This document shows positions 1 through 64,000 of a DNA stretch of 64,000 nt, one piece after another. The translations under genes and the position numbers were made by a program. The DNA lies in sequence record OR067838.1. One strand, 5' to 3'. How positions within the stretch are numbered: position 1 is the first letter of the stretch; each line of letters begins with the position of its first letter. This stretch comes from Escherichia phage KKP 3954. The notes under the pieces were generated by a model that worked only from the letters and a program-made list of their open reading frames with translations, was not told where the DNA came from and did not search any database.

Positions 1-269
1 CAGACGAACAATCAGACCCTTTGGTATATAATCTATACGGGCAATACCGTTACGGATACAATGCTAAAGGTCGTCAGTTGGACTATGATGCACTTTACGA
101 TGCACTAATAGCTATGGCTAATGATTTGCTTCTCCGTGACCAAAAATGTAAGATCGGCTTACCTATGATTGGCGCTGGACATGCTGGAGGTAATTGGGCT
201 ATCATCCAAGTGATGATTGAAGAAACTTTAGTAAAAACAGGTCACGATGTGACTATTTATAAACTTTAA
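1..269 (+). CDS. hypothetical protein, 3' portion (frame open to window edge; first in-window start is TTG at 21)
   Basis: ORF track; frame has no stop back to position 3, so the gene probably starts upstream of the window; RBS-containing next gene follows. Confidence 0.35.
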   Translation, partial: DEQSDPLVYNLYGQYRYGYNAKGRQLDYDALYDALIAMANDLLLRDQKCKIGLPMIGAGHAGGNWAIIQVMIEETLVKTGHDVTIYKL

Positions 270-281
270 GAGGAGATTAGT

Positions 282-503
282 ATGGGTGTTTTTGCAGGTA
301 TTGTTGCAGTGGTAAGCTTTTTTGTTATTGCTTTTATGCTTAGTTTGATTCCAGCTTGGTTATTGTTGCTGGCTTACAACTATGTTGCTGAAGTTATGGG
401 TCATGCAGATATCACTGTCCCAGTAACCTTCTGGACCGTGGTTTGTGTTTCGTTTATTCTGGCTGTATTACGAGGAATCTTTTCCTCTCATTCAACAAAA
501 TAA
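282..503 (+). CDS. small hydrophobic membrane protein (2-3 predicted TM helices)
   Basis: ORF track; GAGGAG RBS 8 nt upstream of ATG; strongly hydrophobic sequence. Confidence 0.45.
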   Translation: MGVFAGIVAVVSFFVIAFMLSLIPAWLLLLAYNYVAEVMGHADITVPVTFWTVVCVSFILAVLRGIFSSHSTK

Positions 504-506
504 GTG

Positions 507-534
507 TTGACATAGTTCTTAAAAAGAGTAAGAT
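507..534 (+). promoter_or_regulatory. sigma70-like promoter (TTGACA -35, 16-nt spacer, TAAGAT -10) upstream of TerC gene
   Basis: TTGACA at 507-512 and TAAGAT at 529-534 read directly from sequence. Confidence 0.45.
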
Positions 535-584
535 ATATCACATGAAGCGGGGAATAGTTCCCCGCAAAGAGAAAGGAGAAAATA

Positions 585-1559
585 ATGCAACTTGGTTTCC
601 CAATCATTGATGTAGTTGTTTTAGTTGGTATTTTAGCATTGTCTATTGGTATCGATTTCTTTGGTCATAAAGAGAATAAAGAAATTGGAATTAAATCTGC
701 TTTGCTTTGGTCTGTTTTTTGGATTGCTTTAGCTTTAGGATATTACGCATTCATTTGGGTAGAACATGGTAAAGAGTTTGCCGCGCTTTTCCTAAGTGGC
801 TATGTGTTGGAAAAGAGTCTTTCTGTAGATAACCTAATGGTGTTCATGGCAATTTTTGCAAGCTTTGGAATTAAGAGCACACATCTCCAACATAAGATTT
901 TACTTTGGGGGATTGCAGGAGCCATTGTCTTCCGAGGTATTTTTGTTGCAGCAGGCACCGCTTTGTTTAACCTTCATTGGTCGGTCCAAGTGTTGTTCGG
1001 TTTGATTGTAGCTTGGTCTGCCGTGGCTATCATCAAAGGTGGTGATGAAGAAGAGGATATCGATTACTCTAAACATTGGGCTGTTCGTTTAGTAGGTAAA
1101 GTTCTGCCTGTGCACAATGCACTGGATGGTGAAAAGTTCATCACCATTAAGAATGGTATTAAATATGCAACTCCTGCTCTTCTTTGTGTGTTTGTTATTG
1201 AGCTTACAGATATTGTCTTCTCTTTTGATTCAGTTCCGGCTGTGATCGGTGTGACACAAGAACCTGTGCTAGTTTATTCTGCAATGCTGATGGCTGTTCT
1301 TGGTTTACGTGCACTTTTCTTTGTGTTAAGTGTAGCTGTGAAATATCTGGTTCACTTAGAGAAAGCTGTTGCTGTGGTTCTGGTGTTTGTTGGTGCTAAA
1401 CTTATGTATCACCCGTTCGGTGAAACACTTCATGCCAAGTGGTCATTCCTCCCGCATGATATTTCCCCTAACGTAAGTCTGATGATTGTTCTAGGCACAT
1501 TAGCTCTTGGTGTTATTGCAAGCTTTATCTTCCCTGAAAAAGAAGAAGCTGCTGTTTAA
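585..1559 (+). CDS. terC: TerC family integral membrane protein
   Basis: Multi-TM protein with the two TerC signature segments LEKSLSVDNLMVF and ELTDIVFSFDSVPAVIGVT; RBS AAAGGAG upstream. Confidence 0.8.
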   Translation: MQLGFPIIDVVVLVGILALSIGIDFFGHKENKEIGIKSALLWSVFWIALALGYYAFIWVEHGKEFAALFLSGYVLEKSLSVDNLMVFMAIFASFGIKSTHLQHKILLWGIAGAIVFRGIFVAAGTALFNLHWSVQVLFGLIVAWSAVAIIKGGDEEEDIDYSKHWAVRLVGKVLPVHNALDGEKFITIKNGIKYATPALLCVFVIELTDIVFSFDSVPAVIGVTQEPVLVYSAMLMAVLGLRALFFVLSVAVKYLVHLEKAVAVVLVFVGAKLMYHPFGETLHAKWSFLPHDISPNVSLMIVLGTLALGVIASFIFPEKEEAAV

Positions 1560-1566
1560 TAGATGA

Positions 1567-1590
1567 GCCTCCTTCGGGAGGCTATTTTTA
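1567..1590 (+). terminator. rho-independent terminator (GCCTCC-TTCG-GGAGGC then T-tract)
   Basis: Perfect 6-bp GC stem with tetraloop followed by TATTTTTA directly after TerC stop. Confidence 0.6.
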
Positions 1591-1602
1591 TAGGAGAGAC
1601 TT

Positions 1603-1953
1603 ATGAGCAATTTTGATGAAATTCAAAAACTTGTTTGGGATTTACCTGGTGATGTTGATTACGTTTCAGATTATCTTTCAAAAGTTTACCTTGGGGTAAG
1701 CGTTATGATTGTGACCAAAGATCCAATTAACCTTCCTCCTAATGTAGTAGCTTGTTGTGGAAGTGGTTCAGGAGAGGTAGAACCTGTATCTCGTTGGGAA
1801 TTAACCAAGGCTGTTTCAAAACGAAACGGCGAAGTTTTGAATATTGATATCGAACAAATCTGGACTTCTCCAGCCGCCAAGTGGAATGATCCTAATGGTT
1901 GGGATTTGTTCTTCTGGGATAATGAAACTGATGATGAGGTATTTTTAAAATGA
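1603..1953 (+). CDS. hypothetical protein
   Basis: ORF track; RBS GGAGAG upstream of ATG. Confidence 0.5.
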   Translation: MSNFDEIQKLVWDLPGDVDYVSDYLSKVYLGVSVMIVTKDPINLPPNVVACCGSGSGEVEPVSRWELTKAVSKRNGEVLNIDIEQIWTSPAAKWNDPNGWDLFFWDNETDDEVFLK

Positions 1954-2136
1954 AATACTTGTTGGTTGTGTTTGAAAATATTTGTTTTGCAATAGGGTTG
2001 TTTGTTGTAATTTTTGTATTGACAAGCGTAATCAACGGCAGTAAAGTGAGTTTATACCGAGATGGAGAGCAGCTTTATTGCTTCTCTGGAGATTTCAAAC
2101 ACAGATGTATTAATAGTCAAAACGAGGAAAGCAAAT

Positions 2137-2574
2137 ATGAAAAAACTAGCCCTGATTTTAATTGGTTGTATCTTTTTAACAGCTTGCGAGGATGAAACAA
2201 ATCCTACACAATATCAACAACCTCCTCAACAATACGCTCAACAAGGATCTGACGGAGATACAACTATTATCAACAATGGTGGCGGTTCTAGTAGTAGCGG
2301 TGTTGGTGAGTTTGCTACAGGTATGTTGTTAGGACATATGATGAGCGGTGGTAGTAATCGTAGCGGCGGGGATTATAACGATAACAGAACGATTATTAAT
2401 AAACATTATAACACACCTAAACCGAAAACTAATTTTTATGGTAAGCCTAAACAAGAGATAAAAACTTATGAAAAGCCAAGACAAACTTTTAAAACAAATA
2501 GCAGCTATACAACTCGTAAATCTTACAATAGCCCTTTAAGTAAAAAGAGTTCATCTCGTAGCAAGCGACGTTAA
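2137..2574 (+). CDS. putative lipoprotein, Gly/Ser-rich (start at internal ATG of track ORF 2062..2574)
   Basis: MKKLALILIGCIFLTAC signal with lipobox LTAC; GAGGAAA RBS before ATG at 2137. Confidence 0.55.
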   Translation: MKKLALILIGCIFLTACEDETNPTQYQQPPQQYAQQGSDGDTTIINNGGGSSSSGVGEFATGMLLGHMMSGGSNRSGGDYNDNRTIINKHYNTPKPKTNFYGKPKQEIKTYEKPRQTFKTNSSYTTRKSYNSPLSKKSSSRSKRR

Positions 2575-2588
2575 TAAGGAGAAAAATA

Positions 2589-3182
2589 ATGACAATTTCT
2601 ATTCGTACTTCCATCGTAGGTGTTAAAAGGTTGCCTAATGCTTTGCAAATCACACGTGCTTTGAGGGATACGTTCTCTGCTGTGGATGAGCATAAGATGC
2701 TTGATAATCTGTCAAATTGGCCCTATTTTCATTATTTTAAAAATGAAGACGACGAGTTTATAGATGCTGTTTCTTATGGTTATGATTTCGGTAAGGAGGT
2801 TTCTCCTGAAGAATTTGTAGCTACGGTATTCCCAAATGGTTTCCCTACTCGCAGTAAACGTAAAAAAGGACCAAAAAACAAGAAACGTGCTACTAATAAA
2901 GCTACCATTTTCTTTACTGATGGGACACAGTATACGATTAAAGATTTTGAAGAAGTATCTTATACAGCAGGTGGGAATCTTTCTTTCTACACCATCAAAA
3001 AACAAAACTCTACGTTCAGCCATGTTTCTAACATGATTGAAATGTTAGTAGAAGATATTGAAAGCGTGGCTGTGTTAGGTATGCATAAAAGCTTTTTAAT
3101 TACAAATATTTCAGATTTCAGTGCACGTTTATCTGGCCCTGATTTTGAAGCCACGACCACGCATTTCACTTTTAAGGTGTAA
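2589..3182 (+). CDS. hypothetical protein
   Basis: ORF track; AGGAGAAA RBS upstream. Confidence 0.5.
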   Translation: MTISIRTSIVGVKRLPNALQITRALRDTFSAVDEHKMLDNLSNWPYFHYFKNEDDEFIDAVSYGYDFGKEVSPEEFVATVFPNGFPTRSKRKKGPKNKKRATNKATIFFTDGTQYTIKDFEEVSYTAGGNLSFYTIKKQNSTFSHVSNMIEMLVEDIESVAVLGMHKSFLITNISDFSARLSGPDFEATTTHFTFKV

Positions 3183-3185
3183 GTT

Positions 3186-3776
3186 ATGTATACCGAGAGA
3201 GACTTGCAACTCTTGTGGTGGGAAGTGATGCAGGAAATAAAAGAAGATTTTCCTGTTTACTACAACATGTTACGTGAAGCAGGATATAAAGCTTGTGTTA
3301 GAAACAAAGTGAATAACTCTTTCGGTTGGTGCAACTACCGAGATAAAATTGTTGTTGTAAATTGGCACTTGCATAAGAACTCTACAAGAGATATGATCGT
3401 GGATACAATGAAGCACGAAATTGCTCATGCTATTGATGGTTGTATGGGTAAGTTTAGTCGGCACGGTGCTCATTGGCAAAAACTGGCAGCAGAATTAGGG
3501 GCTAATCCTAAAGCCACTTCCAAAGAGCCGTTGAACCACGAATATAAATATGTTCTTGTTCTGGTAGATAGGTTTGCGACAAGATGTGTTAGAGGTTATA
3601 ATCGTAAACCTAATCGCATGTACCCAGGTAAGCAACCTAATATGTGGTTGAAATCAGATAAAGAAGGGACCGAAGGAAAATTATGGTTGTATAAATGGGA
3701 CGATTGGGTTAAAGTAGCTAAAGAATACGGTGTTTCACCATATATAAGAGATGCAGAAGAGGAGAATGAAGAATGA
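3186..3776 (+). CDS. SprT-like zinc metalloprotease domain protein
   Basis: HEIAH zinc-binding motif followed by HGAHW, as in SprT-like domains; translationally coupled (ATGA overlap) with next gene. Confidence 0.55.
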   Translation: MYTERDLQLLWWEVMQEIKEDFPVYYNMLREAGYKACVRNKVNNSFGWCNYRDKIVVVNWHLHKNSTRDMIVDTMKHEIAHAIDGCMGKFSRHGAHWQKLAAELGANPKATSKEPLNHEYKYVLVLVDRFATRCVRGYNRKPNRMYPGKQPNMWLKSDKEGTEGKLWLYKWDDWVKVAKEYGVSPYIRDAEEENEE

Positions 3777-4885
3777 CAAGTCCATTTTTAAAAGCAGCTA
3801 CTGGTGGTCAGAAGAAGCCTGAAATGAGCGTATTTGCTGCAACAACAGATGCAAGTAAATCTGTATTCGCTCCAAGCGTGTTAGATGCCAGTCCTGTTTA
3901 TGCACCAGCGGCACCGCAAGAAGTTCCAGTTTTGCCTTCTATGACCCGACAAGAGATCGAAGAGATTGGGGCAGAGGCAGGAACAACCTTGCGTTCCTTG
4001 AATGCCGAGGTATTAAAACATCAACGTAGTAATCAAGGAGATCAGATGAGTGAACGACTCACAGCTTTGATTAAACAGGCAAAACAACTTGATCCAAACT
4101 CTATTAAACAAAGCAAAGGTATTACTAAACTCATTAAAAAAGTTATGGGTATGAAAGAAGACCTGTTTGGGGAGTTTGATAATGTTAATAACCGTATTGA
4201 AGAGTTGGTAAAGAACCTTCAAATGGATATTCGCAAAGAAGAAGATTCCTTGGTATATCTTGAAAAGCTACATCAAGCTATTGGACAATATGCCGCAAGT
4301 TTGAACCGAGATATGCAGCTTCTAACAGCAACCTACGAAAAAGAAGAACAAGCTTTGGCTGCTCTTCCAGAAGATGCGGTAGAACAGCGACAAGTGATCC
4401 GAGATACTTTGGATCTTCTGGAGATTCGTATTGCGGATTTAAAAGCATTGCGCCTACTGTGTGTCCAAATGGGACCACGTGTGCAAGGTATGCAAAAAGT
4501 TTCTGCAAGCTTAATGCGATCTGCGCGTAACATAGTAAATAATGTTATTCCTGCTTACTCTGCTAACTTCTCAATGTATATTGAGAGCTTGCGTCAAATG
4601 AAAGCCGCAGAGACGCAGAATAACGTTCTTGATGAATTTAACCTGGCAATTAAACTGGGTAGCGATCTTGCCACACAGAATCAGATCGAAGCAGCAGCAC
4701 TGGCTAACCGTCAAGTGTTGGATATTGAAACTCTGCGTCACGATCAGGAAAACTTGGTTAAGATGTTGGAAGAAACTAACCGCATCAATACGGAAGCCCG
4801 TGCTGCTCGTGTTGATTATATTAATGAAGTTCAATCTCTGGAAGACGGGATGGTAGCTGCTGTGAAACGAGGGCTTGGTAAATGA
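3773..4885 (+). CDS. telA: TelA-like (toxic anion resistance family) protein, alpha-helical/coiled-coil
   Basis: About 370 aa, helical, Q/E/L-rich; size, composition and Ter-gene context fit the TelA/KlaB family; family assignment from memory, not searched. Confidence 0.5.
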   Translation: MTSPFLKAATGGQKKPEMSVFAATTDASKSVFAPSVLDASPVYAPAAPQEVPVLPSMTRQEIEEIGAEAGTTLRSLNAEVLKHQRSNQGDQMSERLTALIKQAKQLDPNSIKQSKGITKLIKKVMGMKEDLFGEFDNVNNRIEELVKNLQMDIRKEEDSLVYLEKLHQAIGQYAASLNRDMQLLTATYEKEEQALAALPEDAVEQRQVIRDTLDLLEIRIADLKALRLLCVQMGPRVQGMQKVSASLMRSARNIVNNVIPAYSANFSMYIESLRQMKAAETQNNVLDEFNLAIKLGSDLATQNQIEAAALANRQVLDIETLRHDQENLVKMLEETNRINTEARAARVDYINEVQSLEDGMVAAVKRGLGK

Positions 4886-5077
4886 GAATCCGTATCTATA
4901 TAATTGATGAAGACATTGGTGTCCGTTATGATGACGAAAAACGATTCGCACCGATGGGAGGCATATACCCCCAAGTGTTCTAGCAGTTTGTCGTGATTGT
5001 TATATTTATGAAGGTTGTCGTAACTTCCGTAAATTCGAACTCCTTGCAGATATTGACTTCAATGAGGAGGAGGAGTA

Positions 5078-5251
5078 ATGAAAATATTACGAGTGAATAT
5101 TGAAACTGCTTGGTGTGGATGTAATGAGGTTGTGGATATCGAAATTGAAGATGATATGTCTCAAGAGGATATAGAAGATCTTGCGCACGAAACCTTTCAG
5201 GACTATTGTAATTACGGGTTCCATATTTTAGAGGAGGAAGAGGATGTTTAA
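5078..5251 (+). CDS. small acidic protein (57 aa; below ORF-track length cutoff)
   Basis: ATG at 5078 preceded by GAGGAGGAGGAG RBS; ends at TAA 5249-5251, 4-nt overlap with next gene start. Confidence 0.4.
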   Translation: MKILRVNIETAWCGCNEVVDIEIEDDMSQEDIEDLAHETFQDYCNYGFHILEEEEDV

Positions 5252-5447
5252 CTACGATAACGATCCTAATATTATCCAGTTAACCCGACAAGAACTGATC
5301 ACAATCATTGAAGATGCTTTTATTGATGGCTGGAATACACAAGATAATGACTGGGGTGGACCTGAAGCTTTTCTAGAACATCATAAAGCGTATGGAGAAT
5401 TTTGCGAAACCACTGTAGCTCTTGATAATCTGAAGGAGGGTTTGTAA
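5244..5447 (+). CDS. small acidic hypothetical protein
   Basis: ORF track; GAGGAGGAAGAGG RBS upstream. Confidence 0.45.
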   Translation: MFNYDNDPNIIQLTRQELITIIEDAFIDGWNTQDNDWGGPEAFLEHHKAYGEFCETTVALDNLKEGL

Positions 5448-6010
5448 TGGGTTGTTTTAGTTTTTTGTGTAAGGAATCGGGCAAAGCTGCCCTTTCTACT
5501 TCTTTCGACGGATCACCTTGCTATCTCTTTCTTTTGAAGGATGGTGTTGTTATTGAAGAGATGTATGGCAACTATGATAGTTATGGTTGTGTTTTCTCTG
5601 GAAAGGAGGATGAAAATGGCGTTCGTGAGCGGTTCGAATGGGCTATGGATTGGGGTAAGGTTTGTGATTTAATGCATTCCTCGAATCCAAGGGACGGTAT
5701 CGCTATGGTGCTGGAAGAGTATTTTACAGGCGAGATCCCTACAGAACAATCTGACGGAGATCCTAATCAAGGTTGGGGTGATGGGGAAGAAGATCCAGAT
5801 TGTTTTTTCAGCACAGAAAAGAATAAGTTTAAACGTGTTGACAACCCTTATCACAAAGTGCATAATACTCTCATTGAAACAGAAGATAACAAGATGGAAA
5901 TTGAAGAAGATGATCCTCTTGTAACACTTCCTATAAGCGAGTTGCAAAAGATCACTAAAGAAGCTTACGATTTGGGCTTCAAAATTGGTAAAGGAGGTAT
6001 ACGTGTTTAG
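5447..6010 (+). CDS. hypothetical protein
   Basis: ORF track; AAGGAGG RBS; coupled to flanking genes. Confidence 0.5.
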   Translation: MGCFSFLCKESGKAALSTSFDGSPCYLFLLKDGVVIEEMYGNYDSYGCVFSGKEDENGVRERFEWAMDWGKVCDLMHSSNPRDGIAMVLEEYFTGEIPTEQSDGDPNQGWGDGEEDPDCFFSTEKNKFKRVDNPYHKVHNTLIETEDNKMEIEEDDPLVTLPISELQKITKEAYDLGFKIGKGGIRV

Positions 6011-6281
6011 ATTCAATATTCAAGAAGAAAAGTGCCAGGATTTACCTATTGCTTTCGAAGATCTTGGCATAGGGGCCACATTCATGTATTATGATGCCTA
6101 TGAAGACGCAGGGTTGGATACCTACCGTAACTTGGTGTTCATTAAAAATTCCACAAACAGTGCGATCTGTATTAATGGATCACTAGCACAACGAGGCTAT
6201 ACTCATTGCATCCCACCAGATACAAATATGGTGGAAGTAGATTTAGAAGTTACCAATATTACACTTAAGAAGGAGAAATAA
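6003..6281 (+). CDS. hypothetical protein, paralog of 7305..7574 (GTG start after AAGGAGG)
   Basis: GTG at 6003 five nt after AAGGAGG; C-terminus VEVDLEVTNITLKK matches LEVELTVTGITLK of 7305..7574. Confidence 0.5.
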   Translation: MFRFNIQEEKCQDLPIAFEDLGIGATFMYYDAYEDAGLDTYRNLVFIKNSTNSAICINGSLAQRGYTHCIPPDTNMVEVDLEVTNITLKKEK

Positions 6282-6282
6282 T

Positions 6283-7079
6283 ATGTCCGAGAAAATCAGC
6301 CTGAAAAAACGTCAAGAAAACCTTGCTTTCTCTCTGAAAAAGAATAAGAACCTGAACGAAGGTAAGATTGTTCTTCGTGTAGCATGTGCTCTAGATATTT
6401 CTGGTAGTATGCATGGTCTATATACTCGTGGGGTAGTGAGTGATTTTGTAGGTAAACTGCTTCCTTTTGGTATGCTGTTCGACGATAATGAACAAATTGA
6501 CATGTGGGCCTTCAATACGAGTTCTCAAGAGCTTACTCCAGCAACAGCAGACGTTTACGATGACTACGTTGGTAAATGTATGCGTAATGTTCGTATCGGA
6601 GGTGGAACAAATTACGCCCCTGTAATGGCAGATATCTACGATGAGTATTTTGGCACTGTTACCAAATATGTTACCACTAAACAAGTGGTATACAAGAGGA
6701 GGCTCCAAAGAAAGGCTTCTTTAATCGTCTGCTTGGTAAAACTGAAACAGTATCGGTAGAGCGTGAAAAAGTTGTAGCTGTATCTGAACCAGGTGCTGAT
6801 GTTACTCCTGGCGTTGTATTCTTCCAGACAGACGGTGAGAATGGTGATCCTAGTGCTGTTCGTCGTCTTATTGAAGAGAATAAGAATAAGCCTATCTATT
6901 GGTTCATGGTTGGCGTTGGTAATGAGAAGTTCAGCTTCCTGAAAGAACTGGCAAATGCTTATGACAATGTTGGTTTTATTGGCATTAAAGATTTAGACTT
7001 GACAGATTCAGAGCTTTATGACAAACTCTTATCTGAAGAGTTCGGAGAGTGGGTTGTTAAAGTAGGTGCTAAAAAATGA
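6283..7079 (+). CDS. vWA domain protein with TerD-like N-terminal motif; reading frame broken near 6690-6710 (track ORF 6283..6759 continues in another frame to 7079)
   Basis: MIDAS motif DISGSM and GGGTNYAP in first frame; the vWA TDG segment (VVFFQTDGENGD) lies in the downstream frame, which has no start codon of its own until about 6907. Confidence 0.55.
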
Positions 7080-7324
7080 TCGACGAGCTTGCCTCTCAAG
7101 TCGTAGAAAATTATTGGCGCGAGAGAGAAGCTTTCATTATGCGCAGTCTCAAAGAATATTTCATTGGGACTGTGAGGATGGAAGATATTGTAAGTAGAGT
7201 AGAGATTCATGTATGGCCTGATTATGAAGAATGGGTTGACAAAGAAAATGAAAATGCTATAATTCTTCGTATATACAAACCGGAGATAACATTAGGAGGA
7301 AGAAGTGTTAAACTTCGAAATTGA
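7076..7324 (+). CDS. hypothetical protein
   Basis: ORF track; ATG overlaps preceding stop. Confidence 0.45.
   Translation: MIDELASQVVENYWREREAFIMRSLKEYFIGTVRMEDIVSRVEIHVWPDYEEWVDKENENAIILRIYKPEITLGGRSVKLRN
7236..7263 (+). promoter_or_regulatory. near-consensus sigma70 promoter (TTGACA, 16-nt spacer, TATAAT) inside 7076..7324, upstream of TerD cassette
   Basis: TTGACA 7236-7241 and TATAAT 7258-7263 read directly. Confidence 0.5.
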
Positions 7325-7574
7325 TGAGCAAAAAGTAAATAAACGATGCCTTACCATTAAAGATTTGGATGTAGGAGATACTTTCGTCTATGAAAATGCA
7401 TTTGACGAAAATGGTTTAGACCTTAGTGAAGTAATTGTTTATTTAAAAGTAGATGATGGGGAAAATGATTATTCTGCTGTAGAACTAAACCATCATGCAC
7501 AATTAGTAGCAATCCAAAACACATCTAAGCTTTTGGAAGTAGAATTGACTGTAACTGGTATTACACTTAAATAA
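7305..7574 (+). CDS. hypothetical protein, paralog of 6003..6281
   Basis: GTG start after AGGAGGA; shared C-terminal motif with 6003..6281. Confidence 0.5.
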   Translation: MLNFEIDEQKVNKRCLTIKDLDVGDTFVYENAFDENGLDLSEVIVYLKVDDGENDYSAVELNHHAQLVAIQNTSKLLEVELTVTGITLK

Positions 7575-7589
7575 TAGAGGAGACAAAAG

Positions 7590-8192
7590 ATGACTGATAA
7601 AATTTCCCTGAAAAAAGGCTCTAGCGAAAAAATTTCCCTGAAGAAAGTTGCTCCGGCTCTGAAAGAACTGCGCCTGGAATTCTCTTGGAAATCTGATTCT
7701 AAACTGGATCTGGATGTAAGTGCACTGGTTTGTCGTCATAATGCCGCTGGCAATCCTGAAATGCTGTCTGCACGTCATCTGGTTTGCTATGCTAACAAGT
7801 TTGATCCTGAACGTTCTACCTTCGCTGGTGACGATGTTCGTGATGGAACTGGCAGCATGGAGCAGATTGATATTACTCTGGCTAAAATCTCTCCTGATGC
7901 ACAAGAGATTGCCTTTGTTCTGACCATTGATGATGATACAGGTCTGAAACGTTTTGGTCATGCTTCTGAAGGTATGCTTAAAATCTTCGACTCCGAGCGC
8001 AATGTGGAAATTCTGGATTTTGACTTCCTGGCTCCTGAAGTAGCTGGCAACACAATCTGCCACGTGGCTTCCTTGGTTCGTGAAGATGGGGAATGGAAAC
8101 TGAAAGCATATGGTGTAGGTAAAGCTGGTCTGGATATTTGCGATGTGGTGATGGCCTTCGGTGGTAAAAAAGAATGGTATGAATGTCCATAA
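7590..8192 (+). CDS. terD: TerD family protein
   Basis: Aligns by eye along its length to E. coli TerD: duplicated ISLKK N-terminus, GDDVRDGTGSMEQIDITL matching the GDNRTGEGDGDDE calcium-binding region, GEWKLKAYGVGKAGL near C-terminus. Confidence 0.85.
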   Translation: MTDKISLKKGSSEKISLKKVAPALKELRLEFSWKSDSKLDLDVSALVCRHNAAGNPEMLSARHLVCYANKFDPERSTFAGDDVRDGTGSMEQIDITLAKISPDAQEIAFVLTIDDDTGLKRFGHASEGMLKIFDSERNVEILDFDFLAPEVAGNTICHVASLVREDGEWKLKAYGVGKAGLDICDVVMAFGGKKEWYECP

Positions 8193-8210
8193 TAATTAAC
8201 AAATGATTTT

Positions 8211-8234
8211 GAGGGGGAGAAATCCCCCTCTTGC
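8211..8234 (+). terminator. GC-rich hairpin (GAGGGGGA-GAAA-TCCCCCTC) after TerD
   Basis: 8-bp perfect stem read directly; weak T-tract. Confidence 0.5.
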
Positions 8235-8259
8235 AATAAAGCCTCTATCGTGTTATACT
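8231..8259 (+). promoter_or_regulatory. sigma70-like promoter (TTGCAA, 17-nt spacer, TATACT)
   Basis: Hexamers read directly; intergenic, upstream of 8292 gene. Confidence 0.5.
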
Positions 8260-8291
8260 AGAAGTTCGTTAACTTAAAAAGGAGGCAAAAT

Positions 8292-8813
8292 TTGCTGATA
8301 AAAAACTTTGTAACAGTTGCGTTACTATCCTTAACTGCTTTTACATTTACACCTGTTGTGGCGAAAGCCGAAGCTGCAAACGTAAAAACCGCTAAAGTAG
8401 TTCACAAATATACAAAGCAATATAATGATAAAATTCTATTAGCTTGTGCAATTTACGCAGAAGGTCGCGGTCTGGGTAAAAAGGGAATGAATGCCGTTGG
8501 GAATGTGGTAATCAATAGAAGAAATGATGCCTACTTTCCTAACACAGTCAGAGGAGTCTTGTTCCAGAAAGGGCAATTCTCATATGCGAAAACTTTTAAC
8601 GTAACAGAGAAAGATAAGTGGCAGGAAGCAAAAGCAATAGCGGAGCGTTTACTTTATTTAGAGAAACATTTTCCTGAATTGCGGTCTGTTTTAGATGTTA
8701 CTAAAGGTGCTCTATACTTCAAGAAGCGGAATATAAAGACACACTGGGAGCGTGATATGCGTCTTGTTTATCGAGATAAAGTGCATGGTTTCTATCTACC
8801 AAAGGGGAGTTAA
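8292..8813 (+). CDS. secreted cell wall hydrolase, SleB-like (Hydrolase_2) domain with N-terminal signal peptide; candidate endolysin
   Basis: Signal peptide then AIYAEGRG...VINRR...FQKGQFS, typical of SleB-type hydrolases; TTG start 7 nt after AAGGAGG. Confidence 0.6.
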   Translation: MLIKNFVTVALLSLTAFTFTPVVAKAEAANVKTAKVVHKYTKQYNDKILLACAIYAEGRGLGKKGMNAVGNVVINRRNDAYFPNTVRGVLFQKGQFSYAKTFNVTEKDKWQEAKAIAERLLYLEKHFPELRSVLDVTKGALYFKKRNIKTHWERDMRLVYRDKVHGFYLPKGS

Positions 8814-8815
8814 AA

Positions 8816-9099
8816 TGCAAGAAGATAATACTGTTGTTGTAGCAAGTTACCTGGTTGTCGGTCTTACCGAAGAGGACGTATACTACACCCGTAAGCATTT
8901 GGAAGCATACGCTACTTTGTTTATGGAAGATGAAAAGGATGTAGATAAATACAGTATTGATATGATCAACGACAGTATTTATCCTTGTATGGTTCTTAAA
9001 GTAGATGCTGTGTTGTGGGAGCGTTTTGCAAGGACTCATGATGCTGTAGAATGCTCCGCAGTAATGTCTCAAAACAACATTTTAGGGGAGATTCACTGA
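8816..9099 (+). CDS. hypothetical protein (start at ATG 8816 rather than track start 8752)
   Basis: AAGGGGAG RBS before ATG 8816. Confidence 0.45.
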
Positions 9100-9329
9100 T
9101 GGGAGAAGTCATTGAAGTCAATTTTCGCACTAAACAAAAAGTGCAAAAATATGTCGTTATTAAAAACATTTGCGTTGTCTGCTTCAATACTGTAATATAC
9201 GATTCACGACGCGGAGAAAACGAAAATGAACCTTACATTGAAATTTCTAAGAACAAAGGTCAATGTATTTGTAAGAACTGTGCAGTAGCTATTAAGGAGG
9301 TTGTAAATGAAAACGCTTGGGACCAATGA
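9099..9329 (+). CDS. small zinc-ribbon protein (CxxC...CxxC)
   Basis: ATG 9099 overlaps previous stop; two CxxC pairs. Confidence 0.45.
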   Translation: MGEVIEVNFRTKQKVQKYVVIKNICVVCFNTVIYDSRRGENENEPYIEISKNKGQCICKNCAVAIKEVVNENAWDQ

Positions 9330-9498
9330 AACTGGCGAGATCTCTCTTCAAGAAGTGACAAACGACAAACTGATTAAACTACGGGATGTAGCTCGTGACC
9401 ATCTCCAAGAATCTTTTAAAGAATATATGGAAGCACGAGATCGTGTCATCCAAATCCAACAAGAAATGATTAAACGTGGGATTGTAGCTGACAGTTAA
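9307..9498 (+). CDS. small hypothetical protein
   Basis: ORF track; AAGGAGG RBS. Confidence 0.45.
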   Translation: MKTLGTNETGEISLQEVTNDKLIKLRDVARDHLQESFKEYMEARDRVIQIQQEMIKRGIVADS

Positions 9499-9514
9499 TA
9501 TAACGGAGGGGAGA

Positions 9515-10078
9515 ATGATTTATTATATTACTCCCTATCTGACAGGAAATATCGGCAAGGCTATCAATGAAGCTATTGCCGTTCTTCCAGATGATAGTTG
9601 GGTGTGTTTAAGAGATACCGATACGATGTTCCTCCTACCTGATCAACCATCTATGCTTGAAGAGCTTGTTATGTCAAACCCGCCTTTTGATGTAATAGGT
9701 GCAACTTGTAACAGGTTAGGTAGTGGTTATCAGCTTTTCTCTAACCAAATTAACGATGATCCAGATATTCTAAACCATATAGAATATGCTAAGATTGCAA
9801 GAGAATATCATAAAGTGAGTGTTGAAGAAGTTCCTTTTGGAACACCTCTGGCAGGTTTCTTTTTGCTTTTTAGAAAATCATTGTGGAATGAAATTCCTTT
9901 CGAAGAAAAATCTATCCAATTTGACTTAATTTTCTCTCGCACTTTACATGAAAAAGGAAAGAGGTTAGGATTGATGCGGGGAATGTATCTGTTTCACATT
10001 TACAGATTAGGTCAAACAAATCCTCAACGGTCTATACATCATTTATTACACTGTCACGATCACAGTAAAACTATTTAG
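9515..10078 (+). CDS. hypothetical protein, possible GT-A-like glycosyltransferase (DTD motif)
   Basis: ORF track; GGAGGGGAG RBS; weak motif similarity only. Confidence 0.35.
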   Translation: MIYYITPYLTGNIGKAINEAIAVLPDDSWVCLRDTDTMFLLPDQPSMLEELVMSNPPFDVIGATCNRLGSGYQLFSNQINDDPDILNHIEYAKIAREYHKVSVEEVPFGTPLAGFFLLFRKSLWNEIPFEEKSIQFDLIFSRTLHEKGKRLGLMRGMYLFHIYRLGQTNPQRSIHHLLHCHDHSKTI

Positions 10079-10086
10079 GAGAGAAA

Positions 10087-10770
10087 ATGGAAAATATTAA
10101 AATCGGAGTGGGTGTTATCACTGTAGGTGTCCGTCCACTTAAAGACTACCTTGTAACAGATCCACATGCAGATTTTCGAGTATTCAACGATCCAGATCGT
10201 AAAGGTGTAGCTTACGCCAGGAATGAACTTATGCACCAGTTTTATGAAGAAGGTTATGATTATTGGTTTATTTTTGACGACGATTGCTACCCAATCATGG
10301 AGGGATGGGAAACATATTTTGTAGATCAAGCTGTCTCTGGAGGATGGGATTTCTTTGGTATGCCGGAGTATTTCAAAGATAAAGTTGTTGGGAGTAAAGG
10401 AGAAGTTATTCTCTGGGAACTTGCAATGTGTCAATTTGCAATGTATTCTCGTGCCGTTGTTGAGAAGATGGGTTATTTCCGCCCTTACACTCACGGCTAT
10501 GGTTTTGAAGATGCTGAATGGGTACACCGTTTGAAAGCTGCTGGTTTGAATCAGGGTATTCAGGCAATACCTTGTCCACTTCGTATCATGGCTTATATCC
10601 ACCCAGACGATGTTTTTGGAAACAATCCTATGCCTTTTGCTAATCTGACAAAAGAAGAGAAAGAAGCTGCTATTGGCATTAACTGGGAAGAATATAAAGC
10701 GTCTTTAGAAGATATTAAAAATGGGAAAATCCGAATTTCTTATGAGGAGGCACTGGCACATGTCAAATAA
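10087..10770 (+). CDS. glycosyltransferase family 2-like protein
   Basis: GT-A features: N-terminal GVGVITVG, AYARNEL, FIFDDDC acidic motif. Confidence 0.55.
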   Translation: MENIKIGVGVITVGVRPLKDYLVTDPHADFRVFNDPDRKGVAYARNELMHQFYEEGYDYWFIFDDDCYPIMEGWETYFVDQAVSGGWDFFGMPEYFKDKVVGSKGEVILWELAMCQFAMYSRAVVEKMGYFRPYTHGYGFEDAEWVHRLKAAGLNQGIQAIPCPLRIMAYIHPDDVFGNNPMPFANLTKEEKEAAIGINWEEYKASLEDIKNGKIRISYEEALAHVK

Positions 10771-11707
10771 AAAATGGACTAAACTGAAAATTGATGCAAA
10801 ACCTCACAGTGGTTGTGATTATCATCGTATTGTTATACCATTTAACAACAATAATTTTCAGCCTAAGAAAGATGTTGTCGTGTTTAACCGTATTCATTCT
10901 AAAGGGGCAGAATATGTTCTGTCCCTGAAACGTCAAGGTGTTAAGATTATTGTAGATTTAGATGATTTCTACCAACTTAATCCAGAACATTATTTAGCAA
11001 GTTTATATGAGTCAAACACTCATGCTATTGTAGCTATGGTTAAGCTTGCCGATGTGGTCATTGTGACTACGGAATATTTGGCATATAAGATCCGTCACTT
11101 AAATAGGAATGTTGTTGTGATCCGAAATGCACTTCCTTTTGATAGCGGACAATTCACTTTGTCAAATGATCGTTCATCCGGTACCCCTGTTGTATGGGCT
11201 GGCGGTGCTAGTCACGAACCCGATTTACGACTAGTCTCTAATACTTTCGATGATGAACTTCTTACTATTGCAGGATATGAAGCATCGCAGAGTATCACGG
11301 GGCAAGAGTGGATTAAGATCCGTAGAAATTTACCAAACGCCAAATATAAAGCTGCTGTAAAAGATTTAGATAATTACATGAGTGTTTACGAAAGTCATGC
11401 TATTGCTATAGCTCCTTTGGTAGACAATGATTTTAATAATTGTAAAAGTAATCTCAAAATCCTTGAAGCTGGGGCAAAAGGTATTCCGATTGTTTGTTCT
11501 AAGGTATTACCTTATTTTAACCCTGTGGATGCTCGCGCTGTTGCTTACGCAGAGAATAAAGCAGAATGGCATTACGAAATTGTTAAACTTCTTCGCAATC
11601 CGAACTATCGGGAAGATCGCGGCTTGTTCTTAGCGGAACATGTTCGAACACATTATAATCTGGCAGATGCAAACGAATTGCGACGCCAGGTTATTGAAAG
11701 CTTGTAG
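10760..11707 (+). CDS. putative glycosyltransferase (GT-B-like), paralog of 11715..12659
   Basis: ATG 10760 after GAGGAGG; shares CDYHRIVIPF, DLDD, WAGG, KSNLKILEAGAKGIP and VRTHY blocks with next gene. Confidence 0.5.
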   Translation: MSNKKWTKLKIDAKPHSGCDYHRIVIPFNNNNFQPKKDVVVFNRIHSKGAEYVLSLKRQGVKIIVDLDDFYQLNPEHYLASLYESNTHAIVAMVKLADVVIVTTEYLAYKIRHLNRNVVVIRNALPFDSGQFTLSNDRSSGTPVVWAGGASHEPDLRLVSNTFDDELLTIAGYEASQSITGQEWIKIRRNLPNAKYKAAVKDLDNYMSVYESHAIAIAPLVDNDFNNCKSNLKILEAGAKGIPIVCSKVLPYFNPVDARAVAYAENKAEWHYEIVKLLRNPNYREDRGLFLAEHVRTHYNLADANELRRQVIESL

Positions 11708-11714
11708 GTGAAGT

Positions 11715-12659
11715 ATGGGACAAATAATTCTTGACAATCGTAACGGAATCAATTATAGTGTCTGCGATTTCCATAGGGTAGTGCTGCCTTACTCAAGGCA
11801 GTTCTCTTCACAACCTAAACACAACGTTTTCGTTTTTAACGGAGTGCCAACAAAAGGTAAAGAGGGCTTTTTAGCCCTTAAAAACCTAGGCTTTAAAATG
11901 GTTATGGATTTGGATGACTCTTTAGTTATTCCAAAAGGACACATGTTAGAAGGTATTTTTGAATCCGGTATTCGTGAACATTTAAAATGGTTTTTAGAGC
12001 ACAGTGATCTTGTTACAACTACGACACCTGCCTTGCAAGTTGAACTTTCACAATACAATGATAATGTGCACATAATCCCTAATGGACTTCCTTATGATGA
12101 AGGTCAATTTGTGTTGACCCGTGATCGCTACTCCAAAACTCCATTAGTCTGGGCTGGAAGTGAAACACATAAACAAGATTTGGCTATCTTACCCGATTTT
12201 GGTAAAGATCTTACAATATGTGGTTTTCGTAGGGATTCTGAAGTTTTAAGTAGTCGTGAATGGTCTTTAATCAGAGAAAATGTAGCACCAACTTGTGTTT
12301 ATGAAGGTGTAAGACCATATGCCAACTACATGGAATCTTACGATGGTCATCAAATCAGTCTTGCACCATTGATCGATAACGTGTTTAATAATGCAAAAAG
12401 CAATCTTAAAATTCTTGAGGCAGGTGCTAAGGGTTTACCTTTAATCTGCTCTCCTCGTGAGAATTATCATACACAAGAGTTTAAAGATTTGTTATTCTTT
12501 GCTGAAACACCTTCCGAGTGGAAAGATATTACGGAATACTTATTAAGTGCTCCCGATGTTTGCATGGAGAAAGGATTAGCATTAGCTAAGTATGTCAGGA
12601 CTCATTATCACATTGATGTGTTGAATGAGCGTCGTAGACTTTTATTTGAGGAGCTATAA
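11715..12659 (+). CDS. putative glycosyltransferase (GT-B-like), paralog of 10760..11707
   Basis: Tandem paralog; KSNLKILEAGAKGLPLICS motif. Confidence 0.5.
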   Translation: MGQIILDNRNGINYSVCDFHRVVLPYSRQFSSQPKHNVFVFNGVPTKGKEGFLALKNLGFKMVMDLDDSLVIPKGHMLEGIFESGIREHLKWFLEHSDLVTTTTPALQVELSQYNDNVHIIPNGLPYDEGQFVLTRDRYSKTPLVWAGSETHKQDLAILPDFGKDLTICGFRRDSEVLSSREWSLIRENVAPTCVYEGVRPYANYMESYDGHQISLAPLIDNVFNNAKSNLKILEAGAKGLPLICSPRENYHTQEFKDLLFFAETPSEWKDITEYLLSAPDVCMEKGLALAKYVRTHYHIDVLNERRRLLFEEL

Positions 12660-12937
12660 TGATTAACACTTTTGATTTTGAATACACCACTCGTAACGGG
12701 AAAGCCTTGGTCGTGGAGGTGGATTACTATTATGAAGAACCTAATCCACTTTCTCGTGAAAGTGATTGGGATTACCACGGAGGGCTTTTAATTGACGGTA
12801 TTCGTTTTTATGAAGGATCTACAGAAGTTTTTGAAAAAGATTTAAATGTAACTGTAGCAGAAATTGCTTTCCAATTTAGAAAGCACATGGAAGAACTAGA
12901 AGCAGAATATATGATGGAGACTAACGAACCATTTTAA
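12659..12937 (+). CDS. hypothetical protein
   Basis: ORF track; coupled start. Confidence 0.45.
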   Translation: MINTFDFEYTTRNGKALVVEVDYYYEEPNPLSRESDWDYHGGLLIDGIRFYEGSTEVFEKDLNVTVAEIAFQFRKHMEELEAEYMMETNEPF

Positions 12938-12949
12938 CAGGAGAACAAA

Positions 12950-14728
12950 GTGTCGCACATTATAACTAAATATGGATTTGATGTTGATCTTAGCAAGGAA
13001 GGACATACAGGTTGTCCGCGCTGCATGAAAAATGGCAAGGATCGCTCTCGTAATAACCTGATGGTTTACGGATTAGATTCTAATGGAGAGCATAAAGGTG
13101 CTAAGTGCTTTGCGTGTGAATACACTATTCCTAGCGTAGAATGGTTACGAGAAAATGGTGAAGTTTTAGAAGAAGAGGAGGAGATTGTGGGTTCGGAATT
13201 TAATAAACAGATTCATCGTAAAATTGTTCAAGAAACATCAACCAACCCACGTGGTTATCGAGGCATTAAAGAAAAAGTTTCATCTTTCTATGGTGTTCGT
13301 TATGAATACCGTCAGGAAGGGGATCAGATGGTAGTAGAAAGTTGTTTATATCCGACTACCATCGGTAAAGAATTGGTTGGTTTTAAGCGTCGTATTCATC
13401 CTAAAGATTTCAGTAAACCTATTGGTCAAGTAGGTAAAGATGTAGATCTTTTTGGACAAATTCGTTTTGCAGACCGTTCTCATACTGTTGTAATTACAGG
13501 TGGTGAACACGATGCTCTGGCAGCTTATCAAATGCTATCTGAAAACTTGGACAGTAAATATGAGCTTCCAGCCGTAGTAAGTGGCACAACTGGTGAAACC
13601 AGTATGTATAAACAAGTTCAGGCACAATATCCTTTCTTTGAAAAATTTAAGAAGATTATTGTTTGCATGGATAACGACAAAGCAGGTAATGAGGCATTTG
13701 AAAATATTGTTAAGGTGCTGCCTCGTAACAAAGTCTACCGTATGCAGATGGATCTTAAGGATGCCAATCAGTATCTGGAAGAAGGCCGTGCAAAAGATTT
13801 CGTAAAAGCTTTTTGGAGTGCTCGTCTATACACCCCAGCAGGTGTTTATGCTTCTAATGTCTTGTATGAAGCTGCATTGGAATGCTTGGAATCCAAGATG
13901 ATTACCTTGCCTCCTTTTATGCGTGTTGCTGCAAACATGTTGGGTGGTGGTTTAGTAGAAGAAGAGATTACAGTCATCCTGGCAAAGACCAGTATCGGTA
14001 AAACTTTGATGGTGAACGAGATCACCAAACATATTATTGTTGCACACCCAGAACATACCCTAGGTATTCTGTCCTTGGAAGCGACTTATAAAAAGTATTC
14101 TCGTAACCTGTTATCCTCTTTCCTACACATTCCTCTACACAGGAAAACACCGGAAGAGAAATTTCAAATCTTGGAAGAGAATAAAGAAAAAATCCTAGAT
14201 TTTTACGAAAGAGAAGATGGATCACCACGTTTTTACGTGTGTGATGATCGTGGAGCAGATGTGGAGTCTATCAAAGAAAAAGTTTTGGAGATGATCATCT
14301 ATTTTGGAGTAACAATTCTTGTTATCGACCCTTATTCTGATTTGCTTTCTGGTATGGATGTTCAAGCCCAGGAAGAGTTAGCAACATGGTTGAAGCGAAT
14401 CATGAAAGAGTATGCTATAACTATTATCGTCATCTCACACGTTAAGAAGTCAGCTAATGGTGGCAATGAGCACTTAACAGAGGACGATGCAATGGGTAGT
14501 AGTTTCTTGGCTAAAGGTGCTGGTATTACCTTGGCTTTGGAACGAGATAAGGCTGCTGAAGATCCTGTAGAACGTAATACAACTCATTGCTTTATCCTAA
14601 AAAACCGTGAGTTCTCGGAGACTGGTCCAGCAGGGCAGTTTTACTATGACATTAGAACTGCAACTCTTCACGACAAAGAGCAGTATTTTAACAACCCTGC
14701 TAACTTACCTACGGATAGCAACTACTAA
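12950..14728 (+). CDS. DNA primase/helicase (T7 gp4-like: Zn-ribbon, TOPRIM-type primase, DnaB-like helicase)
   Basis: CPRC...CFAC zinc ribbon at N-terminus; P-loop ILAKTSIGKT in C-terminal half; GTG start after CAGGAG. Confidence 0.8.
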   Translation: MSHIITKYGFDVDLSKEGHTGCPRCMKNGKDRSRNNLMVYGLDSNGEHKGAKCFACEYTIPSVEWLRENGEVLEEEEEIVGSEFNKQIHRKIVQETSTNPRGYRGIKEKVSSFYGVRYEYRQEGDQMVVESCLYPTTIGKELVGFKRRIHPKDFSKPIGQVGKDVDLFGQIRFADRSHTVVITGGEHDALAAYQMLSENLDSKYELPAVVSGTTGETSMYKQVQAQYPFFEKFKKIIVCMDNDKAGNEAFENIVKVLPRNKVYRMQMDLKDANQYLEEGRAKDFVKAFWSARLYTPAGVYASNVLYEAALECLESKMITLPPFMRVAANMLGGGLVEEEITVILAKTSIGKTLMVNEITKHIIVAHPEHTLGILSLEATYKKYSRNLLSSFLHIPLHRKTPEEKFQILEENKEKILDFYEREDGSPRFYVCDDRGADVESIKEKVLEMIIYFGVTILVIDPYSDLLSGMDVQAQEELATWLKRIMKEYAITIIVISHVKKSANGGNEHLTEDDAMGSSFLAKGAGITLALERDKAAEDPVERNTTHCFILKNREFSETGPAGQFYYDIRTATLHDKEQYFNNPANLPTDSNY

Positions 14729-14747
14729 GGGCTTCGGCCCTTTTATT
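14727..14747 (+). terminator. rho-independent terminator (GGGC-TTCG-GCCC then TTTT)
   Basis: Read directly after primase-helicase stop. Confidence 0.55.
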
Positions 14748-14758
14748 AAAAATACCTG

Positions 14759-14787
14759 TTGACAACTTTGCGGAAGGGACTTATACT
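14759..14787 (+). promoter_or_regulatory. sigma70-like promoter (TTGACA, 17-nt spacer, TATACT)
   Basis: Hexamers read directly, intergenic. Confidence 0.55.
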
Positions 14788-14820
14788 TGTCTCATCAACC
14801 AAACAAGAGGAGAAGTAAAA

Positions 14821-15252
14821 ATGCGTATGACAATCGATCTGAATGCAAAAGTTAAAGCTGCTGGTGCTCTGGGTGCTGGTGTTATTAAACACAAACAAGC
14901 GTTGGCATTTGCCATCCCACACATGATTGTTGAGGATCATCCTGAAGAGTTTGCTGTAAAAGTTGTTGAGAACAATGTCTCTGTTATTGAACATCTTCCA
15001 ACTGGACGTTCTTACCGTGTTGTTTCTTCTAAAGGTTTTCGTTTCGATGTAAGCCCTTCTTTCACAAAAGGTGCTGGTCGTAGTAAAGTGGGTATTCTTT
15101 CTTACAAATATTATATCGATAAAGTTGCAGATGGTGTTGCATTCTGTCGTGTAAGTGAAGGTAAAGTAGATATCATCTTTAAAAATACCAAAAACATGGT
15201 TATTTCTGATGATGGTAAAGTGGACCTCACTATTGAGTTCGCTAACAACTAA
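14821..15252 (+). CDS. hypothetical protein
   Basis: ORF track; GAGGAGAAG RBS. Confidence 0.5.
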   Translation: MRMTIDLNAKVKAAGALGAGVIKHKQALAFAIPHMIVEDHPEEFAVKVVENNVSVIEHLPTGRSYRVVSSKGFRFDVSPSFTKGAGRSKVGILSYKYYIDKVADGVAFCRVSEGKVDIIFKNTKNMVISDDGKVDLTIEFANN

Positions 15253-15261
15253 GGAGGACTA

Positions 15262-16056
15262 TTGAGCAAGTTGAACACACTTGATCAATATTACACTAAC
15301 CCCGCTTATGCGGGGTTCTTATGTGATAAGATCAAAGAAATTTTTGGAGAGGAAGCTAACTACGTAGAACCATCTGCGGGAGAAGGAGCTTTCTCTTCTT
15401 GTTTTAAAAACATAACTTCTTTTGATATTGACCCTAAGTTTGAAGATTGTATTGAGGCAGATTTTTTAGCTCAATCTGTTGAGTCTGTTGGTAGTGTAAC
15501 TGCTTTTGTCGGTAATCCTCCATTTGGAAAAAATGCTAGTCTTGCCATTAAATTCTTTAACCATTGTGCTGAAATGCTGGATAACGAAGGTGGTATTTGT
15601 TTTATCTTGCCTCGCACATTTCAAAAAATCTTTTTTGCACACAAACTAAATCCCCATATGCATCTTCTTTACGAAGAAGAATGTCCAAAAGGATCTTTTA
15701 TTCTTCATGGAGAACCTTGGGATGTTCCTTGTGTATTCCAGATATGGATTAAACGCAACGAGAAGCGTTCTCCCGTTGTTTTAGGAGAGAATCGACTATT
15801 CGTATTAGGTAACAGTAAAGACTACGATATAGCCGTTAGGAGAGCGGGAGCAAGTGCAGGTAAAGTGTTATCAGAAGAAGATTCTTTATCTGAAGCATCT
15901 ACCTATTTTTTAAAAGCCTTGACTTCTGATCTTAAAACGCGTATCATTGAGGCTTACCCGTTACTTAAAGCTGAAGCTAGTAAAACTGCGGGAGTAAGAA
16001 GTTTAAGTTTAAAAGAACTTCAGTGGGTTCTGGAGAACATTAGAAAGGAGGAATAG
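15262..16056 (+). CDS. DNA N6-adenine methyltransferase
   Basis: AdoMet motif EPSAGEGAF and catalytic NPPF motif; TTG start after AAGGAGG. Confidence 0.65.
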   Translation: MSKLNTLDQYYTNPAYAGFLCDKIKEIFGEEANYVEPSAGEGAFSSCFKNITSFDIDPKFEDCIEADFLAQSVESVGSVTAFVGNPPFGKNASLAIKFFNHCAEMLDNEGGICFILPRTFQKIFFAHKLNPHMHLLYEEECPKGSFILHGEPWDVPCVFQIWIKRNEKRSPVVLGENRLFVLGNSKDYDIAVRRAGASAGKVLSEEDSLSEASTYFLKALTSDLKTRIIEAYPLLKAEASKTAGVRSLSLKELQWVLENIRKEE

Positions 16057-18653
16057 TGAGTAAGTTTACATGGGATATTGAAGCAAACGGATTGTTGAAT
16101 AATGACACTATTGATTATTTAGCTAGTCCTTATCGTCTCAAAGACACATTTCAAATGCACTGTATTGTCTTAGAGAACCATGAAACAGGAGAAATAGTAG
16201 CTTTCCACGATGGCCCTAAATACATCTTTGATGGGCGTCCTTATGAAGAGTCAGATGGTAAATACACATATGTTCTTAAAGAGTATGTGGCGCAAGATTA
16301 CACACATTTTCAACTAAAAGATTTCCCAGACTTTATTAATCATGAAGGTTATTTTAAAGATAAGCCTGAATATCTGGTTGAAATGGCTGTGGCTCACAAC
16401 GGTATCAACTATGACTGGTTGGCTACAAAACTGTTTTATGGTTTAGATTACAGTGTTAAATATAATACGTGGGGCAAAAATAAGGTAAAACTTATTGACT
16501 CCTTGATTTTGAGTAAAGTGTTAAACCCAGATCGAAAGATTGAGGGCAAATCAGGACATAGTTTGGCAGCACTTTCTCGAAAGGCAGGGGGTGATGTAAA
16601 AATAGATTTCCGTAAAGAGATTCCAGAAGAAGATCGATTTAAGACTTTTGCTGCTGATATGCTTTATTACTGTATCTATGACAACAAAGCCAATACGAGC
16701 GTATATAATTACCTTATGGAAGAATGGGGTGATTATGATAAATGGGAAGGTCCATTTGAACTTGAACAACGTGTAGCAGACATTATTACACGCCAGGAAC
16801 ACCGTGGGTTTGCTTTTAACATGAAGCAAGCAGAAGAGAACCTTGCTTTTTTGGATGCAGAAATGGAGCGTCTTCGTTTACTCGTTGAGCCTATTTTGCC
16901 ACCTAAACCAGCAACAAAAGGTTATCTTAAGGCTTTTATTCCACCTAAGTTGCAAATTAAAAAGAACTTAGAGCCAACTAACCATATGATCAATTTTGCT
17001 AAGAAACATGATGGTCATTTGGAAGAGAGGGATGGAGATTGGTGGTTAGTGATGTTGGGGAAAGAATGGAAACTGCCAGTTGCAGCAGATGAGCCTTTGT
17101 GTGATCCTAATATCCCTGCAACATTGAACGATACTACCCATATTAAAAACTGGCTTGTAGGATTAGGTTGGGTACCGTCTGAATATAAAGATAAAGACTT
17201 GACTCTTAAATCTGGCACCAAGATTAAAAAGAGCGAGGAAGAACTTCAGAAAGGTATTCGAGCTTACGTTGAGCAAACTCTATCTTCTAATTTTTGTCAG
17301 GATCGTTGTGATCATCTGGAGTGCACACCGGAAACCTTGGAGAGGAAGATTCAAGAGCGTATAGCAAAAGGTAAAGGTCGCGGTCTTAAAGTATTGACTA
17401 ACCCATGTTTTACCAAAGGTCAGGAAAAAGAAATTTGTCCTAACCTGCAAGCTTTGGGTGAGAAATTTCCTTATGCTACACAGATTGTAGAATACTTAAC
17501 GTATAAACACCGTAGGAACTCTATTTTAGGTGGTGGTGCCGATTGGGAAGAAGACGAAGAAGATCAAGAATACGATAAAGGTTTCTTAGCCGCAGTAAGG
17601 GCGGATGGTCGTATTCCTACCCCAGCCGCTACATGTGATGCTGCAACCTCTCGTATGAAGCATAGATCTGTAGCTAATATTCCTCGTGTCACATCTTTGT
17701 TTGGATGGGAGATGCGTAACTTGTTTGGTGTAGAGGTTCCTAAATACTTCCAGATTGGCTACGACTTCGACTCTTTGGAAGCAAAAATTGAATCACACTA
17801 CTGTTGGCGGTACGAGCCGGAGCCACACGAATATTGTAACGCTCTGTTGTTAGAGAAACCTAACGATGTTCACACAATGATGGCAAAACGTATCACTGAA
17901 ACTATTGGACGTAAATTTGAACGTAGTCCTGCTAAATCTGTTAAGTATGGTATTACCTATGGTGCACAAGCCGACAAGGTTGCTAAAACAATTGGTAGCG
18001 ATAAGTTTACAGGTCAGTTGGTGTTCGATGCTTTCTGGGAAGCTGCCTTCCCACTGGCACGTCTTAAAGAACGTTTAAACGATTTCTGGGTTAAAACTGG
18101 TAAACAATATGTTTTGGGTATTGACGGTCGTAAGGTTCCTACTCGTTCTGCTCACGCGATTCTTAACTCTTTGTTCCAAAGCGGTGGGGTTATCTGTGCT
18201 AAACGTGCAATGGTTATTTATGACGACATGATCGAAGAAGAAGGGCTAAGTGTTGACTTCTTTAAAGATGACTGGAAGAATAAAGACTTCGTGCAACAAA
18301 TGATTGCATACCACGATGAAGCCCAGCTTGAAGTTTCTCGTAACCTTGTAGAATTCAAATGGTTTTCACCTGAATCATTAGGTTGGAAGAAAGTAGACGA
18401 TCCTGAAGAACAAAAGAAAATTGATAAAGAATGCCTTGCTAAAGTCGAAGAATGGAAGCATAATAAGGAAAAAGAGACAGGGCAAATTTGGGCTAACATT
18501 CATGAATCTCCCAAAGGTGGATGGTTTACAGCCTATAGTCGGGCAGGTGAACTTGCTGCTTTAGCTGTTACTAAGGCTGGAGAATTTTACAATCTTAACG
18601 TTCAGCTTACTGCCGGATATGATGTGGGTAATTCTTGGGCGTCCTGTCACTAG
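16056..18653 (+). CDS. DNA polymerase, family A, with 3'-5' exonuclease domain
   Basis: 865 aa; N-terminal exo motif WDIEANGL; size and context typical of phage PolA; GTG start after AAAGGAGG. Confidence 0.85.
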   Translation: MSKFTWDIEANGLLNNDTIDYLASPYRLKDTFQMHCIVLENHETGEIVAFHDGPKYIFDGRPYEESDGKYTYVLKEYVAQDYTHFQLKDFPDFINHEGYFKDKPEYLVEMAVAHNGINYDWLATKLFYGLDYSVKYNTWGKNKVKLIDSLILSKVLNPDRKIEGKSGHSLAALSRKAGGDVKIDFRKEIPEEDRFKTFAADMLYYCIYDNKANTSVYNYLMEEWGDYDKWEGPFELEQRVADIITRQEHRGFAFNMKQAEENLAFLDAEMERLRLLVEPILPPKPATKGYLKAFIPPKLQIKKNLEPTNHMINFAKKHDGHLEERDGDWWLVMLGKEWKLPVAADEPLCDPNIPATLNDTTHIKNWLVGLGWVPSEYKDKDLTLKSGTKIKKSEEELQKGIRAYVEQTLSSNFCQDRCDHLECTPETLERKIQERIAKGKGRGLKVLTNPCFTKGQEKEICPNLQALGEKFPYATQIVEYLTYKHRRNSILGGGADWEEDEEDQEYDKGFLAAVRADGRIPTPAATCDAATSRMKHRSVANIPRVTSLFGWEMRNLFGVEVPKYFQIGYDFDSLEAKIESHYCWRYEPEPHEYCNALLLEKPNDVHTMMAKRITETIGRKFERSPAKSVKYGITYGAQADKVAKTIGSDKFTGQLVFDAFWEAAFPLARLKERLNDFWVKTGKQYVLGIDGRKVPTRSAHAILNSLFQSGGVICAKRAMVIYDDMIEEEGLSVDFFKDDWKNKDFVQQMIAYHDEAQLEVSRNLVEFKWFSPESLGWKKVDDPEEQKKIDKECLAKVEEWKHNKEKETGQIWANIHESPKGGWFTAYSRAGELAALAVTKAGEFYNLNVQLTAGYDVGNSWASCH

Positions 18654-18671
18654 TTAACTTATTGTTTTATA

Positions 18672-18691
18672 AGGGGCTTCTGCCCCTTTAT
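18672..18691 (+). terminator. rho-independent terminator (AGGGGC-TTCT-GCCCCT then TTTAT)
   Basis: Read directly after polymerase stop. Confidence 0.55.
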
Positions 18692-18701
18692 AGGAGGAGA
18701 T

Positions 18702-18893
18702 ATGCATTACGATTTAGATTGTTTTGGTATGCCTTACCTACCAGATGAATTTGAAGGTGAAGAAGAACGTGAATGGGATGATGGGGATATCCGTTGTTGG
18801 TCTTGTGGTAAAGATATGTCTTACGAACAACATATGCACAATGATGGTTTCTGCATACATTGTTATAATGAAATTGATCTGGAGGAAGATTAA
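18702..18893 (+). CDS. small zinc-ribbon protein
   Basis: ORF track; GGAGGAG RBS; CWSC...CIHC. Confidence 0.45.
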   Translation: MHYDLDCFGMPYLPDEFEGEEEREWDDGDIRCWSCGKDMSYEQHMHNDGFCIHCYNEIDLEED

Positions 18894-19060
18894 TGGGAAA
18901 TGGTATCATGATTTGCTATAAAATTGTGCGTATTGTCGGAGACGAAGTTACCACTCGGTATTTTATGATAGAGTCTCAAGCCGATGAGGTTTACAATGAC
19001 TGGCTTGAAAAAGGTGGATACGATTTTGTATCTAAAGAAACTTTCCGTTTAGAAGTATAA
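18893..19060 (+). CDS. small hypothetical protein (55 aa; below ORF-track cutoff)
   Basis: ATG 18893 overlapping previous stop, GGAGGA RBS 7 nt upstream. Confidence 0.35.
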   Translation: MGNGIMICYKIVRIVGDEVTTRYFMIESQADEVYNDWLEKGGYDFVSKETFRLEV

Positions 19061-19070
19061 GGAGAAAACA

Positions 19071-19289
19071 ATGCGTAAATTAGTGAGCTTTAATGTTTCA
19101 ATTCTTGTTGATGAACAAAATGAAGATGTTATTAAAGGTCTTGCAAATAAGATTGCAGGTGGAATGACGGAAGCTGAAGTGTGGGAAGAATGTGCTCGAC
19201 TTTATGAGGAAGGTGTTATTGAGGTCTTGGGGGATGAGATTAATATGGACGATGTTGTAAAAGTAACTGTGGAGCGTATCAATGACTAA
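19071..19289 (+). CDS. small acidic hypothetical protein
   Basis: ORF track; AAGGAGAAA RBS. Confidence 0.45.
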   Translation: MRKLVSFNVSILVDEQNEDVIKGLANKIAGGMTEAEVWEECARLYEEGVIEVLGDEINMDDVVKVTVERIND

Positions 19290-19875
19290 ATCAAAACAAA
19301 TCAATATTGCCAAAGAGATTCTTACCGTATTAAAGATCGCTGATCCTAATTCTGTCTTGGCTGGCGGTGCTGTTCGTGATTGGCGTATTCTTGATATTGC
19401 TGGACGTGATCTGGATTTCTACACATCCCTTCCTGCACATCGATCAGAAGAGCAAATACAAGAATTGATTGCATCTGCTTTGATGGGAACTAATGTTCGT
19501 AAACTAGGAAACAAAGAGGCTTCTGACAATTATGAGGGTGTTACTGGTCTTAAACACGTTTTTGAGTTTGAACGTGATGGTCAGCTTTGCAACCTTATGA
19601 TTATGGAACCAAGCGTAATGACAACCTTTCTAAATGAGTTTGATCTGTCCATCTGCCAGGCTGCATTTGATGGGAAGGATTGCTATTATTCTAAAGATTT
19701 TGAAACAACCTTGGAAACAGGGATCTGCTTCTTGCACAAAGATGTTAGAGAAGATGCCAAACACGTTATTAAAATTGCTACACGTTTCCCATATCTTCGT
19801 TTTGTGAAAGAGGTTAAGGTTCCACGTCCACCTCAAGTAGATACCAGATTAGAAGAAGATGATATTCCTTGGTAA
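19282..19875 (+). CDS. putative nucleotidyltransferase-fold protein
   Basis: GGAVRDWRILDIAGRDLDF fits the pol-beta superfamily pattern G[GS]...DxD. Confidence 0.45.
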   Translation: MTKSKQINIAKEILTVLKIADPNSVLAGGAVRDWRILDIAGRDLDFYTSLPAHRSEEQIQELIASALMGTNVRKLGNKEASDNYEGVTGLKHVFEFERDGQLCNLMIMEPSVMTTFLNEFDLSICQAAFDGKDCYYSKDFETTLETGICFLHKDVREDAKHVIKIATRFPYLRFVKEVKVPRPPQVDTRLEEDDIPW

Positions 19876-19882
19876 TTAAAGC

Positions 19883-19912
19883 TTGACAATATTAAACATT
19901 TTATGATAGGAT
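19883..19912 (+). promoter_or_regulatory. sigma70-like promoter (TTGACA; -10 TAGGAT), possibly giving a leaderless or very short-leader transcript for 19921 gene
   Basis: TTGACA 19883-19888; no SD before ATG 19921. Confidence 0.35.
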
Positions 19913-19920
19913 AGCATTCA

Positions 19921-20313
19921 ATGACTGAACGTTCTAAGATAGCTGTTGAAACTGTTTATGGAAACTATACCAGTTTAACACTAGTTGAGAAAAATGTTGT
20001 AGGTCTTGACAACTCTTTTTATTTTCAGATTTTGGTTATTCAAGGTGGAAACAAGAAGCTAACTGCTCGTGTTGAAGCATCTGAAATAATTGAAACCACT
20101 GTTACAAACAAAGAATTCATTTCACTGCAAGATACAATCCGAAACGTTATAGACGAAGAAGGCAAAGCTGCCACAATTAAACTCGGAGGTTTTCCAGTGC
20201 AAATAGTTCATTTCCCTAATGGTGAAATTGGAGTTGGAATAGGTAAAGGTAAATACCTGTTAGAGCAAGATGATATGGAAAGACTCCGCTCTTTCTGTGC
20301 AAAATTAATGTAA
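19921..20313 (+). CDS. hypothetical protein
   Basis: ORF track. Confidence 0.45.
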   Translation: MTERSKIAVETVYGNYTSLTLVEKNVVGLDNSFYFQILVIQGGNKKLTARVEASEIIETTVTNKEFISLQDTIRNVIDEEGKAATIKLGGFPVQIVHFPNGEIGVGIGKGKYLLEQDDMERLRSFCAKLM

Positions 20314-20329
20314 TGTAGAGGAGATAATA

Positions 20330-21217
20330 ATGTCCGTAATTAATACTGAAACTGATCGTAAAGGCAAAACCGTAACTTATGCAACTGGTATCGTAGACTA
20401 CGTTAAACTGGATAAATTCGCCGAACCTAAAACTTTTCATTGGGAAGGAAAAACGATTGTTTCAACTCACCGAGCTTCTCTTGTTCTGAAAGAGAAAGGT
20501 GCTAAACCAGATGAGAAAGGTGTTTGGATTTCTCTTGGTGACATTGAACTGAAAGAAGGTTATGAAAACCTGCAAGTCAAAGAAGGTGATAACTGGATCA
20601 CTATTGAAAAAGGTGTAGAAGTAAGTATTGATATTGATCGCGTTGATAATAAAGGCGGTAAAACTTACTACAATACTAAAAAATCTCGTATTACAGTATT
20701 GTCTACCGATGGTGTTCAGAAGTCTAACAAATCTTCTGGCAATAAGGGTTCCAACGATGCTGCTCCTAAGCAGTCCTATAAAAAACGTGATACTGTAGGT
20801 CTGGAAACTGGTCACGCAGTAAATGGTGCACTGGAACTGATTCGTAATGGTGTTAAAGGCGATGCTTTCGATATCGCTGGGGTTGTTCAATCTGCAACTG
20901 TCACACTGAAATCGGAAATTGCTGAATCTCGTGGCGTTGATATTAATGATTATGATCTTGGGGCATCTGTTGGTCACGCTATCCTCAATGCTTGTAAAGA
21001 CCATACCGTTAAGACTGTATCTGTAGAAGATCTGATTGATTCTGCTCGTAAAGTTCTGGCTCTGTCTGATAAAGTTGCTGCTGCCATTCGTGGTTCCGCA
21101 GAACAGCCTAAGAAAGAAGAGAAGAAAGAAGTTAAGAAACCTGAACCACAACCAGAACCAACTCCAAGTAATCAAGAAGAACCTCCAATGGACTTCGACG
21201 ATGATATTCCATTCTGA
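20330..21217 (+). CDS. ssb: single-stranded DNA-binding protein with E. coli SSB-like acidic C-terminal tail
   Basis: C-terminus EPPMDFDDDIPF is the same as the E. coli SSB tail; strong RBS GAGGAG. Confidence 0.7.
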   Translation: MSVINTETDRKGKTVTYATGIVDYVKLDKFAEPKTFHWEGKTIVSTHRASLVLKEKGAKPDEKGVWISLGDIELKEGYENLQVKEGDNWITIEKGVEVSIDIDRVDNKGGKTYYNTKKSRITVLSTDGVQKSNKSSGNKGSNDAAPKQSYKKRDTVGLETGHAVNGALELIRNGVKGDAFDIAGVVQSATVTLKSEIAESRGVDINDYDLGASVGHAILNACKDHTVKTVSVEDLIDSARKVLALSDKVAAAIRGSAEQPKKEEKKEVKKPEPQPEPTPSNQEEPPMDFDDDIPF

Positions 21218-21251
21218 TCTTATTGATTTATAAAGAGTTTTTATAAAAGAA

Positions 21252-21280
21252 AAGGGAACCCGCAAAGGTTCCCTTTTTTA
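21252..21280. terminator. bidirectional rho-independent terminator between convergent plus and minus gene blocks
   Basis: AAGGGAACC-CGCAAA-GGTTCCCTT flanked by A-tract and T-tract. Confidence 0.65.
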
Positions 21281-23956
21281 TTAGTCGTAATATTTCAAAC
21301 CTGTAATGAACTTCGATCCCCAATCCGCACTTGCGGCGGTGAACGTCAACATCCAAGTTGTAGCTGTACCAGTGAAGACCTCTCGTTGCACAATACCATC
21401 AGTGTGGTAAATGTCCACGCCAGTATGTCCATTCTTAGGAATAGTGAAGGTAACAGCACTGGTAGTGTCTCGTGCATAAGAACAAACAAATGGTGTCCCC
21501 GCCCAAACTGGATTTGTCATATCCCCCATCTCAAGCTGTGGAACCCAAGCAATAAGACCTGCCATACCATCTCCTGCGAAAGTGTCTGATCCACTTGCAT
21601 TCAAAGCTATAATCTCATAGGTTATAGATGCTTGTTTGGCAACTGTCACTTTGTGTAGAATTACACGATACCAACCATTCCCCATATCGATTATGTTTGC
21701 ATCTGCACCTGTAAATGTTCCAGCTACAAGATCATAAGTCCCTTCGTTAATCTCATCTCCTGAAGTCAATTTGAGTTTCACTTTAGTGATCCCATCTGGC
21801 TTCAAGAATACGGATGCCGCCCAGTGCTTACCTGCTGTAATATCAGAAGCTGTATTCACTGCTGATAAAATATGTTGTCCTGAAGTTGTAGAAGGTGTTA
21901 ACTTGTAAGTGTTAGCCGTAGTTCCAACCGGAGAGTTGATTGTTGATGCTGTGACTGTCAAGTTCGTCTTCAACCACGGGGAAGCTGTTGTCAAGTTATT
22001 GTTGATAAAGATATGTATACGGTTGGCTGCTACAACACGTCTACCTTGTGGAGTTGTACCAACATATTCTAAAGGTGCTACGGGAGCAGAACTCTCTGTA
22101 GGTACAAGGATATCTCCAGAAGCCCTGGCATAACGGTTACTCCTGTTGACCTTTACATCCGCCGGAATAGTTTCTTGCGTCAAATCATAGTCCATCACAA
22201 TCACCACAGCATTCACTGCGAGATAAGAACTATCTTCGGCAGTTACCACACCTTGATAAGTTGCTCTACAACCGATACGACAATCCCCATCAGCAACCGC
22301 TGTAATAACGCCTGTAACGGGGTCAACTGTTGCTACCGTAGGATCATTAGAGAAATACTCAACAACCATACCAGGTAAGCTTGCTGCCCCTGTTGGCGTT
22401 ATTTCTGCTACCATTGTTTGTGTTGTTCCTACATCCATCGCAGATAAGCTAGGAGTGTAAACGCTCAATGTTGAAGCATATCCTCCAGAGGTATCTGATA
22501 AAGTTGTTCCTTCAGCGTTTAAGGCTGTCATACCTGCATCAAAACCACCTTCTGCATGGAAAGTCATTAAACCAGTAGATGATATTGTCATGTTTGCAGG
22601 GGCAGAAGAAGTGTATTTAATATTGAAAAGTTTACCTCCTTCTGGGCTAACAGAATGTGTCAACTGTTTAGTTCCACCTACAATACAAATTCCTAAAGAA
22701 TCTGTAGTTAAGCCAGTTGCCAGAACATCACCCGTAATCACGGAGCTTGCTATTGGTGTGAATTTATTATAGTTTAGACCACTATTGAACAGATACGAAG
22801 CTTTCCCATCTTTCCAAATACCGGAATAATACATATCTCCATTATAAACGAAAAAGGTTCCTTGATAACCTAATTGGTTAGTAACATCCATATTCAGCGT
22901 ATGAACGCTTGTGAGCTTGTTTATATCCCAAGAACCCACTCCTTCAGGTTTAACTGGTTTTCCCACTTGGAGTGGATCTCCGCTCGCAGAATCATACCCC
23001 AAACCTAAGTTTGCAGTGTAGTTCTTACCAATAGCCCACAAGGAATTATTGATCCCAACGAAAAAAGAGTGGCGGCTTGGTGGAAACTTCCATGTTGAGA
23101 AACCTGCTGCAAAGGTATCCAGTTTAGTGTAGGTTGTTTCTGTATTAGATCTAACATATAAGTAGTTTACCATACCCGTGCCACCGGAGGTATCTCCTAC
23201 AACTATTGTCTGGGAAACTGTATTGATGTAATCTTTGACATACACTGTTTCAGTAGCGGATATCTTGGCATTGACAAAAGCTGTTGTTGTGTTATTATTA
23301 CCTGCTAAACCTTTACTAGCTCCACAAACACGCAAGGTTCCCACATTGTTGACATAAGAGCATTGGTTGTAACCTGCATCAAAAGCAACTGCTGCACTCG
23401 TTATTTGACGAGGAGTAGAAACTTCGTTAGTAGTACTTGCACCTAAACTGCCTACTGTGTTTTGACCCGATCCATAAAGAACGCCACTATTCATTAACCA
23501 GAGAGTGTTATTATATCCTCCCTTAACCTCTTTAAGATTGGCTAAAGAGATAGTCCCCGTTATTACAGATGGAAAGCTGGTCCAAGTAGTTACACATGCA
23601 TCCATACCACCTGCTGCTATAGATCCTACCAACCCTGCTGTCAATCCTGAATATTGCCATCCCCCACTATTAGTTTTAATAATAAAACAACGATCTGCGG
23701 TAAACACATCCGCTACTACAGTAGAAGCTAAGTAGAAATTATTGAATCGTGCACTACGAGTTCCATCTGCAATCTCACCAAAAAGGTTTGCACCTTGAGT
23801 AAACAATCTACCATCGTTAAGCAAAATTGCTAAACTACTGTTAGAATTACCAGCATTGTCTGGGTAATCTAAAGTGATTACTTTTTTAACAATACCCGCT
23901 GGCAGAGGAACGACACCAGTACTGGTCATAATAGTAAATATTGGAATTGGAAACAT
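21281..23956 (-). CDS. tail fiber/tailspike-like protein (receptor-binding candidate)
   Basis: 891 aa, Gly/Thr/Ser/Asn-rich; GGAGGG RBS; last gene of tail block. Confidence 0.55.
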   Translation of the reverse strand: MFPIPIFTIMTSTGVVPLPAGIVKKVITLDYPDNAGNSNSSLAILLNDGRLFTQGANLFGEIADGTRSARFNNFYLASTVVADVFTADRCFIIKTNSGGWQYSGLTAGLVGSIAAGGMDACVTTWTSFPSVITGTISLANLKEVKGGYNNTLWLMNSGVLYGSGQNTVGSLGASTTNEVSTPRQITSAAVAFDAGYNQCSYVNNVGTLRVCGASKGLAGNNNTTTAFVNAKISATETVYVKDYINTVSQTIVVGDTSGGTGMVNYLYVRSNTETTYTKLDTFAAGFSTWKFPPSRHSFFVGINNSLWAIGKNYTANLGLGYDSASGDPLQVGKPVKPEGVGSWDINKLTSVHTLNMDVTNQLGYQGTFFVYNGDMYYSGIWKDGKASYLFNSGLNYNKFTPIASSVITGDVLATGLTTDSLGICIVGGTKQLTHSVSPEGGKLFNIKYTSSAPANMTISSTGLMTFHAEGGFDAGMTALNAEGTTLSDTSGGYASTLSVYTPSLSAMDVGTTQTMVAEITPTGAASLPGMVVEYFSNDPTVATVDPVTGVITAVADGDCRIGCRATYQGVVTAEDSSYLAVNAVVIVMDYDLTQETIPADVKVNRSNRYARASGDILVPTESSAPVAPLEYVGTTPQGRRVVAANRIHIFINNNLTTASPWLKTNLTVTASTINSPVGTTANTYKLTPSTTSGQHILSAVNTASDITAGKHWAASVFLKPDGITKVKLKLTSGDEINEGTYDLVAGTFTGADANIIDMGNGWYRVILHKVTVAKQASITYEIIALNASGSDTFAGDGMAGLIAWVPQLEMGDMTNPVWAGTPFVCSYARDTTSAVTFTIPKNGHTGVDIYHTDGIVQREVFTGTATTWMLTFTAASADWGSKFITGLKYYD

Positions 23957-23969
23957 TTAAACCCTCCAT

Positions 23970-23995
23970 AAAAAGAAAGCCCCTTTCGGGGCTTC
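23970..23995 (-). terminator. rho-independent terminator on minus strand
   Basis: GAAGCCCC-GAAA-GGGGCTTTC then TTTTT on minus strand. Confidence 0.5.
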
Positions 23996-23997
23996 TG

Positions 23998-26022
23998 CTA
24001 TCGTGTTACAACAACCATGTCCACGATATCACCCACACCAGGATACGTTAATTGCAAAATTGTTACTGCGTTAGCAGTAGTTGCTATTTCTGTATCATTC
24101 AGTGCTCCATAAGACGCATCTAGTGTAACCGTGTGTCCCGTTGTATCTTGAATCAAATAAATCATTGCTGAAAACGCTTTAGGTTTTGTAGAGCCAGTGA
24201 CACCAGGCCATGCTCCAACTGTCAGAGCGTCAGTTACTGTAACAACATACATATTGGAAGTTCCAGAAGGAGTCCAAGATGCTCCAGAGTTGGTAGTAGT
24301 TGTTTCAAGTTCCATGAAACCTGCTGTAACTCTAGTTGGTGTTATAGCTTCCGTAGGATCTGATCCTGATATTTCGATCCAGTTTCCATCAGAACGACCA
24401 TACGTCAAGCCGTCTTGAGGGGCTTCTGGTATACTAGGAAGAGTTCCTATAAGTGTCCACGTAGAAGAATCTGTTTTCTTAAACACTGCTCCAGTGGTAG
24501 TATTGAAGGCGTAATCATTGATAACACCGTCTCCTGCGACTGGATTAGTTGTTGCTACAAACCACTGTGCGCCGTCCTTACCGTTGGTCCCATCAATACC
24601 GTTGGTTCCGTTTGTTCCAGGATCACCCTTATCTCCTTTATCCCCTTTTTCACCTTTGTCGCCTTTAATACTTCCCATGTCAACAAAAGATGCGGAATTG
24701 GTGTCTTGATCGTAGGTATAGATGTAAAGATTACTAGTGTCTTCAGTTAAGTAGGCATCGCCATAGTTATTGTAAACAGGTAGAGCTTCACTGTTCGGAA
24801 CATGACCTTTAGCTGTAATTGATGTTCCTCCAAGACTACCAACATTCATCCATTCCGTAGCATCTTGAACCCAAACATACAAATCATTATTAATTTTATA
24901 TGCGTCACCTACTTCTCCAGTCGGAGGAAGTTCAGCTTCGCTGTTCAGAACCCCGATAATCTCTAAACCTGATCCTGTTGCACCCACTGGTCCTTGTGGA
25001 CCTAATTCGCCTTGTGGTCCTCGTTCTCCTTGCTCTCCCTTGTCTCCTTTTGGACCTTTAAGCGAGGCAATAAAATCTACTTCTGTCCCTTCATTACCAG
25101 CATCCAGCCAACTTTGATATGCAGATTTCCCTTCATCTCCATCTGTTCCATCTAGACCGTCTTTACCTGCCTCACCTTGTGGACCTTGAGGACCAACAAT
25201 ATTACCCATGTTGACCCAAGCTGTCCCATTGGAGACATAAAGATTACCACTGATAGAATAAGCTTGGCTTACGTTTTCAGAGTTAGGTTGTGGTAAGTTA
25301 CTTGTAGAAGGCAAATCCCCACGATAATCAAAACCATTAGCGTTGACACCAGGTGCACCCTGTGGACCTGTAGGACCAACGTCTCCTTTATCACCTTTTA
25401 TAGAGGCAAGAAAGTCATAAACAGATCCTGTATTACCATCTGCCAACCATACCTCGTAAGCTGATTTCCCTTCTGGTCCAAGAGAAGAAATAAGTTTCCA
25501 AACAGAACCGTCCCAAGCGTAAATCACATCACCTACGATATAACCATCCCCTGCAACGTTACCTGTAGATGGTAGTTCACTAGTGCTTGCTAATGATCCT
25601 TTAATATTAAGTTGAGCACCAGTATCCCCTTTCAAAGAAGCAAGCCATTGTGCTTCTGTTCCAACAAAACCATTATCAAGTGCGATCTGATAAGCCGATT
25701 TACCAGCTTCAGGTATTGCTTCTGACAAATCATCGATCTGTTGTTGCACTGCCGTAAACTTGGCATTGATAATTGCTATATCATCAGCGGTCCCAACACT
25801 TTGCCATGCAAGGGAAGAAATACCACCTGTGGTGGCTGGCGTAGAGTTTGCTGGAACTACTTTAGGAAAAGTTCCTTTCCATTGGTAATAATTCCCTTCT
25901 GCCGCTAACAGCAAAACTTCACGGGAATTACGTAATGTAAAACCTGCCTCAAAGCTGCGACGTTTTCGATAAGTAGCTTCTACCAGATCGGCTATCGCAC
26001 TATTAGGTCTTGTTAAATTCAT
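23998..26022 (-). CDS. collagen-like repeat tail fiber protein
   Basis: Several Gly-X-Y runs (GPQGPQGEAGKDGLDGTDG, GDKGEKGDKGDKGDPG) and three repeats of GKSAYxxWLxxGxxGxxxDFxASLKG. Confidence 0.6.
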   Translation of the reverse strand: MNLTRPNSAIADLVEATYRKRRSFEAGFTLRNSREVLLLAAEGNYYQWKGTFPKVVPANSTPATTGGISSLAWQSVGTADDIAIINAKFTAVQQQIDDLSEAIPEAGKSAYQIALDNGFVGTEAQWLASLKGDTGAQLNIKGSLASTSELPSTGNVAGDGYIVGDVIYAWDGSVWKLISSLGPEGKSAYEVWLADGNTGSVYDFLASIKGDKGDVGPTGPQGAPGVNANGFDYRGDLPSTSNLPQPNSENVSQAYSISGNLYVSNGTAWVNMGNIVGPQGPQGEAGKDGLDGTDGDEGKSAYQSWLDAGNEGTEVDFIASLKGPKGDKGEQGERGPQGELGPQGPVGATGSGLEIIGVLNSEAELPPTGEVGDAYKINNDLYVWVQDATEWMNVGSLGGTSITAKGHVPNSEALPVYNNYGDAYLTEDTSNLYIYTYDQDTNSASFVDMGSIKGDKGEKGDKGDKGDPGTNGTNGIDGTNGKDGAQWFVATTNPVAGDGVINDYAFNTTTGAVFKKTDSSTWTLIGTLPSIPEAPQDGLTYGRSDGNWIEISGSDPTEAITPTRVTAGFMELETTTTNSGASWTPSGTSNMYVVTVTDALTVGAWPGVTGSTKPKAFSAMIYLIQDTTGHTVTLDASYGALNDTEIATTANAVTILQLTYPGVGDIVDMVVVTR

Positions 26023-26059
26023 TTATCTCTCCTATCATTAGACCATTCTATTGGAAGAA

Positions 26060-26079
26060 GAGGGGGAATCCCCCTCTAT
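26060..26079. repeat. 19-bp perfect GC-rich palindrome AGAGGGGGA-A-TCCCCCTCT (hairpin/terminator or protein-binding site)
   Basis: Read directly; core resembles the hairpin at 8211-8230. Confidence 0.45.
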
Positions 26080-26083
26080 TCCA

Positions 26084-28801
26084 TTAGGTTGTTGGCACAT
26101 CTACTACTGGCGTTGGGCGAATAACCGCAGTATTACCTACAGAAACATTACTGGAATCATTAGGTATGGTTTTAATTCTAACTCCAGCACTTGTAGGCGT
26201 TACAATTGGATCTGCAATGTCTATTTTAACTGGGTTAGTCCACGTATCATTATCTTGATAAGGTGCACGAGTAATAACTGTGTCCAAATCTGCTCCACCT
26301 ACGCCAGCACCAGGAATACGGATACGTGTCCCTGCTGACAGAGGGTAATGATACAACCAAGAAGCATTTGTTGCTGTCCCGTTAGGAGTCAAGTTCTGTG
26401 TCAGGAAGGTATCTCCTGCCTGTGTAGCTCGAATACCGAAAGCTGGGATATCTGGAATATATGCCCCACTTGTTGTTACAAGGAAGAACGTATTATCCGC
26501 CTTGACTATCATATCACCTTTGTCAAACTCTTTCCCTGTTGGGAAATGCATTCCATCAATGTTTCGACTAGGATTAGGCTCTAAGTAATAAACTTTGCCC
26601 GTTGTCCCTACAATAGCTCCAATACCACCTGCGATATTGGTATACATATTAGCTTCAACATTACAGTTGACACGATGAATATCCGAGTAACGGCAACGGC
26701 TCCACTGTGGACGACCAGTAACCATCGTCTTGCCATCTGGGTAACAGTTTACGTTAACCATTTCAAGAACAGATTTTTCTCTACGGAAGAATCCATCATA
26801 AAATGTCCCTGGACCAGATTCAGGTTGACCAACACAATCGAAGATATTACAGGTAATGTTAGACATTGAAAGCCAAGAAGCTATACCGAACAACTGCAAT
26901 GCAGCGCAACGAATATTTTCAAAGCTAACTCTGTTTTCATAACCTGGACCAGCGGAAACTCCCGCAAAAACACGCCCAGTTTTGGTGTGAATGTTACGAA
27001 CAGAATAGTTAAAGCATGGATTTGAAGGTCTGCCCTGTGCCGGAACTACCGGATTACCTTCTTCGTCCAGAACTGCGTTAGTTCCCCACTCCAAATAAAT
27101 CATACGGATATTACTTGCAAGTGTGCTACCGTCTGTTTTAGGCTCTCCATAAACACCGTCAATCGTAAAATCTTTACTTCCATACATTACAACTGCGCCA
27201 GTTGCCAAACCTGTCCCAACAGATACAGTCTGGTCTGGATCGCCATGAATGTTTTCGATAGAGATATTACGACCAACTTCTACATGGACAATCTGACGAC
27301 AACGTTTTGCAAAAACGTTACGAATTGTAATATTCTTGCAATATTGATCATCAGGGATTCCGTAACCATATGGTCCTTTACCAGCTACACCGATACCGAT
27401 ACCCCAGTTGGACAGAGGAATAGGAGCGTTAGTCCCATCGATATTAGACAGGTAAATATTCTCAATCACACAACCATCGTCATAATGTTTATTGATGACG
27501 TTCAGTTCTATTGCATCACCTTGCATGTCCATGAAGGTAAGGTTACGGAAGACACCACGTGTTACTGGTTCCCCTGTTCCTTGTTGAAGGATGCCATACA
27601 ACCCGTTTTTAAAAATACAGTTATCAATTTCAAAAATACCTGATATTGGGTTGCCTTGGAATACCAAGCTACCAACTTGACCTGCGCGAGGAGCACCGTC
27701 CCACAAACAATCGAACATGCGCACAGCACCACCCCAATACATAACACGAGAGTTACGGAAAGTTGTGCCTTCTACTGTAGCATTTTGCACACGATAGTCG
27801 CGTTGACCACGGAACACACCCCCACGCAAAGTGATACCTTGAATATCAAAAGAGCTTGTCGTGAAAGTCATATCGCAACCGTAAGCATCGAGAATCTTGC
27901 TTTTCGAAGCTTTTGCTGCTAACAGTGCCGCTTGGAAAGCTGCTTCTGGTGTGGTATATGTTGTTGTGTTGTTAGCAAATTCTGACAAGTAGACAACATC
28001 GAATAAATCGTTGTATGTTCCACCACGAGGGGTTAACAGTCCTTCTGTATTGGTCAGAACCCATGCATTTGGACCTAATCCACCGCTTGTCTCCAATGTA
28101 TCAGAGGCCAAAATACTTTTTGGTAAACTTCCAGCCCAACGATAACGACCAGCACCACGTCCAATCGTCTGATTTTTAGCTGTCAGAGTTACGTTATTAC
28201 CAAAGCTTGTAGGCAAATGAACAAACTGTCCACGTTCAACAGCTAGTGCAGAAAGATCTACAGACCCCCCAGAATAAGTCATTACTCCAGAAACAGACAA
28301 GGATGTTAAAGTTCCTGTGATGTTAGGAGGTAATGTGTAGGAAGACTGTGCTACTGGATCATACAGAGCTTTAATCCCTGTTAACGATTGACCTGCTGTT
28401 GCGTAAGCCACCTCATCATCTAACAAACCATATTTACGAGCAATAGTTTGCAGAGGGACTTTATCCATGCTTTCTGTTAGTTCTTCCGTTTTTGTTTCTA
28501 AACTAACAAGACGGTTCTCTAGATTAGGATCTGTATCTGCTGAAGCTACGATTTTACCAATATAAGCAAAAAGCTTGTTTGGTAGTCCTGTTGCAGGATC
28601 GTGTCCCAAAGGTTCAGATAAGATGATCTTACTATCTTCTATACGGAAAGCTTCTCCCAGAACCTGAATAACACCGTTGATAGTAACAATAGCACTGTCA
28701 AAAATATAAGGAGGACTAATTACTGTTTCATAACCCGTTGCACCAGAATATACCCACGGGGTGACTTCTGTTGCTAATTGTTCTGTTTTCAGTCCCCACA
28801 A
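26084..28801 (-). CDS. tailspike protein with parallel beta-helix (pectate lyase-like) repeats; probably the C-terminal body of a gene whose N-terminus is 28819..29139
   Basis: 905 aa with beta-helix-like repeats (NITIRNVF, NISIENIHGD); TTG start without RBS; frame open upstream into previous ORF. Confidence 0.55.
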   Translation of the reverse strand: MWGLKTEQLATEVTPWVYSGATGYETVISPPYIFDSAIVTINGVIQVLGEAFRIEDSKIILSEPLGHDPATGLPNKLFAYIGKIVASADTDPNLENRLVSLETKTEELTESMDKVPLQTIARKYGLLDDEVAYATAGQSLTGIKALYDPVAQSSYTLPPNITGTLTSLSVSGVMTYSGGSVDLSALAVERGQFVHLPTSFGNNVTLTAKNQTIGRGAGRYRWAGSLPKSILASDTLETSGGLGPNAWVLTNTEGLLTPRGGTYNDLFDVVYLSEFANNTTTYTTPEAAFQAALLAAKASKSKILDAYGCDMTFTTSSFDIQGITLRGGVFRGQRDYRVQNATVEGTTFRNSRVMYWGGAVRMFDCLWDGAPRAGQVGSLVFQGNPISGIFEIDNCIFKNGLYGILQQGTGEPVTRGVFRNLTFMDMQGDAIELNVINKHYDDGCVIENIYLSNIDGTNAPIPLSNWGIGIGVAGKGPYGYGIPDDQYCKNITIRNVFAKRCRQIVHVEVGRNISIENIHGDPDQTVSVGTGLATGAVVMYGSKDFTIDGVYGEPKTDGSTLASNIRMIYLEWGTNAVLDEEGNPVVPAQGRPSNPCFNYSVRNIHTKTGRVFAGVSAGPGYENRVSFENIRCAALQLFGIASWLSMSNITCNIFDCVGQPESGPGTFYDGFFRREKSVLEMVNVNCYPDGKTMVTGRPQWSRCRYSDIHRVNCNVEANMYTNIAGGIGAIVGTTGKVYYLEPNPSRNIDGMHFPTGKEFDKGDMIVKADNTFFLVTTSGAYIPDIPAFGIRATQAGDTFLTQNLTPNGTATNASWLYHYPLSAGTRIRIPGAGVGGADLDTVITRAPYQDNDTWTNPVKIDIADPIVTPTSAGVRIKTIPNDSSNVSVGNTAVIRPTPVVDVPTT

Positions 28802-28818
28802 TACCCAGTTATTATCCC

Positions 28819-29139
28819 CTACTGGAGAATACCTTGCATAGGGATTGGGTTTACCAATGTAGCATTAGGAGCATAATAATAACCGCTCAATACCCCATTC
28901 TGGAAATAACGCAGTTGGTTAAAAACCGTTTCATTTGTGCCTTGCGCCCAATCCAATGGACTTTTAAAGAAAAAGTTGTCAACAAGGGCTTTTCTCAGGG
29001 TTGGTATCAACCCTGATTCTGTTTCAATACTCTCTGTAGCACTTCCATTAATAACATCATGGAGTTGGTTAGACGAGAAAATAACCAGATCTACGCCCTG
29101 TTCAAGAGACGTTGCTGGATATGTTGGGAATGTTGCCAT
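28819..29139 (-). CDS. tailspike N-terminal domain (likely same gene as 26084..28801, separated by a -1 frame break)
   Basis: ATG with AAGGGG RBS; downstream ORF frame is open from 28862. Confidence 0.5.
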   Translation of the reverse strand: MATFPTYPATSLEQGVDLVIFSSNQLHDVINGSATESIETESGLIPTLRKALVDNFFFKSPLDWAQGTNETVFNQLRYFQNGVLSGYYYAPNATLVNPIPMQGILQ

Positions 29140-29142
29140 TAA

Positions 29143-29478
29143 TTACCCCTTATTCTGTATACGTTTAACTATGTCATCTAGCATCATTTGAATAGTAGCA
29201 TTCTTGAGGTCCATAATCTTTTCAATCTTTTGCTCAAGAGTGTTATTATTTGCCATTAATGTAGAGTTAATTTGATTTAGCATCTGGGTAAGTTCGGCTT
29301 TAGTTGCATAAGTTGATTCAACAAAGACCAACTTCTTCTCTAGCTCTCGACTTTTCTCCTCCATTTCCTCAAGATCAGAGCCGAATTTATCCATTTTTTG
29401 TTTGAAAAAGAACCAGATGACTCCGATTAAAGGGATGATTGCATCCTTTGCAAGTCCCCATGCTTCTTGAAATTCCAT
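29143..29478 (-). CDS. hypothetical protein with N-terminal TM helix and coiled coil
   Basis: ORF track; hydrophobic N-terminal segment IIPLIGVIWFFF. Confidence 0.45.
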   Translation of the reverse strand: MEFQEAWGLAKDAIIPLIGVIWFFFKQKMDKFGSDLEEMEEKSRELEKKLVFVESTYATKAELTQMLNQINSTLMANNNTLEQKIEKIMDLKNATIQMMLDDIVKRIQNKG

Positions 29479-29487
29479 AGTGATCCC

Positions 29488-30033
29488 TTATTCCGTCGGT
29501 AATGTAGGCCAATCTATAGCGTAAGGATAGTTTTTTTGAAGCGGAACACGGTTTAGTTTAACCACATAAACTTGAAGATTTTTAAGATAAGTTAATTCAT
29601 CTTCAGTAGCCATTTCTAAATCTTTAGCATATTGTAAAGGTGTTATAAGTGCTACCGCTGTTTCTTGTAAAGAGCGAATCTTTGCACTAGCTTGTGTCAT
29701 CAACTCTTCACGGGAATACTCTTTATCCTTAAGAGTTAAGGTTTCTAAATCCAAAACCTTGTTCCTAATATCCTCAAAAGTATCTATATTAAAGTCTACT
29801 TGTGCTATAGAAAGATCTTCAGGGCAAAGTAGTGTAGGATCAGTATTCCAAAACACAATACGATTTTGATCATCAAAAACGACTTTCATTTTGTCGTTAT
29901 TGAATTCTGTGCTACGTAAATCATACCAATCGTAACCTTGATCACAACGAAGGAAAAGAATGTTCTCTGCTTCTACCAATTCTTTTAGTTCAGGATCTTC
30001 AGGAATATACTTTTTAAAATTTGTAAATATCAT
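29488..30033 (-). CDS. hypothetical protein (tail fiber-associated)
   Basis: ORF track; position between fiber genes. Confidence 0.45.
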   Translation of the reverse strand: MIFTNFKKYIPEDPELKELVEAENILFLRCDQGYDWYDLRSTEFNNDKMKVVFDDQNRIVFWNTDPTLLCPEDLSIAQVDFNIDTFEDIRNKVLDLETLTLKDKEYSREELMTQASAKIRSLQETAVALITPLQYAKDLEMATEDELTYLKNLQVYVVKLNRVPLQKNYPYAIDWPTLPTE

Positions 30034-31095
30034 TTAGCCTCCAATATCATACCAGTTTCCGTTAACGTTGCGCTGGAGGCGTTTGAAGTAAACCCCACCA
30101 ATGTTATCCGCAGAACTACGACCTGTTTCCTGAACAATAATACCAGAAAGAACATAACCAGAAGAACAGATATAAGTCCAAGAAACTTCGTTCCCTGGTG
30201 GATAATACACACCTTGGCTAGTATAACGAATATCTCTTACAAAGGTTCCATTAGCATAGTTGTAGTTATTTGTAATCTGATTTTGATGATTACTTTCTAC
30301 ATTGTTTATACGGGAAGAGAGGTTGCTGTTAACACTATTCAGGTTGTTTTGAACAGTGTTAATATTCGTCTGCAATGTGTTCTGAAGAGAAGTCAAACGA
30401 GAATTCAGATAATCTAAGCGAACCAAGGCATTTCCGTTAGAAGTGTCTTGTCCATTGTTTGATCTTGGATTATCTATTAGAACATAACCTGCATCATATA
30501 AACGAACACCTGCGGCTACACTACCTGTGCTAGGATTTCTACGATAAATATAAAGCTGACCTCCACTTTGGTATTCGGCAGAAATCTCACCATTAGTCTG
30601 TCCTGCAAAGTTCTTGAAAAACAGGGTTGCAGGATCTGTTGTGGAAATACCATTAACATAAACATCACCACCATAAATAGCACCACCTGCATCACGTTTT
30701 ACCAACACATTTGGTGTTACTATTGAACTAGTAGCATCTGTAATGTTTGCCGATAAGTGATTATGACTGTTGTCTTGAACTTGGATAGATAAAGTAACTT
30801 CTTTATTACCATTCCAAGTAGCTTCACCAGTAGCATCACCTGCCATTGTAATCTTAGTTCCAACTAAAGGCAAGTAAGTATCAGGTAAAGTTGGAAGAAA
30901 GTCATCCACCAAATAGCGAATCCATAAACCGATATTATTAAGAATCCAGTTCATTTCTTCGCAAGTCATGATTTGACCATAATCCATACCAACTGTGCGG
31001 ATGGTTTCTTTAGGTCTAATTTTGTTTGTGTTTAAAGTTCCTGGGAGCGTTACAGTTTGTGTAGCCCAGTCAGGATAATATATTGGCTTCGCCAT
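30034..31095 (-). CDS. tail fiber protein (Asn-rich coiled-coil segment)
   Basis: ORF track; NNLNSVNSNLSSRINNVESN repeat typical of fiber shafts. Confidence 0.5.
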   Translation of the reverse strand: MAKPIYYPDWATQTVTLPGTLNTNKIRPKETIRTVGMDYGQIMTCEEMNWILNNIGLWIRYLVDDFLPTLPDTYLPLVGTKITMAGDATGEATWNGNKEVTLSIQVQDNSHNHLSANITDATSSIVTPNVLVKRDAGGAIYGGDVYVNGISTTDPATLFFKNFAGQTNGEISAEYQSGGQLYIYRRNPSTGSVAAGVRLYDAGYVLIDNPRSNNGQDTSNGNALVRLDYLNSRLTSLQNTLQTNINTVQNNLNSVNSNLSSRINNVESNHQNQITNNYNYANGTFVRDIRYTSQGVYYPPGNEVSWTYICSSGYVLSGIIVQETGRSSADNIGGVYFKRLQRNVNGNWYDIGG

Positions 31096-31104
31096 TTAAA
31101 CTCC

Positions 31105-31734
31105 TTAATCTATTTGCTTGAGAAGCGTATACATGCGTCCTGTTTCATCCCCAGTAGATTCCATGTATAGGGAACCTAAACCACCAATACCATGAGGCGG
31201 TTTGGTAGCATAATAAGAACTAAAACCAAAAGCTGATCCTGCTTTTGCTCCAAGACGGTAGCTACTAATAATAGGGAAAACACTTAGCAACTGTTCTAAA
31301 GCTTGATCAGATTGAAGACACAGGTTGTAGAAAAACACATCAAAGGTTTTATTCAAACCTACGTAAGTATTAAGCGTTTCACGCTCTGTTCCTGTGAAAC
31401 GGGCGAAGATATCAATTATGTCACCACGAGTCCCCGATGAGGCTACGCGGTAAGCCCTGATTTTTAATATTGTTCTATACTCTTCATCATCAGAGCCATT
31501 ACGTTCGATCCCCATTTCTTCTCCTAAGATATCTAGGTATTTGCCTGTGGCTGTGGAGATCAAGCGGTGTTTAGCAAGATAGATCATTGCCTGATCTATC
31601 TTTTGCTTTTCACTGGATACGATGTAGAGGAGCTTGACAATGTTAGGAGAAGATTTAAAATCTTCAATCAGAAGGTTTTTAACGTCTTCATTGATACTGG
31701 CCCAAGTTGTTACATGGTCAACACTCACTGCCAT
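31105..31734 (-). CDS. putative baseplate protein
   Basis: ORF track; gene order. Confidence 0.4.
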   Translation of the reverse strand: MAVSVDHVTTWASINEDVKNLLIEDFKSSPNIVKLLYIVSSEKQKIDQAMIYLAKHRLISTATGKYLDILGEEMGIERNGSDDEEYRTILKIRAYRVASSGTRGDIIDIFARFTGTERETLNTYVGLNKTFDVFFYNLCLQSDQALEQLLSVFPIISSYRLGAKAGSAFGFSSYYATKPPHGIGGLGSLYMESTGDETGRMYTLLKQID

Positions 31735-31736
31735 TT

Positions 31737-33224
31737 TTACACTCCATACTCGTAAGAAATGTTATCAAGGTCAAAAGAAGGGACAACATTATAAGCAGGA
31801 ACTATATTATTCTCTGTATATTTACTGTCATCCTCAGTATTAAGTTTAACATAAACACGAAGAGAAGTCAAGCGTCCAAAAGCAAGTGCTGCATAAATAA
31901 CACCTTTGATTTGATCGTTCGTTACTGAAGAACCTAATTCAAAGTAAGCTTGCAGGTTTTGTAAAGCTTCTACAATGTTTTGTTTTTCTGTTCCACTTAA
32001 AGTTGTTCCGTTGACAGTTTGATAAACAAGTTTTACGGAATACATAGCAGAGGCTCCAGGAGAGAAACGAATAATTTCTTGTCCTCCGTCTTCTGTTGTA
32101 ACTGTTATGTTCGTTGTTCCATGTGTCAAAGTGTTGATTGGTTTAGTTTTATAAATAACCTCGGCAACTTCTTCAGCACTTCCTCCATAAACTATAGTCT
32201 GGAAAGTCATAGCTGGAGCATGTTCTTGATCATGCAATGTAGGGTTATCATAAATCTTCACCTTGGTAACACCATCGGTAAGCAACAGTGCTTTCACAAT
32301 AGCTGCACGTGTCCCTGCATTAGCTTCGTCTACGTTGTCATTGAAACGAGAACGGAATTCTGCATCTGTCTCAACGTCTCGACCAGGAGAAAATGAATAG
32401 AAGTTACCACTATCAAGATAACCTGTGAAGGTAGAAGAGATACCTGTAATGGACTCTACACCCACCGGATTATATCCTTTCTCTGCTGCAACTACCGGAA
32501 TTTCACTCCATTTGGTTCCAACTGGAACACTAGCATAAAATTTGATAGGAGTTACTAGTCCCACTGGAGTATCATTGGTTAAAGAAGTAAAACCAATTGA
32601 CAAGTTACCAGAATCAGAAAATACAAGACTACGATCAGCCTCTGTTAAGTTTGCCTTGATAAAAGTTTCAAGATCGGCTATAAATGTAGAAGAACCAGGT
32701 GCAAGTGTTTTACTGTTTAGTCCTCCATCTATCGCACTTTGTGCATAAAAGGTAATATTTGGAACACCTGTAGCAGTTGCATTAGCACGAGAAATTTGAT
32801 AAGCTGCAATCTTAGCATTCAACATAGTTGGTGTGCTAACATAGTAGTTCATATCGCTATCAGAGTTGAAGTAAATATCTGTGCCTAACTCGTAAGTCCA
32901 AGCTGCTTTGTTATTACTTTTAACATATGCATAACCTGTGCTTGCTGCTGCCCCTGCTCGATAGAAACCACGTTTAGAAAAGATTTCGTCAAGATAAATA
33001 CCTTCTGCACCATCCAGTGTTTGAGTATTATAAACCCCTTGCATACCTTCCCACAATGTGTAATCTGTGTATGCAATTATTCTAAACAGTTGTCCGATCA
33101 CAGTATCTTCCGAAGTGGCTGCATCTGCACCAAATGTGTTTTTTACTGCTGTCATGTAGTTGTTTAAAACATCGTCAAAAGTCGGGATTACAAATCCCGC
33201 ATCTGTCAAACCATATTCGTCCAT
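31737..33224 (-). CDS. putative baseplate wedge (J-like) protein
   Basis: ORF track; size and position. Confidence 0.4.
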   Translation of the reverse strand: MDEYGLTDAGFVIPTFDDVLNNYMTAVKNTFGADAATSEDTVIGQLFRIIAYTDYTLWEGMQGVYNTQTLDGAEGIYLDEIFSKRGFYRAGAAASTGYAYVKSNNKAAWTYELGTDIYFNSDSDMNYYVSTPTMLNAKIAAYQISRANATATGVPNITFYAQSAIDGGLNSKTLAPGSSTFIADLETFIKANLTEADRSLVFSDSGNLSIGFTSLTNDTPVGLVTPIKFYASVPVGTKWSEIPVVAAEKGYNPVGVESITGISSTFTGYLDSGNFYSFSPGRDVETDAEFRSRFNDNVDEANAGTRAAIVKALLLTDGVTKVKIYDNPTLHDQEHAPAMTFQTIVYGGSAEEVAEVIYKTKPINTLTHGTTNITVTTEDGGQEIIRFSPGASAMYSVKLVYQTVNGTTLSGTEKQNIVEALQNLQAYFELGSSVTNDQIKGVIYAALAFGRLTSLRVYVKLNTEDDSKYTENNIVPAYNVVPSFDLDNISYEYGV

Positions 33225-33466
33225 TAGTCATCCTCTTTGGTAGATTGTGATCTGCCCCAACGTAAATCAATAAGATTTTTCATGAGGCGAGAAGGGGTTA
33301 TCATGAAAACAAAAGCCCAACCCATCCATTCAGGAATTTCTTTTTCTATTCCTAAAAAGATAAACATGCCTGTCATAACCGACATGCCTACAGCGTTCCA
33401 GACTTTAGTAGAACTGACTTTATTATCAGGATATATACAGAACATACCTATTAAAAATTTTCTCAT
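33224..33466 (-). CDS. small membrane protein (2 predicted TM helices)
   Basis: ORF track; hydrophobic. Confidence 0.4.
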   Translation of the reverse strand: MRKFLIGMFCIYPDNKVSSTKVWNAVGMSVMTGMFIFLGIEKEIPEWMGWAFVFMITPSRLMKNLIDLRWGRSQSTKEDD

Positions 33467-33768
33467 AGTGCGTTCTCATTACTTTTTAAATCACGAGATA
33501 CAGCTAATTCCCCAAGGTCTACAGAACCCGCTGAATGCACAAATACAGCAGCACTAAGACTAATGGCAGTAGTACCTGGGGCAATATCAGCAGGTAGGGA
33601 ATACGCCCTTTGCGTCTCCTTGTCATAGATAACCTTATACCCACCCAAATCCACACCAACTGAGAAATAAACAACTTCTGATTGCTTAACTCCGAAGTGA
33701 CGGGCTATAGCTTGCTTGTTAGTTTGTTTTGCTACCGAGCCTGTTGGCTGAGTAAACATTTCATTCAT
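33463..33768 (-). CDS. hypothetical protein
   Basis: ORF track. Confidence 0.45.
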   Translation of the reverse strand: MNEMFTQPTGSVAKQTNKQAIARHFGVKQSEVVYFSVGVDLGGYKVIYDKETQRAYSLPADIAPGTTAISLSAAVFVHSAGSVDLGELAVSRDLKSNENAL

Positions 33769-33820
33769 GGATTAATCCTCGTGTTTTAGTTTTAAATGCC
33801 CCGCCGAAGCGGGGTTTTGT

Positions 33821-36217
33821 TTAGTCGGTTATGCTTGATATCGCTGCATACTGGTTCACGGATACAGGAGTTGCGTCTATTCTAGTGTTTCTCGATGATG
33901 ACCTAACCATCAGAAACACCATAGCGCGTCCAGATCCGTCAACATACTTGAGTATCCCTGTTGTATTTGCGGATATTTGTTGTAGGAATATCTGTCCTTG
34001 CGTTGTCGATGTAATAACAGCCGGAGTAGACACCACGGCTGAACCGATTATAAATACACTTATTTTTCCGGATAATTGATACAAAAGCGCCGCAGTTCCA
34101 GAAAACGTACCGGATGCCAATGTAACATTTATATCCCCCGACAACCGGATATACGCGCTTGGTGATGCCGTTATTGTTACGGATGAAGCGTTTATACGAA
34201 ACCCTTTATAACTGGTTACGACTCTGGTAAGTGAGACAGACCCTGTTACATTTATAACGAAGTCGCCGCGAAAACCACCTTTTTGTCTAACGATGTTTAC
34301 AATTTCTATCGCCCGCTCCAGAGATGCTACAGCCCTACCAGAAACAAATCCGGAGTTCTCATCGTTACCAGTTGCAGGGTTAACAAAGATTTCTCTCGTG
34401 AAATCCATCCCTAAATAGTTTACAGCAGACCAGTTACCAATACTTCCATAATCAGTAATAGCAGGGCTTACATTCTCTACGCGCAATGGTGCATTAGTGA
34501 ATGTTCCACCAACCATCCCATTAGAGAACCCTCCGACTGGGGGCATACCACGAGCAATAACTTTACGCTCAGTACCATCTTGACCACAGAAGAAGAACCC
34601 ATAGGAAAGACAGGTATAGTTAATTTGCGACCAGTTATCCAAATCTATATAACTGTTAGCTATCACAAAATTGTGACGCATAATCATATTGCCGCCTACA
34701 TCTTCTACGTGCGGCTTTCGTAAGTGAATGTCTGTATCGTTAAATGCGAACGCCTGCCTCCACCATTCAACGACAGGTTCGTCGATAACAAAATCACGAA
34801 CTGTATCGCAAGTTATACCAGTATTCTGATTTTTTCCTTCAGCAGTCCATGCCGTTGCTGGATAGACTAATTCTGGATTGTCGGCGTTAGCACCAACTCG
34901 TGCAACATAAGGATTGGTTATACGTAGCCCGGCGTTTGCCTTATAAAGATGGATACCCTGACGCATAGCCAGCACTTTAGGGGAACGGAAATCAGCACCC
35001 CATGACCATCTAAAATACATTCCTAACATGGGTGCTGATACCAGATTACCGCCACGTTCTGTGATTCCTATACTGGTTTTTGTACCTTTACATCCAGGGG
35101 ACATTGAGAAGTTAAGACCTATCTTGACACCGCCAGAACATGCTACTGATAGGTCGAATAGGAATCCATCTGACATCGTGATATAACCGTTCACATCGGT
35201 AATATCGTTGTCAGGCGTGCCGATTAAAGCGCCAGTTTTCCTCACATAAGAAATACCTGACAACTCAAAAACAACTGGTTCTGTAGCAGCGGTGTTTAAA
35301 TCCGTCGGAGCATAATAAAAACCAACTGGTATTTGTCTGTTGAAATAGGTCTGCGCACCAACCTGATCGTAATGTACATGACGCATAAGCAGGAGCGGAA
35401 CAGCAGACTCTACACGAGAAGTAAACACCACATGAACTGGTTTAAGGCTATATTTATATGCCTCCAAAGCTGTAGCGTTGGCGTAAGATGATGCCATACC
35501 CGCTGTGATATAAGAGTTCAGAGCGTTGATTTTTTCTGTGCCTGTTCCGGCGAAATCATCAACGTAAAGCTCATTAATCAGTTTCGCATACAATCCATTC
35601 ACGATTGGCATCGGCGTGACTTCGGAAACAATCTCCCATCTGGATCCACCAGTTGACACTTTCTGACCCAGAATAAGAGTTGCATCAGCAGCCATAGCCT
35701 GGATATTACTAAAGCCGTGCACATAACGATCTCCACCCTCACTAGAGATGTTTTCTTTAAGAGATGCATCGCCAACACTAACCCACGCTCCTAATTTAAC
35801 CTCACCTGTGCTATCTGGAGTTGAACCAGTTGGAACTATTTTTGGTAGGTCACTATCCCAAGTGTAGCACTGACCACCTGCAATATACCAAACAGCATCA
35901 GTAGATGTGGATACAGTAGCCCCCTCTTCAAAACTACCATCAACAAGTGTTAACCCCGCTTCAGCAAGACTACGACGCCACTGTTCACGATCATTAAGAA
36001 GATTGTTATTCAACTCTTCCTGAACAGTATTACCATTTGAGGATTGTATTAAATCTGCTCCATCTGTATCTTTCAACTGGGTGGCTAAAACCACCCCAGT
36101 GTCAGTAAGAAAGTTGGAAACTGTGCTTTTAACAGTTTTATCAGGTTGATCTAAAACCAGGTAATCTGAACCATTAACTTTTGATGTTTCGGGTAAATTA
36201 GTAATTGTAGTTGACAT
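33821..36217 (-). CDS. tailspike/tail fiber protein
   Basis: 798 aa; GGAG RBS; Gly/Ser/Thr-rich body consistent with a beta-structure enzyme domain. Confidence 0.55.
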   Translation of the reverse strand: MSTTITNLPETSKVNGSDYLVLDQPDKTVKSTVSNFLTDTGVVLATQLKDTDGADLIQSSNGNTVQEELNNNLLNDREQWRRSLAEAGLTLVDGSFEEGATVSTSTDAVWYIAGGQCYTWDSDLPKIVPTGSTPDSTGEVKLGAWVSVGDASLKENISSEGGDRYVHGFSNIQAMAADATLILGQKVSTGGSRWEIVSEVTPMPIVNGLYAKLINELYVDDFAGTGTEKINALNSYITAGMASSYANATALEAYKYSLKPVHVVFTSRVESAVPLLLMRHVHYDQVGAQTYFNRQIPVGFYYAPTDLNTAATEPVVFELSGISYVRKTGALIGTPDNDITDVNGYITMSDGFLFDLSVACSGGVKIGLNFSMSPGCKGTKTSIGITERGGNLVSAPMLGMYFRWSWGADFRSPKVLAMRQGIHLYKANAGLRITNPYVARVGANADNPELVYPATAWTAEGKNQNTGITCDTVRDFVIDEPVVEWWRQAFAFNDTDIHLRKPHVEDVGGNMIMRHNFVIANSYIDLDNWSQINYTCLSYGFFFCGQDGTERKVIARGMPPVGGFSNGMVGGTFTNAPLRVENVSPAITDYGSIGNWSAVNYLGMDFTREIFVNPATGNDENSGFVSGRAVASLERAIEIVNIVRQKGGFRGDFVINVTGSVSLTRVVTSYKGFRINASSVTITASPSAYIRLSGDINVTLASGTFSGTAALLYQLSGKISVFIIGSAVVSTPAVITSTTQGQIFLQQISANTTGILKYVDGSGRAMVFLMVRSSSRNTRIDATPVSVNQYAAISSITD

Positions 36218-36225
36218 TTTTACTC

Positions 36226-38379
36226 CTATATATAAAATTTTTGTGTTGTTACTAAATCTTCTCCAGATTTAGTGGCTAATGTAATTCCACTTATGGTGGC
36301 AATCTCAACATTTACCTGTTTAAGAGTGATATCCTGTAAATAAACGTTCAAAGGCACGTTACCCATATAGAAAACTTGGGATTGAGAATTAACTACCGTG
36401 ATAGAATCATGCATTATTTGAGGATAGGCCCATATATATTGTGTAAGTCCGTCAAACTTATTGGCGTTCAACACTATGTTACCTATAATCATCTTCCAAA
36501 GATATGTGCGGTAGTTTGATTTAGGATCAAAGCCATACAAAGGTGCAAGAGTAGCATCTGGAACAAAACCTGAAAGGTAGTGAATATCAGAATATTCAAA
36601 ACCTAATTTTTCATGTGGTATAGTAATTGCATCAAATGCTTTCATCATCTTACCTTCCAGAAGCCAGTCATAACACTCTGAACAGTAAAAATCAAAAGCT
36701 TCAGGAATGTAGTAATCAGACGGGAAGTTAACTTTCTCCATCAAACCGTTGCCGATAATTGATGGCAAGAACGGAAGCAATGTTACCTTGGCTCCTGGGT
36801 AAGTTGCTCTAGTATCTGTTGCAAACTTTGTAACTCTTAATCCTAGTTTACGAGACAAAAATGCATAGTATTCGTCAAACGGCGTTCCTGTTTTATAATT
36901 ATCTATTGTTCCTGCATCTTGTGCAAATAAACCTGTTTCTGTGTTGAATGCCAGTTTGGTAGTGTAATCATATATGCAAGGCATTTTACTTGCTGTATTA
37001 TACCACCACCAAGGCTCACCAATTTGAATGACAACTGGAATATTATTAGCTTGCGAAATAGATGCTATTTTATTAATAACATTTTGCAAATATTCCATAC
37101 CTTCGTCAATAGTTGGAGACAATACGTAACTAGGAGGCTCATACCCTGTTGCTGCAAGAGCATCGTTCCAATCATGCTGGACCCATTCTACAGGACAAAC
37201 TGTGCTCATCAACTCAAAACTTAAAGAGTTCATTATTGTGTAACCCTTCTCGTTCGCTATAGCATGGAAACTATTTAGCCAAGCTTCTGTAGCGGGATTC
37301 AGGAAGACAGATCTATTTAAAGCCCAAGATGTTCCGTTCCATGAGAACTCATAATAGTGAGACATTCCATTGTAATGGTTAATCATTCCACGATAACCTA
37401 GCGCATATGTATTATAAATAACTCTCTCTGGAGTCAGGTTATACATATCATCATAAGATGTGCACATGCGAATATCATGTTCAGGCTGGACAAGGTTGCT
37501 GACTTTCATCATACTATAACCAGAAGTAGGTTCAAGAAGAGTGAAAGTAAACCAAGCCTCTTGACTGTCAATAGGTACAATCTCTTCTATTTCTTCATAC
37601 CTCGTTGTAATCAAAGAGAAGAAAATATCATCTACAGCACTCATATCCAAAGGAATATCATTATTAGGACCAGAGAAGATATTACCAAAATCTAATTTGA
37701 TTGTGGCTGTTTTACCATCTTCTGAAATATCTGAAGCGTAGAATCCTAAACTGACATAATGAACACTTTTATCCAAGAGAGTTACAGTCAAAGTCGGCAC
37801 CAAAGGTTCTTCTTTAAAACCTGGCATGTTTTGACTAATTTCCATTTTAAACCAAAGTTTCTCTGAACTTAAATCTGTGTGGGGTAAATACCCAACACCT
37901 TTATGGTCATATTTGTCAACTGTGCTCCAGATAACCCCTGCCAAACCTGCTGCTGTTCTGTTTACAAATCTTGCAGTAAAAGAGTCTCCATGAGATACAA
38001 TAGAACAACTTTCCGTTGCTTGAGAATCTATTGTCCAATACATAGGAGAGAACATTTTAACGTCTTTTGTAGTCCAAGTTATTGGAGTAGTATTTTCTTG
38101 GATCGTAGTTATAATACAATTGATGGTCGTTTCAACCATCATGTTATTTTGACTAATCCCTGAAACTTGGAGGGAGAAGTTAAGATCTATTGAGTTCTTT
38201 GGTCGTTCAAATACTTCAACCACAATGGTAGCAGAATCAGCATCATCAGGGAACACAAGTGTTCCCGATTTTGCAATATAATCTCTACCAGCGACTGCTG
38301 TTCCATCAACAGTCGTGTAGTTAAATGAACTCGCATTTACTCTCTTGTCTCGCGTGACAGTAAATATAGCTTGTTTCAT
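36226..38379 (-). CDS. tail fiber-associated protein
   Basis: 717 aa; AAGGGG RBS. Confidence 0.5.
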   Translation of the reverse strand: MKQAIFTVTRDKRVNASSFNYTTVDGTAVAGRDYIAKSGTLVFPDDADSATIVVEVFERPKNSIDLNFSLQVSGISQNNMMVETTINCIITTIQENTTPITWTTKDVKMFSPMYWTIDSQATESCSIVSHGDSFTARFVNRTAAGLAGVIWSTVDKYDHKGVGYLPHTDLSSEKLWFKMEISQNMPGFKEEPLVPTLTVTLLDKSVHYVSLGFYASDISEDGKTATIKLDFGNIFSGPNNDIPLDMSAVDDIFFSLITTRYEEIEEIVPIDSQEAWFTFTLLEPTSGYSMMKVSNLVQPEHDIRMCTSYDDMYNLTPERVIYNTYALGYRGMINHYNGMSHYYEFSWNGTSWALNRSVFLNPATEAWLNSFHAIANEKGYTIMNSLSFELMSTVCPVEWVQHDWNDALAATGYEPPSYVLSPTIDEGMEYLQNVINKIASISQANNIPVVIQIGEPWWWYNTASKMPCIYDYTTKLAFNTETGLFAQDAGTIDNYKTGTPFDEYYAFLSRKLGLRVTKFATDTRATYPGAKVTLLPFLPSIIGNGLMEKVNFPSDYYIPEAFDFYCSECYDWLLEGKMMKAFDAITIPHEKLGFEYSDIHYLSGFVPDATLAPLYGFDPKSNYRTYLWKMIIGNIVLNANKFDGLTQYIWAYPQIMHDSITVVNSQSQVFYMGNVPLNVYLQDITLKQVNVEIATISGITLATKSGEDLVTTQKFYI

Positions 38380-38387
38380 TTTACCCC

Positions 38388-39305
38388 TTACTCGGTAACG
38401 TCCACACTAATGTTTGCCATTGTCAAAACAGTAAGTGCAGGAATATTGCTCGAATCCAAAACAGGTAATGCATTTTGGGGATTAAGTTTTTTGTATAAAG
38501 CATACAACCCAAAACCACGTAACAACTCTCCAGCGTGGAAGCCAAAGAAGACTCCGTTATCACTATCTGGTCTAGGAGCGGAACTCCAACAGCCATTCAT
38601 AACATGATTAGGACCAAGAACAATATAATTTTCCTGAATAAGTTCAAAACAGCGGTCTGCTACTATTTTAATGTTAGGAATTTCTGAATCATACCCAGCC
38701 ATCCCCATTATAGCACATCCTGCCATAAAGAGCGCAGACATGTGACTTGTAAAGTCATCTACAGGTGCTGCCACTTCTCCGTTGGGATAAAATATTGTTG
38801 GTGTTCTTCCTTCGTTGTTGTCTTGGAACCACTTTAGATAGTTGATCCAGTTTTTACAAACTGTTAAAAGTTTTTCAGGAACTTCTGCCCCTCGTTGTTT
38901 CAGTTCGTATACTGTATGACACGCACAGAAGAATGCTCGTGCTTCATAACCATCCCAAGCTTTATCGTTCCAATGATACATTGTGAACTCATTCTTGTTT
39001 CCGTATTTATGAGCATCCCAACGATCCCAAACATAAGCTTGTGCCATTGGTCCAGGCATCACAGGGGCAAACTTATTATAAAACCACATTTGTGAATCAT
39101 ATAAAAAGTCTATACTGTTGTTCATACGAACCCAATCAATATCTCTCCCTTTAAAACAATATAAGGATGGGTATTGATAACCTGGGTAAGGAATACCACG
39201 CCAACCGTCATATAAGGCTGTGTTAGGATCACTGATATTGGAAAATGGAATGATTCCTGGAGTATAATTCAAACTGTTAAGTTTGTAGTCCAGTATTGTA
39301 TACAA
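38388..39305 (-). CDS. hypothetical protein (TTG start, no RBS; frame open upstream into 39269..41266)
   Basis: ORF track; 37-nt overlap with upstream gene. Confidence 0.45.
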   Translation of the reverse strand: MYTILDYKLNSLNYTPGIIPFSNISDPNTALYDGWRGIPYPGYQYPSLYCFKGRDIDWVRMNNSIDFLYDSQMWFYNKFAPVMPGPMAQAYVWDRWDAHKYGNKNEFTMYHWNDKAWDGYEARAFFCACHTVYELKQRGAEVPEKLLTVCKNWINYLKWFQDNNEGRTPTIFYPNGEVAAPVDDFTSHMSALFMAGCAIMGMAGYDSEIPNIKIVADRCFELIQENYIVLGPNHVMNGCWSSAPRPDSDNGVFFGFHAGELLRGFGLYALYKKLNPQNALPVLDSSNIPALTVLTMANISVDVTE

Positions 39306-41266
39306 TCTCCAAGTTTTGCTGTATAAGGATTTTCAGATGAAACTGTAACCCTGAAATACATTGTGTAATCATCACCAGTGGCTGAAGAATACAAAGATGG
39401 TATATCGTTAACGCAATAAAAATCGATTGCCCCTGTCAAGCCATTTGCAGGTTCAGAATCCAATGCAATATTGATCTGATCAACAGCAGTCAGGTTTATT
39501 GACGAAGGTTTTGCCTCTGTGTCTTCGTGATTAGGTTGCCAAGTACTTAATTTGAAATCGGCAGGACTTAAAGCTTTAGTAACCCATGCAGAATTTGTTT
39601 TTTCTAACATGGCCCACCATCTCCAACCTGCGGAATCCGTAATAGTGATGTTAAAATCATCTGCGTATGAACGATACGTAATAGATTTTAAATTGGCTGT
39701 TTTAGTTGGTGTTAACCAAAACCCAACAGTAAAACCACCATCTGAATCCATATTAGCAGAAACTATCTGATCACTATTTGTCCCAGCAATACCAGTTGCA
39801 TATTTATATTGTATCACAGTATTGCTTCCCCAGTCAACAATGATTCTAGGTTCAGCAATAATATATACACCACCCCCAGGAGGTTCGGTGCGCATAAAAC
39901 TGGATAGAGGTATATCCATCTTAGTCATATTAGCTGCACCAAGAGGTAAGCCACAACGATATGTCACTGTATCTGTTTCACTCTTAGTCTTGCTTAATTC
40001 TAACTCTGGACGGAAAAGAACACCTTCCCCTGCATCATCTACACCTTGAAACTCAATACGCAGTTTTGAATTCTGATCCACTCTGAACCAAACTGCCTGT
40101 TGTTCTAGAGTTGTTTGTGCTGCAACATCTTGGCGAATTACTGTGTATCCTAACTCGTCACGAGAATATTTAGGTATTGCTGTAGATGGGTATGAGTAAT
40201 CATACGAGATACCGTCTGTAAAAGGAATTATTGCTGTAGTAGATCTACGGAAGAATTTATCAAACATATCAATGTTTGAGTAGTCTTGGCACAGCAATAA
40301 AGAAGATTGCCAGCAAAGCCAGTATTTTCTCTCTCCTGTGATCTGATACATCAGGTAGTTTGCATCACACCACCACGTTTCAGCATCGGAAGCATTATCT
40401 TGATAACCTAACTCTACCGGAACGTTTACAGGACGGTTATGCCACATCTCATTACGCTTAAGCAGATATCCACCGTGTTCTACAGGGTTGCATGTAGCGT
40501 AGTTGAATTTATAGTCACCGTTCACAGAAGCATTTTTAAGCTGCACTGTTCCATATTCTGCGAAGCTGTGACCTGTAGATAAAATGTTACCATCCCAATC
40601 AACTTTACGTCCTAGACGATCTATAATCCATTCAACGTCCCACTGATCTCCATATTCTTTCCAGTTGGTTGAACCATCTGGGTTAATTGCATAAACTGTT
40701 GCGTTAACGGAGTTCCAACCAAGATTACCATTGAAAGCAAACCAAGCTTTATCTAAGTATTCCCCCCAATGCGGTGCACCTTTAGGAATAACAGTCCTTC
40801 CGTTAATCCAAGTCATCATGCTACCTTTGAACCCGCCGTGCGTAGGATACCCATCATCTGTGAGAGGGTAATGTGCTAAACGTGGTTCTTTACCATTGAT
40901 GATCCAGTTGGGACGATATTTAGCTGGAGGATCAGGAATAGGTTGGCCCCCGAAGAAGTGATCTATATAAGCTTGCCAATACTTTTCGGCAGATTCAAGA
41001 TATTTTTTATCCCCTGTAGCCAAATATGCATAAGCAAAACCAGTGATAAGCACAGATTGACCTTCGGTAGTAGCGTCACCGTTTGGTTGCCCTTCCTGCG
41101 CTGTCCAGTTAATAAAGTGTCTGTTGTTCGCCAATACGTTTTGTGGGTTGATAATGTAGTGCTGAACCGTAGGATCTATGGTAAGCCCAGTATTTCTTTC
41201 CAAAAACTGAACCAACCCTTCAATCAACTGAAACGTGTTGTCAATATTGTGCTTAACTCTTGACAT
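39269..41266 (-). CDS. tail fiber/tailspike-like protein
   Basis: 665 aa ORF. Confidence 0.5.
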   Translation of the reverse strand: MSRVKHNIDNTFQLIEGLVQFLERNTGLTIDPTVQHYIINPQNVLANNRHFINWTAQEGQPNGDATTEGQSVLITGFAYAYLATGDKKYLESAEKYWQAYIDHFFGGQPIPDPPAKYRPNWIINGKEPRLAHYPLTDDGYPTHGGFKGSMMTWINGRTVIPKGAPHWGEYLDKAWFAFNGNLGWNSVNATVYAINPDGSTNWKEYGDQWDVEWIIDRLGRKVDWDGNILSTGHSFAEYGTVQLKNASVNGDYKFNYATCNPVEHGGYLLKRNEMWHNRPVNVPVELGYQDNASDAETWWCDANYLMYQITGERKYWLCWQSSLLLCQDYSNIDMFDKFFRRSTTAIIPFTDGISYDYSYPSTAIPKYSRDELGYTVIRQDVAAQTTLEQQAVWFRVDQNSKLRIEFQGVDDAGEGVLFRPELELSKTKSETDTVTYRCGLPLGAANMTKMDIPLSSFMRTEPPGGGVYIIAEPRIIVDWGSNTVIQYKYATGIAGTNSDQIVSANMDSDGGFTVGFWLTPTKTANLKSITYRSYADDFNITITDSAGWRWWAMLEKTNSAWVTKALSPADFKLSTWQPNHEDTEAKPSSINLTAVDQINIALDSEPANGLTGAIDFYCVNDIPSLYSSATGDDYTMYFRVTVSSENPYTAKLGDCIQYWTTNLTV

Positions 41267-41739
41267 TAAATAACTCCTGCTAAAACTAAGCTACCTGTCC
41301 AAGTTGCACCATTATCATAACTGATAAACTCAAAAGTGTCTGTTGCACCTTGACGATAACTCAAAACTGGGGAACGACCAAAACTCCATTTTACAGAAGA
41401 AGGCCATACGACTTTATTTGCACCACTTCCTTGACGCAAAGATAAAGTAAAGTTTAAAACTGCATTCGTTGCTACTGGAATATTAGTAAAACTAATTGTG
41501 CACGTTGCAGAAGATAAGGTTGCCGAAAAATATTCTGCTGAACTAATATCTAATGCCAAGGTGCTAGTTACTGTTCCCCGTGCATTTAAACGGTTTCTAG
41601 TTACCCCTGCACCACTCAATAGCACTTTCAAAGAAGTCTTCTTTGTTATTCCAGCCTGATCTGTTACAAAGAAATCTGTATCAGATACAGAGGTTGTTTG
41701 TGTAAGATCAGAAACTTTGATCGTAGTTAAATCTGCCAT
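41266..41739 (-). CDS. putative baseplate/tail protein
   Basis: ORF track; coupled starts. Confidence 0.45.
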   Translation of the reverse strand: MADLTTIKVSDLTQTTSVSDTDFFVTDQAGITKKTSLKVLLSGAGVTRNRLNARGTVTSTLALDISSAEYFSATLSSATCTISFTNIPVATNAVLNFTLSLRQGSGANKVVWPSSVKWSFGRSPVLSYRQGATDTFEFISYDNGATWTGSLVLAGVI

Positions 41740-42365
41740 TATTCTTCTACTCCTGTCATAGCTGTTATACCGAAATTATTGTTTGTAGCTAATGCATCAC
41801 CTTTTTCGTTAACCATGATTCTTTCCCCTGCTGACTCTGTAGACCATTCATTCCACCAAGTAGAGTAGGTATCACGTGGCAAACCAACAAAGTTGATAAA
41901 GCGATAAAGTCTATTCGAATTCTCAACAATACTGTAAGCTTCACAAATGATCGCTGCATTGTCTTCACCAGCTTCAGGGTAAATAAACTCTTCAGAAGGT
42001 TGAGTATTGAATATAGATGTTACTGTATCTGCTCCAACTGTGACCATAACTGTCATTGAGTAATAACGTTGATCCATGTCATAAGCAGATTTATAACTGT
42101 TTATTGTATCTATGTAAACGTTTTTGGCAATCTCTGCTAAAAATATTCTGTCTACAATATCTTTCTTTCTGGCAACACCAATAATCTCTTGTAAGTAAGG
42201 AACACCGAAGTTAGTATTTAAAAACCACTCTCCACGATACGTGTTCAGAGTTATCCCAAGAGTTTGTGCTGCAATTTCTGTTCTGGTTGTGGTGAGGACC
42301 AAATCCCCATCATCCATGATGAGGTCGTTGTTTGGTCCAAGCTTTAAGTCAAAAGGGATTCCCAT
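41739..42365 (-). CDS. putative baseplate protein
   Basis: ORF track. Confidence 0.45.
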   Translation of the reverse strand: MGIPFDLKLGPNNDLIMDDGDLVLTTTRTEIAAQTLGITLNTYRGEWFLNTNFGVPYLQEIIGVARKKDIVDRIFLAEIAKNVYIDTINSYKSAYDMDQRYYSMTVMVTVGADTVTSIFNTQPSEEFIYPEAGEDNAAIICEAYSIVENSNRLYRFINFVGLPRDTYSTWWNEWSTESAGERIMVNEKGDALATNNNFGITAMTGVEE

Positions 42366-42366
42366 G

Positions 42367-43101
42367 TTAGGCTCCTGTTGGTTTTAAGGACTCGGCACTT
42401 GAGCTACCGCTCTGAATGTTACGAACCGTGTGCGTGTGAGTATGGAATCCGATGCCATTACCATCTGTCATCAAACCGTTCTGATCTATTTTAAGACCAT
42501 TAATATCTGCTACGCCGCCTTTGAAAGTTAAATTACCACCTTTTAGATCCAAAGTCCCTGTGCCATCTGTAATAGTAATACCAGAGGTAGTAATATCTAT
42601 TCTCATCCCTTGACTATTCCATATTGAAATATTACCTGTAGGGTCGAAAGAAGCGTATGTGTTTTTGTTATTAGAAATAACTACCTTTTCAGAATCTACG
42701 GCTTCTGTTGAATCTGTTCCTGTAGCTATTTTGGGAATAAAACAAATAGGGTATAATCCACAAGGCTGCATAAAAGTGGATGACGAAGAGGTTTCCCCAC
42801 TAGTTTGCAGTGCATTAGAAGGATCTCTTTCAGAAAATATAACAGTTCCTAAATCGCCAGCTTTAATAGGGAATGAGATTCTTCCTGTCCCACCACCATT
42901 AACCATAAAAGGAACGTCTTCAAAAGTAGGATAATCTATTTCATCTTCACTAGATCGTGTGTTTTTAACAATAGACTCTAAAGTGACAGTTTTAGCACCA
43001 TAATTAACGCCAGTCACACGGACTGGCAAGGCTGTATGGACTTCTGCTAATTGTTCTGTCATTAAGCCACGCATTGCTGTGACAAAATTCAATGCATCCA
43101 T
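42367..43101 (-). CDS. putative baseplate spike/assembly protein
   Basis: ORF track. Confidence 0.45.
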   Translation of the reverse strand: MDALNFVTAMRGLMTEQLAEVHTALPVRVTGVNYGAKTVTLESIVKNTRSSEDEIDYPTFEDVPFMVNGGGTGRISFPIKAGDLGTVIFSERDPSNALQTSGETSSSSTFMQPCGLYPICFIPKIATGTDSTEAVDSEKVVISNNKNTYASFDPTGNISIWNSQGMRIDITTSGITITDGTGTLDLKGGNLTFKGGVADINGLKIDQNGLMTDGNGIGFHTHTHTVRNIQSGSSSAESLKPTGA

Positions 43102-44111
43102 TATTTCTCCTTAGTCATTATTTCAGACACGGATACACACTCCACTTCAGTAACCCACTCTTTACCCTCTTTATCACCATTGTGAGAAACAGAAACAACT
43201 TTAAATGGACCATCATAATCTCGGCTTTTTAACCAGATTGTTTTTTCTGGTAAAATTGCACCGTTCATTTGGCATTTAAATTTAACACCATCTGTAGGTT
43301 TCTTTGCCTTCTTAGAGGACTTGGTAACTTTTTTAGTAGGTTTAATATCGTTGTGGAATGGTTCTGGACTTCCTATCAGACCAGTTTCAGGGCTAATATA
43401 GGCGCTACGTGCACTAGACATTTGTGAACGAGGAGTGACATAAACAGATCCATCTTGTATTGACACATTGTGATCAATACTTTTACAAATATGTTCTAGG
43501 TAATGTGAAGTGTTTCCACACATAGCTGTTGCTGAAGATAAGGTTTGATCATTATCTACGTGTATATTACCTTCTGTAGTTCCTAAATCCTTTACCAAAT
43601 CTGTAACAACACGTTTGATTTTAGTTCCTTTTGGATAACTGCGGCTTGTTCTTGCTTCTGCAATGTTAATACCGCCATCCAAACAGTGTAAAGTGGTTTT
43701 CCTGTCTACCGAGTCAAAAGTATCACTAACCCACTGGATAGTTCCTTTGAAGACCATAACCAACTCTTCACCTTCGTATCCTACCGCTAAAGCAACAGCC
43801 AAGTTATTTCGGATACCACGGTTTATATAGTTAACAGTATCATCCGAAAGGTTATAAACTACAATCTCTGCTTGGTTAGGATCTTTGTTATTATCTTTCT
43901 TAATGCTGAAGGTTATTTGATGGTCTTGCAACAAATACAAATTAGAAGAGGATTTTTCTGTTGTCCCTAACTTGGTATCCAAATCTACCGTAGATTTAAA
44001 TGCCGAGTTCTTAGTTCTCTTCTGTATTGTGTTTGTGGCAGAACCAATTAATAATTTGTATGCCCTGTTTAAATTAGGGGCAGGAGCTTTTGTATACTCT
44101 CTTTCTGCCAT
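43101..44111 (-). CDS. putative baseplate hub/tail protein
   Basis: ORF track. Confidence 0.45.
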   Translation of the reverse strand: MAEREYTKAPAPNLNRAYKLLIGSATNTIQKRTKNSAFKSTVDLDTKLGTTEKSSSNLYLLQDHQITFSIKKDNNKDPNQAEIVVYNLSDDTVNYINRGIRNNLAVALAVGYEGEELVMVFKGTIQWVSDTFDSVDRKTTLHCLDGGINIAEARTSRSYPKGTKIKRVVTDLVKDLGTTEGNIHVDNDQTLSSATAMCGNTSHYLEHICKSIDHNVSIQDGSVYVTPRSQMSSARSAYISPETGLIGSPEPFHNDIKPTKKVTKSSKKAKKPTDGVKFKCQMNGAILPEKTIWLKSRDYDGPFKVVSVSHNGDKEGKEWVTEVECVSVSEIMTKEK

Positions 44112-44120
44112 ATTATCTCC

Positions 44121-44535
44121 TTACGCCTGATTAGGTTTGTTATCAATATAAACCAATACAAAACGTTTATCTCGACCTGTAGTTGTATACCCAGGACGAC
44201 CATTAATCTTAACTGTATCTACTATATACAATTGACCATCTGGCACACTTTCAAGATATTTATAAGGTTTAAGAAGATCTAAACCATTTGTAACTTTGAA
44301 ACTTATACTTGGATCATCTCCAGATAATCCTATCTGACATTGCCAAGACTCGTCCCTAGTGTTCCACCTTAAACGAATGTCATAATCAACTCCATCCAAT
44401 GTAACTGTATATGTTTGATCAGGTATACTCTTCAGTTTTCAGATACCATGCAAAATAAGTAGAATGGTCCTCCAGATAAACTGCACTGTAGCCTGTATTA
44501 CTTGTAGACCTTGTTGTTTTAGAATAAGTTGTCAC
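44121..44535 (-). CDS. hypothetical tail protein; track ORF 44121..44399 (TTG, no RBS) plus probable N-terminal extension from GTG 44535 (RBS GGAGG), joined by a +1 frame break at a T4 run
   Basis: GTG 6 nt after GGAGG; downstream frame open across junction; break at plus 44436-44439. Confidence 0.4.
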
Positions 44536-44537
44536 TA

Positions 44538-45239
44538 TTAACCTCCGTTGTTTGTTGGGGTATTAGTAGCTTCAGCAGTTCTTACTGTAATATCTGACTT
44601 AGGACCATTCGAAGCAACTTGACCTTTCACATCACCACCAGTTGACTTATTTGGTGCTGTTTTTACAGCAATAGCGTTAGTAGTGGCCTTAGAAACGAGA
44701 CGGATTTGTTCAAACTCTAAATCAAATTGCATAGCAAATTCAGATTTATAATCATACGAATAACCTTTGAGGATAACATTTTCAAAAGTTCTGTGTTCTG
44801 TCAAAAGAACTATTGGTTGTCTTGCCTCAAATATTTGGTCTAGATATTCTATTGCTTGAGAAATCCTTGCTCCATTTACACCTGCACTGTATAATTGATC
44901 TCGCATAAGCCGAATTGGTGTTTCGGTAATTATACCTGAAAGTTTAAATCTGTTGTTTTTTATTTGAACGTGGTCACTTACATCCGATCCTGATTCTACT
45001 GGAAAACTTGTAACATCTGCCTCACGAGTTACACCTACTTCAGGGACCGAATCGAAAGTAATTGCTTTAAAGTTTTGAATGTATTGATCACTTGAACTAT
45101 TATAAACACTTGCTAAAATGCAGAAACCATTATCACCCTTTACAGTAGATGCCGAGGTATTTTTATTCTCGGTAGAGTTGATTTCCTGTTCTGCCTTATA
45201 GACGGCTCTCACCGACTGTTGTGGAGTCATTGCTGCCAT
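44538..45239 (-). CDS. putative tail protein
   Basis: ORF track. Confidence 0.45.
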   Translation of the reverse strand: MAAMTPQQSVRAVYKAEQEINSTENKNTSASTVKGDNGFCILASVYNSSSDQYIQNFKAITFDSVPEVGVTREADVTSFPVESGSDVSDHVQIKNNRFKLSGIITETPIRLMRDQLYSAGVNGARISQAIEYLDQIFEARQPIVLLTEHRTFENVILKGYSYDYKSEFAMQFDLEFEQIRLVSKATTNAIAVKTAPNKSTGGDVKGQVASNGPKSDITVRTAEATNTPTNNGG

Positions 45240-45365
45240 GATAACCTCGTAGTAATGATAATGCCAAAAGGAAGATGCAAGATCTTCCCATATTGATTAT
45301 TGTAACACATATAGAAACTTCGTGTCAAGGAAAACGAAAATACCCCGCCGAAGCGAGGTATTTTA

Positions 45366-47355
45366 TTAACCACCAGTGTTAGATTGTCCACTTAGAGTTG
45401 AAAGAGACAAACGTTGGAAAATACTATTTCCGCTATTTTGAATTCTTGCATCAAGAATATTTCCAAACTCGGAAGAAGGGCTGATCGTAACTTTGATAAG
45501 ATCACTTGGTATTGCTACCGTATTCTCAACAACAGGTTGATTACGAGCCAAACTTACGTTAGGTGTATAGGCTGATTCACGTAAATCTTCAAGAGGATTA
45601 CCAAATCCAAAAGCACGTGTCCTTGTTTGTTCTCCTCTCCACATACGACCAATATCTTGTGTATCAATACCTGTTAAATTATACAACCAATCTGCTACAG
45701 GATTGCTGTCTCCACTTTGCGTTGCCTCGTATGCTTTTTGTGCCAAAGATTTATTAGGATCTGTGTTGTCTCCGAAGGTATCTGGGAATGTTTCTTTAAG
45801 CCAATTGGTAAAAGATCCGAAACCATCTCCTAATTCTTTAGCAAAACCACCAAGTTGAACTGTTGTTTTACCAAGTTCTTCACCTAAATCTTTGGCGAAC
45901 TGATCTAGCACTTTAACGTTATCCAACCAAGAATCATCTTTAGGTAAAGCTTTTACAAAACCTTCTAAGAAATGGTTCTGCATACCTTGACCTACAAGCT
46001 GAACTGTTGCAGCAAAACGAGTAAACTCTTTAGAAGCATCTATTTGTTCTTGAGTTAATGTTGCACCTGTTCTTTGAAGCATTTTCAATACTTCATTATA
46101 CCCTTCGCCGTTTTTACTAAACATACGTTGGTAGTGCATAAGGTCATCACCAAGGTTTTCAAGAAGTCGCCCGATTTGAGCGGAGTTCATACCTCGACGC
46201 TCACCTTCATTAACAGTAGCCTGAATAAAAGCTAAAGGATCGTTCTGTAAAGGTTTAAGCTGTTCTGGATTCCATCCAAACAAGTTCATAATGTCAGTTA
46301 TGCCATTATCACCGCCTTTCCACTTCCCTTCTTTCTCATTCCACTTTGCAGCTAAAACTGTATTACCAAGACGTTCACGAACGTCTTTAATATTATCTAT
46401 TGATTTAATAATATTTGCAGAGTCTACACCGTTCTGTTCACCCCAAGCTGTCATTGCCAAAATAGCGTTGGCGTTTGTCTGAACGTTTTCAGCACCACGG
46501 CTTACAAGTTTAATTCTTTCGTTAGTATTCATCAACGTGTTACCAACTACAGAACCACCTGCAAACAGCCCAGCACCTATTAAAGAGGATGCAATCATGC
46601 GTGGATTAAGACCTGCCGCACCTTCTTTTAATTGTCCATATCGACGATCACGATCACGTTTTTGTTGAGCTAATTCACGCTTACGGTTGCGTTCTATATC
46701 TCTAAGTTCACGATTTCGCATACGTATACGCATTTTAGCTTCTGCTTCTAACTCTCTACGAATACGGCGACGACCGCGAACCTCGTCTTCTATTTCAGCA
46801 TTCTTTTCACGATGCGATCTGCGTAAAGCATCCAACTGGTGAGCAAGAGCTTGGTTCATACGTTGAAGAGTTATTTCACCCTTTTTGTATTGCTCTACAG
46901 CTTTACCCATAACATCTCTAGCTTCTTGCATAGCGCCAGGACTGGCTTTACTAAATGCTCTTGCTCTGTAGTTAAAGTTCTGCAAACGAAGATTACCTAA
47001 GTCTTCCCTACGTGCTGCTGCTTTAGCTTCGCGTTCAGCAGCTTTACGAGCTTTTTTCTTCTTCTCTTCCTTGCGGGGTTTTAGGAGTTCTAGGTCTGCC
47101 AGATCCGCCTACAGGAGCACCCGCTCCAGCGGGAGTAGGTGCTCGCATAGGTTTTTGACTTTGAGTTTGAGCTTTCTTAAGTTCACGCTCAATCTCTTTC
47201 ATTTGTTGTCTAAACTTGGTCATGTTCATAGTGGGTTGCATTTTATTTGCAAACTTCTGAACACTCAACACGGCATCTTTTGCTTCCTTGAGACTGTTCT
47301 TGTCCACCTTAAACGTAACCACGTTACTAATTTTGGAGGCGTTAATTTCTAACAA
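45366..47355 (-). CDS. tail tape measure protein; two ORFs (47044..47355 and 45366..46985) joined by a +1 frame break at a 6-nt homopolymer
   Basis: TTG start after GAGGA; both parts K/R/E-rich helical; break at plus T6 47053-47058; removing one base fuses the frames. Confidence 0.55.
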
Positions 47356-47375
47356 AGTATGTTCCTCGTGTTGGA

Positions 47376-48124
47376 TTAAACAAGTTTCTTAAACAAATCT
47401 GACATTTTATTTGTCTGGTTTTGATGTTTTCTCTTTATTGAAGTGTCTTTAACATACATGGCTTCAACATACTCTTCGTATGTTAAATACTCATATAGTT
47501 TTAAAAGATAATCTACACCGTAGTTATCCAATGTTTTCAGTGTTTCCGAGGTATCTTTAACGACTTTGCAAAGAATAACCTCATACCACTTCAAAGTAAG
47601 GGTTTTCGTTGCTGTGTCGATAGCATGTTCAATCGCAGGTGTTAATTTGCTGCTAAACTCGTCATCGCCTGAAGCTGTGTGAACAGTTTTCCGAAACCTC
47701 GTTTGAAAAAAGGGCCGTAGTTTACCTCCAGAACTTTAGCAGTAAGATCTAACACTAGTTCTGGGTGAGCCATAAATAATTCATCAAAATTTTCTGCAAC
47801 GTTATAACCGTCTTGAGTATAAACCTCATCTAAAATTTTACGCAAAAAGACAGTTAAATTCTTTTCTTCCAAACCTGCAAAAAGTTGGATCAGTGCCATA
47901 GCAATACGTGACTCAAGGTCTTCGTCTGCGGACATTGTTGCTGTGCTATACATAGTCATAGGAACAACCAGAACACTACCCAATTCTGGAATCCTGTCAA
48001 ACACTTTAGATGGACTCCACTTCATAATACGGAAAGTAACAGATCTGTTTCCATCTAACGGAATCTCAACTACTTCTTCTGGTCGAGCATATTTTTGAAT
48101 TGTGTTATCTTGTTCTTGTGACAT
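47376..48124 (-). CDS. tail assembly chaperone, long form produced by -1 ribosomal frameshift (G-T type)
   Basis: Slippery heptamer U UUU UUC on mRNA (plus 47705-47711); -1 frame open from there to stop at 47376; gene sits between tube and tape measure. Confidence 0.5.
47642..48124 (-). CDS. tail assembly chaperone, short form
   Basis: 160-aa ORF between tube and tape measure genes. Confidence 0.55.
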   Translation of the reverse strand: MSQEQDNTIQKYARPEEVVEIPLDGNRSVTFRIMKWSPSKVFDRIPELGSVLVVPMTMYSTATMSADEDLESRIAMALIQLFAGLEEKNLTVFLRKILDEVYTQDGYNVAENFDELFMAHPELVLDLTAKVLEVNYGPFFKRGFGKLFTQLQAMTSLAAN

Positions 48125-48140
48125 ATTTTCCTCTCTAATG

Positions 48141-48163
48141 ATAAAAAGGGCATTTCTGCCCTT
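48141..48163 (-). terminator. rho-independent terminator after tube gene
   Basis: AAGGGCA-GAAA-TGCCCTT then TTTTTAT on minus strand. Confidence 0.5.
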
Positions 48164-48169
48164 TATTTA

Positions 48170-48649
48170 TTATTGAATTGTCAGAGCAGAGATTGAGTTA
48201 AGGGTGCTCAAACCTACACCAACTTCATTACGCAGAAGGCTTGCATCTTTAAGACCAATAACCCATTGGTTCTCTGTAATCATTTCGCCAATAGTATCTT
48301 CAGGCTGACTTTGAATCCATCCAATCGTGCTAATGTAATAGCCACGTGGGTCTTCCAAGTAAACACTGAATGCTACTTGACGAGTAGAATACATTGTTTG
48401 TGCATATGTTGCAAGTACTTCGTTAGCTGGAGATGTGCGTTGCAAAGACATTGTGAGTGTTCCCAAACGGTTACGACTCAAAGCTAGTGAAACGTCGCCA
48501 TCAGTCCCTGAATAAGGGTTGATAATATCGTTAGATTTAGCAATAACGATTTTAGTATCAGCCGCAAAACCCCACGGTTCCCAACCACCTAATGAAAGGA
48601 TAACTTGAGATGGGTCGTAGGCCATTACGCCAGTAAGCATTTTATCCAT
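48170..48649 (-). CDS. tail tube protein
   Basis: 159 aa, directly downstream of sheath; AAGAGGA RBS. Confidence 0.55.
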   Translation of the reverse strand: MDKMLTGVMAYDPSQVILSLGGWEPWGFAADTKIVIAKSNDIINPYSGTDGDVSLALSRNRLGTLTMSLQRTSPANEVLATYAQTMYSTRQVAFSVYLEDPRGYYISTIGWIQSQPEDTIGEMITENQWVIGLKDASLLRNEVGVGLSTLNSISALTIQ

Positions 48650-48661
48650 TATAGATCCTCT

Positions 48662-50072
48662 TTATTTTGATAACGGGGGGCTTAACCCCCGCCGTATTAG
48701 TTTGCAAGTACGGTTAGTCAGGACGTTGACCTGAACTTTAACGTAATGGAAGAAGCCAGCGTAAACATATTCAATCTTCATCCCATCAACCAGACGAGCA
48801 TTGATTTGCGCATCGGTCATATCGGCACGAGAAGGAATATAAACAATAGGTTTCAGATCGACACGCAAACCAGTCTCTTCAGAAGTAACAACTTCATTAG
48901 CGATGGAACCGTTGAGGATACCTACTTGGATCGGGTTAGCCAGAACAGCTTGTCGAATCAAAGCCAGACCGTTTGAAGTAGCACGAACACCACCACCCAG
49001 CATAGACTGTTGTTTAAACAGTGTAAACAGTGATTCTTCTGTGCGAGCTTTAAACCACAAAGCATGAACAACATAGTCAACAAAGAAACCGCTAACCATC
49101 AATCCATCACGATAGAACAGAGTTCCATGCTCTTTACGATAGATGTTACCGTTCTGTTGAACAATATTGTTTTCCGAAGTCTGATCCAGTTTCTCGATCT
49201 CTACTCCTACCAGTGTTTTACCGTGAAGGGTAGTTAAACCAGGTTGACGAGAACAGATTGCACCAACAACTGCTGCTTCTGGGAATACAGAATCTGCATC
49301 AGTCATCCACAAAGCAAAGCAAGTGTTATTATAACCGAGGTCATTCAGTCGTTCCAGAACGTTATCTTCTGCTTTCGTTTTAATTCCAGGTTCAGAGCTA
49401 GAGAAGAAGTAAACTTTATCATTCTCTTCTACCCATGCAGCCAAAGCTAGAACATCTTCTGTTTCATGGGAATCTGAAAGGGTCCAGAACCAGCTACTAT
49501 CAATATCATGCAGAGCAGCGATATCTTCCGTAATAGCATTAGCATAGACAGTTTCTTGAGTGAAACCTGTGCTGTCAATAGAACCAAACTTACCTTCTAC
49601 TGGAGTGAAAGTCATTGCAGCGCCGTTGTTAGCTACTGTAAACAGTGGGCCATAAACAAGATCTGCATTGATCATTTCAGTCAGACCAACTACAATCTCT
49701 TGTGCAGTTGCAGTGTCATCAGCAATGAATTTAAATTCTTTTTTCTTGGGTACCATTTTTGATGGTAATTGTGTAAGTTGCACTATCTTCTACGATTGGA
49801 GTTAGAGTAAAGTTTGTAACTTCACGCTTACCAACCATGACTTGATCTGGTGGGAACAAACCGTTAAACAGTTTGACTGCCATAATATACGCTGGATCAT
49901 TTAATCCATAACCTGCTTCCAAAAGTGCATCGGAAGAAGAGTAATATTGAATCGCTTCGCCAGTTACGTTCTGACCTGTAAGGATCAGAGGAATATCGAA
50001 CTGGGTTTCACGAATTGATGTAGCACCATACAGTAAAGTTACGGTTGCTACCTTTTCACGAAAAGTTGCCAT
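48662..50072 (-). CDS. tail sheath protein; two ORFs (49731..50072 and 48662..49783) joined by a +1 frame break at a 6-nt homopolymer
   Basis: AGGAG RBS before ATG 50072; break at plus T6 49739-49744; combined about 470 aa upstream of tube gene. Confidence 0.55.
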
Positions 50073-50106
50073 TTATGCTCCTGTTAGAAACTTAATTCCA
50101 ATGAGT

Positions 50107-50766
50107 TTATTCGGTAGGGTTGTTAAATAATGATCCATTTTGATTGACTGACGAGTATTCGCCTGGAACCAAAGTAATTGCATAAACCCTGTTTAGAATT
50201 AAATCTAAAGGGATAGGATCATTGTAACTATCTCTGAATGAACGGATGTGCATGTTGATTGCTTCTATTGGTGTAGTAGCAATATCTTCAATACTCATAC
50301 GAGTGTTGAACGTCATAACCATACGCGCTCTTAATTCAGTCTTATCTCCGTCTACAATCGTATTGGCTTGAGCTATATTAGAGGCTCCTAAAAAACCAAG
50401 ACCTTTAGAATAGAGATGTTTGTATTTTAATTCCTCTGCACCACGGAGAGCAGCCAGAACATAGCTCATCAAAGTGGTAGGTCTTCCACGATAGGCTACA
50501 AGTTCAATCTCGTAGGTATTATCCATCTCGTAGGAATACATATCATTTTGAATAGAGCTTCGGTAAGACCAACCTCCAGAATCGCTGGAAGTGATAATAC
50601 GTAGTGCTAGGTAAGGAGTATCCGGTTTAATGAATGGCTTATCCATAACATAGACTGGCAACCCCACTAATTCTTGAAGGAAGCCACCTATATTTAAGTA
50701 GATGGCATTTTCGTATGCTTCTATTTGTTGGTAAATATTAGCCAAAGTTTCCTCCTTCTGTTCCAT
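50107..50766 (-). CDS. putative tail completion/neck protein
   Basis: ORF track; gene order. Confidence 0.4.
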   Translation of the reverse strand: MEQKEETLANIYQQIEAYENAIYLNIGGFLQELVGLPVYVMDKPFIKPDTPYLALRIITSSDSGGWSYRSSIQNDMYSYEMDNTYEIELVAYRGRPTTLMSYVLAALRGAEELKYKHLYSKGLGFLGASNIAQANTIVDGDKTELRARMVMTFNTRMSIEDIATTPIEAINMHIRSFRDSYNDPIPLDLILNRVYAITLVPGEYSSVNQNGSLFNNPTE

Positions 50767-51187
50767 AAGACCAGGAGTTGTTTTGATCGTCTAATATTGC
50801 AACACAGTGATGATGGACTAAGAAAGATGTTCTGGTCCAATCTTTAAGGGAATAAACAGAATACCATTTACCATCTATCAGTATCTGATCTGATAACTGT
50901 TCTGTTCCTTGTTGTAACCCCTTCATTTCTGTTTTAGTCCAGAAACTATATTGAGCCTTAGATCTGTAACCTTCAGGTAGTGCATTCAGTGTTTTACCAG
51001 ATATCGGTTGTAAGCTTGCCGCTTCAATAGTAAATGGTTCATATTCTACACTACTTTCTAAGTTAGCAATAACTGAACCAACCGCCTCTTTGTAGACTCG
51101 TCTACGACCTTGGTATTCAGTTAGATCAAGGAGAGTAAATTGATCTAGTAACACTTGTATCTCCTTTTTAGTATACATCAAAAACAA
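50738..51187 (-). CDS. putative neck/head-tail joining protein
   Basis: ORF track. Confidence 0.4.
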   Translation of the reverse strand: MFLMYTKKEIQVLLDQFTLLDLTEYQGRRRVYKEAVGSVIANLESSVEYEPFTIEAASLQPISGKTLNALPEGYRSKAQYSFWTKTEMKGLQQGTEQLSDQILIDGKWYSVYSLKDWTRTSFLVHHHCVAILDDQNNSWSYGTEGGNFG

Positions 51188-51199
51188 AGTTTATGCAAG

Positions 51200-51688
51200 T
51201 TATTTTTTAGACTTGCTTTTTGTGATTTTTGTTTCGATTGCATTTATCATGTATGCCGTATCTATTAAGATATGATTAGAATAGTTGCCTTTATCTTGTC
51301 GTATCTTAATTGTCACAGGAGATAAAGGACGATAACGTTGCATTGCAATCGCTTGAGCTATTCCTTCTCTAGAGGCTCTCGCTATAGGCTCAAAAACAGC
51401 TAACCCAACATTATTCATTAAGTAATTTGCAAACACCTGCTTCATCTTTTTAGCGATATTGTTCTGTGAGATAACAGCACCATCTGTTATAAAAGGGCGA
51501 GCAGGTATGTTATTTGTTTCATTACCATATTGTTGAATAGCTGCTATTGCAGGAATAGTGAGATCTGATTCAGGATGCCTTTTGTTTGTTAAAAAACCAG
51601 CTTCGATTTGAACTTGTTCAAGGTCCATCATCTTTTTGATAATGGTTTCCCAATCCGTATCATCACCTGGTAAGATCTCACTTTCCAT
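51200..51688 (-). CDS. putative head-tail joining protein
   Basis: ORF track. Confidence 0.4.
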   Translation of the reverse strand: MESEILPGDDTDWETIIKKMMDLEQVQIEAGFLTNKRHPESDLTIPAIAAIQQYGNETNNIPARPFITDGAVISQNNIAKKMKQVFANYLMNNVGLAVFEPIARASREGIAQAIAMQRYRPLSPVTIKIRQDKGNYSNHILIDTAYMINAIETKITKSKSKK

Positions 51689-52236
51689 TATTTGTCCCTA
51701 CGATAAAAAGAAACAGGTCCATAATTTCGCAAATAATTAACGTTGCGTGTATTACGATCAACACTTGCAACATTACCAAGACCATTTACAGAGTTAGGAT
51801 CGCTGTTTACTCGATCAATCTCACGAGCATCAACACCACCAATAAGAACTTTACTGGTTGCTCCTCGTCCTGCCATGCACCCAGGAATAACCATAAGACC
51901 ATTTAAATAGTTATGATAAATATCTTCCCACGGAGACTTATAAGTTACTTGACCGTTGTTAAATTTAACTTCAACTTCGACTTCACCCATCTTTTCTCTG
52001 CGGGACATAGCTCCTCCTGTTTGAGTATTGTTATTAAGAACATCGTTGTTCCATAAATACTCTAAAACAGAAATCAAGCTGTTCCACAATACTGCACACT
52101 TATCCTTATCTTCATTCCCTATAATATCAATCCAAGTCTGGATGATCTGAATCAGCATTGCATCTGGCAATACTTCTTGAGAAGGGTTATAAACAAGAAT
52201 TCGGATCAGTGGTGCCAACTCTACCGCATTCAGCAT
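51688..52236 (-). CDS. putative head completion protein
   Basis: ORF track. Confidence 0.4.
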   Translation of the reverse strand: MLNAVELAPLIRILVYNPSQEVLPDAMLIQIIQTWIDIIGNEDKDKCAVLWNSLISVLEYLWNNDVLNNNTQTGGAMSRREKMGEVEVEVKFNNGQVTYKSPWEDIYHNYLNGLMVIPGCMAGRGATSKVLIGGVDAREIDRVNSDPNSVNGLGNVASVDRNTRNVNYLRNYGPVSFYRRDK

Positions 52237-52245
52237 AAGCCCACC

Positions 52246-52644
52246 TTATTTTTTACGAAGGGAACGTTTTTTAGCTGGAGTGTCTACCGCTTCTACTTTT
52301 AAAACTTCTTCTTTGATTTTTACAGGTGCATAGTCTTCGTAACTTACAAGATAGTAACCCATGTGTTCTTCACTTGCAAAAGGATGCACAAGAATACCTG
52401 TTTCTTCTCTCAAACGCGTGAGGAAGTGAATGAAGTTTCCACCTAATGCAATACGACCATCTTTCAGATAGAAAGACATTGGTGGCGCAGATACTAATGT
52501 TTTATCAGCATCAATCAGTGGTGAAAGCGATTCGAAATCACGAATCATTTCGTGATAACTAAAGTAACGTTTCAATTCTGGGTTTGACATATCAATCTCC
52601 TCATTGTAAACTCTTGTTGTAAACAGAAAAGGCTCGCCCATCAC
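52246..52644 (-). CDS. putative head-tail connector protein
   Basis: ORF track. Confidence 0.4.
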   Translation of the reverse strand: MMGEPFLFTTRVYNEEIDMSNPELKRYFSYHEMIRDFESLSPLIDADKTLVSAPPMSFYLKDGRIALGGNFIHFLTRLREETGILVHPFASEEHMGYYLVSYEDYAPVKIKEEVLKVEAVDTPAKKRSLRKK

Positions 52645-52654
52645 GGACGAGCCT
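52621..52654 (-). terminator. rho-independent terminator after major capsid gene
   Basis: AGGCTCG stem with 11-nt loop then TTTCTGTTT on minus strand. Confidence 0.5.
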
Positions 52655-52674
52655 CTAATATTAACAGAGTTCTG

Positions 52675-53676
52675 TTAAGCCGTAGTCAGTTTAACTACCA
52701 GTTCTGGACGGGTGTTAACTGCGAGCAGCGAGAATTCAGACTGAAGCTGAATGGTGCGGTGCTGGCTGATCATGAAGGTATACAGTTCACGAGCCTGGGT
52801 GTTAGCCAGTTCTGGAGTATCCGCAGGAGCGTAGTGCGCCTGGAACATACCTTCGATACCCATAGGCAGAACATATGCTTCACCAGCAGGGATGTTACCG
52901 TGGATATCTTCAATGTAAGTTACACCGTTCCATTCGAACACCTGAACATCCATGTTACCGCTAAGGCGGTCACGCAGAAGGTTAGGAGTTCCCTGGAAAT
53001 ACTGATATGCCTGGCGAACAAATGGAGAGTTAACCAGAGATGCGAAAAATTCACGAGAACACAGAGCTACGATACGGGTAGCGGTAGAGCCATCTTGTTT
53101 AGTATCGATGATGTAAGCACGAGCTTCTTGTTCGATAGTGGCTGCTGGAGAAACAGTGGTAGAAGCAAAGTCTACAGCAACAGATTTCTGGGTAGCACCC
53201 CATTCGGTATACCAGTTGTATGCAGAGTTAGCTGCACCACCTACGCCGTTATAGGCACGACCCATAACTGCTTCTGCAAAGATTTTCTCTTTGGTTTTTG
53301 CTACGTCACGCAGAATCTGGGACATATAGCGGTTAACAACTTCAGCGTCTGTGCGCAGAGAGTCATTGATTCCTGCCATCGCAAAGCTACGGAAAGATTG
53401 AATATCTTGAGCTTTGATGTTTTTATCCAGAGGGAAGAACGGAATACGGAACGCTTTCAGTTCTGGATTTTTCATGGTCAGGAAGTTACGCTCACCACCA
53501 CGCTCACGAGCGGAGATCAGAGCATCTTCAGCTTTTTCTTTACCGATTTCAATAGCGGTAGTTGAATGATAGTCAACGCTGAACAGATTCAGGCTGGCAA
53601 TCAGTGTATCAGGGGAATCCTGAAGTTCGATCATAGGGCTGAAATCTACAACCTGATCTAAAATTACTGCTGGCAT
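52675..53676 (-). CDS. major capsid protein (lambda gpE-like)
   Basis: 333 aa; C-terminal region resembles lambda E protein end; high-expression context with terminator. Confidence 0.7.
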   Translation of the reverse strand: MPAVILDQVVDFSPMIELQDSPDTLIASLNLFSVDYHSTTAIEIGKEKAEDALISARERGGERNFLTMKNPELKAFRIPFFPLDKNIKAQDIQSFRSFAMAGINDSLRTDAEVVNRYMSQILRDVAKTKEKIFAEAVMGRAYNGVGGAANSAYNWYTEWGATQKSVAVDFASTTVSPAATIEQEARAYIIDTKQDGSTATRIVALCSREFFASLVNSPFVRQAYQYFQGTPNLLRDRLSGNMDVQVFEWNGVTYIEDIHGNIPAGEAYVLPMGIEGMFQAHYAPADTPELANTQARELYTFMISQHRTIQLQSEFSLLAVNTRPELVVKLTTA

Positions 53677-53697
53677 TATATTAATCTCCTATTAAAA

Positions 53698-53973
53698 TTA
53701 AGAAGTGAAAACGACTTTTTCGGTCAGTTTCAGATCATGTGTTTCCAGTGCTGCTACGCCAGCGTCATCTACCAGGGAGCCATCTTTGTAGTATACTGCA
53801 AAGCGGTTCAGAGTAAGATCACGTACGCCAACAACTGCGGTGAAAGTGTCACCTACTGCTACATCATCAATACCGAACAGAGCATCAGTCCAAATCAGAA
53901 CTTTAGCAGCATCGGCAGCTTCAGCTTTAGCAGCTTCAGTGTTGTCAGCTTTCAGGATAGAACCAATTTTCAT
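53698..53973 (-). CDS. putative head decoration protein
   Basis: 91 aa, immediately upstream of capsid gene as in lambda D-E order. Confidence 0.4.
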   Translation of the reverse strand: MKIGSILKADNTEAAKAEAADAAKVLIWTDALFGIDDVAVGDTFTAVVGVRDLTLNRFAVYYKDGSLVDDAGVAALETHDLKLTEKVVFTS

Positions 53974-54117
53974 GGTTGCTGTTTTAACCAGGTTAACTTC
54001 ACGTATACACAGTGTCCAAGGTCAGAGCTAAACACTCCACCCAGAACCAGGTGTCCGAATTCCTGGCGAGAGTTAGATAAAGTAATTCCTTTAGCCATTT
54101 AATTTAATCTCCTAAGA

Positions 54118-55233
54118 TTATTGTTTCTGGGCTTTTTTAAGTTCAGCAGCTTTCTGACTAATCAGTTCAGAAGAAGATTTAGCTACAGGTTGAGTATTGA
54201 TCACATCAACACCACGTTCTGCTCCAAATTCTTTCTTAACTGCGTCCACTTCTGCACGTGCTTTTTCGAATGCTTTGACGATAGTTTCAGCGATATCTTT
54301 ATTATCTACCAGATATTTAACGAGAGCTTCAACTTTGTCTTCTTCTACGAAAGAATAGGATTTAACAACAGTTGTATATTCTTCTTCGATACGAGCTTGT
54401 TCAGCTTTACGAAGTTCTTCTGCTTCCTGTTCTGCCTTAGCGATTTTTTCCTGTGCTTCAAGTTCTGCGGCTGCACGTGCATCTGCGGCTGCTTTTTCTA
54501 CAGCTTCAGCGATCTGTGCTTTCATCAGTTCTTGGAATTCAGCAGATTTCAGGAATTCTTCTTTGTTGATATTTTCCAAAGGGGTTTCTCCTTTATTGAT
54601 TCCAGTTGTGTTTGCAGATTTATCACCTGCGGGGTTAGCCTCTGCATCCACAGAGTTTGTATTAGCTTTAGCGTGAGCTTTCACTAAATAATCTTTAACT
54701 TGACTTTGTTTCAAGGAACTCTTAACGAGATTACTCAAAGCATCGTCTAAAACGTCCTCAAAGAAATCAATGGAGATCATTACATCACCATCAACAACTT
54801 GATAATCAGTAACACGAACAACAGGTTTAGCAACCTCTTCAACTTCAACATTCAGTCCGTCAACTTTAAAGCCAACAGAGAACATACCGTTATCTGAACA
54901 GAAAATTGCAACGTTCGCATCGAAGTCAGCATCAATAACGTAAACCCAATCCCAACCAGCTTCAAATTTTTCACGCACTTTTTCAGAGATGCGATCCATC
55001 ACTTGTTGAATATAGCTTTTACGTAACTCTGTAACATCTTCTCCCATTTTAGTGAGAGCTTCTAACTTTTCAAAAGTTATGTCTGGAGATCCGTCTGACT
55101 TAAATAAAAGGGGGGTATTATAACCAGATGCCGCTCCACCTTGAAAATCAAAAGTGTAAGCAATATGAGCACCTAGTGACTCTTCCGTAGCTTTTCCTGA
55201 AAAGTCTACGTTAGTTAAATATGTATTTGCCAC
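54118..55233 (-). CDS. putative scaffolding protein
   Basis: Acidic, A/E/K-rich helical protein between portal and capsid genes. Confidence 0.5.
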   Translation of the reverse strand: MANTYLTNVDFSGKATEESLGAHIAYTFDFQGGAASGYNTPLLFKSDGSPDITFEKLEALTKMGEDVTELRKSYIQQVMDRISEKVREKFEAGWDWVYVIDADFDANVAIFCSDNGMFSVGFKVDGLNVEVEEVAKPVVRVTDYQVVDGDVMISIDFFEDVLDDALSNLVKSSLKQSQVKDYLVKAHAKANTNSVDAEANPAGDKSANTTGINKGETPLENINKEEFLKSAEFQELMKAQIAEAVEKAAADARAAAELEAQEKIAKAEQEAEELRKAEQARIEEEYTTVVKSYSFVEEDKVEALVKYLVDNKDIAETIVKAFEKARAEVDAVKKEFGAERGVDVINTQPVAKSSSELISQKAAELKKAQKQ

Positions 55234-55235
55234 GA

Positions 55236-55715
55236 TTAGTCCTTCTTGACTTTAACGCCCATTGCGCCTATACTCAAACCTTTAAGAACGCCGTCTTTAC
55301 GAGCTTGATATAATTCAGGGTCGTTGAATTGGATTTTAACGAGGGGAGTTCCTTCCACAACGAGTTCGTCACCAATGTAACAATCGACTTCATTTACCCA
55401 AGCTTTAATTGGAGAAAACTTATCGGTGTTCTTCATGTGACCAAGATTACCACTAATGTTGGTAATATTCTCATTGAAGTTGTCAACCATCTTCCTGATT
55501 TCCAAATCAGACATGCGCTCTCCGTGGAGATCGTCTTCTTCAGGTGGACAATACAAGACCTCAATAACCTGCATCTTTTCTTCATCAAATTTATTTTGTT
55601 TGACTAAAGTTTCAGGTTTTTGAGATGGTATAGAATCTTGTTGGGATTCAGAATTCTCTTTAAAACCAGCGAAGGTTTTGAAGAGTTCCCACAGTGTATC
55701 TTTATTGAGTTCCAT
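55236..55715 (-). CDS. hypothetical head protein
   Basis: ORF track. Confidence 0.4.
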   Translation of the reverse strand: MELNKDTLWELFKTFAGFKENSESQQDSIPSQKPETLVKQNKFDEEKMQVIEVLYCPPEEDDLHGERMSDLEIRKMVDNFNENITNISGNLGHMKNTDKFSPIKAWVNEVDCYIGDELVVEGTPLVKIQFNDPELYQARKDGVLKGLSIGAMGVKVKKD

Positions 55716-55808
55716 TTGAAACCTCTTAAAAACAGATATCCCATAAATCTTAGTCTACAGGATATTTGTTGTTTTGTCAATAGAAAAATTAAAAAATATT
55801 AAATATTT

Positions 55809-57374
55809 TTAATTCGACAGGTTTTGTGCTGAAGGATCTAAAGCAGAAACAGTATCAGATGTTCCAGTCCCTGCTGTAGCTAAACCATCTCCTGATCGTG
55901 AAGTTTTGTCAGGCATATAGTTATCCATGAATTCAAAGAATTTCTCTTTATTGGCAACAATATCGTCAGGGATGCGATATTCAAAACCAATTTTTTCAAG
56001 GAACTCGTTAATAACTTCTGGGGTTAAAGGTATTGCACCAGAGGCTACCAACTGTTGAATAGCTTTAGCATTTACTTCAATATCAGGATCACCCATTTCA
56101 CCACTGACAAACTTAGGCATATCTTCATCAGAAAGGAAGATATTGTTTAGTCGTAGTGTTTGAGGGATTAGTTGAGAGTTTATAGCTTCTACAACAATAT
56201 CTACATCTCGCTCAATAAAATGAGACAATAGTGTTTGTTTGTTGTCAGAAAGCGCAAAACTTCCTGCATCACCATCACCCATAATCAACACACCCGCACC
56301 AAAGCGGTTATAAATATCTAGTTTGCGTTGTTTGATTAGTGCTTGAGTGTCAAACTGTTTACCCGTGCCATCAACACCTTGGAATACAAGATCGTATTGA
56401 CGCATCACTGTACCTTCATAAACGTCTGAAGGCAATACCATGTAGGCTTGCTCACCAGAGTGCAGGTTAGCGATGTTGGCTTGGAGAACTCGAAGAGATT
56501 GTGCTTCATCCCCAGCAGGATCTAAAGATGCCCTGTTTAGAATGTCACTTGGAACCTTAAGAACTGGCATACCGCCTAAATCTTTAGATACCCCAATAAC
56601 CTCAAATTCCTGAATAAGAGATTTTTCACGCCAGCTACGATATACAGCTAAAAGCGGACTAACTCCTAGTGGGTTATTCTCTGTAATGTTGCTACCAACA
56701 AATAAAACTTTACTGAAAGGAATTTCTTTAATACCCGTTTCTAAAGTTGTATTACCTGGGGCTAACATTGTATTGGTGATATTCTGGTTAACAGACAAGA
56801 TAGAACGTCCGTCTGCCGAATATGTAAAAGGTTGAGCCATGTGAAGAGTATCTTGTGGTCTAAAAGCCAGCTTAGTTAATCGCCAATACCCAAAGTAAGG
56901 ACTCTTAGGATCTTCATCCAACTCATAAACTTTTTCTGCGAATGCAAACCCGTATTGCTTATATGTCAAAAGTGATCTAACATATTGACGTAGAGGGGCT
57001 TGCATATTACGTAACATATAATCAATAAACTTAGCAGCTTTTCTTGACTTTGCCGAGCTTACATTGTATTTTATCTTAAAATCAAAGAATGCTCTATCTA
57101 CAAAGATATACGTAGCATCAAGAGCAGTAGCTACATCAGGGTCTTCACCCATCTCTTTAAAAGTTCGAATACATTCTGGGAAACGAGTCTCATAAGGCTG
57201 CATGAAATTCGTAAATGCTTTGATTGAGTTTAATCCGATCGTTCCTATTTCAGGTGACAGGAGTAACGTTTTCTCTTTCTCTGCTTCTTTTGTTGGAGAG
57301 AGAGCAGCTTTATTTGCAGCACCTTTGTCCCAGTATTCTGACTTTTTAGTATACGTTCTTTTTCCTGTTGACAC
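55809..57374 (-). CDS. portal protein
   Basis: 521 aa directly downstream of large terminase. Confidence 0.6.
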   Translation of the reverse strand: MSTGKRTYTKKSEYWDKGAANKAALSPTKEAEKEKTLLLSPEIGTIGLNSIKAFTNFMQPYETRFPECIRTFKEMGEDPDVATALDATYIFVDRAFFDFKIKYNVSSAKSRKAAKFIDYMLRNMQAPLRQYVRSLLTYKQYGFAFAEKVYELDEDPKSPYFGYWRLTKLAFRPQDTLHMAQPFTYSADGRSILSVNQNITNTMLAPGNTTLETGIKEIPFSKVLFVGSNITENNPLGVSPLLAVYRSWREKSLIQEFEVIGVSKDLGGMPVLKVPSDILNRASLDPAGDEAQSLRVLQANIANLHSGEQAYMVLPSDVYEGTVMRQYDLVFQGVDGTGKQFDTQALIKQRKLDIYNRFGAGVLIMGDGDAGSFALSDNKQTLLSHFIERDVDIVVEAINSQLIPQTLRLNNIFLSDEDMPKFVSGEMGDPDIEVNAKAIQQLVASGAIPLTPEVINEFLEKIGFEYRIPDDIVANKEKFFEFMDNYMPDKTSRSGDGLATAGTGTSDTVSALDPSAQNLSN

Positions 57375-57475
57375 TTGTTCCTCCAGTCAGGTATAAAATC
57401 GTTAAGGCAAGGCTGTATTATATACAACCTCACCTATCTAGTTATAATACACTTTAAAGTGACTTTTGTCAACAA

Positions 57476-59551
57476 TTATCTTTTACGGACACTATACGGT
57501 TGGTGAAATCCGCTGTTCATTCTACTGTATCCTGTAGGAGCATTTGTTGTTGTAGGAATAGCTACTGCCTTGAAAGTATTCTCTTTTGACAGAGTATTGA
57601 AACAAGAAGCAGCAGCATCGGGAATGTCATCTTTAATAGTGGCTGTAGATCTTTCACCATTGAAAGATTCCAATTCTTTATAAAAGTGGGTTAGAGTTTC
57701 CACATTAGGGAAAGAATCTTCAACAATATAAACAAAACCATTTTGACACGCACTACTAAAAGGCATAAAACGCTGAAGCTTTTTCTTGTTGCCTGGCATA
57801 GCATCTGGTTTAACAACAAAACCTTCTAGAATAAGTTTCTTTGCAGACTCTGTATATTCTATTGTTCCAGCACCAGATGGGTCTTTAGGAAGCACTACTG
57901 TAACTTCTGGTCCATCAATCTTACATTGATTAAGAATCAGATTATCCCTTTCCCCAGGTAGTCTTCTAAACCTTCCGAAAATTTTACTTTTCTCATCCAC
58001 AGCGTCATAGTCATAGTCACCAAAGATGTAGATATTACCATCCTGATCTTTACCCATTTTGACAGACGTTGTATAGTCTGGATAACGATAAGTTTCTGTA
58101 GGAACTGAAACAGCTTTATCCCAGGCTCGCATTAGTTTAAGATTGTTAGGAACATCTTTATAAGATATTTTATGTAACCATTCACGTTGAAAGAAAGATT
58201 CTTTCTGAATACGTGCAAACCAACAACCATCCAGAAGCTGTGCTCTTTTAATTGCTGTTTGTGATTTAAGCTGTGCTAAGTAATTAGGGTTAAGCCTAAT
58301 CAGTTCTGGGTTATCAAATATTGTCCCACCAATAAATACGAAAGTTTGTGGTTCAATAACAACTGTCTCCCCTGTATTAGGGTTTTCCATGAAACAGTTT
58401 TCTGGATATTTTTCTTTCAGTTCTTCAGGTGTGTCAGCAAAAACAGGTTCATCGTTAACAATGATGAAATATTTTTGTTTACCACACATATCTTCTCTAG
58501 GATAACCACCCTCATCAAGATAAGGTAACACCCAATTCAAAACCCAACTATCTGCATCGGGGTTACATGTGCACAACATGAAGCTTGTTTCTGATTCTGA
58601 ACGCATACGTCCCAGAAGATAGAGCATTTCATATTGCGTGAAGTGGGTTAACTCGTCAAAACCTACCATTGAATACTGTATACCCTGATGGTTTGTTTCT
58701 GCTGTTACGTTATCATTTTCCAAATGGTCGAATTTGAGGGTTCCACCACCAGTGGCTTCAAAAATGATATCCATTGTACTTTCTTTTACGTGCGGTTGTA
58801 AAGGAAGATACAAACGTTTTGCTTCTGTAAACAGACCACCTGGTTTACGGTGAGCAGTGGTGTTCTTACGAAAAAGTATTCCACCAAACAAAGGATCTTT
58901 GTAGGCGTATTTTAAAGCTTTCAGCAATAGCAGACGAGACTTGCCGCTATTCCCAGTAACGAAGCAGTGATCGCCACGTCTAAAGACAATATAGCTGCTT
59001 GGAGTCTCAAAACAATATTTCTTATCATCTGTTGAAATAACCTCGTGTATTTTTAAGTAAGTGCTCTTTTTACCAGGTATGTTAAAAGGAACACGTTTAC
59101 CGAATGGATTTTCTACATAACCTTGAAGGGGTTTTCCTATTTGCTGTAATGCAATAAGATCTCCTACAAGAATCTCGAAATGTTTCTTTGATTTCTTTTT
59201 CTTATAGAATACAAAACGGTGTTCCATACTAAGTTCTTGGAACAATCCTACACCATTTGTTATTCTGTATAGGTTATCTCCATTTAAATCGTATTCTACA
59301 AAATAAGGTGTTACCAATTCTAAACGCTTATTCTTAGGATTGTATTGGTAAATATCCTCTCCTGAATATTCACTAATCTGTCTCCAACCATCTTTTGTAA
59401 GATATTCCGTTTCAGCAGAAACACATCCAGCGGCACCACCATAAATCATAACTTCTGGCATTAAATCCATTGCAAGAGTCTGTTTACCTGGTTGAGCCTT
59501 TACTTCAATATCTACTCCAGCTAAACTACCTGCTGCCTTTTTCTTTGCCAC
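57476..59551 (-). CDS. terminase large subunit
   Basis: 691 aa; P-loop-like VTGNSGKS; position before portal. Confidence 0.75.
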   Translation of the reverse strand: MAKKKAAGSLAGVDIEVKAQPGKQTLAMDLMPEVMIYGGAAGCVSAETEYLTKDGWRQISEYSGEDIYQYNPKNKRLELVTPYFVEYDLNGDNLYRITNGVGLFQELSMEHRFVFYKKKKSKKHFEILVGDLIALQQIGKPLQGYVENPFGKRVPFNIPGKKSTYLKIHEVISTDDKKYCFETPSSYIVFRRGDHCFVTGNSGKSRLLLLKALKYAYKDPLFGGILFRKNTTAHRKPGGLFTEAKRLYLPLQPHVKESTMDIIFEATGGGTLKFDHLENDNVTAETNHQGIQYSMVGFDELTHFTQYEMLYLLGRMRSESETSFMLCTCNPDADSWVLNWVLPYLDEGGYPREDMCGKQKYFIIVNDEPVFADTPEELKEKYPENCFMENPNTGETVVIEPQTFVFIGGTIFDNPELIRLNPNYLAQLKSQTAIKRAQLLDGCWFARIQKESFFQREWLHKISYKDVPNNLKLMRAWDKAVSVPTETYRYPDYTTSVKMGKDQDGNIYIFGDYDYDAVDEKSKIFGRFRRLPGERDNLILNQCKIDGPEVTVVLPKDPSGAGTIEYTESAKKLILEGFVVKPDAMPGNKKKLQRFMPFSSACQNGFVYIVEDSFPNVETLTHFYKELESFNGERSTATIKDDIPDAAASCFNTLSKENTFKAVAIPTTTNAPTGYSRMNSGFHQPYSVRKR

Positions 59552-59560
59552 ATTTCCTCC

Positions 59561-59905
59561 TTATTCAGCAATAATACCTTTTTCTTGCAGTGTTTTAATA
59601 TATGTTTGTAAACCTAAAACCTTTCGTCTATCTTGCTCCCAAAGAGCGTTGTTTTGAGTTTGGTTGTTAACAACTTCAGATCTACTGACCCCTTTTGCAA
59701 TTTGATTTTTAGTGTATGGCACAGGTGTCGATACTTTATCCATCAAGTCTGAATCTGGACCTTTAACCTTTTCTATGGCTACAGCCTTACACTCATCAAT
59801 AAGAACTGGGGAAACTTTTGTTGATGATGAACAACCCGTCATCATTAGGGGCAAAGCAAGACATACTGCCAGAATTAGTTTTTGCATAATTCGTTGTATC
59901 CTCAT
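59561..59905 (-). CDS. outer-membrane spanin (Rz1-like lipoprotein), overlapping the 3' end of the i-spanin gene
   Basis: Signal peptide with lipobox LMMTGC; about 110-nt out-of-frame overlap with 59796..60206. Confidence 0.55.
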   Translation of the reverse strand: MRIQRIMQKLILAVCLALPLMMTGCSSSTKVSPVLIDECKAVAIEKVKGPDSDLMDKVSTPVPYTKNQIAKGVSRSEVVNNQTQNNALWEQDRRKVLGLQTYIKTLQEKGIIAE

Positions 59906-60206
59906 TGATCGTTTGTTTCTTCTTCTCTAAATCTGCTTTTAATTGTGCATTGTTTTTAGACAAGTTGTTTATTTGAGTATTTAATAATGCTCTTTCTTCA
60001 TCGGCTCTTTTTTGAAGAACATCAAAATCCTGTTTTGCTTTTGCTTGGGCTGCTTGATATAATTGCGTTTGATAGGCAACACCATCTTTGTAGCCAGACT
60101 CACGTATCTTGTTATAAGCAAACATTCCGGTAAGAATAAGAACAACAATTAAAACAAAACCTAATACAGTTTTAGTCTTTAGATTCATTATCTTCTGCTT
60201 CCTCAT
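59796..60206 (-). CDS. inner-membrane spanin (Rz-like): N-terminal TM helix plus coiled coil
   Basis: TM segment TVLGFVLIVVLILTGMFAY then charged helical region. Confidence 0.55.
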   Translation of the reverse strand: MRKQKIMNLKTKTVLGFVLIVVLILTGMFAYNKIRESGYKDGVAYQTQLYQAAQAKAKQDFDVLQKRADEERALLNTQINNLSKNNAQLKADLEKKKQTINEDTTNYAKTNSGSMSCFAPNDDGLFIINKSFPSSY

Positions 60207-60238
60207 AAAATTTTATTTTAGGAAGAGAAGGGGCATTA

Positions 60239-60409
60239 TTAACTATCTTCTTCACTTCCATTGGTTGAGCCTCCACTAGGATCTCTTCCCACGTCTTCTC
60301 TGTCATCATAAAGTTCTTCCTCCAAGTTCCAAGCCCGTGTGTAATCATTCTTTTTATCTTTATGATAAGAAGAACGGTTAAAATCATTTTTAACTACAAA
60401 ATTGCGCAT
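60239..60409 (-). CDS. small acidic hypothetical protein (56 aa; different frame from track ORF 60172..60387)
   Basis: ATG with GAGGAGG RBS 7 nt upstream. Confidence 0.4.
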   Translation of the reverse strand: MRNFVVKNDFNRSSYHKDKKNDYTRAWNLEEELYDDREDVGRDPSGGSTNGSEEDS

Positions 60410-60465
60410 ATTTTATCCTCCTCATATCTGATCTTATCACAAAAGGATATACAATTGCAAGCATT

Positions 60466-60497
60466 AAAAATAAAAAAGCCCCTAACCTTTCGGAGAG
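60466..60497 (-). terminator. hairpin followed by T-tract on minus strand
   Basis: CCCCT...AGGGG stem then CTTTTTTATTTTT on minus strand. Confidence 0.4.
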
Positions 60498-60549
60498 GGG
60501 TGTTAAAAATAACAAGGAGGAGGGCCAAAGCCCCAAGAGAGGAGAGGGA

Positions 60550-60846
60550 TTAGATTACGATCTTTTTAGGAACGTCATCTGTATTCTGCACGGCAGGGGT
60601 TTCTTCTTCCATAGCTTCATAATGTTCTTCTAACCATTCTTCTACTTGCTCTTTAATAGCTTTAGCTGCTTGGAAGCGGAGAGGTTTTGCTGCATCCTTA
60701 TCATTAACAAGTTCAACAATATACCGCATAGCTTCTAAATAATGCTCTGCAAATAATTCTTTTACACTTGCTTGCGCCGCATCCATTGCGTAAATCTGTT
60801 GCATTTCGGCTGTTGGTCTTCCACGACCACGTTTTAGTTTAGGCAT
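60550..60846 (-). CDS. small DNA-binding-like protein (basic N-terminus); possible terminase small subunit or regulator
   Basis: AGGAGGATT RBS; MPKLKRGRGRPT N-terminus. Confidence 0.45.
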   Translation of the reverse strand: MPKLKRGRGRPTAEMQQIYAMDAAQASVKELFAEHYLEAMRYIVELVNDKDAAKPLRFQAAKAIKEQVEEWLEEHYEAMEEETPAVQNTDDVPKKIVI

Positions 60847-60867
60847 AATAAAATCCTCCTAAACTTT

Positions 60868-60896
60868 ATCTTAACATATAAAAAATAATAAGTCAA
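60868..60896 (-). promoter_or_regulatory. sigma70-like promoter on minus strand (TTGACT, 17-nt spacer, TAAGAT)
   Basis: Hexamers read from reverse complement. Confidence 0.45.
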
Positions 60897-60913
60897 GTTT
60901 TATTCAATAGATA

Positions 60914-60938
60914 GCAAAAAGCCTCCAATAAGGAGGCC
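60914..60938 (-). terminator. rho-independent terminator closing the tRNA cluster
   Basis: GCCTCC-TTATT-GGAGGC then TTTTT on minus strand. Confidence 0.55.
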
Positions 60939-61053
60939 AATAAATACTGTTAATTTGAAATGCTTTATTATGATTGTGCGTTAAGGAGTCGCACCCCTCC
61001 ATCTTAGAAGGAACCAGGCAAGGTCTTCAAAGATACCGCTGGCAAGCGATATT

Positions 61054-61132
61054 TGGAGGCGGGAATTGGATTTGAACCAATGATCTCCAGCATATGAAAC
61101 TGGCGAGGACGACCAGACTCCTCTATCCCGCT
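61054..61132 (-). tRNA. tRNA-Met (anticodon CAT), initiator-like
   Basis: Manual fold: T-arm ATTGG-TTCAAAT-CCAAT, anticodon loop TTCATAT; 3' CCA encoded; ends approximate by 1-2 nt. Confidence 0.6.
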
Positions 61133-61138
61133 ATCATG

Positions 61139-61208
61139 TATCCCGTGCTGGATTCGAACCAGCGTCACAATAAATTGTGGATCTCTTATCCTGTAAGTCT
61201 AACGGGAA
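61139..61208 (-). tRNA. tRNA-like gene, aberrant (anticodon arm has only a 4-nt loop); possible pseudogene
   Basis: Good T-arm GCTGG-TTCGAAT-CCAGC and 6-bp acceptor stem, but anticodon region folds as CACAA-TTTA-TTGTG. Confidence 0.4.
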
Positions 61209-61210
61209 AC

Positions 61211-61284
61211 TGGTTGTTTCGACAAGAATCGAACTTGTGTCTCACGATTATCAGTCGTGGGTTCTACCATTGAACTACGAAACA
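61211..61284 (-). tRNA. tRNA-Ile (anticodon GAT)
   Basis: Manual cloverleaf: acceptor TGTTTCG/CGAAACA, loop CTGATAA, T-arm ACAAG-TTCGATT-CTTGT, CCA encoded. Confidence 0.7.
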
Positions 61285-61290
61285 TTTAAT

Positions 61291-61367
61291 TGGTCGGAAT
61301 TGCAGGATTCGAACCTGCGACCCTACGCTCCCAAAGCGTATGCTCTACCAAACTGAGCTAAATTCCG
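61291..61367 (-). tRNA. tRNA-Pro (anticodon TGG)
   Basis: Manual cloverleaf: acceptor CGGAATT/AATTCCG, loop TTTGGGA, T-arm GCAGG-TTCGAAT-CCTGC. Confidence 0.7.
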
Positions 61368-61372
61368 TTATA

Positions 61373-61448
61373 TGGCTGGTCTGTCTGGATTTGAACCAAA
61401 CCTACGACAGTCAAAGTGTCGTGTGCTACCGGACTACACTACAAACCA
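61373..61448 (-). tRNA. tRNA-Gln (anticodon TTG)
   Basis: Manual cloverleaf: anticodon stem CGACA/TGTCG, loop CTTTGAC. Confidence 0.6.
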
Positions 61449-61546
61449 ATAAATCATTTAATGAAGGGCAACCAGAAGAAGTGTGAGAGAAGGAGAAAAC
61501 CATGAGTAAAAGAGAAAGTTTTCTGGCAACCCTTTATTAAATAATT

Positions 61547-61620
61547 TGGAGCGTTCTACGAGGATCGAACTCGTGCCGCCGACTTGGAAGGACGGAATGC
61601 TACCGCTACACCAAGAACGC
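61547..61620 (-). tRNA. tRNA-Gly (anticodon TCC)
   Basis: Manual cloverleaf: acceptor GCGTTCT/AGAACGC, loop CTTCCAA, discriminator U. Confidence 0.6.
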
Positions 61621-61631
61621 CCTATATATTT

Positions 61632-61661
61632 ACTATACTACATTTTACTATTTGTTGTCAA
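61632..61661 (-). promoter_or_regulatory. sigma70-like promoter on minus strand (TTGACA, 18-nt spacer, TATAGT) for the downstream tRNA genes
   Basis: Hexamers read from reverse complement just upstream of tRNA-Gly. Confidence 0.5.
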
Positions 61662-61933
61662 GACTTTTATTGATTGGGACAGTGACGAGTATCCCGTTGG
61701 GTGACTAGCCCTACGTTCGGTAAGCTAACTTAAAATAATACAAAACCAAAGTCAAATATTATTCTTCGTTGCTGTCGATGGGAGAGCCGCTTCTCATTTT
61801 GCCCCATCCAACCCTACTCCGGTCAAGTTTCGGGTGACTCTTTTTGTGATCAACACAATACTAAGAACACTGTCTTTCGAGCAGACCTTGTGCACAGGAA
61901 CGACGATCAATCACAATGCTCTTAATGTTGTGT

Positions 61934-62008
61934 TGGTGCTCCCACACTGAATCGAACAGAGATCCACGGATTACAAAACCGTTGTAATAGCCATTATACT
62001 ATAGGAGC
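61934..62008 (-). tRNA. tRNA-Thr (anticodon TGT)
   Basis: Manual cloverleaf: acceptor GCTCCTA/TGGGAGC, loop TTTGTAA. Confidence 0.6.
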
Positions 62009-62014
62009 AATGCT

Positions 62015-62091
62015 GGGACTCGGCAGGATTCGATACCTGCAATTCCAGAAGCCTATTGGCGACTGGGGGTTTACCTTAACTCTACAAGTCC
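62015..62091 (-). tRNA. tRNA-like gene, anticodon unresolved (irregular anticodon arm, 8-nt T-loop)
   Basis: 7-bp acceptor stem GGACTTG/CGAGTCC and T-arm GCAGG-TATCGAAT-CCTGC, but no canonical 5-bp/7-nt anticodon arm. Confidence 0.4.
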
Positions 62092-62098
62092 ATAATTC

Positions 62099-62184
62099 TG
62101 GCGATGAGTATAGGATTCGAACCTATATTGTTCTTTCGAACACGGATTAACAGTCCGCCGCTTAAACCGTTCAGCCAACTCATC
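62099..62184 (-). tRNA. type-II (long variable arm) tRNA with Asn anticodon GTT
   Basis: Perfect 7-bp acceptor GATGAGT/ACTCATC, discriminator G, CCA encoded; anticodon arm CGGACTGTTAATCCG; variable arm GTTC-GAAA-GAAC. Confidence 0.6.
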
Positions 62185-62190
62185 TTAATT

Positions 62191-62278
62191 TGGTGGTGAG
62201 TGATGGAGTCGAACCACCCGAATCGCAATGATAACAGATTTACAGTCTGCCCCGCTACCCCTACGGAATTAACTCACC
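62191..62278 (-). tRNA. tRNA-Tyr (anticodon GTA), type II
   Basis: Anticodon arm GCAGA-CTGTAAA-TCTGT; discriminator A; CCA encoded. Confidence 0.65.
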
Positions 62279-62409
62279 TAAATACTAATATTTAAATTCT
62301 TTTTAAAATAGCCAGTGTTCGCACCACTAACTATGAGTTATCGGTAAGATGGTGGGGGGCTATCTTCCGAAAGTTTACTCTATTAAAGTAAGCTACATTA
62401 AAAAGAACT

Positions 62410-62495
62410 TGGCGGTAGATGTAGGACTCGAACCTACACGCCGTTTCCGACTACAGTTTAGCAAACTGTCGTGGCTACCATTTCACCAATCTACC
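62410..62495 (-). tRNA. tRNA-Ser (anticodon GCT), type II
   Basis: Anticodon arm ACAGT-TTGCTAA-ACTGT; long variable arm; discriminator G. Confidence 0.7.
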
Positions 62496-62500
62496 TAATC

Positions 62501-62591
62501 TGGCGGAAGGAGGGAGAGTCGAACTCCCAAGGCTCTTTCAAGCTCGGCGGTTTTCAAGACCGTTTTCGTCGCCACATCGATTTGCCCTTCC
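62501..62591 (-). tRNA. tRNA-Ser (anticodon TGA), type II
   Basis: Anticodon loop CTTGAAA; T-arm GGGAG-TTCGACT-CTCCC; long variable arm. Confidence 0.65.
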
Positions 62592-62599
62592 ATACTTAT

Positions 62600-62629
62600 A
62601 ATCTAACATAAAATAATGATTGTTGTCAA
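62600..62629 (-). promoter_or_regulatory. possible sigma70-like promoter on minus strand (TTGACA; -10 TAGATT) upstream of tRNA-Ser
   Basis: Hexamers read from reverse complement. Confidence 0.35.
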
Positions 62630-62825
62630 TACTTTTTTAAAACATTTTACCATGAATGGTGACTCCACCAACCCCCGTTCTCCACGAACGGTGCTCTTCG
62701 AGCATTTATGTCTTCTAATATAACCGTGGCCTTTGTTTATAATGTCTGACATACTTGCCTCATTCTCTGCCACCATGATCAGTAGTGGGTTCAAATCACT
62801 TGAGCTAATTCATGTTAAAATGTTC

Positions 62826-62900
62826 TGGTGTCTTTACAAGGAATCGAACCTTGACTAAGAGTTTAGAAGACTCCTGTGCTATCCATTACACCATAAAGAC
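62826..62900 (-). tRNA. tRNA-Arg (anticodon TCT)
   Basis: Acceptor GTCTTTA/TAAAGAC; loop CTTCTAA; T-arm CAAGG-TTCGATT-CCTTG. Confidence 0.65.
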
Positions 62901-62902
62901 GT

Positions 62903-62977
62903 TGGTGGCCCTGGCTGGTTTCGATCCAGCTACCTATCGGTTATGAGCCGACAGCTCTCCCATTGAGCTACAGGGCC
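62903..62977 (-). tRNA. tRNA with anticodon CAT, Ile2 (lysidine)-type by resemblance to E. coli ileX; alternatively elongator Met
   Basis: Acceptor GGCCCTG/CAGGGCC; loop CTCATAA; 5' and 3' ends resemble E. coli tRNA-Ile2. Confidence 0.6.
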
Positions 62978-63183
62978 ATAAATGTGGTAACAGAGACGCT
63001 GACGATTGTAGAGAACCGCTACATTCTCTAAGACCAAGCCCAACTTTCAGCGTAAAAGTTCTTGAGCCGAGACTATTCCTTTTCCTCTTTGGTAGCTAAC
63101 CTCTGAAGAAGTAGTCTCTAACACTATCCGCAGTGCAAGCCCCTCTTAACAAAAGTCAACGACCCTGTTACCACACTTGATGA

Positions 63184-63210
63184 ACGTATCCTAACATATG
63201 AAGGATACGT
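63184..63210 (-). terminator. 8-bp perfect inverted repeat ACGTATCC...GGATACGT (hairpin downstream of minus-strand gene 63225..63473)
   Basis: Read directly; no clear U-tract. Confidence 0.3.
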
Positions 63211-63224
63211 TTGTCAATAGTTAT

Positions 63225-63473
63225 TTAAGCATATTCTGCTACTTCTTCACTATCTTTCTTTTCCAGAAGAGCAACAACCAAAGCTTCTGCGTTAAAAGTA
63301 TTAATTTCAAGATCCATCTCTCGCATCAGAGCCAAGAAATCAATAACTTTAACATCTTTAGTGATTACAATAGAAGTTGTACCATTGTTTTCAGATGTGT
63401 ATTTTTCTGGATGGAAAAGAAAAACTGCATTGCCGTTACCATCTTCAAACACGTGTTTTTCTAATAGAGACAT
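63225..63473 (-). CDS. small hypothetical protein (start at internal ATG with AGGAGG RBS rather than track start 63539)
   Basis: AGGAGGAACA then ATG (MSLLEKH...). Confidence 0.45.
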   Translation of the reverse strand: MSLLEKHVFEDGNGNAVFLFHPEKYTSENNGTTSIVITKDVKVIDFLALMREMDLEINTFNAEALVVALLEKKDSEEVAEYA

Positions 63474-63481
63474 TGTTCCTC

Positions 63482-63733
63482 CTAATCTGTTAGTTGTTCG
63501 TCCTCTACCAAGTTTGACACGAGAACGTCTGTTATACATTGATGCTGATAAACCCTTTCGGGACTATCATCAAAAGCCAAACCTGTGCAAATAGAACAGA
63601 GGTCTGATTCCTTGATGACTCCATTTTTATCACGTCTGGAGTGGTTTGTCAAATGCCTATTACAAGCACGGCACCTAAAATAAAAGCTATTTTGCATATA
63701 TCCTTCGAACCCCAAATGGGGAGTGATCGGCAT
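63482..63733 (-). CDS. small zinc-ribbon protein
   Basis: ORF track; CRAC...CSIC. Confidence 0.45.
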   Translation of the reverse strand: MPITPHLGFEGYMQNSFYFRCRACNRHLTNHSRRDKNGVIKESDLCSICTGLAFDDSPERVYQHQCITDVLVSNLVEDEQLTD

Positions 63734-63770
63734 CTCCTCACTTCTAGTTTAGCACGAAGGATATCTTAAG

Positions 63771-63956
63771 TCAACTAGGAATAATTTTATCCCTTTTGGT
63801 TTCATAACCAGTCCAATCTAAATCCTCCCAGCCTTCATCATCGTCTAACACATTGTCATCGTCATAAGATGCAATGTTATAAATAGAACGTGGATTACAA
63901 GACATACAATCTTTAATAGGCACATGATGCCATTTGCACGGATTATCACTAATCAT
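63771..63956 (-). CDS. small cysteine-containing acidic protein
   Basis: ORF track. Confidence 0.4.
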   Translation of the reverse strand: MISDNPCKWHHVPIKDCMSCNPRSIYNIASYDDDNVLDDDEGWEDLDWTGYETKRDKIIPS

Positions 63957-64000
63957 TGCACACCTCCATTCTTGTTAAGATGTTTCATGTATTGTACTTC

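What the first reader, a model, noticed from the sequence alone, without database searches (positions are those of the whole stretch)
282..8192. Phage-borne Ter-like stress-response module (TerC, SprT-like protease, TelA-like, vWA, TerD)
Within 8 kb on one strand, under sigma70-like promoters, the phage encodes a TerC-family membrane protein (both signature motifs), a translationally coupled SprT-like HExxH protein and TelA-like protein, a vWA protein with a TerD-like N-terminus, and a bona fide TerD paralog, interspersed with small unknown proteins. TerC, TerD, TelA and vWA genes co-occur in bacterial ter (tellurite resistance / stress response) operons whose biochemistry is still poorly understood. 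Finding the set on a lytic-type phage genome next to its replication genes suggests a phage-deployed membrane or metal (Ca2+/Mn2+) homeostasis, stress-tolerance or anti-defense function. I cannot tell from sequence whether this arrangement has been described for this phage lineage.
Basis: partly seen in the sequence, partly recalled or inferred. Interest (0 to 1): 0.8.

Follow-up and report, generated by a model that had tools for sequence, protein, structure and literature searches.

The report
Known phage Ter (TerC–TelA–vWA–TerD) gene block
This stretch of a phAPEC8-like E. coli phage really does carry TerC, TelA, vWA and TerD "tellurite-resistance-type" genes, but the same block is already annotated in dozens of sister phages and noted in the literature, and its role during infection is still untested.

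Summary
Pfam hits above the curated cut-offs identify TerC (585-1559), SprT-like (3186-3776), TelA (3773-4885), vWA-TerF-like (6283-7079) and TerD (7590-8192), all on the + strand.

The window is a Phapecoctavirus (phAPEC8-like). The block is 97-98% identical to more than 60 deposited phages. Public records already name these domains, and the ZCKP1 paper (2018) already reports "four tellurite-resistance genes". Iyer et al. (2021) described abbreviated phage Ter operons in general. The finding is therefore a rediscovery.

What I add:
- The module continues upstream of the window, with HAD, PRTase_3 and macro genes.
- TerC is of the Alx type, has no riboswitch, and has its own promoter and terminator.
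- The TerD acidic calcium loop is degenerate across the subfamily.
- One relative carries DUF475 in place of TerC.
- SprT-like is a variable accessory gene, not a core part.
- A small SH3-like protein is duplicated in front of both vWA and TerD.
- The genes are under strong purifying selection.
- The vWA gene is frameshifted in this sequence. This is most likely an assembly error, because the same GTAC→GTATAC change also breaks a tail-fibre gene and falls inside a head-decoration gene.

The mechanism is inferred, not shown. I favour an early-expressed, membrane-proximal complex that protects the envelope and ion balance of the infected cell and excludes secondary invaders.

The parts
21..269 (+). 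C-terminal part of a macro-domain gene. It is the last gene of the upstream HAD-PRTase_3-macro trio, which lies mostly outside the window.
   Evidence: The full-length orthologue in EF1-1 matches Pfam Macro (E 6e-5) and weakly matches the DarG macro domain. The upstream neighbours are PRTase_3 PF15610 (E 2e-41) and a HAD-like hydrolase.
282..503 (+). Small hydrophobic membrane protein (73 aa, phrog_16065).
   Evidence: Translation and PHROG match. Conserved in Paula at 60% identity.
507..534 (+). Sigma70-like promoter for terC (TTGACA-16-TAAGAT).
585..1559 (+). TerC/Alx-family membrane protein, a putative divalent-cation (Mn2+) transporter.
   Evidence: Pfam TerC E 3e-40. NCBIfam TIGR03718, 318 bits against a cut-off of 246. 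dN/dS 0.03-0.14. No riboswitch found.
1566..1583 (+). Intrinsic terminator hairpin followed by a T-run, directly after terC.
   Evidence: Also annotated as a terminator in Schickermooser.
1603..1953 (+). Unknown 116-aa protein (phrog_27498).
   Evidence: No Pfam match.
1950..2195 (+). Small single-pass membrane protein (phrog_17591).
2137..2574 (+). Putative lipoprotein with signal peptide and lipobox LTAC and a Gly/Ser-rich body. Conserved in all three genera examined.
   Evidence: Translation, PHROG match, and BLASTP to Paula and 05F01.
2589..3182 (+). Conserved unknown 197-aa protein (phrog_27550), present in all three genera.
   Evidence: The family is narrow and has no Pfam match.
3186..3776 (+). 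SprT-like zinc metallopeptidase (HEIAH...HGAHW). A variable accessory gene, translationally coupled to telA in this genus.
   Evidence: Pfam E 4e-9. Present in 05F01 but absent from Paula.
3773..4885 (+). TelA-family protein.
   Evidence: Pfam E 3e-33. 100% identical to phAPEC8. dN/dS 0.02-0.09.
4882..5080 (+). Small ORF, 64-66 aa in relatives. In the window it is broken by a 1-nt deletion at about 4968.
5244..5447 (+). Small conserved 67-aa protein, present in all three genera.
5447..6010 (+). Member of a widespread 'MGCFSF...GNYDSYG...DPNQGWG' phage protein family. It sits inside the block but is not Ter-specific.
6003..6281 (+). SH3-like small beta-barrel protein (phrog_11278), paralogue 1, immediately upstream of the vWA gene.
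   Evidence: A promoter-like site lies at 5838-5866.
6283..7079 (+). vWA-TerF-like gene. It has the MIDAS motif DISGS, a threonine in GGTNY, and TDGE. In the window it is split by a TA insertion at 6689-6690, which is probably a sequencing artefact at a GTAC site.
7076..7324 (+). Unknown 82-aa protein (phrog_22387). It contains a perfect consensus sigma70 promoter at 7236-7263.
7305..7574 (+). SH3-like small beta-barrel protein (phrog_11278), paralogue 2, immediately upstream of terD.
7590..8192 (+). TerD-domain protein with a degenerate acidic calcium-binding loop (GDDVRDGTG--SMEQ).
   Evidence: Pfam E 3e-28. PDB 2KXT alignment. Multiple alignment. dN/dS 0.04-0.12.

Best explanation
Identity (near-certain): this is the conserved, abbreviated Ter system of Stephanstirmvirinae phages (phAPEC8, phi92 and relatives). 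Its core is a TerC/Alx-type membrane transporter, TelA, a TerF-type vWA protein and one TerD. Around the core sit a lipoprotein, small membrane proteins and two SH3-like proteins. Just upstream of the window lies a HAD-PRTase_3-macro 'nucleoside-like metabolite' arm. The block sits in the early and replication region, between the ribonucleotide reductase genes and the primase/helicase and DNA polymerase genes.

Mechanism (inferred): the genes are read by host RNA polymerase from sigma70-like promoters early in infection. TerC inserts in the inner membrane and moves divalent cations (Mn2+, possibly Ca2+ or Zn2+). TerD, the MIDAS-bearing vWA protein and TelA assemble as a cytoplasmic, membrane-proximal complex on or near TerC. 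The SH3-like proteins may act as adaptors for the shared KISLKK N-termini of vWA and TerD. Together they stabilise the envelope and ion balance of the infected cell and make it refractory to secondary insults, namely superinfecting phages and pore-forming colicins, for the duration of the long lytic cycle. This would reproduce for the phage the phage-inhibition and colicin-resistance phenotypes reported for bacterial ter clusters. The PRTase_3/HAD pair may supply a small nucleoside-type ligand for the complex.
For: Identity:
- Pfam and NCBIfam hits above the curated cut-offs.
- 97-98% identity to more than 60 phage genomes with the same annotation.

The genes are a functional unit:
- The same four families cluster in unrelated phages.
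- Synteny is kept across three genera. In 05F01, TerC is replaced by the related DUF475 family, a non-orthologous displacement that argues for a required membrane partner.
- Purifying selection is strong, with dN/dS of 0.02-0.25.
- PRTase_3 with an adjacent HAD gene co-occurs in Ter-bearing Caulobacter and Brevundimonas phages.

The block is centred on the membrane:
- It encodes TerC, two small membrane proteins and a lipoprotein.

Expression is likely early:
- Sigma70-like promoters are present, and terC forms a unit with its own promoter and terminator.
- The flanking genes are replication genes.

Literature:
- TerC-family proteins export Mn2+ and metalate exported enzymes. In B. subtilis, meeF is part of the yceCDEmeeF operon; that yceC, yceD and yceE are TerD paralogues is from my own knowledge.
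- Bacterial ter clusters are associated with phage inhibition and colicin resistance, and the same superinfection-exclusion reading has been proposed for phage Ter genes.
- TerD genes are highly transcribed in gut jumbo phages, one of them next to a pspA-like gene.
Against: - No experiment exists for any phage Ter gene. Warring et al. state that the function during infection is unknown.
- TerB and the TerZ, TerA and TerE paralogues needed for the classical phenotypes are absent.
- The TerD acidic calcium loop is degenerate in this lineage, so calcium sensing is uncertain.
- No PADLOC defence model matches any core protein.
- Promoter enrichment is weak, about 2 sd.
- The physical complex and the adaptor role of the SH3-like proteins are pure inference from gene order.
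- The PRTase_3-HAD pair also occurs in Rhizobium phages that did not show up as TelA carriers, so its link to Ter is not obligatory.
Confidence: 0.4

Rival explanations
1. Metal-economy module. The phage TerC/Alx exports or redistributes Mn2+ (or Ca2+ or Zn2+) to keep cytoplasmic metal levels right for phage enzymes such as ribonucleotide reductases, polymerase and phosphoesterases, or to metalate exported phage proteins. TerD, vWA and TelA would act as regulators. No exclusion function is involved.
For: - TerC meets the TerC/Alx 'metal homeostasis' subfamily cut-off.
- TerC proteins export Mn2+ and metalate Sec-exported enzymes.
- The block is flanked upstream by anaerobic ribonucleotide reductase genes. 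It is followed by a signal-peptide-bearing SleB/CwlJ-type wall hydrolase at 8292-8813.
- The phage copy has lost the Mn2+ riboswitch that controls alx, which would give constitutive expression during infection.
Against: - It does not explain why TelA, vWA and TerD always travel with TerC in phages.
- Hydrolase_2-type lysins are not known metalloenzymes (own knowledge).
- E. coli already has Alx and MntP.
Confidence: 0.25
2. Anti-defence or counter-signalling module. The phage proteins mimic or titrate host Ter-type or membrane-acting abortive-infection systems. Alternatively, the HAD-PRTase_3-macro arm makes or destroys a nucleotide-derived immune signal.
For: - The macro domain resembles the DarG antitoxin macro domain.
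- PRTase_3 and HAD are the predicted 'signal biosynthesis' enzymes of bacterial Ter systems.
- The block lies among early accessory genes, where anti-defence genes typically sit.
Against: - Most E. coli hosts lack terZABCDEF (own knowledge), so there is little to mimic.
- The phage TerD is at most 36% identical to plasmid TerD, TerE and TerZ.
- No known anti-defence family matched.
Confidence: 0.15
3. Genuine tellurite or xenobiotic resistance conferred on the infected host.
For: Only the family names and database labels such as 'tellurite resistance' support this.
Against: - TerB, TerA, TerZ and TerE are missing.
- The phage is virulent, so it gives the host no lasting benefit.
- The authors of the PhiPsa374 study reach the same conclusion.
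Confidence: 0.04
4. Host DNA mis-assembled into the contig, or a decaying non-functional relic.
For: Two frameshifts fall inside the block in this sequence, at 4968 and 6689.
Against: - No match in 5,426 E. coli genomes.
- The composition is uniform.
- The synteny is identical in more than 60 phages.
- dN/dS is 0.02-0.25.
- The same kinds of indel (a TA insertion at GTAC, and homopolymer slips) also break tail-fibre, sheath-like and tailspike-like genes in the window. They are therefore sequence errors.
Confidence: 0.02

Closest known systems
The same block in published Phapecoctavirus and Justusliebigvirus genomes (phAPEC8, ZCKP1, Schickermooser, ESCO13, phi92, Paula)
   Same: It is 97-98% identical in DNA within the genus. 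Gene order is the same. TerC, TelA, vWA-TerF, TerD and PRTase_3 are already noted in the records. The ZCKP1 paper reports four tellurite-resistance-related genes and proposes colicin and superinfection protection.
   Different: The window has two frameshifts, probably artefacts. Justusliebigvirus lacks the SprT-like gene and has a longer macro protein.
Abbreviated phage Ter operons (PhiPsa374 terC-terD-terF-telA, Caulobacter jumbo phages, phiKp34) and the fuller Ter system of Acinetobacter phage ME3 (Iyer et al. 2021)
   Same: They share the core set of TerC, TerD, vWA/TerF and TelA. ME3 also has PRTase and HAD genes.
   Different: TelA is only 21-25% identical. Gene order and the interspersed genes differ. 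The other phage TerDs keep the acidic DDE loop, which this lineage has lost.
Bacterial terZABCDEF cluster (IncHI2 R478, E. coli O157, Klebsiella plasmids)
   Same: It contains a TerC membrane protein, the TerD fold and a TerF-type vWA domain. It has historical links to phage inhibition and colicin resistance.
   Different: The phage block has no TerB and a single TerD instead of four or five paralogues. Its vWA protein lacks the full TerD domain of TerF. TelA is present here, whereas in bacteria it belongs to a separate kilA/telAB locus. Identity to plasmid TerD, TerE and TerZ is at most 36%.
Bacillus subtilis yceCDE-meeF(yceF)-yceG-yceH operon
   Same: TerD-family genes, a TerC-family Mn2+ exporter and TelA (YceH) lie in one stress-responsive operon (plus own knowledge for YceH being TelA and for YceC, YceD and YceE being TerD paralogues).
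   Different: The Bacillus operon has three TerD paralogues and no vWA protein. It is bacterial and under sigma-factor control.
E. coli Alx
   Same: Both belong to NCBIfam subfamily TIGR03718, TerC/Alx. Alx is a Mn2+ exporter.
   Different: The phage gene has no yybP-ykoY riboswitch leader. Its leader is about 45 nt, and there is no Rfam hit.

Membership tests
Pfam TerC (PF03741) / NCBIfam TIGR03718 TerC/Alx | Profile score above the curated cut-off, and the two acidic TM motifs (E-x-SLS-x-DN and D-x-x-F-x-x-DS-x-PA) | tested here: met
   138 bits against 27.8. 318 bits against 246. LEKSLSVDN and TDIVFSFDSVPA can be read in the translation.
Alx-type regulation | A yybP-ykoY Mn2+ riboswitch in the leader | tested here: not met
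   No Rfam match at E <= 1 in 1-9000. The leader is only about 45 nt.
Pfam TerD (PF02342) | Profile score above the cut-off over the whole domain | tested here: met
   98.9 bits against 25.3, residues 5-179. E 1.5e-15 to PDB 2KXT.
Calcium-binding TerD (Klebsiella TerD type) | Acidic loop GDN(R/L)TG(E/A)GDGDDE | tested here: not met
   The window has GDDVRDGTG--SMEQ. Paula has GEDVRDGVG--QMEQ and 05F01 has GGDVRDGSG--DKET. Bacterial TerDs and other phage TerDs keep DGDDE or QDDE. Metal binding itself cannot be tested with these tools.
Pfam TelA (PF05816) | Profile score above the cut-off over nearly the full model | tested here: met
   115.7 bits against 30, model positions 13-327 of 332.
vWA-TerF-like (PF10138) | Full-length domain with a MIDAS motif (DxSxS...T...D) | tested here: inconclusive
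   Intact orthologues score 130 bits and carry DISGS, GGTNY and TDGE. In the window only the N-terminal half is in frame (61 bits, model positions 2-98) because of the TA insertion at 6689. The rest is intact in the +1 frame. The insertion is probably an artefact.
TerF (TerD domain fused to vWA) | N-terminal complete TerD domain | tested here: not met
   There is no TerD Pfam hit on the vWA protein. It shares only the KISLKK motif of about 20 aa.
Classical terZABCDEF tellurite-resistance operon | TerB, plus multiple TerD paralogues (TerZ, TerA, TerD, TerE) | tested here: not met
   Pfam scans of the plus-strand ORFs of 67 aa or more in 282-8192 found no TerB and only one TerD.
Abbreviated phage Ter operon (Iyer et al. 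2021) | TerC, TerD, TerF-type vWA and TelA clustered in a phage genome | tested here: met
   The same set is found in Otagovirus and Bertelyvirus loci.
Ter 'nucleoside-like metabolite' biosynthetic arm | A Ter-type PRTase (PF15610) with a HAD phosphoesterase next to the ter genes | tested here: met
   This was seen in near-identical relatives, just upstream of window position 1. PRTase_3 scores E 2e-41 and overlaps a HAD-like gene. The product is not testable here.
SprT-like (PF10263) | HExxH plus a third His ligand, with profile score above the cut-off | tested here: met
   36.7 bits against 25.6. HEIAH...HGAHW is in the translation. It falls far below the NCBIfam SprT equivalog cut-off (21 against 175), so it is a family member but not an orthologue of E. 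coli SprT.
Known anti-phage defence systems (PADLOC 2.0) | A match to any defence-system protein model | tested here: not met
   No hit for TerC, TelA, vWA, TerD or PRTase_3. There is only a marginal SspF hit for the SprT-like protein (E 0.006).

The most novel reading that the evidence does not exclude
The Stephanstirmvirinae block, together with the upstream HAD-PRTase_3-macro genes, could be a self-contained phage signalling-plus-membrane device. The PRTase and HAD enzymes would make a nucleoside-like ligand. That ligand would gate a complex of TerC, a TerD that has lost its calcium-binding loop, vWA and TelA. The lineage-specific SH3-like adaptors and a lipoprotein would help assemble the complex. 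The device would actively seal the infected cell against superinfecting phages, colicins or host abortive-infection pores. On this reading the lineage would be the first genetically tractable E. coli model for the long-unsolved biochemistry of Ter systems.
Probability: 0.15. Interest if true: 0.65.

Novelty: already known. Interest (0 to 1): 0.25.

Why it matters
What Ter systems (TerC, TerD, TelA, vWA) actually do has been an open question for decades. Their repeated capture by large virulent phages suggests a role in the infected cell's membrane or ion physiology.

This window adds no new kind of system, because the block is already annotated and discussed for this lineage. It does show that phAPEC8-like phages of E. 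coli K-12 carry a compact Ter set under strong purifying selection, together with the PRTase/HAD arm. That makes them a convenient genetic model for testing the competing ideas: exclusion, metal handling or anti-defence.

There is also a practical point. The apparent vWA pseudogene in this sequence is probably an assembly error tied to GTAC sites, so it should not be over-interpreted.

Tried and rejected
- **Riboswitch or other RNA element upstream of terC.** No Rfam hit in 1-9000 at E <= 1.
- **PADLOC defence models.** Nothing for the core proteins.
- **Sequence search of the PDB.** No relatives for TelA, TerC, vWA or SprT-like. Only TerD matched.
- **The 197-aa protein at 2589-3182.** Only four close homologues were found, so it was not modelled.
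- **The vWA frameshift as a biological pseudogene or programmed frameshift.** Rejected in favour of an artefact. None of 61 relatives has it. The downstream frame is intact with dN/dS 0.04. The same GTAC→GTATAC insertion breaks a tail-fibre gene and falls inside a head-decoration gene in the window.
- **Recent capture from host ter operons.** Rejected. Identity to plasmid TerD-family proteins is at most 36%, and there is no E. coli genome match.
- **Resources that were unavailable.** The afdb50 fold library was not installed. Anantharaman et al. 2012 is not held in the library, so statements about that paper rest on how later papers quote it and on my own knowledge.

Full report
**What is in the sequence.** On the + strand between 282 and 8192 there is a tight run of ORFs.
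- TerC, 585-1559, E 3e-40.
- SprT-like, 3186-3776, E 4e-9.
- TelA, 3773-4885, E 3e-33.
- vWA-TerF-like, from 6283, E 2e-16.
- TerD, 7590-8192, E 3e-28.

Both TerC signature motifs and the HEIAH...HGAHW zinc site of the SprT-like protein can be read directly in the translations. SprT and TelA overlap by ATGA. TerC also passes NCBIfam's TerC/Alx subfamily cut-off, at 318 bits against 246.

**Where it comes from.** The 7.9-kb block is 97-98% identical over its whole length to more than 60 deposited phage genomes of the genus Phapecoctavirus (phAPEC8, Schickermooser, ESCO13, ZCKP1 and others). The TelA protein is 100% identical to that of phAPEC8.

The block is not host DNA:
- GC content is uniform at 0.38-0.40.
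- There is no megablast match in 5,426 complete E. coli genomes.
- The phage TerD is at most 36% identical to any plasmid TerD, TerE or TerZ.

Downstream lie a signal-peptide-bearing SleB/CwlJ-type wall hydrolase, four glycosyltransferases, a primase/helicase (12950-14728) and a DNA polymerase (16056-18653). Upstream in relatives lie the anaerobic ribonucleotide reductase genes. The block therefore sits in the early and replication arm of a virulent myovirus.

**It is already known.** The evidence is as follows.
- The Schickermooser GenBank record already lists TIGR03718 (Alx), TelA, vWA-TerF-like, TerD and PRTase_3 as conserved domains of these very genes. It also annotates the terminator after terC.
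- phi92 and Paula annotate a 'membrane bound tellurium resistance protein', a 'stress/toxic anion resistance protein' and a 'stress protein'.
- The ZCKP1 paper (a phage 97.5% identical here) states that four tellurite-resistance-related genes are present. It proposes colicin resistance and superinfection prevention.
- Iyer et al. [quoted passage not shown] They propose competition with superinfecting phages.
- PhiPsa374 and phiKp34 are further published cases.

(a) The module extends upstream of window position 1. In relatives, the gene whose last 82 codons occupy 21-269 is a macro-domain protein. It is preceded by an overlapping PRTase_3 gene (PF15610, E 2e-41) and a HAD-like hydrolase. This is the 'signal biosynthesis' arm of Ter systems as summarised. 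PRTase_3 with an adjacent HAD gene also occurs in Caulobacter and Brevundimonas jumbo phages, which carry TelA. It also occurs in Rhizobium phages, which did not appear as TelA carriers, so the link is frequent but not obligatory.

(b) terC is a self-contained unit. It has a promoter-like site at 507-534, a leader of about 45 nt with no riboswitch, and a strong terminator at 1566-1583.

(c) Comparison with Justusliebigvirus (Paula) and Klebsiella phage 05F01 defines the conserved core. It runs: TerC-like protein, lipoprotein, 197-aa protein, TelA, 67-aa protein, SH3-like protein, vWA, TerD. In 05F01, TerC is replaced by the related DUF475 family. This displacement argues that a TerC-type membrane partner is required. 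SprT-like is absent from Paula and not adjacent to TelA in 05F01, so it is an accessory gene.

(e) The TerD acidic loop, which reads GDNRTGEGDGDDE in Klebsiella TerD, is shortened to GDDVRDGTG--SMEQ. It is similarly degenerate in all three genera. Caulobacter and Pseudomonas phage TerDs and bacterial TerDs keep it.

(f) All core genes are under strong purifying selection, with dN/dS of 0.02-0.25.

**The vWA frameshift.** In the window the vWA ORF ends at 6759 because of a TA insertion at 6689-6690. None of 61 relatives has this insertion. The downstream 129 codons are intact in the other frame and evolve conservatively. A second frameshift, a 1-nt deletion at about 4968, breaks a small ORF.

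Aligning the whole window to Schickermooser shows that these are part of a pattern. Indels fall in homopolymers or at GTAC sites. Three GTAC sites became GTATAC: 6689, 39299 and 54004. Several indels break essential structural genes: the tail fibre at 39299, a sheath-like protein at 49748, and others at 28828 and 47052. Of the 45 GTAC sites in the relative, 33 are altered in the window. The simplest reading is systematic sequencing or assembly error. I therefore treat vWA as intact in the real phage.

**How it most likely works.** Nothing has been shown experimentally for any phage Ter gene. The following is known from bacteria.
- TerC-family proteins export Mn2+ and metalate exported enzymes. 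In B. subtilis, meeF is part of the yceCDEmeeF operon; that its yceC, yceD and yceE genes encode TerD paralogues is from my own knowledge.
- Klebsiella TerD's structure is solved (PDB 2KXT); that it binds calcium is from my own knowledge.
- ter clusters are associated with phage inhibition and resistance to pore-forming colicins.

From the anatomy, I infer an early-expressed, membrane-proximal complex. The relevant features are:
- four or five membrane or lipid-anchored products;
- a MIDAS-bearing vWA protein;
- TelA;
- one TerD;
- sigma70-type promoters;
- a position in the early arm.

The complex would stabilise the envelope and ion balance of the infected cell and exclude secondary invaders. 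The PRTase_3/HAD arm may supply a ligand. I put this mechanism at about 0.4. The identity of the block is about 0.97.

The rivals are:
- a pure metal-economy role, 0.25;
- anti-defence or counter-signalling, 0.15;
- true tellurite resistance, 0.04, disfavoured by the absence of TerB and the TerD paralogues;
- mis-assembly or a relic, 0.02, refuted.

**Verdict.** The core is right. The SprT-like gene is over-included, and the upstream arm and the frameshift were missed. This is a correct rediscovery of an annotated and published feature. It has modest residual interest, because the function of phage Ter systems is still unknown and this lineage would be a good model for testing it.

Noticed in passing
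[not shown]
   Followed up: partly
whole window, e.g. 6689, 28828, 39299, 44424, 48706, 49748, 54004: Compared with the 98%-identical phage Schickermooser, 33 of 45 GTAC sites are altered in the window. The changes are G-to-A substitutions, GTAC→GTATAC insertions and others. The remaining indels lie in homopolymers. Several break tail-fibre, sheath-like and tailspike-like genes. This looks like systematic long-read error at one motif, which would imply that GTAC is a modified site in this phage's DNA. A DNA methyltransferase gene lies at 15262-16056.
   Followed up: partly
whole window; L001, L012, L013, L004 against L003: GTAC is strongly under-represented in Phapecoctavirus: 26 against 229 expected in the window, and 38 against 169 and 42 against 136 in Schickermooser. 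It is also depleted in phage 05F01 (16 against 61). It is not depleted in the sister genus Justusliebigvirus (50 against 63). This suggests lineage-specific restriction-site avoidance.
   Followed up: partly
window about 4968, within the small ORF 4882-5080: A 1-nt deletion next to a C5 run frameshifts a 64-66-aa ORF that is intact in relatives. It is probably the same kind of sequence error.
   Followed up: yes
window 7236-7263 and 5838-5866 (+): A perfect consensus sigma70 promoter (TTGACA-16-TGnTATAAT, 12 of 12 matches) lies inside ORF 7076-7324. An 11-of-12 site lies inside ORF 5447-6010. Each is just upstream of one of the two SH3-like paralogues, so the promoter appears to have been duplicated along with the small gene and the start of the next gene.
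   Followed up: partly
window 21-269 (+) and L001:5515-5988: The macro-domain protein encoded just before the block resembles the macro domain of the DarG antitoxin (NCBIfam E 2e-8, far below the cut-off). It could counter ADP-ribosylating defence toxins rather than belong to the Ter arm.
   Followed up: no
L001:3419-4024 (upstream of the window in relatives): A 201-aa protein annotated 'hydrolase' has no Pfam hit but matches two PADLOC AbiEi models (E 7e-13 and 2e-11).
   Followed up: no
L004:4531-5595 (Klebsiella phage 05F01): At the position of terC this related phage carries a DUF475 protein (E 5e-93). DUF475 is a different member of the TerC-like superfamily, so this is a non-orthologous replacement within conserved synteny.
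   Followed up: partly
window 8292-8813 (+): An SleB/CwlJ-type cell-wall hydrolase (endolysin PHROGs) with a clear N-terminal signal peptide is encoded directly after terD in all three genera.
   Followed up: no
window 9515-12659 (+): Four consecutive glycosyltransferase genes. The last two (10721-11707 and 11715-12659) are paralogues. The ZCKP1 authors suggested a surface-polysaccharide modification role.
   Followed up: no
window 61057-62977 (-): A cluster of 11 tRNA genes.
   Followed up: no
L011 (Photobacterium sp. GJ3 replicon pGJ3-1) 6688-10173: The best non-phage TerD match in the plasmid collection (36% identity) lies in a TelA-TelA-TerD-TerD cluster. This is a bacterial example of TelA and TerD linked without TerC or vWA.
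   Followed up: partly

Follow-up and report, generated by a model that had tools for sequence, protein, structure and literature searches.

In the 64,000-nt stretch of the Escherichia phage KKP 3954 sequence (OR067838.1) analyzed here, hereafter the window, the MIDAS motif of a vWA gene lies in one open reading frame and the TDG segment of the same domain lies in another. This arrangement raises the question of whether the break is a biological feature, such as a recoding site, a pair of genes or a pseudogene, or a flaw in the sequence as written.

Judged by its sequence, the window is part of a Phapecoctavirus genome, that of a phAPEC8-like E. coli myophage, and a megablast search with positions 5900-7700 gives vB_EcoM_Schickermooser as the best match (99.3%). 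The closest known counterparts of the interrupted gene include Schickermooser_00201, ESCO13_00211 and phAPEC8 gp203, which are vWA-TerF-like genes of Ter-type stress clusters. The corresponding cluster in the window, at 585-8813, is conserved across the genus (Table 1), and in Schickermooser a PRTase-like gene is annotated just upstream of it. At 4954-4973 the window and Schickermooser differ by 1 nt beside a C5 run (Schickermooser reads CATATA[T]CCCCC), so that a 65-aa hypothetical gene falls into two frames by comparison with that phage; this difference is not private to the window in the four-genome alignment described below, and natural variation, as opposed to error, may account for it.

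Table 1. Coordinates of the vWA-TerF-like gene, of its Ter-type neighbours and of the lesions discussed in the text, as positions in the window; names of the split structural genes are taken from PHROGs.
Feature	Position	Strand	Details
TerC	585-1559		Ter-type cluster
SprT-like	3186-3776		Ter-type cluster
TelA	3773-4885		Ter-type cluster
Whole vWA-TerF-like gene	6283-7079	+	Ter-type cluster; 797 nt here, 795 nt (264 aa) in all relatives; from alignment and Pfam
Upstream ORF	6283-6759	+	158 aa; authentic vWA sequence is residues 1-136
MIDAS motif D-x-S-x-S (DISGS)	6394-6408	+	within ALDISGSM; read from sequence and translation
Downstream open frame	6681-7079	+	-1 relative to the start; authentic vWA residues 137-264 from 6693 on
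2-nt insertion	6689-6692	+	TATA, TA in relatives; conserved GTAC becomes GTATAC (6688-6693); frame -1
TDG segment of the vWA fold (FFQTDGENGD), with the distal MIDAS Asp	6828-6836	+	read from sequence; Pfam match of the C-terminal half
Sole start-codon-initiated ORF in the downstream frame	6906-7079	+	ATG, 57 aa; too short for a vWA half
TerD	7590-8192		Ter-type cluster
Cell-wall hydrolase, SleB/CwlJ-like	8292-8813		Ter-type cluster
+AA inside a GTAC site (GAGTACC to GAGAATACC)	28828-28829	-	splits 1017-aa tailspike / colanic-acid-degrading gene
GTAC to GTATAC, +TA	39299-39302	-	splits 958-aa tail protein gene at residue 655
GGGTAC to GGTATAC, net +1	44424-44425	-	splits 137-aa virion structural protein gene
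T6, T5 in relatives (homopolymer +1)	47052-47057	-	splits tape measure gene at about residue 100
Extra A directly 5' of GTAC, site kept	48706-48707	-	3' end of tail sheath gene
Extra G directly 5' of GGTACC, site kept	49748-49750	-	splits tail sheath gene at about residue 110
GTAC to GTATAC, +TA	54004-54007	-	splits head decoration gene
Lost GTAC sites (examples)	8410, 21393, 21564, 22017, 23604, 24596, 27615, 27636, 29159, 30049, 30647, 31127, 31165, 32938, 42655, 45681, 57351, 58680		

To place the break within the gene, both halves were compared with Pfam and with intact orthologs. The N-terminal half matches PF10138 (vWA-TerF-like) over profile positions 2-98 (E 2e-16, 61.1 bits) and the C-terminal half over positions 92-194 (E 2e-19, 70.9 bits), both above the gathering cutoff of 29.4 bits; since the two halves match adjoining parts of the model, they belong to a single domain, which changes frame near 6690. 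By tblastn, ortholog residues 1-136 correspond to window 6283-6690 with 100% identity, and residues 136-264 to window 6690-7076 in frame 3. The last 22 residues of the upstream ORF (YKRRLQRKASLIVCLVKLKQYR) are out-of-frame read-through that ends at a TAG codon (6757-6759). The downstream frame, bounded by a TAA just before it (6678-6680) and a TGA at its end (7077-7079), encodes VVFFQTDGENGD. The MIDAS D-x-S-x-S and the TDG loop residues are thus both there, but in different frames, and the domain is not encoded as one continuous polypeptide in the window, being broken at 6689-6692, after residue 136. In the relatives the domain is continuous, as it is in the window after in-silico removal of the TA, and phrog_5359 spans the full length of the intact ortholog.

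Nucleotide alignment with the relatives defines the lesion as an insertion of two nucleotides, TA, which shifts the frame by a net -1. Locally, the relatives read GGTACAA and the window GGTATACAA; over a longer context they read AAGTGGTACAAGAGG and the window AAGTGGTATACAAGAGG, and this is the only length difference in the alignment. Deletion of the TA restores a 795-nt ORF that is identical to Schickermooser_00201 at 795/795 nt, leaving 0 further differences from the closest relative, and the restored gene shares with Schickermooser_00201 both the DxSxS MIDAS and the TDG, as well as its neighbourhood of TerC, TelA and TerD. As written, the window ORF differs from Schickermooser_00201 in being interrupted after residue 136. 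Without the TA, the vWA-TerF-like gene is an ordinary gene in one piece, 264 aa long, with nothing unusual about it. The first-pass annotation had described one vWA domain divided by a 1-nt, -1 frame break at 6690-6710. The single domain is confirmed by the Pfam matches of both halves and by the orthologs, the position agrees with the insertion at 6689-6692, and the net -1 shift stands; the size of one nucleotide was wrong.

The same annotation called for a comparison with orthologs, in which a pair of separate genes, or a MIDAS half that is a complete protein by itself, would have argued for a natural arrangement. We find neither. The gene is annotated as one 795-nt CDS in Schickermooser, ESCO13 and phAPEC8_ev052, and among the phage records with a tblastn homologue 204 of 205 cover at least 80% of the vWA protein in one place; all 30 sampled tblastn rows, which range from Phapecoctavirus and Justusliebigvirus to jumbo phages of Caulobacter and Rhizobium, are a single piece. 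That the vWA gene is naturally split into two genes whose products assemble has the two open frames themselves as its only support, and its probability is close to nil: the orthologs are single ORFs, the Pfam model spans the junction continuously, and inspection of the downstream frame found no ATG, GTG or TTG upstream of 6906, within one nucleotide or so of the start at about 6907 given earlier, from which 57 aa are left. The two-gene split was rejected on the ortholog evidence and the missing start codon.

A split that is bridged during expression would also yield the full-length protein. Programmed -1 ribosomal frameshifting or transcriptional slippage would have to occur within 6681-6759, where the two frames overlap by 79 nt, and this overlap does contain an AGGAGG (6696) and a run of four A (6738). 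In its two overlapping frames and net -1 shift the window resembles dnaX and the G/GT frameshift of the tail assembly chaperones; unlike these systems, it lacks a slippery heptamer and a stimulatory structure, and its arrangement is not conserved. As already stated in the first-pass annotation, no classical slippery heptamer is present: none of the form X_XXY_YYZ lies in phase in the 6679-6759 overlap, where the AAAA at 6738 is the longest run. The RNA at 6743-6830, with a minimum free energy of -16.3 kcal/mol and z = +0.73 against shuffles, is no more stable than shuffled sequences. The AGGAGG, 37 nt away from the AAAA, codes for the conserved QEEA in intact orthologs; with a shift at 6738, about 17 conserved residues would give way to out-of-frame sequence; and the two-frame arrangement occurs in 0 of the 60 listed close relatives, the orthologs being unbroken. 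Searches for a slippery site, a homopolymer, a Shine-Dalgarno-like stimulator and an RNA fold having given no support, recoding was rejected, and we regard it as having next to no chance of being correct.

A genuine and very recent TA-duplication frameshift, which would make the gene a young pseudogene, fits several features of the locus. TA to TATA can come from slippage, the truncated ORF keeps the DxSxS and loses the TDG half, and the gene is part of an accessory Ter-type cluster, with TerC, TelA and TerD as neighbours, so its loss could be tolerated. The allele itself was, however, found in no other sequence searched. The insertion is missing from the three relatives aligned base by base and from every one of the 60 listed Phapecoctavirus records, each of the latter spanning 139 nt against the 141-nt query, and the best identity across the site among these 60 is below 99%. 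Exact-pattern scans for the insertion allele returned zero matches in viral, metagenome and genome contig collections, the viral zero being uninformative, as the wild-type pattern without the TA also scores zero there and that collection holds no close relatives. The 158-aa truncated product is not on record in the public gene index. The lack of any other difference in 795 nt from the closest relative also counts against this explanation: with 795/795 identity after deletion of the TA there is no pseudogene decay, and a decaying pseudogene was rejected in the comparison with Schickermooser, which revealed no additional disabling or relaxed-constraint substitutions. Finally, the 64 kb contain two more copies of this TA-in-GTAC lesion, one in the gene for the 958-aa tail protein and one in the head decoration gene. 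An identical lesion at two other sites makes an independent real event at the third, in the vWA gene, unlikely, and we consider inactivation of the gene by a recent mutation unlikely overall.

The repeated lesion was placed in context with a four-genome alignment of the window, Schickermooser, 10C3_SA_NWU and ESCO13, in which each genome was scored against the other three. The window has 14 private indels, none a multiple of three, against two for each relative. Eight of the 14 touch a GTAC site or the 2 nt on either side of it, a zone that makes up 0.74% of the alignment columns (binomial p = 3e-14), and three lie in homopolymer runs of at least five bases; the private +1 homopolymer indels are in runs of T5, G5 and T4 at 47052, 48675 and 1585, respectively. 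Insertion of TA into GTAC occurs three times in the 64 kb (6688, 39298 and 54003). The indels split the genes for the sheath, tape measure, tail protein, tailspike, decoration protein and a virion structural protein (Table 1), so the sequence as written cannot be that of a viable phage; the lesions are almost certainly consensus errors. The two insertions that leave the GTAC intact (48706 and 49748) fit base-calling noise better than site loss, since selection to remove the motif would not yield them. In the tRNA-cluster region, window 60940-64000, there are several private indels of 1-2 nt (61899, 63127 and 63987); the megablast match is broken at 60937-60969 in this region, and tRNA content varies among the relatives, 10C3 having one extra annotated tRNA-Tyr.

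The anomaly at GTAC extends to substitutions. In a whole-window comparison with Schickermooser (loci L004 and L005), 15-16 of its 45 GTAC sites are still intact in the window, where the overall substitution divergence is about 2%. Thirteen of the 34 GTAC sites common to the other three genomes are intact in the window, compared with 13 of 14 in each relative scored in the same way (Fisher p = 3e-7). GTAC is the lone outlier among all 256 4-mers: its retention is 0.38, whereas the median is 0.96 and the second-lowest 4-mer still reaches 0.85. Private substitutions within a GTAC of the other genomes number 20 in the window and one per relative, and the roughly 20 in the window convert the motif to ATAC, GTAT or GTGC (examples in Table 1). 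No flanking-base rule separating lost from kept sites was evident, save that all three GGTACC sites, which are conserved in all four genomes, are kept.

The coding effects of these substitutions set them apart from the remaining divergence. Relative to Schickermooser, synonymous and non-synonymous changes stand at 12:13 at GTAC and at 958:145 elsewhere (p = 6e-6), the latter ratio being the signature of real divergence under purifying selection. The GTAC substitutions are almost always C to T at the C, on either strand, even where this replaces Thr by Ile or Met, or Cys by Tyr, and although the site could have been abolished by a silent change at the third position of the adjacent NGT codon; the 13 non-synonymous changes, of these same types, fall in tail, baseplate and terminase genes. 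We conclude that the roughly 20 GTAC substitutions probably reflect miscalled bases at a motif that was modified.

A real purge of GTAC has to be weighed against this conclusion. Under such a purge, a GTAC-cutting restriction system would have selected for point mutations and left scars of cutting, fill-in and religation, with the vWA gene as collateral damage. Enzymes that cut at G^TAC, such as CviQI/Csp6I, produce a cut whose fill-in and religation convert GTAC to GTATAC, a gain of TA. The three insertions in the window, each giving GTATAC (6688, 39298 and 54003), match this product exactly, 21 of the 34 conserved sites have been lost, and the motif is depleted in all relatives as well as in the window. 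In the Phapecoctavirus genomes examined, GTAC is 3-4-fold under-represented, with 62-68 sites observed and 206-245 expected in about 65 kb, which suggests long-term avoidance of a GTAC-specific restriction activity in the genus; in the window itself the depletion is about 8-fold. The fill-in product nevertheless leaves unexplained the roughly 20 C-to-T substitutions, the GTAC-preserving insertions and the homopolymer errors. A fill-in frameshift in the structural genes of the window would be lethal, as would the frameshifts in the sheath, tape measure, tail protein and decoration genes in general; two GTAC-adjacent insertions do not destroy their site, half of the substitutions are non-synonymous despite the synonymous routes available, frameshifts in homopolymers unrelated to GTAC co-occur, and all three GGTACC sites have survived. 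Selection against GTAC as the cause was ruled out by the ratio of synonymous to non-synonymous changes, the site-preserving insertions and the lethal frameshifts. A purge accounting for the lesions is highly improbable, and it is very unlikely that the GTAC changes are even partly real, with a lineage purged by a G^TAC-cutting system, GTATAC motifs as in-vivo scars and a truly inactivated vWA gene. The evidence favors a weaker variant of this idea, and suggests that the lesions are artefacts that reveal a previously undescribed GTAC-specific DNA modification of the phage or its host.

Taken together, these data indicate that the vWA frame break is almost certainly a sequencing artefact and not a biological feature, and that it is very likely a consensus base-calling error at a GTAC motif that was probably modified, one of many errors at GTAC and in homopolymers. 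As expected of an artefact, the differences are concentrated in one short motif beyond the background, they ignore coding constraint and break essential genes, and they co-occur with homopolymer-length errors. We propose that the sequenced DNA carried a base modification at GTAC, acquired from the propagation host or made by the phage, and that sequencing was done on a platform sensitive to modification, such as nanopore, with inadequate polishing. A base caller would mis-read the k-mers around the modified base, and a spurious TA placed in a GTAC site of the consensus would then give rise to the frame break in the vWA gene. On this reading the TA is one of about 30 GTAC-centred miscalls, comprising C-to-T changes on either strand and insertions of 1-2 nt in or next to the motif; like the homopolymer-length errors, these occur in this assembly alone. 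A full-length vWA protein of the normal kind is most likely made by the real phage, and recoding would not be involved.

Nanopore consensus errors fall mainly into two classes, those at methylation motifs and those in homopolymers; they appear when native DNA bears a modification that was absent from the training of the base caller, and motif errors hit only some occurrences of a motif and can extend to miscalls of neighbouring bases (PMC6591954; PMC12392509); those at the Dcm motif CCWGG in nanopore assemblies are an example (Wick et al., 2019, PMC6591954). The errors in the window are similar: they are concentrated in one short palindromic motif, hit only some of its copies, spill over to adjacent bases and occur alongside homopolymer-length errors. 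They differ from the Dcm errors in their motif, GTAC, for which we infer both the platform and the modification. GTAC is not known to be a standard methylation motif of E. coli K-12. No GTAC-specific methyltransferase was identified; the ORF at 15262-16056 has no Pfam hit and is homologous to a gene annotated as an N6-adenine methyltransferase in relatives, which speaks neither for nor against a phage-encoded source of the modification.

In annotation, the split vWA gene should accordingly be entered neither as a gene pair nor as a pseudogene or recoding site. Spurious frameshifts of this kind affect six or more structural genes in the window, and the same explanation covers the frame breaks in the tailspike, tail protein, tape measure, sheath, decoration and virion structural genes; about 13 apparent replacements of Thr by Ile or Met, or of Cys by Tyr, at GTAC sites are likewise probably not genuine. 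These findings change little for the biology of the vWA gene, which belongs to the phAPEC8-type Ter cluster as an ordinary and intact member. The error pattern suggests that the sequenced DNA was modified at GTAC, which is of note given the genus-wide avoidance of this motif.

Two further differences among these genomes were observed. Window 33418-36330, between a baseplate-J-like gene and tail protein genes, has no megablast match to Schickermooser; 10C3_SA_NWU has two CDS at this position and Schickermooser one, and the segment probably reflects the exchange of a receptor-binding module. The DNA polymerase CDS of 10C3_SA_NWU (L007, 13335-16667) is 3333 nt long compared with 2598 nt in Schickermooser and in the window (16056-18653), and the insertion of about 735 nt is possibly an intein or a fused mobile element.

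What the first reader, a model, noticed from the sequence alone, without database searches (positions are those of the whole stretch)
9515..12659. Block of four putative glycosyltransferases, including a tandem paralog pair, next to the replication module
One GT-A-like protein (10087..10770, with AYARNEL and FIFDDDC motifs), one weaker GT-like ORF (9515..10078) and two tandem GT-B-like paralogs (10760..11707, 11715..12659, sharing the KSNLKILEAGAKG motif) are co-transcribed just upstream of primase-helicase, methyltransferase and polymerase. In phages such clusters either glycosylate hypermodified DNA bases (anti-restriction) or modify host surface glycans (superinfection exclusion); the replication-module context and adjacent DNA methyltransferase favour a DNA-modification role, but the substrate is unknown.
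Basis: partly seen in the sequence, partly recalled or inferred. Interest (0 to 1): 0.55.

Follow-up and report, generated by a model that had tools for sequence, protein, structure and literature searches.

The report
Phage four-glycosyltransferase cassette, acceptor unknown
Four real sugar-transferring enzymes sit side by side in this E. coli phage; they probably use phage-made rhamnose to decorate something other than DNA, most plausibly the virus particle's own proteins, but this is untested.

The parts
9515..10078 (+). GT1: 187-aa soluble GT-A-fold glycosyltransferase (accessory member of the cassette), with RBS GGAGGGGAG at 9505-9513
10087..10770 (+). GT2: 227-aa soluble GT-A-fold glycosyltransferase (core member; R45...DDD64-66...ED141-142)
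10760..11707 (+). GT3: 315-aa GT-B-like glycosyltransferase, the ancestral-type copy (core member); overlaps the GT2 stop by 11 nt, with RBS GAGGAGG at 10744-10750
   Evidence: phrog_7162 E 6.8e-149. Pfam Glyco_trans_1_4 and 1_2 hits just below cutoff. All single-copy homologs in other phages score higher to GT3 than to GT4.
11715..12659 (+). GT4: 314-aa GT-B-like glycosyltransferase, a derived tandem paralog of GT3 (41% identity)
   Evidence: phrog_7162 E 2.9e-145. Pfam Glyco_trans_1_2 at 25.2 bits against a cutoff of 25. GT4-type copies occur only in tandem pairs in large myovirus contigs. Family profile matches the GT4-family C-terminal domain in PDB.
12659..12937 (+). 92-aa ORF between the cassette and primase-helicase (phrog_4240, function unknown); start overlaps the GT4 stop. 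Membership in the module is doubtful.
   Evidence: Conserved after the GT-B gene only in large-myovirus relatives (L012, L013, PaulScherrer bas60_0047). Absent from the cassette in prophages and small phages.

Best explanation
The block is a phage-specific glycan-assembly cassette. Its conserved core is a GT-A enzyme (GT2) followed directly by a GT-B enzyme (GT3). In this lineage the core is extended by a second GT-A (GT1) and by a tandem duplicate of the GT-B (GT4). All four are soluble cytoplasmic enzymes. Inferred mechanism: they act in sequence, each adding one sugar from a nucleotide-sugar donor, and at least one step uses dTDP-L-rhamnose made by the phage's own RmlABCD (encoded elsewhere in the genome, outside this window). 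This builds a short oligosaccharide on a non-DNA acceptor. The most likely acceptor is one or more phage virion or morphogenesis proteins, giving a glycan coat as in mycobacteriophage Che8. Shown here: the enzyme folds and motifs, cassette mobility, phage specificity, co-distribution with Rml, and absence of known DNA-hydroxylation enzymes. Inferred: sequential action, rhamnose as donor, and a protein acceptor.
For: GT folds and catalytic motifs. No TM segments. Cassette mobility: GT1h-GT2h-GT3h occur in the same order in a Serratia prophage between the lysis genes and HNH/TerS/TerL/capsid. GT3h and GT2h lie between TerL and portal/cement/MCP in L006. GT2h-GT3h lie between Q/HicAB and lysis/terminase in a lambdoid phage, and before PhageMetallopep/DUF2280/TerL/portal in Pseudomonas prophages. 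The order Hexapep acetyltransferase, GT2h, GT3h, HNH, ParB, TerL holds in about 45 Chitinophagaceae-phage loci. A late-operon position fits an acceptor that is made late. A GT1-like domain sits inside the head module of Cellulophaga phi12:1, next to a Methyltransf_24 protein, which parallels Che8 gp108 (GT-A fused to a TylF-like methyltransferase). GT2's nearest outside PHROG is the mycobacteriophage GT family found at the Che8 gp108-110 locus in Ramsey. Che8-type phages glycosylate capsid and tail-tube subunits with phage GTs (Freeman et al. 2023, as cited in PMC11256854). The family is overwhelmingly viral: at least 572 viral contigs against 23 loci in 185,579 bacterial species genomes, and most of those are prophages. 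RmlC's distribution among cultured phages matches the cassette's (Escherichia 105 vs 105, plus KP13-26), while GT-less Vequintavirus relatives lack both. Evidence against DNA as acceptor.
Against: There is no direct evidence of glycosylated virions in this phage group. The major capsid protein has no lineage-specific or Ser/Thr-rich C-terminal tail; it aligns to residue 331 of 333 with GT-less relatives. So the Che8 acceptor pattern is not reproduced. GT1-4 are not detectably homologous to Che8 gp108-110 themselves. In this phage the block lies with early/middle replication genes, not structural genes. The region next to the terminase in small phages is also a common site for DNA-modification genes and morons, so position alone is weak evidence. 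GT2-family members show a recurrent weak similarity to TET-associated DNA glycosyltransferases (9 of 14, best E 3.4e-4). The Rml genes were seen in close relatives, not in this window.
Confidence: 0.4

Rival explanations
1. Host envelope glycan remodelling. The soluble GTs act at the inner face of the membrane on undecaprenyl-linked ECA or O-antigen intermediates, or on the LPS core, adding rhamnose-containing side groups. This would change the glycans these phages use as receptors (ECA and the first outer-core glucose), giving superinfection exclusion or preventing progeny from sticking to debris.
Against: The family is nearly absent from bacterial glycan loci (23 loci in 185,579 genomes, most in prophages). 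There is no flippase, polymerase or Gtr-type membrane partner, and no TM segments. In small phages the cassette lies inside the late operon, just before or after the lysis and packaging genes. That is too late for new glycan to reach the surface and is not expressed in lysogens unless it has its own promoter. The cassette is present in strictly virulent large myoviruses.
Confidence: 0.22
2. DNA hypermodification. The GTs rhamnosylate or otherwise glycosylate a modified base in phage DNA, either at sparse specific sites or through an unknown base-hydroxylating enzyme, as an anti-defence measure.
For: In this phage the block lies next to primase-helicase, a methyltransferase and the polymerase. 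The Rml genes lie among nucleotide-metabolism genes. GT2-family members weakly resemble TAGT (9 of 14, best E 3.4e-4) and phrog_842, the beta-glucosyl-HMC alpha-glucosyltransferase family (E 5e-6). The idea was proposed in PMC7552041 and repeated in PMC10844046. The genome carries several DNA methyltransferases.
Against: There is no ThyA-superfamily gene (tblastn best E 0.43), no TET/JBP domain near the Dcm-like gene, and ThyX is an ordinary Thy1-family protein. Every known DNA glycosylation starts from 5hmC, 5hmU or 5hoC. The TAGT hits are below the gathering score and cover only about 36 residues of the sugar-nucleotide motif. PaulScherrer, with the identical block, belongs to a group that is exceptionally RM-sensitive, and Stephanstirmvirinae are targeted by Druantia III and ARMADA II, which the authors think recognise unmodified DNA. 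The same cassette occurs in lambdoid and HK97-like prophages with no base-modification genes nearby. Cultured-phage hits of the DNA GT-A profile were exclusively ThyS-associated.
Confidence: 0.08
3. Another acceptor. The GTs might glycosylate a host protein as a takeover step, a small molecule or signalling nucleotide, or RNA, or they might make a free oligosaccharide or glycolipid.
Against: Three or four consecutive GTs, plus sugar-tailoring enzymes in related cassettes (acetyltransferase, aminotransferase, methyltransferase), point to building a multi-sugar glycan rather than a single regulatory sugar. No precedent is known to me for phage GT cassettes with such targets.
Confidence: 0.25

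Closest known systems
Mycobacteriophage Che8-type virion glycosylation (Freeman et al. 2023; Che8 gp108-110)
   Same: Both are clusters of 3-4 soluble phage-encoded GTs, including small GT-A enzymes. In the small-phage versions of the cassette, the layout GTs, small ORF, HNH, terminase matches Che8. Related cassettes carry sugar-tailoring enzymes (TylF-like methyltransferase in Che8 gp108 and next to the GT1-like protein of Cellulophaga phi12:1). GT2 is distantly related (about 27% identity, phrog_1579 E 8e-13) to the GT at the same locus in Che8's relative Ramsey.
   Different: There is no detectable homology to Che8 gp108-110 themselves. The host is Gram-negative. The cassette includes GT-B enzymes. 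It comes with a phage-encoded dTDP-rhamnose pathway. In this phage it lies with replication genes. No C-terminal acceptor tail is visible on the capsid protein. Glycosylation of these virions has never been shown.
T-even and TET-associated DNA base glycosylation (T4 alpha/beta-GT; T2/T6 beta-glucosyl-HMC alpha-GT; TAGT/5mYOX systems; RB69/DLP3 arabinosyl-5hoC)
   Same: Both involve phage-encoded GT-A and GT-B enzymes, sometimes several in a row building di- or tri-saccharides, together with phage-encoded nucleotide-sugar synthesis. GT2 shows weak sequence similarity to TAGT and phrog_842.
   Different: The base-hydroxylating or hydroxymethylating enzyme is missing. Similarity is below family thresholds. 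Relatives with the same block are restriction-hypersensitive. The cassette also occurs in prophages that use host replication.
Temperate-phage serotype conversion (GtrABC, Oac, D3/epsilon15-type O-antigen modification)
   Same: Both are phage-encoded sugar transfer that could alter the very surface glycans used as phage receptors. Some cassette copies sit at moron sites of temperate phages.
   Different: Gtr systems are membrane proteins (flippase, bactoprenol GT, periplasmic GT). GT1-4 have no TM segments and no such partners. This phage is a large virulent-type myovirus.
Giant-virus and archaeal-virus capsid glycosylation (PBCV-1 A064R, Mimivirus R655/R699 and its rhamnose/viosamine pathway, STIV A197)

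Membership tests
GT-A fold nucleotide-sugar glycosyltransferases (GT2-like) | Rossmann-like GT-A fold | tested here: met
GT-A fold nucleotide-sugar glycosyltransferases (GT2-like) | DxD metal/nucleotide-sugar binding motif conserved in the family | tested here: met
   GT1 D34 and D36 are invariant or nearly so in 25 sequences. GT2 D64-D65-D66, E141 and D142 are invariant in 14 sequences.
GT-A fold nucleotide-sugar glycosyltransferases (GT2-like) | Curated Pfam/NCBIfam family score reached | tested here: not met
   GT1 has no Pfam or NCBIfam hit. GT2's best hits are TAGT at 19.2 bits against a cutoff of 27.5 and Glycos_transf_2 at 13 against 23.3. These are divergent families recognised only by PHROGs and by structure.
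GT-B fold, GT4-like / Glyco_trans_1_2 (PF13524) | Curated Pfam score for the C-terminal nucleotide-sugar domain | tested here: met
   GT4 scores 25.2 bits against a cutoff of 25. GT3 is just below (20.7-22.7). 20 of 27 family members hit PF13524, 17 hit PF13692 and 10 hit Glyco_transf_4. Profile hits to TreT, PglA and BshA C-terminal domains have E 4e-4 to 0.06.
GT-B fold, GT4-like / Glyco_trans_1_2 (PF13524) | Two-Rossmann-domain GT-B structure | not tested
Phage DNA base glycosylation systems (T-even, TAGT/5mYOX, 5hoC-arabinosyl) | Enzyme that creates a hydroxyl acceptor on a base (ThyA-superfamily hydroxymethylase or hydroxylase, or C5-MT plus TET/5mYOX) | tested here: not met
   tblastn with an E. 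coli ThyA probe (sequence recalled from memory) against the window and the whole ukendt genome: best E 0.43. Pfam finds no TET/JBP around the Dcm-like gene, and ThyX is Thy1 family. Nothing relevant is annotated among the 280 features.
Phage DNA base glycosylation systems (T-even, TAGT/5mYOX, 5hoC-arabinosyl) | GT belongs to a DNA-GT family (TAGT PF20691, T4 alpha/beta-GT) | tested here: not met
   TAGT hits are below the gathering score in all 14 GT2-family members (9 weak hits, best E 3.4e-4, about 36 residues). A TAGT-annotated structure appears only at rank 35 in BFVD. No T4 GT appears among the hits.
Phage DNA base glycosylation systems (T-even, TAGT/5mYOX, 5hoC-arabinosyl) | Virion DNA resistant to restriction and containing glycosylated nucleosides | not testable with these tools
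   [quoted passage not shown] Bas60 PaulScherrer of that set has the identical block. No LC-MS data were found.
Che8-type virion glycosylation | Homology to the experimentally implicated GTs (Che8 gp108-110) | tested here: not met
   phmmer and profile searches of GT1-4 against Che8 gp107-111 gave no hit at E<=10. Only an indirect link exists, through Ramsey gp106 / phrog_1579.
Che8-type virion glycosylation | GT genes placed beside packaging or structural genes | tested here: inconclusive
   Not so in this window, where the block is next to primase-helicase. It is so for cassette homologs in a Serratia prophage, L006, lambdoid and Pseudomonas prophages, Chitinophagaceae phages and Cellulophaga phi12:1.
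Che8-type virion glycosylation | Glycans on the C-terminal residues of capsid and tail-tube subunits | tested here: inconclusive
   No Ser/Thr-rich tail was found, and the capsid protein has no lineage-specific C-terminal extension. Whether a glycan is present cannot be tested by sequence.
GtrABC-type serotype conversion | Membrane-embedded GtrA flippase, GtrB and a serotype-specific GT | tested here: not met
   The maximum 19-residue Kyte-Doolittle hydropathy is 1.65 or less for all four proteins, so there is no TM helix. No Gtr-like neighbours were found.
dTDP-L-rhamnose-dependent glycosylation | RmlA/B/C/D encoded by the same genome and co-distributed with the GTs | tested here: met
   ukendt gp164-167 are RmlD, RmlC, RmlA and RmlB. 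These lie outside this window and are inferred for this phage from 99% identity. RmlC and GT1 distributions match: Escherichia 105/105, Campylobacter-labelled 5/5, Phapecoctavirus 3/3, Justusliebigvirus 3/3; KP13-26 has both. Donor specificity of any individual GT was not tested.

The most novel reading that the evidence does not exclude
The GT2-GT3 pair, with GT1, GT4 and phage RmlABCD in this lineage, could be a widespread virion-glycosylation system of phages infecting Gram-negative bacteria. It would coat capsid, tail or fibre proteins with a rhamnose-containing glycan. That would extend the Che8 'glycan shield' beyond actinobacteriophages to therapeutic coliphages and to hundreds of uncultured phage lineages.
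Probability: 0.35. Interest if true: 0.7.

Novelty: new variant of a known kind. Interest (0 to 1): 0.45.

Why it matters
Phapecoctavirus and phi92-like phages are broad-host-range candidates for phage therapy and biocontrol. If their particles carry a phage-made glycan, this would affect antibody recognition, stability in the gut and pharmacokinetics, as was shown for Che8. It would also overturn the view that virion glycosylation is essentially confined to actinobacteriophages. If the cassette instead edits ECA or LPS, it would be a new kind of receptor masking by virulent phages. In either case it would explain why a lytic coliphage carries a full dTDP-rhamnose pathway, a puzzle noted since 2020. 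The published guess of 'rhamnosylated DNA' now looks unlikely. The core GT-A/GT-B pair is found in at least 572 viral contigs, so a functional assignment would annotate a large phage gene family.

Tried and rejected
- **PDB sequence searches.** Single-sequence phmmer against PDB for GT1, GT2 and GT4 gave nothing meaningful. The profile search with the GT2 alignment was also uninformative.
- **NCBIfam.** No family was found for any of the four proteins.
- **Homology between GT1 and GT2.** None was detected by BLASTP. They are independent GT-A lineages, not paralogs.
- **Direct homology to Che8 gp108-110.** None.
- **Ser/Thr-rich or lineage-specific C-terminal tails on structural proteins.** None was convincing, and the capsid protein is colinear with GT-less relatives.
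- **A shared accessory partner or acceptor gene across cassette contexts** (c1, c3, c5, c9, c13, c15, orf92). None is shared outside its own lineage.
- **Promoter and terminator scan.** Counts equal those in shuffled sequence, so it says nothing about transcription units.
- **Foldseek against viral structures.** Only generic GT-A neighbours were found, with no discrimination of the acceptor.
- **Papers not held in the library.** The Freeman 2023 and Schwarzer 2012 (phi92) papers could not be read. What I say about Che8 rests on citing papers and on my own recollection of the abstract.
- **TET route.** I considered it because of the weak TAGT hit and rejected it for lack of a TET/JBP domain.
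- **Unused resource.** I did not use the exhaustive representative-protein search, because it returns no names or context and would not bear on the acceptor question.
Full report
**Identity of the window.** A megablast of 9000-17000 finds 70 phage records covering most of the query at 95-99% identity. All are phAPEC8-like E. coli myoviruses of about 150 kb (genus Phapecoctavirus, subfamily Stephanstirmvirinae). The closest annotated record is phage ukendt NC_052661.1 at 99.2%. RefSeq already annotates the four genes as "glycosyltransferase (x4)". So the existence of the genes is not new. Their function is uncharacterised in the papers I could search.

**Checking the observation.** The proper start of the third gene is ATG 10760, with GAGGAGG 9 nt upstream, as in RefSeq. 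All four hit PHROG families annotated as glycosyltransferase with E-values from 1e-79 to 1e-149. Pfam and NCBIfam are nearly blind to them.

I built alignments from database homologs and predicted structures for the two least certain proteins.
- **GT3 and GT4** are 41% identical over their full length. GT4 just reaches the Pfam Glyco_trans_1_2 cutoff, and 20 of 27 family members hit it. The family profile weakly matches the C-terminal domain of GT4-family GT-B structures.

None of the four has a TM helix. The genes are separated by 12 nt or less, or overlap, and no + strand terminator lies inside the block. The promoter/terminator scan does not differ from shuffled sequence, so "co-transcribed" is plausible but not shown. 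Primase-helicase, a methyltransferase-like protein and the DNA polymerase follow.

Olsen et al. 2020 published the same idea after noticing a complete dTDP-rhamnose pathway in these phages (PMC7552041). I tested it in four ways.
- **No acceptor-making enzyme.** Every known phage DNA glycosylation adds sugar to a hydroxyl already on the base (5hmC, 5hmU or 5hoC). That hydroxyl is made by a ThyA-superfamily enzyme or by a C5-methyltransferase plus TET/5mYOX (PMC13326640 and the 2023 bioRxiv paper). The ukendt genome has neither. Nothing is annotated among its 280 features. A ThyA probe finds nothing (best E 0.43). The neighbours of the Dcm-like gene have no TET/JBP domain, and the thymidylate synthase is an ordinary ThyX.
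- **Restriction sensitivity of relatives.** BASEL phage Bas60 PaulScherrer carries the identical four-gene block in the same position. [quoted passage not shown] Later work finds Stephanstirmvirinae sensitive to Druantia III and ARMADA II, which the authors think recognise unmodified DNA.
- **The replication-module position is not conserved** (see the next section).
- **A counter-point.** Nine of 14 GT2-family members give weak Pfam hits to TET-associated glycosyltransferase. All are below threshold and cover only about 36 residues around the R...DDD sugar-nucleotide motif. GT2's match to a mycobacteriophage GT family is far stronger (phrog_1579 E 8e-13 over 128 residues, against phrog_842 E 5e-6 over 40 residues). 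The authors of the DNA-GT study note that their cultured-phage GT-A hits were exclusively ThyS-associated.

I put DNA modification at about 0.08.

**What the cassette looks like elsewhere.** Context look-ups of divergent homologs gave the most informative results.
- **Serratia prophage.** GT1, GT2 and GT3 homologs occur in the same order between the lysis genes and HNH/TerS/TerL/capsid.
- **A 45-kb phage contig (L006).** GT3 and GT2 homologs lie between the terminase and portal/cement/capsid genes.
- **A lambdoid phage and four Pseudomonas prophages.** A GT2-GT3 pair lies between Q/HicAB (or an Ig-like protein) and the lysis/PhageMetallopep/DUF2280/TerL/portal genes.
- **IMG/VR scan with the GT3/4 profile.** In the 80 loci fetched, a GT2-type GT-A lies immediately upstream of the GT-B in 43. 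In the largest lineage (phages and prophages of Chitinophagaceae) the order is hexapeptide acetyltransferase, GT-A, GT-B, 140-aa ORF, HNH, ParB, TerL.
- **Bacterial genomes.** Only 23 loci were found in 185,579 bacterial species genomes. Most are prophages. Five are giant multi-GT fusion proteins.
- **More distant large myoviruses (L012, L013).** These have GT1-GT2 and a single GT-B before primase-helicase. All single-copy GT-Bs resemble GT3 more than GT4. GT4 is therefore a lineage-specific tandem duplicate.
- **Hybrids.** Natural GT3/GT4 hybrids exist that are recombined exactly at the shared KSNLKILEAGAKG motif.
- **GT1-like domain in Cellulophaga phage phi12:1.** It is fused to a TOD1-type GT and sits next to a Methyltransf_24 protein, in the middle of the head module.

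The conserved unit is therefore a mobile, phage-specific GT-A/GT-B pair. It usually sits in the late region next to the packaging and head genes. Only the large myoviruses park it beside replication genes.

**Donor.** ukendt and phAPEC8 encode RmlB, RmlA, RmlC and RmlD (gp167-164) among nucleotide-metabolism genes, about 75 kb from the block and outside this window. The distribution of phage RmlC among 50,697 phage records mirrors that of the cassette. The counts match for Escherichia (105 vs 105), Campylobacter-labelled (5 vs 5), Phapecoctavirus (3 vs 3) and Justusliebigvirus (3 vs 3). The more distant Klebsiella phage KP13-26 has both. Vequintavirus relatives that share the capsid gene have neither. 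One natural isolate, ESCO37, lacks RmlA and RmlB, whose products the host can supply. I infer that at least one of the four GTs is a rhamnosyltransferase. This is inference, not a test.

**Acceptor.** Fold comparison cannot tell. The neighbours of GT1 and GT2 act on proteins, lipids, polysaccharides and small molecules. Three or four consecutive GTs, together with sugar-tailoring enzymes in related cassettes (acetyltransferase, DegT aminotransferase, TylF-like methyltransferase), indicate assembly of a multi-sugar glycan.

The late-operon position in four or five independent small-phage lineages argues for an acceptor that is made late and leaves with the particle. With DNA disfavoured, virion or morphogenesis proteins fit best. 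The layout GTs, small ORF, HNH, terminase is the same as in mycobacteriophage Che8. Che8 virions carry O-glycans installed by phage GTs (Freeman et al. 2023, cited; I could not read the paper itself). Che8's relative Ramsey carries, at that locus, a GT whose N-terminal domain is the closest outside relative of GT2.

Several points count against this reading.
- GT1-4 are not homologous to Che8 gp108-110.
- No Ser/Thr-rich or lineage-specific C-terminal tail exists on the capsid protein.
- No report of glycosylated virions in this group was found.
- The terminase-proximal region is also a favourite site for DNA-modification genes and morons.

The main rival is remodelling of ECA or LPS, which are the receptors of these phages. 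It suits the enzyme families and the rhamnose donor. It fits poorly with late-operon expression, with the near absence of the family from bacterial glycan loci, and with the lack of membrane partners.

**Verdict.** The DNA-modification interpretation is disfavoured. The finding is reframed as a lineage-expanded copy of a widespread phage GT-A/GT-B cassette, coupled to a phage rhamnose pathway, with an unknown non-DNA acceptor. Probabilities:
- virion protein glycosylation, about 0.4
- host envelope glycans, about 0.22
- another acceptor, about 0.25
- DNA, about 0.08

The genes are already annotated and the puzzle is already in the literature, so the finding itself is moderately interesting (0.45). 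If virion glycosylation were confirmed it would be a notable extension of a recently discovered phenomenon to coliphages used in therapy.

Noticed in passing
window 48697-50072 (- strand): The tail sheath gene carries a 2-nt indel relative to ukendt gp253 (99.4% nt identity, 2 gaps). This splits it into ORFs 48662-49783 and 49731-50072, and tblastn switches frame near residue 110. It is either a sequencing or assembly error or a pseudogene in an essential gene.
   Followed up: partly
window 16056-18653 (+): The DNA polymerase ORF is 865 aa. The ukendt ortholog is 1189 aa, and the PaulScherrer ortholog is annotated as 'intein-containing DNA polymerase precursor'. This phage appears to lack the roughly 972-bp intein, so the intein is polymorphic within the genus.
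   Followed up: partly
protein P0060 (54.8-kb Logan contig); also P0059 and P0066; compare window 10760-12659: Natural GT3/GT4 hybrid genes exist. The N-terminal part (about 230 aa) is GT3-type and the C-terminal part is GT4-type, with the switch exactly at the shared KSNLKILEAGAKG motif. This implies unequal recombination between the tandem paralogs that collapses the pair into one gene.
   Followed up: no
GenBank MG065650.1 and other MG0656xx records (hits H1, H55, H81, H144): Several unannotated records named 'Campylobacter phage' (host C. jejuni) are 99% identical to E. coli Phapecoctavirus or are Justusliebigvirus-like. The host label looks doubtful.
   Followed up: no
L095 (GTDB MAG 'Proteobacteria bacterium OH_PFB_59', contig JAEZZU010000159.1): This 18.6-kb MAG contig carries the complete GT1-GT4/orf92/primase-helicase arrangement at 99% identity. 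It is a Phapecoctavirus fragment binned into a bacterial MAG.
   Followed up: partly
window 11731-11759 and 14759-14787 (+): Two 11-of-12 matches to the sigma-70 consensus (TTGACA-17-TATAGT and TTGACA-17-TATACT). The first lies just inside the 5' end of GT4 and the second upstream of ORF 14821-15252. Overall promoter-like counts do not exceed shuffled sequence.
   Followed up: no
window 20330-21217 (+): This 295-aa protein ends in ...PPMDFDDDIPF, the acidic C-terminal tip typical of single-stranded DNA-binding proteins. RefSeq relatives annotate it as hypothetical.
   Followed up: no
window 6283-6759 and 7590-8192 (+); relative L013 1234-4030: Tellurite-resistance-like genes (TelA, vWA-TerF-like and TerD in the relative L013; TerC and 'tellurite resistance' in ukendt) lie upstream of the GT block. 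Such genes are unusual cargo for a lytic coliphage.
   Followed up: no
L097 8645-9271 (Pseudomonas sp. App30 prophage): A 208-aa protein with a Big_2 Ig-like domain sits immediately upstream of the GT2h-GT3h pair. Ig-like domains are typical of exposed virion decoration proteins, so it is a candidate acceptor worth testing.
   Followed up: no
L011 7227-10733 (Logan contig SRR16123996_42239): A distant GT3 relative heads a larger sugar cluster: a GT2-family GT, a GT_PLOD-type GT (the family that glycosylates collagen hydroxylysine) and a DegT/DnrJ/EryC1 aminotransferase. The cluster lies next to TerS in a phage contig.
   Followed up: no

Follow-up and report, generated by a model that had tools for sequence, protein, structure and literature searches.

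The replication region of Escherichia phage KKP 3954 encodes a small nucleotidyltransferase (NTase) that keeps the catalytic head of the class II CCA-adding enzymes and poly(A) polymerases, lacks the domains with which those enzymes anchor tRNA, and ends in a tail of the SSB C-terminal type. Our preferred, though tentative, explanation is that this protein is an active, minimal class II-branch Pol-beta nucleotidyltransferase that is tethered to the replisome or to SSB partner proteins and carries out template-independent addition to 3' ends. If the tail indeed takes the enzyme to the sites of SSB to act there on the 3' ends of primers or phage DNA, a thousand-cluster family of small "CCA-enzyme-like" phage proteins would work at replication forks or modify DNA ends, rather than serve tRNA. 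Small genes annotated as "tRNA nucleotidyltransferase/poly(A) polymerase" are found in hundreds of phage genomes, with annotated carriers among Phapecoctavirus, rV5-like phages, ICP1, and many Vibrio phages, and with sister forms in Autographiviridae. The tRNA label on small phage NTases is probably misleading.

Catalytic core and fold of the NTase

The window analyzed here, a 64,000-nt stretch of record OR067838.1, belongs to a Phapecoctavirus, a phAPEC8-like E. coli myovirus. The NTase coding sequence (19282..19875, plus strand, stop codon included) starts with ATG and specifies 197 aa; it was delimited from the open reading frame list, a match to PHROG 10174, and an AF2 model compared with the PDB by Foldseek. 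A Shine-Dalgarno-like GGAG, read directly from the sequence (19271..19274, plus strand), stands 7 nt 5' of the ATG, and the gene shares its first 8 nt with the end of an upstream 72-aa ORF (19071-19289), an arrangement suggestive of translational coupling. Both PHROGs that match the protein, 10174 (E = 3e-63) and 1614, are designated "nucleotidyltransferase," and its orthologues in GenBank already carry the annotation "putative tRNA nucleotidyltransferase/poly(A) polymerase."

An earlier note on this DNA had singled out the 197-aa ORF for a G-G...D-x-D motif. The ORF is real and reads as quoted there, GGAVRDW...DLD, and the active-site motif is not a chance match, as G28, G29, D43, and D45 are 100% conserved in a 128-sequence alignment at 23 to 38% identity. 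These residues belong to motif A (residues 25-47, VLAGGAVRDWRILDIAGRDLDFY; 19354..19422, plus strand), which was delimited by conservation and motif A alignment and in which the glycine turn is G28-G29 and the metal-binding carboxylates are D43 and D45. The hG[GS] turn is present as A27-G28-G29 and the [DE]h[DE]h strand as D43-L44-D45-F46. In the same alignment, A30, R32, W34, and K164 are each at least 96% conserved (97% for K164). A candidate third catalytic carboxylate is E95 in the VFEFE segment (residues 93-97; 19558..19572, plus strand), which falls within a strand of the model (residues 90-98); this column holds Glu in 76, Asn in 20, and Asp in 14 of the 128 sequences, and with Asn in 16% the position is not strictly conserved.

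The AF2 model (pLDDT 92.8, pTM 0.85) has the alpha/beta core fold of the Pol-beta superfamily. In Foldseek, its top 26 PDB matches all belong to the class II enzymes that add CCA, CC, or A (TMq 0.45 to 0.57, E = 1e-5 to 2e-3, ~190 aligned columns, probability 1.00), while TdT, Pol mu, and TUTases appear further down as weaker matches. Structure prediction thus returned the NTase fold that the earlier note had proposed, with class II enzymes as the best matches. The head fold is shared with the tRNA nucleotidyltransferases and poly(A) polymerase of this class, among them the Aquifex A-adding enzyme (1vfg), the Thermotoga CCA-adding enzyme (3h39/5hc9), E. coli Cca, and PcnB. Common to both is also the context of motif A, in which an N-terminal helix and a strand are followed by GGAVRD...DxD, and the first neck elements of the class II enzymes have a plausible counterpart in the NTase. 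At the level of sequence, GGAVRDWRILDIAGRDLD of the NTase aligns to GGAVRDALLGLPVKDRD of E. coli Cca, showing the class II motif A (GGxVRD...DxD) to be present, and in searches with the family profile this motif is matched to that of the CCA-adding enzymes in the PDB and of E. coli poly(A) polymerase (3aqk). By analogy, two-metal, template-independent transfer to a 3'-OH is presumably common to the NTase and the class II enzymes. A sequence search of the PDB with the single protein gave only noise, such as an abscisic-acid receptor at E = 0.16.

When the family profile was compared by hhalign with E. coli Cca, either as a single sequence or as a 63-sequence profile, only motif A aligned with any confidence, and a forced global alignment (probability 2.6%) provides a tentative map only for motifs B and D. 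On this low-confidence map, motif B, the RRD of ribose recognition, is not conserved: EFDLSICQAAF of the NTase falls on RRDLTINALAQ, and the family consensus at this site is F..SIC, with non-charged residues and no conserved basic pair. For motif D, H161-K164 (19762..19773, plus strand), located in helix 160-168, may parallel the basic residues of the class II signature EDxxR..R, as judged from conservation, the AF2 model, and the low-confidence hhalign. The forced alignment places E157-D158-A-K-H161..K164 in this region, of which only H/Y161 and K164 are kept family-wide and the ED pair is not.

The NTase further differs from the class II enzymes in having half their size. The structural targets span 340 to 460 aa compared to 197 aa (TMt 0.22 to 0.32), and a catalytic head and a rudimentary neck remain, whereas the tRNA-anchoring body and tail domains are absent. 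A Pfam search of the NTase gave no match to the PF12627 RNA-binding domain. Pfam PolyA_pol (PF01743) scored 15.5 bits, short of the 23-bit gathering threshold (positions 3-51 of the 126-position profile, E = 0.023), and only 18 of 128 family members have an E of 0.01 or less for this profile. The Cca homologues that we retrieved, by comparison, carry PF01743, and nearly all of them PF12627 as well. An NTase lacking the body, tail, and RRD that serve in tRNA holding and ribonucleotide selection is unlikely to be a conventional CCA-adding enzyme.

These results bear on an alternative in which the protein is a phage tRNA nucleotidyltransferase that adds or repairs the 3'-CCA on tRNAs of the phage or the host, such as those damaged by host nucleases. 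The identity of the closest solved structures, the class II signature in motif A, the presence of ten tRNA genes in the phage, and the name chosen by the GenBank annotators would all fit such an enzyme, yet the head-and-neck architecture, the sub-threshold PolyA_pol score, the missing PF12627, and EFD in the place of RRD render it unlikely. Another protein would perhaps have to stand in for the missing body and tail domains.

tRNA genes and replication genes around the NTase

The earlier note had found a tRNA-related role conceivable because of a large tRNA cluster that it took to be adjacent. In fact, the ten tRNA genes lie at 61054-62977 on the minus strand, 41 kb from the NTase gene, and the whole structural and tail module separates the two. 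Since the suggestion rested on this adjacency, it is weakened. All ten of the tRNA genes already encode CCA, the host supplies its own Cca, and a Vibrio phage record of 47 kb (a partial genome as deposited) contains a family member and no tRNA gene, which all argue against a tRNA nucleotidyltransferase.

The placement of the gene in the replication region, also claimed in the note, is borne out by Pol A upstream and an SSB-like gene downstream. The gene for the family A DNA polymerase (Pol A; 16056..18653, plus strand) is transcribed in the same direction as the NTase gene, which begins 629 nt downstream of it and lies two genes upstream of the SSB-like gene. The primase-helicase of the phage maps to 12950-14728. 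The order on this strand is Pol A, three small ORFs, the NTase, a 130-aa protein, and the SSB-like protein, and the arrangement from Pol A to the SSB-like gene is also kept in rV5-like phages, in which the NTase has 37% identity. The 130-aa protein (19921..20313, plus strand; phrog_16560) is a conserved neighbor, found at position +1 of the NTase in 5 loci. Its predicted structure (pLDDT 89.7) is tentatively assigned a PUR/Whirly-like single-stranded-nucleic-acid-binding fold, the top matches being PUR-alpha at E = 1.6e-3 with a TM of only 0.32 to 0.40. The SSB-like protein (295 aa; 20330..21217, plus strand) was recognized by the identity of its tail to that of E. coli SSB; SSB profiles match it in the tail region only, and a Pfam search detected no OB/SSB domain in it.

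Family-wide, Pol A, a DnaB-type primase-helicase, or a 5'-3' exonuclease is located no more than four genes away on the same strand in 27 of 47 nonredundant loci. The NTase genes of the family travel with T7-type replication genes, a neighborhood that indicates association and not function. The consistent neighbors are replication genes rather than RNA-repair genes, again contrary to the tRNA alternative. Taken with the missing tRNA-holding domains and the SSB-like tail, these neighbors make a tRNA role look less likely than work at the replication fork. We view the small phage NTases as domain-minimal enzymes within T7-type replication modules, which in one lineage bear an SSB-type tail.

A phage family and its sister NTases

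At 50% identity the family forms 1046 clusters, almost all of stand-alone proteins and mostly of 170 to 230 aa. It is almost phage-only: IMG/VR has 85 confirmed loci, whereas a set of 185,579 species genomes yielded 6, each of them on a MAG contig. This distribution, together with the linkage to replication genes and the SSB-like tail, further sets the NTase apart from the class II enzymes. Ten longer members (257 to 400 aa) are possible fusions, in which no informative Pfam domain was found. DUF2779 appeared in two distant homologues at an E of about 0.006, below the cutoff, and was taken as noise; a precomputed PF26128 match in homologue P0009 was not reproduced by hmmscan.

Literature searches, within the library covered, yielded no characterized family member, only a toxicity screen that included Gp22 of Klebsiella phage fHe-Kpn01 and passing remarks on NTases of Autographiviridae and Gordonclarkvirinae. 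Gp22 is one of several small proteins (167 to 206 aa) of Autographiviridae and other phages named "Poly A polymerase head domain" or "nucleotidyltransferase," others being those of Pectobacterium phage PP2, Pseudomonas phages LKD16 and phiNV3, and Caulobacter phage Cd1, that have a similar predicted fold (BFVD TMq 0.50 to 0.66). In Gp22, the one tested against the family profile, only motif A aligns. The gene for this 182-aa sister NTase overlaps the end of the DNA polymerase gene, so that placement beside a DNA polymerase gene is common to both, whereas its product ends in ...EVRDAY and is without a DDIP[FW] tip.

Expression of Gp22, a class II-like NTase, proved toxic to E. coli (PMC7291057). 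This toxicity of a structurally similar protein, and the presence of E. coli poly(A) polymerase (3aqk) among the sequence-profile matches, could point to host-directed takeover, with a PAP-like or MenT-like enzyme lengthening host mRNA or tRNA at the 3' end and thereby speeding decay or blocking translation; on this view, its place in the replication operon would be a matter only of when it is expressed, early or middle. We consider this reading improbable, as Gp22 is only a distant sister that aligns in motif A alone, overexpression toxicity is equally expected from an enzyme acting on DNA ends, and the SSB-like tail and the recurrent same-strand linkage to Pol A or primase-helicase genes would be left unexplained.

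The signaling-synthase and toxin-antitoxin options that the earlier note had listed find no support. PADLOC gave no match for the NTase or its neighbors, and the best folds are class II, with the MNT-type TM1012 in 49th place and no cGAS/CD-NTase among the 50 matches listed. Further, no HEPN, effector, or antitoxin partner adjoins the gene. The generic Pol-beta G[GS]...DxD motif would be compatible with a signaling-nucleotide synthase or sponge, a Gad2-like anti-defense enzyme, or a toxin-antitoxin NTase of the MNT/AbiEii/MenT type, but in view of these results we regard any of them as very unlikely. Gad2 itself, an anti-Gabija protein of 400 aa, is an example of a phage NTase-domain anti-defense protein (bioRxiv 10.1101/2023.05.01.538930). 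A tblastn search with the 400-aa fused member P0077 found the usual family members only and no SPbeta-like Bacillus phage, and so gave no link to Gad2.

The SSB-type tail

Residues 181-197 of the NTase (PPQVDTRLEEDDIPW; 19822..19872, plus strand) form a disordered tail with the tip DDIPW (19858-19872), as defined by comparison with homologues and by pLDDT, which is 76 in the next-to-last 10-residue block of the AF2 model and 55 in the last. The protein ends in ...RLEEDDIPW and so combines a disordered linker, acidic residues, a Pro, and a C-terminal aromatic, the features of an SSB-Ct-type tail. The same features are found in the SSB tip (DDDIPF; DFDDDIPF in E. coli and the phage), and the DDDIPF hexapeptide is an established SSB docking motif (PMC5872125). 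Judged by sequence, the DDIPW tail appears to mimic this tip, a likeness that is newly noticed here. It differs in having a terminal Trp instead of Phe and in belonging to an enzyme, not to an SSB or a helicase. Among the 232 ORFs of the window, only the NTase and the SSB-like ORF have an acidic, aromatic-terminated tail, and the last 12 residues of the SSB-like protein (EPPMDFDDDIPF) are identical to the E. coli SSB C terminus. The two tails share the 11-nt string GATGATATTCC, which is too short to separate duplication of the 3' end of the SSB gene from codon constraint.

Under the replisome-tethering explanation, the tail would plug into the pockets that recognize the SSB C terminus, either on phage replisome proteins or on the SSB partner proteins of the host. 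Such docking would concentrate the NTase at single-stranded DNA in replication intermediates, where D43 and D45, with two metal ions, would add nucleotides without a template to the 3'-OH of a primer, DNA, or RNA. In one form of this proposal, possible but rather doubtful, the docking peptide would bring the NTase to the sites of SSB, whether in the phage replisome or at Exo I, RecQ, PriA, or chi, there to modify the 3' ends of primers or phage DNA (e.g., against 3'-5' exonucleases) or to compete with host SSB for its partners. The acidity of the NTase (pI 5.2) is unexpected for a stand-alone nucleic-acid binder and counts against our preferred explanation. An NTase that works at forks on the 3' ends of DNA or primers would constitute an unrecognized accessory activity of phage replisomes and, if the tail functions as proposed, would exemplify an enzyme recruited via SSB-tail mimicry. 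The tail peptide and the D43/D45 pair offer two clean experimental handles.

Ten homologues, at identities as low as 59%, retain DDIPW behind linkers of varying length. In the rV5-like orthologues the C terminus reads ...SEEFKI, and an SSB-like tip is lacking in most members of the family. This pattern of sequences suggests that the DDIPW tail is a lineage-specific gain in the Phapecoctavirus lineage, and a tail confined to one lineage means that recruitment by an SSB-type tail cannot be the general mode of the family. A C-terminal aromatic is found in 16 of 47 members family-wide, compared to 60 of 622 other genes of the same loci (Fisher p = 1.5e-5). Related loci also encode proteins of 205 to 245 aa that end in ...PW or ...PF; these were considered as SSBs and not confirmed, Pfam giving no match. 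Other genes with acidic, aromatic-terminated tails in the family loci include SSB-like proteins and DnaB-type helicases, comparable to gp2.5 and gp4 of T7, both of which have acidic, Phe-terminated tails.

A stand-alone class II-type catalytic head

The open reading frame at 19282-19875 (+), which an earlier note had read as a nucleotidyltransferase (NTase), is genuine: it begins with ATG, encodes 197 amino acids, and its translation is identical to the sequence quoted in that note. On the same strand, GGAG can be read 7 nt 5' of the ATG, and the ORF shares its first 8 nt with the 3' end of the 72-aa ORF before it. The phage belongs to Phapecoctavirus, phAPEC8-like E. coli myoviruses of roughly 150 kb in the Stephanstirmvirinae, and the region 18600-20400 has matches in 64 phage records at 95-99% identity. 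The orthologues there already bear the GenBank labels 'putative tRNA nucleotidyl transferase / poly(A) polymerase' or 'nucleotidyltransferase', so the NTase assignment as such is not new. This analysis adds the domain-minimal architecture, a point against the annotated function, together with the size of the family and its restriction to phages, the counted association with replication genes, and the SSB-mimicking tail. The E. coli Phapecoctavirus protein has 97-98% identical counterparts in three records labelled as Campylobacter, Acinetobacter, and Klebsiella phages (MG065650.1, OP562383.1, and MH252123.1), whose host labels look doubtful.

When 1.84 billion representative proteins were searched by profile, 1046 relatives passed E <= 1e-3, and 335 of them also passed E <= 1e-10; almost all are stand-alone proteins of 170-230 aa, with the match spanning residues 1 to about 177. 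In an alignment of 128 relatives (23-38% identity to the window protein once the close clade is set aside), G28, G29, D43, and D45 do not vary, and conservation is at least 96% at A27, A30, R32, W34, Y84, and K164. The G-G...DxD motif on which the first identification relied is thus more than a chance match, and a glycine turn and DxD pair so strictly kept point to an active site that functions. At E95, the candidate third carboxylate, 70% of members have E or D and 16% have N. The family occurs almost only in phage sequence: 85 loci were confirmed in IMG/VR versus 6 among one genome each of 185,579 bacterial and archaeal species (both lower bounds from a narrow scan pattern), and all 6 of the latter sit on MAG contigs. 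ORF223 of Vibrio phage ICP1_2012_A (L003 4956-5375) is a homologue cut down to about 139 aa, the head domain only, and ends ...SVCMAW; in several ICP1 isolates, two ORFs are annotated in its place or the match falls into two parts, a sign that the gene may be split or decaying.

The AlphaFold2 model, with the 128-sequence alignment as input, has a pLDDT of 92.8 and a pTM of 0.85, with low confidence at residues 181-197. All of its top 26 Foldseek matches in the PDB are class II tRNA nucleotidyltransferases, including the 3wfo-3wfs series, the T. maritima CCA-adding enzyme (3h37/3h39/5hc9), and 1vfg/4wc2 (E 1e-5 to 2e-3, about 190 aligned columns, TMq 0.45-0.57, 13-18% identity), whereas TdT, Pol mu, and TUTases rank far below. 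The structure prediction proposed in the earlier note thus finds an NTase fold, and the outcome that would have spoken against the assignment, a model with no such fold, did not occur. Sequence profiles detect this kinship at motif A only: Pfam PolyA_pol scores 15.5 bits, under its 23-bit cutoff; in the PDB, the family profile reaches CCA-adding enzymes and poly(A) polymerase with E 0.002-0.03, the alignments extending no further than positions 9-76; and its hhalign alignment with E. coli Cca is confined to residues 25-49.

What the NTase retains is a class II-type catalytic head, its catalytic residues conserved; the tRNA-holding domains have been lost. The class II structural relatives are 340-460 aa long (TMt 0.22-0.32). 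In the model, the NTase ends after a small neck, comprising a hairpin (127-136) and two helices (138-146 and 160-168), and therefore lacks the body and tail domains that hold tRNA. The PF12627 domain, carried by nearly all Cca homologues retrieved, was absent from it in the Pfam search. A forced global profile alignment, of low probability and serving as a map only, places EFDLSICQAAF on motif B RRDLTINALAQ and REDAKH..K on motif D GEDPLR..R. Across the 128 sequences, the RRD ribose-recognition residues are not conserved, the consensus being F..SIC, and in the motif D region, H/Y161 and K164 alone are conserved family-wide.

The annotated tRNA function

Set against a CCA-adding enzyme, the NTase resembles the class II head domain but lacks several of the features by which that enzyme is defined. 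A tRNA-related role had been thought conceivable from an adjacent large tRNA cluster. The ten tRNA genes (Met x2, Ile, Pro, Gln, Gly, Thr, Asn, Ser, and Arg) lie at 61054-62977 (-), 41 kb off, with the head, tail, and tail-fibre module between, and all ten encode 3'-CCA, so that de novo addition is unneeded; the E. coli host also possesses its own Cca. Of the earlier note, the NTase fold stands, the adjacency is wrong, and the encoded CCA ends count against a tRNA role. That the NTase is the annotated tRNA-CCA enzyme appears unlikely to us. Repair of damaged tRNA ends is compatible with these results, yet nothing specifically supports it. The 47-kb record of Vibrio phage 1.253.O, a partial genome as deposited, contains a clear family member, and ARAGORN found no tRNA gene in it. 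The NTase gene there adjoins a 5'-3' exonuclease gene and lies three genes from that of a 686-aa 'ribonuclease H-like domain protein', which is probably a DNA polymerase.

Linkage to T7-type replication genes

The same-strand order in the window is primase-helicase ('putative primase/helicase' in the annotation of phage ukendt), a small ORF, an N6-adenine methyltransferase, family A DNA polymerase, three small ORFs, the NTase, a 130-aa protein, and a 295-aa SSB-like protein, followed by convergent tail genes. In rV5-like phages, the order Pol A, NTase, 130-aa protein, SSB-like protein is kept at 37% identity. The polymerase CDS is 3570 nt in ukendt (L001 4803-8372) versus 2598 nt in the window (16056-18653); could the 972-nt insertion, absent from the window, be an intein or homing element?

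The family is linked to T7-type replication genes. Among 47 non-redundant IMG/VR loci, examined to four genes from the NTase, a DnaB-type helicase-primase is found in 17, a family A polymerase in 16, and a 5'-3' exonuclease in 4, with at least one of the three in 27/47, on the same strand in each; these counts are lower bounds, as BLAST clustering misses divergent members. By our own uncontrolled estimate, a random gene would lie this near the polymerase of a 45-150-kb phage in roughly 3-13% of cases. In one subfamily, a 400-aa protein with four CapR-homology domains (PF21817) lies within four genes upstream of the NTase, at L042 2273-3472 (+) and in three other IMG/VR loci.

The small class II-like NTases of Autographiviridae, a sister group, are likewise found beside the DNA polymerase gene. 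Such genes have been noted in Autographiviridae (PMC8472413) and, 'with their DNA replication genes', in Gordonclarkvirinae (PMC11990801), in both cases without a function assigned. Gp22 of Klebsiella phage fHe-Kpn01 (182 aa), whose gene overlaps the end of the DNA polymerase gene and which aligns with the family profile at motif A alone, is toxic when expressed in E. coli (PMC7291057) and is the only relative with any experimental datum. The toxicity of this sister protein would fit a takeover enzyme directed at host RNA, a reading of the NTase that we hold to be about as unlikely as the annotated tRNA function. A role in signalling, toxin-antitoxin, or anti-defence systems, the first two having been raised in the earlier note, is very improbable because PADLOC gave no match, no partner gene is present at the locus, and tblastn with the 400-aa family member P0077 found no link to Gad2.

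An SSB-like C-terminal tail in the Phapecoctavirus lineage

The Phapecoctavirus NTase lineage has a conserved tail resembling the tip of SSB. The NTase ends ...RLEEDDIPW, within the low-confidence segment of the model, and DDIPW closely resembles DDDIPF, the conserved hexapeptide by which SSB recruits partners (PMC5872125), with Trp rather than Phe at the end. The tip is kept in ten homologues down to 59% identity (DSFPW in one), while the linker varies in sequence and length, which is, at the sequence level, the signature of a short linear docking motif. Two genes downstream, the 295-aa SSB-like 'hypothetical' protein (20330-21217, +) ends in EPPMDFDDDIPF, the last 12 residues of E. coli K-12 SSB, and these two are the only ones of the 232 window ORFs of at least 50 aa to have an acidic, aromatic-terminated tail. 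No OB/SSB Pfam domain was detected in the 295-aa protein, and SSB profiles match its tail only; the protein is probably a phage SSB of a non-canonical kind that joins the host's network of SSB partners. In the SSB-like protein of the rV5-like phage Antha (L002 6026-6973), DFDDDIPF is internal and followed by 15 more residues (APIGLQYGRNFLHCF). This extension would bury the docking tip; it may be genuine variation, or else a frameshift introduced in sequencing or annotation. The two tail-coding segments of the window are identical over 11 nt, GATGATATTCC, a stretch too short to point to duplication of the SSB gene end.

Other family branches carry tails of like type (ESPDVFNF, QDIEDFEF, EADELVEW, IFDDAGF, SFSDDDF, and DESWETPF). 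A C-terminal aromatic residue is found in 16/47 family members versus 60/622 other genes in the same loci (Fisher p = 1.5e-5), and an acidic and aromatic tail in 7/47 versus 30/622 (p = 0.011); tail-positive genes among the others include SSB-like proteins and DnaB-type helicase-primases. In T7, gp2.5 and gp4 both bind the polymerase via acidic, Phe-terminated tails, a pattern matched by the tails of SSB-like proteins and DnaB-type helicases in the related loci. The SSB-like tail is missing from the rV5-like orthologues, which end ...SEEFKI, and is lineage-restricted, not universal in the family.

Our best reading, offered tentatively and as somewhat short of probable, is that the NTase adds nucleotides to a 3'-OH with no template and that, in Phapecoctavirus, its tail would deliver it to SSB-C-terminus pockets on the phage replisome or on host SSB partners, so that it would act on primers or DNA/RNA ends in replication intermediates. 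Its weak points are the acidity of the NTase (pI 5.2), the restriction of the tail to one lineage, and the Trp at the tip.

Directly downstream of the NTase, and conserved there in the rV5/phAPEC8 group, is the 130-aa protein (19921-20313, +; phrog_16560). Its AlphaFold2 model (pLDDT 89.7) has two beta-sheet-plus-helix repeats, and its best PDB matches are to PUR-alpha repeat I-II; a Whirly protein comes eleventh (E 1.6e-3 to 5e-2, TM 0.32-0.40). We tentatively consider it a binder of single-stranded nucleic acid (DNA or RNA), in which case three consecutive genes would be concerned with single-stranded nucleic acid. The 45-nt gap between the NTase stop and this ORF holds a sigma-70-like site, TTGACA-18 nt-TAGGAT with an extended-minus-10 TG (19883-19912, +), the best of 7 in a region where the site count is not above shuffled controls. 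A terminator-like hairpin with a 12-bp stem and a T-run (21250-21277, -) lies between the convergent genes for the SSB-like protein and an 891-aa tail protein.
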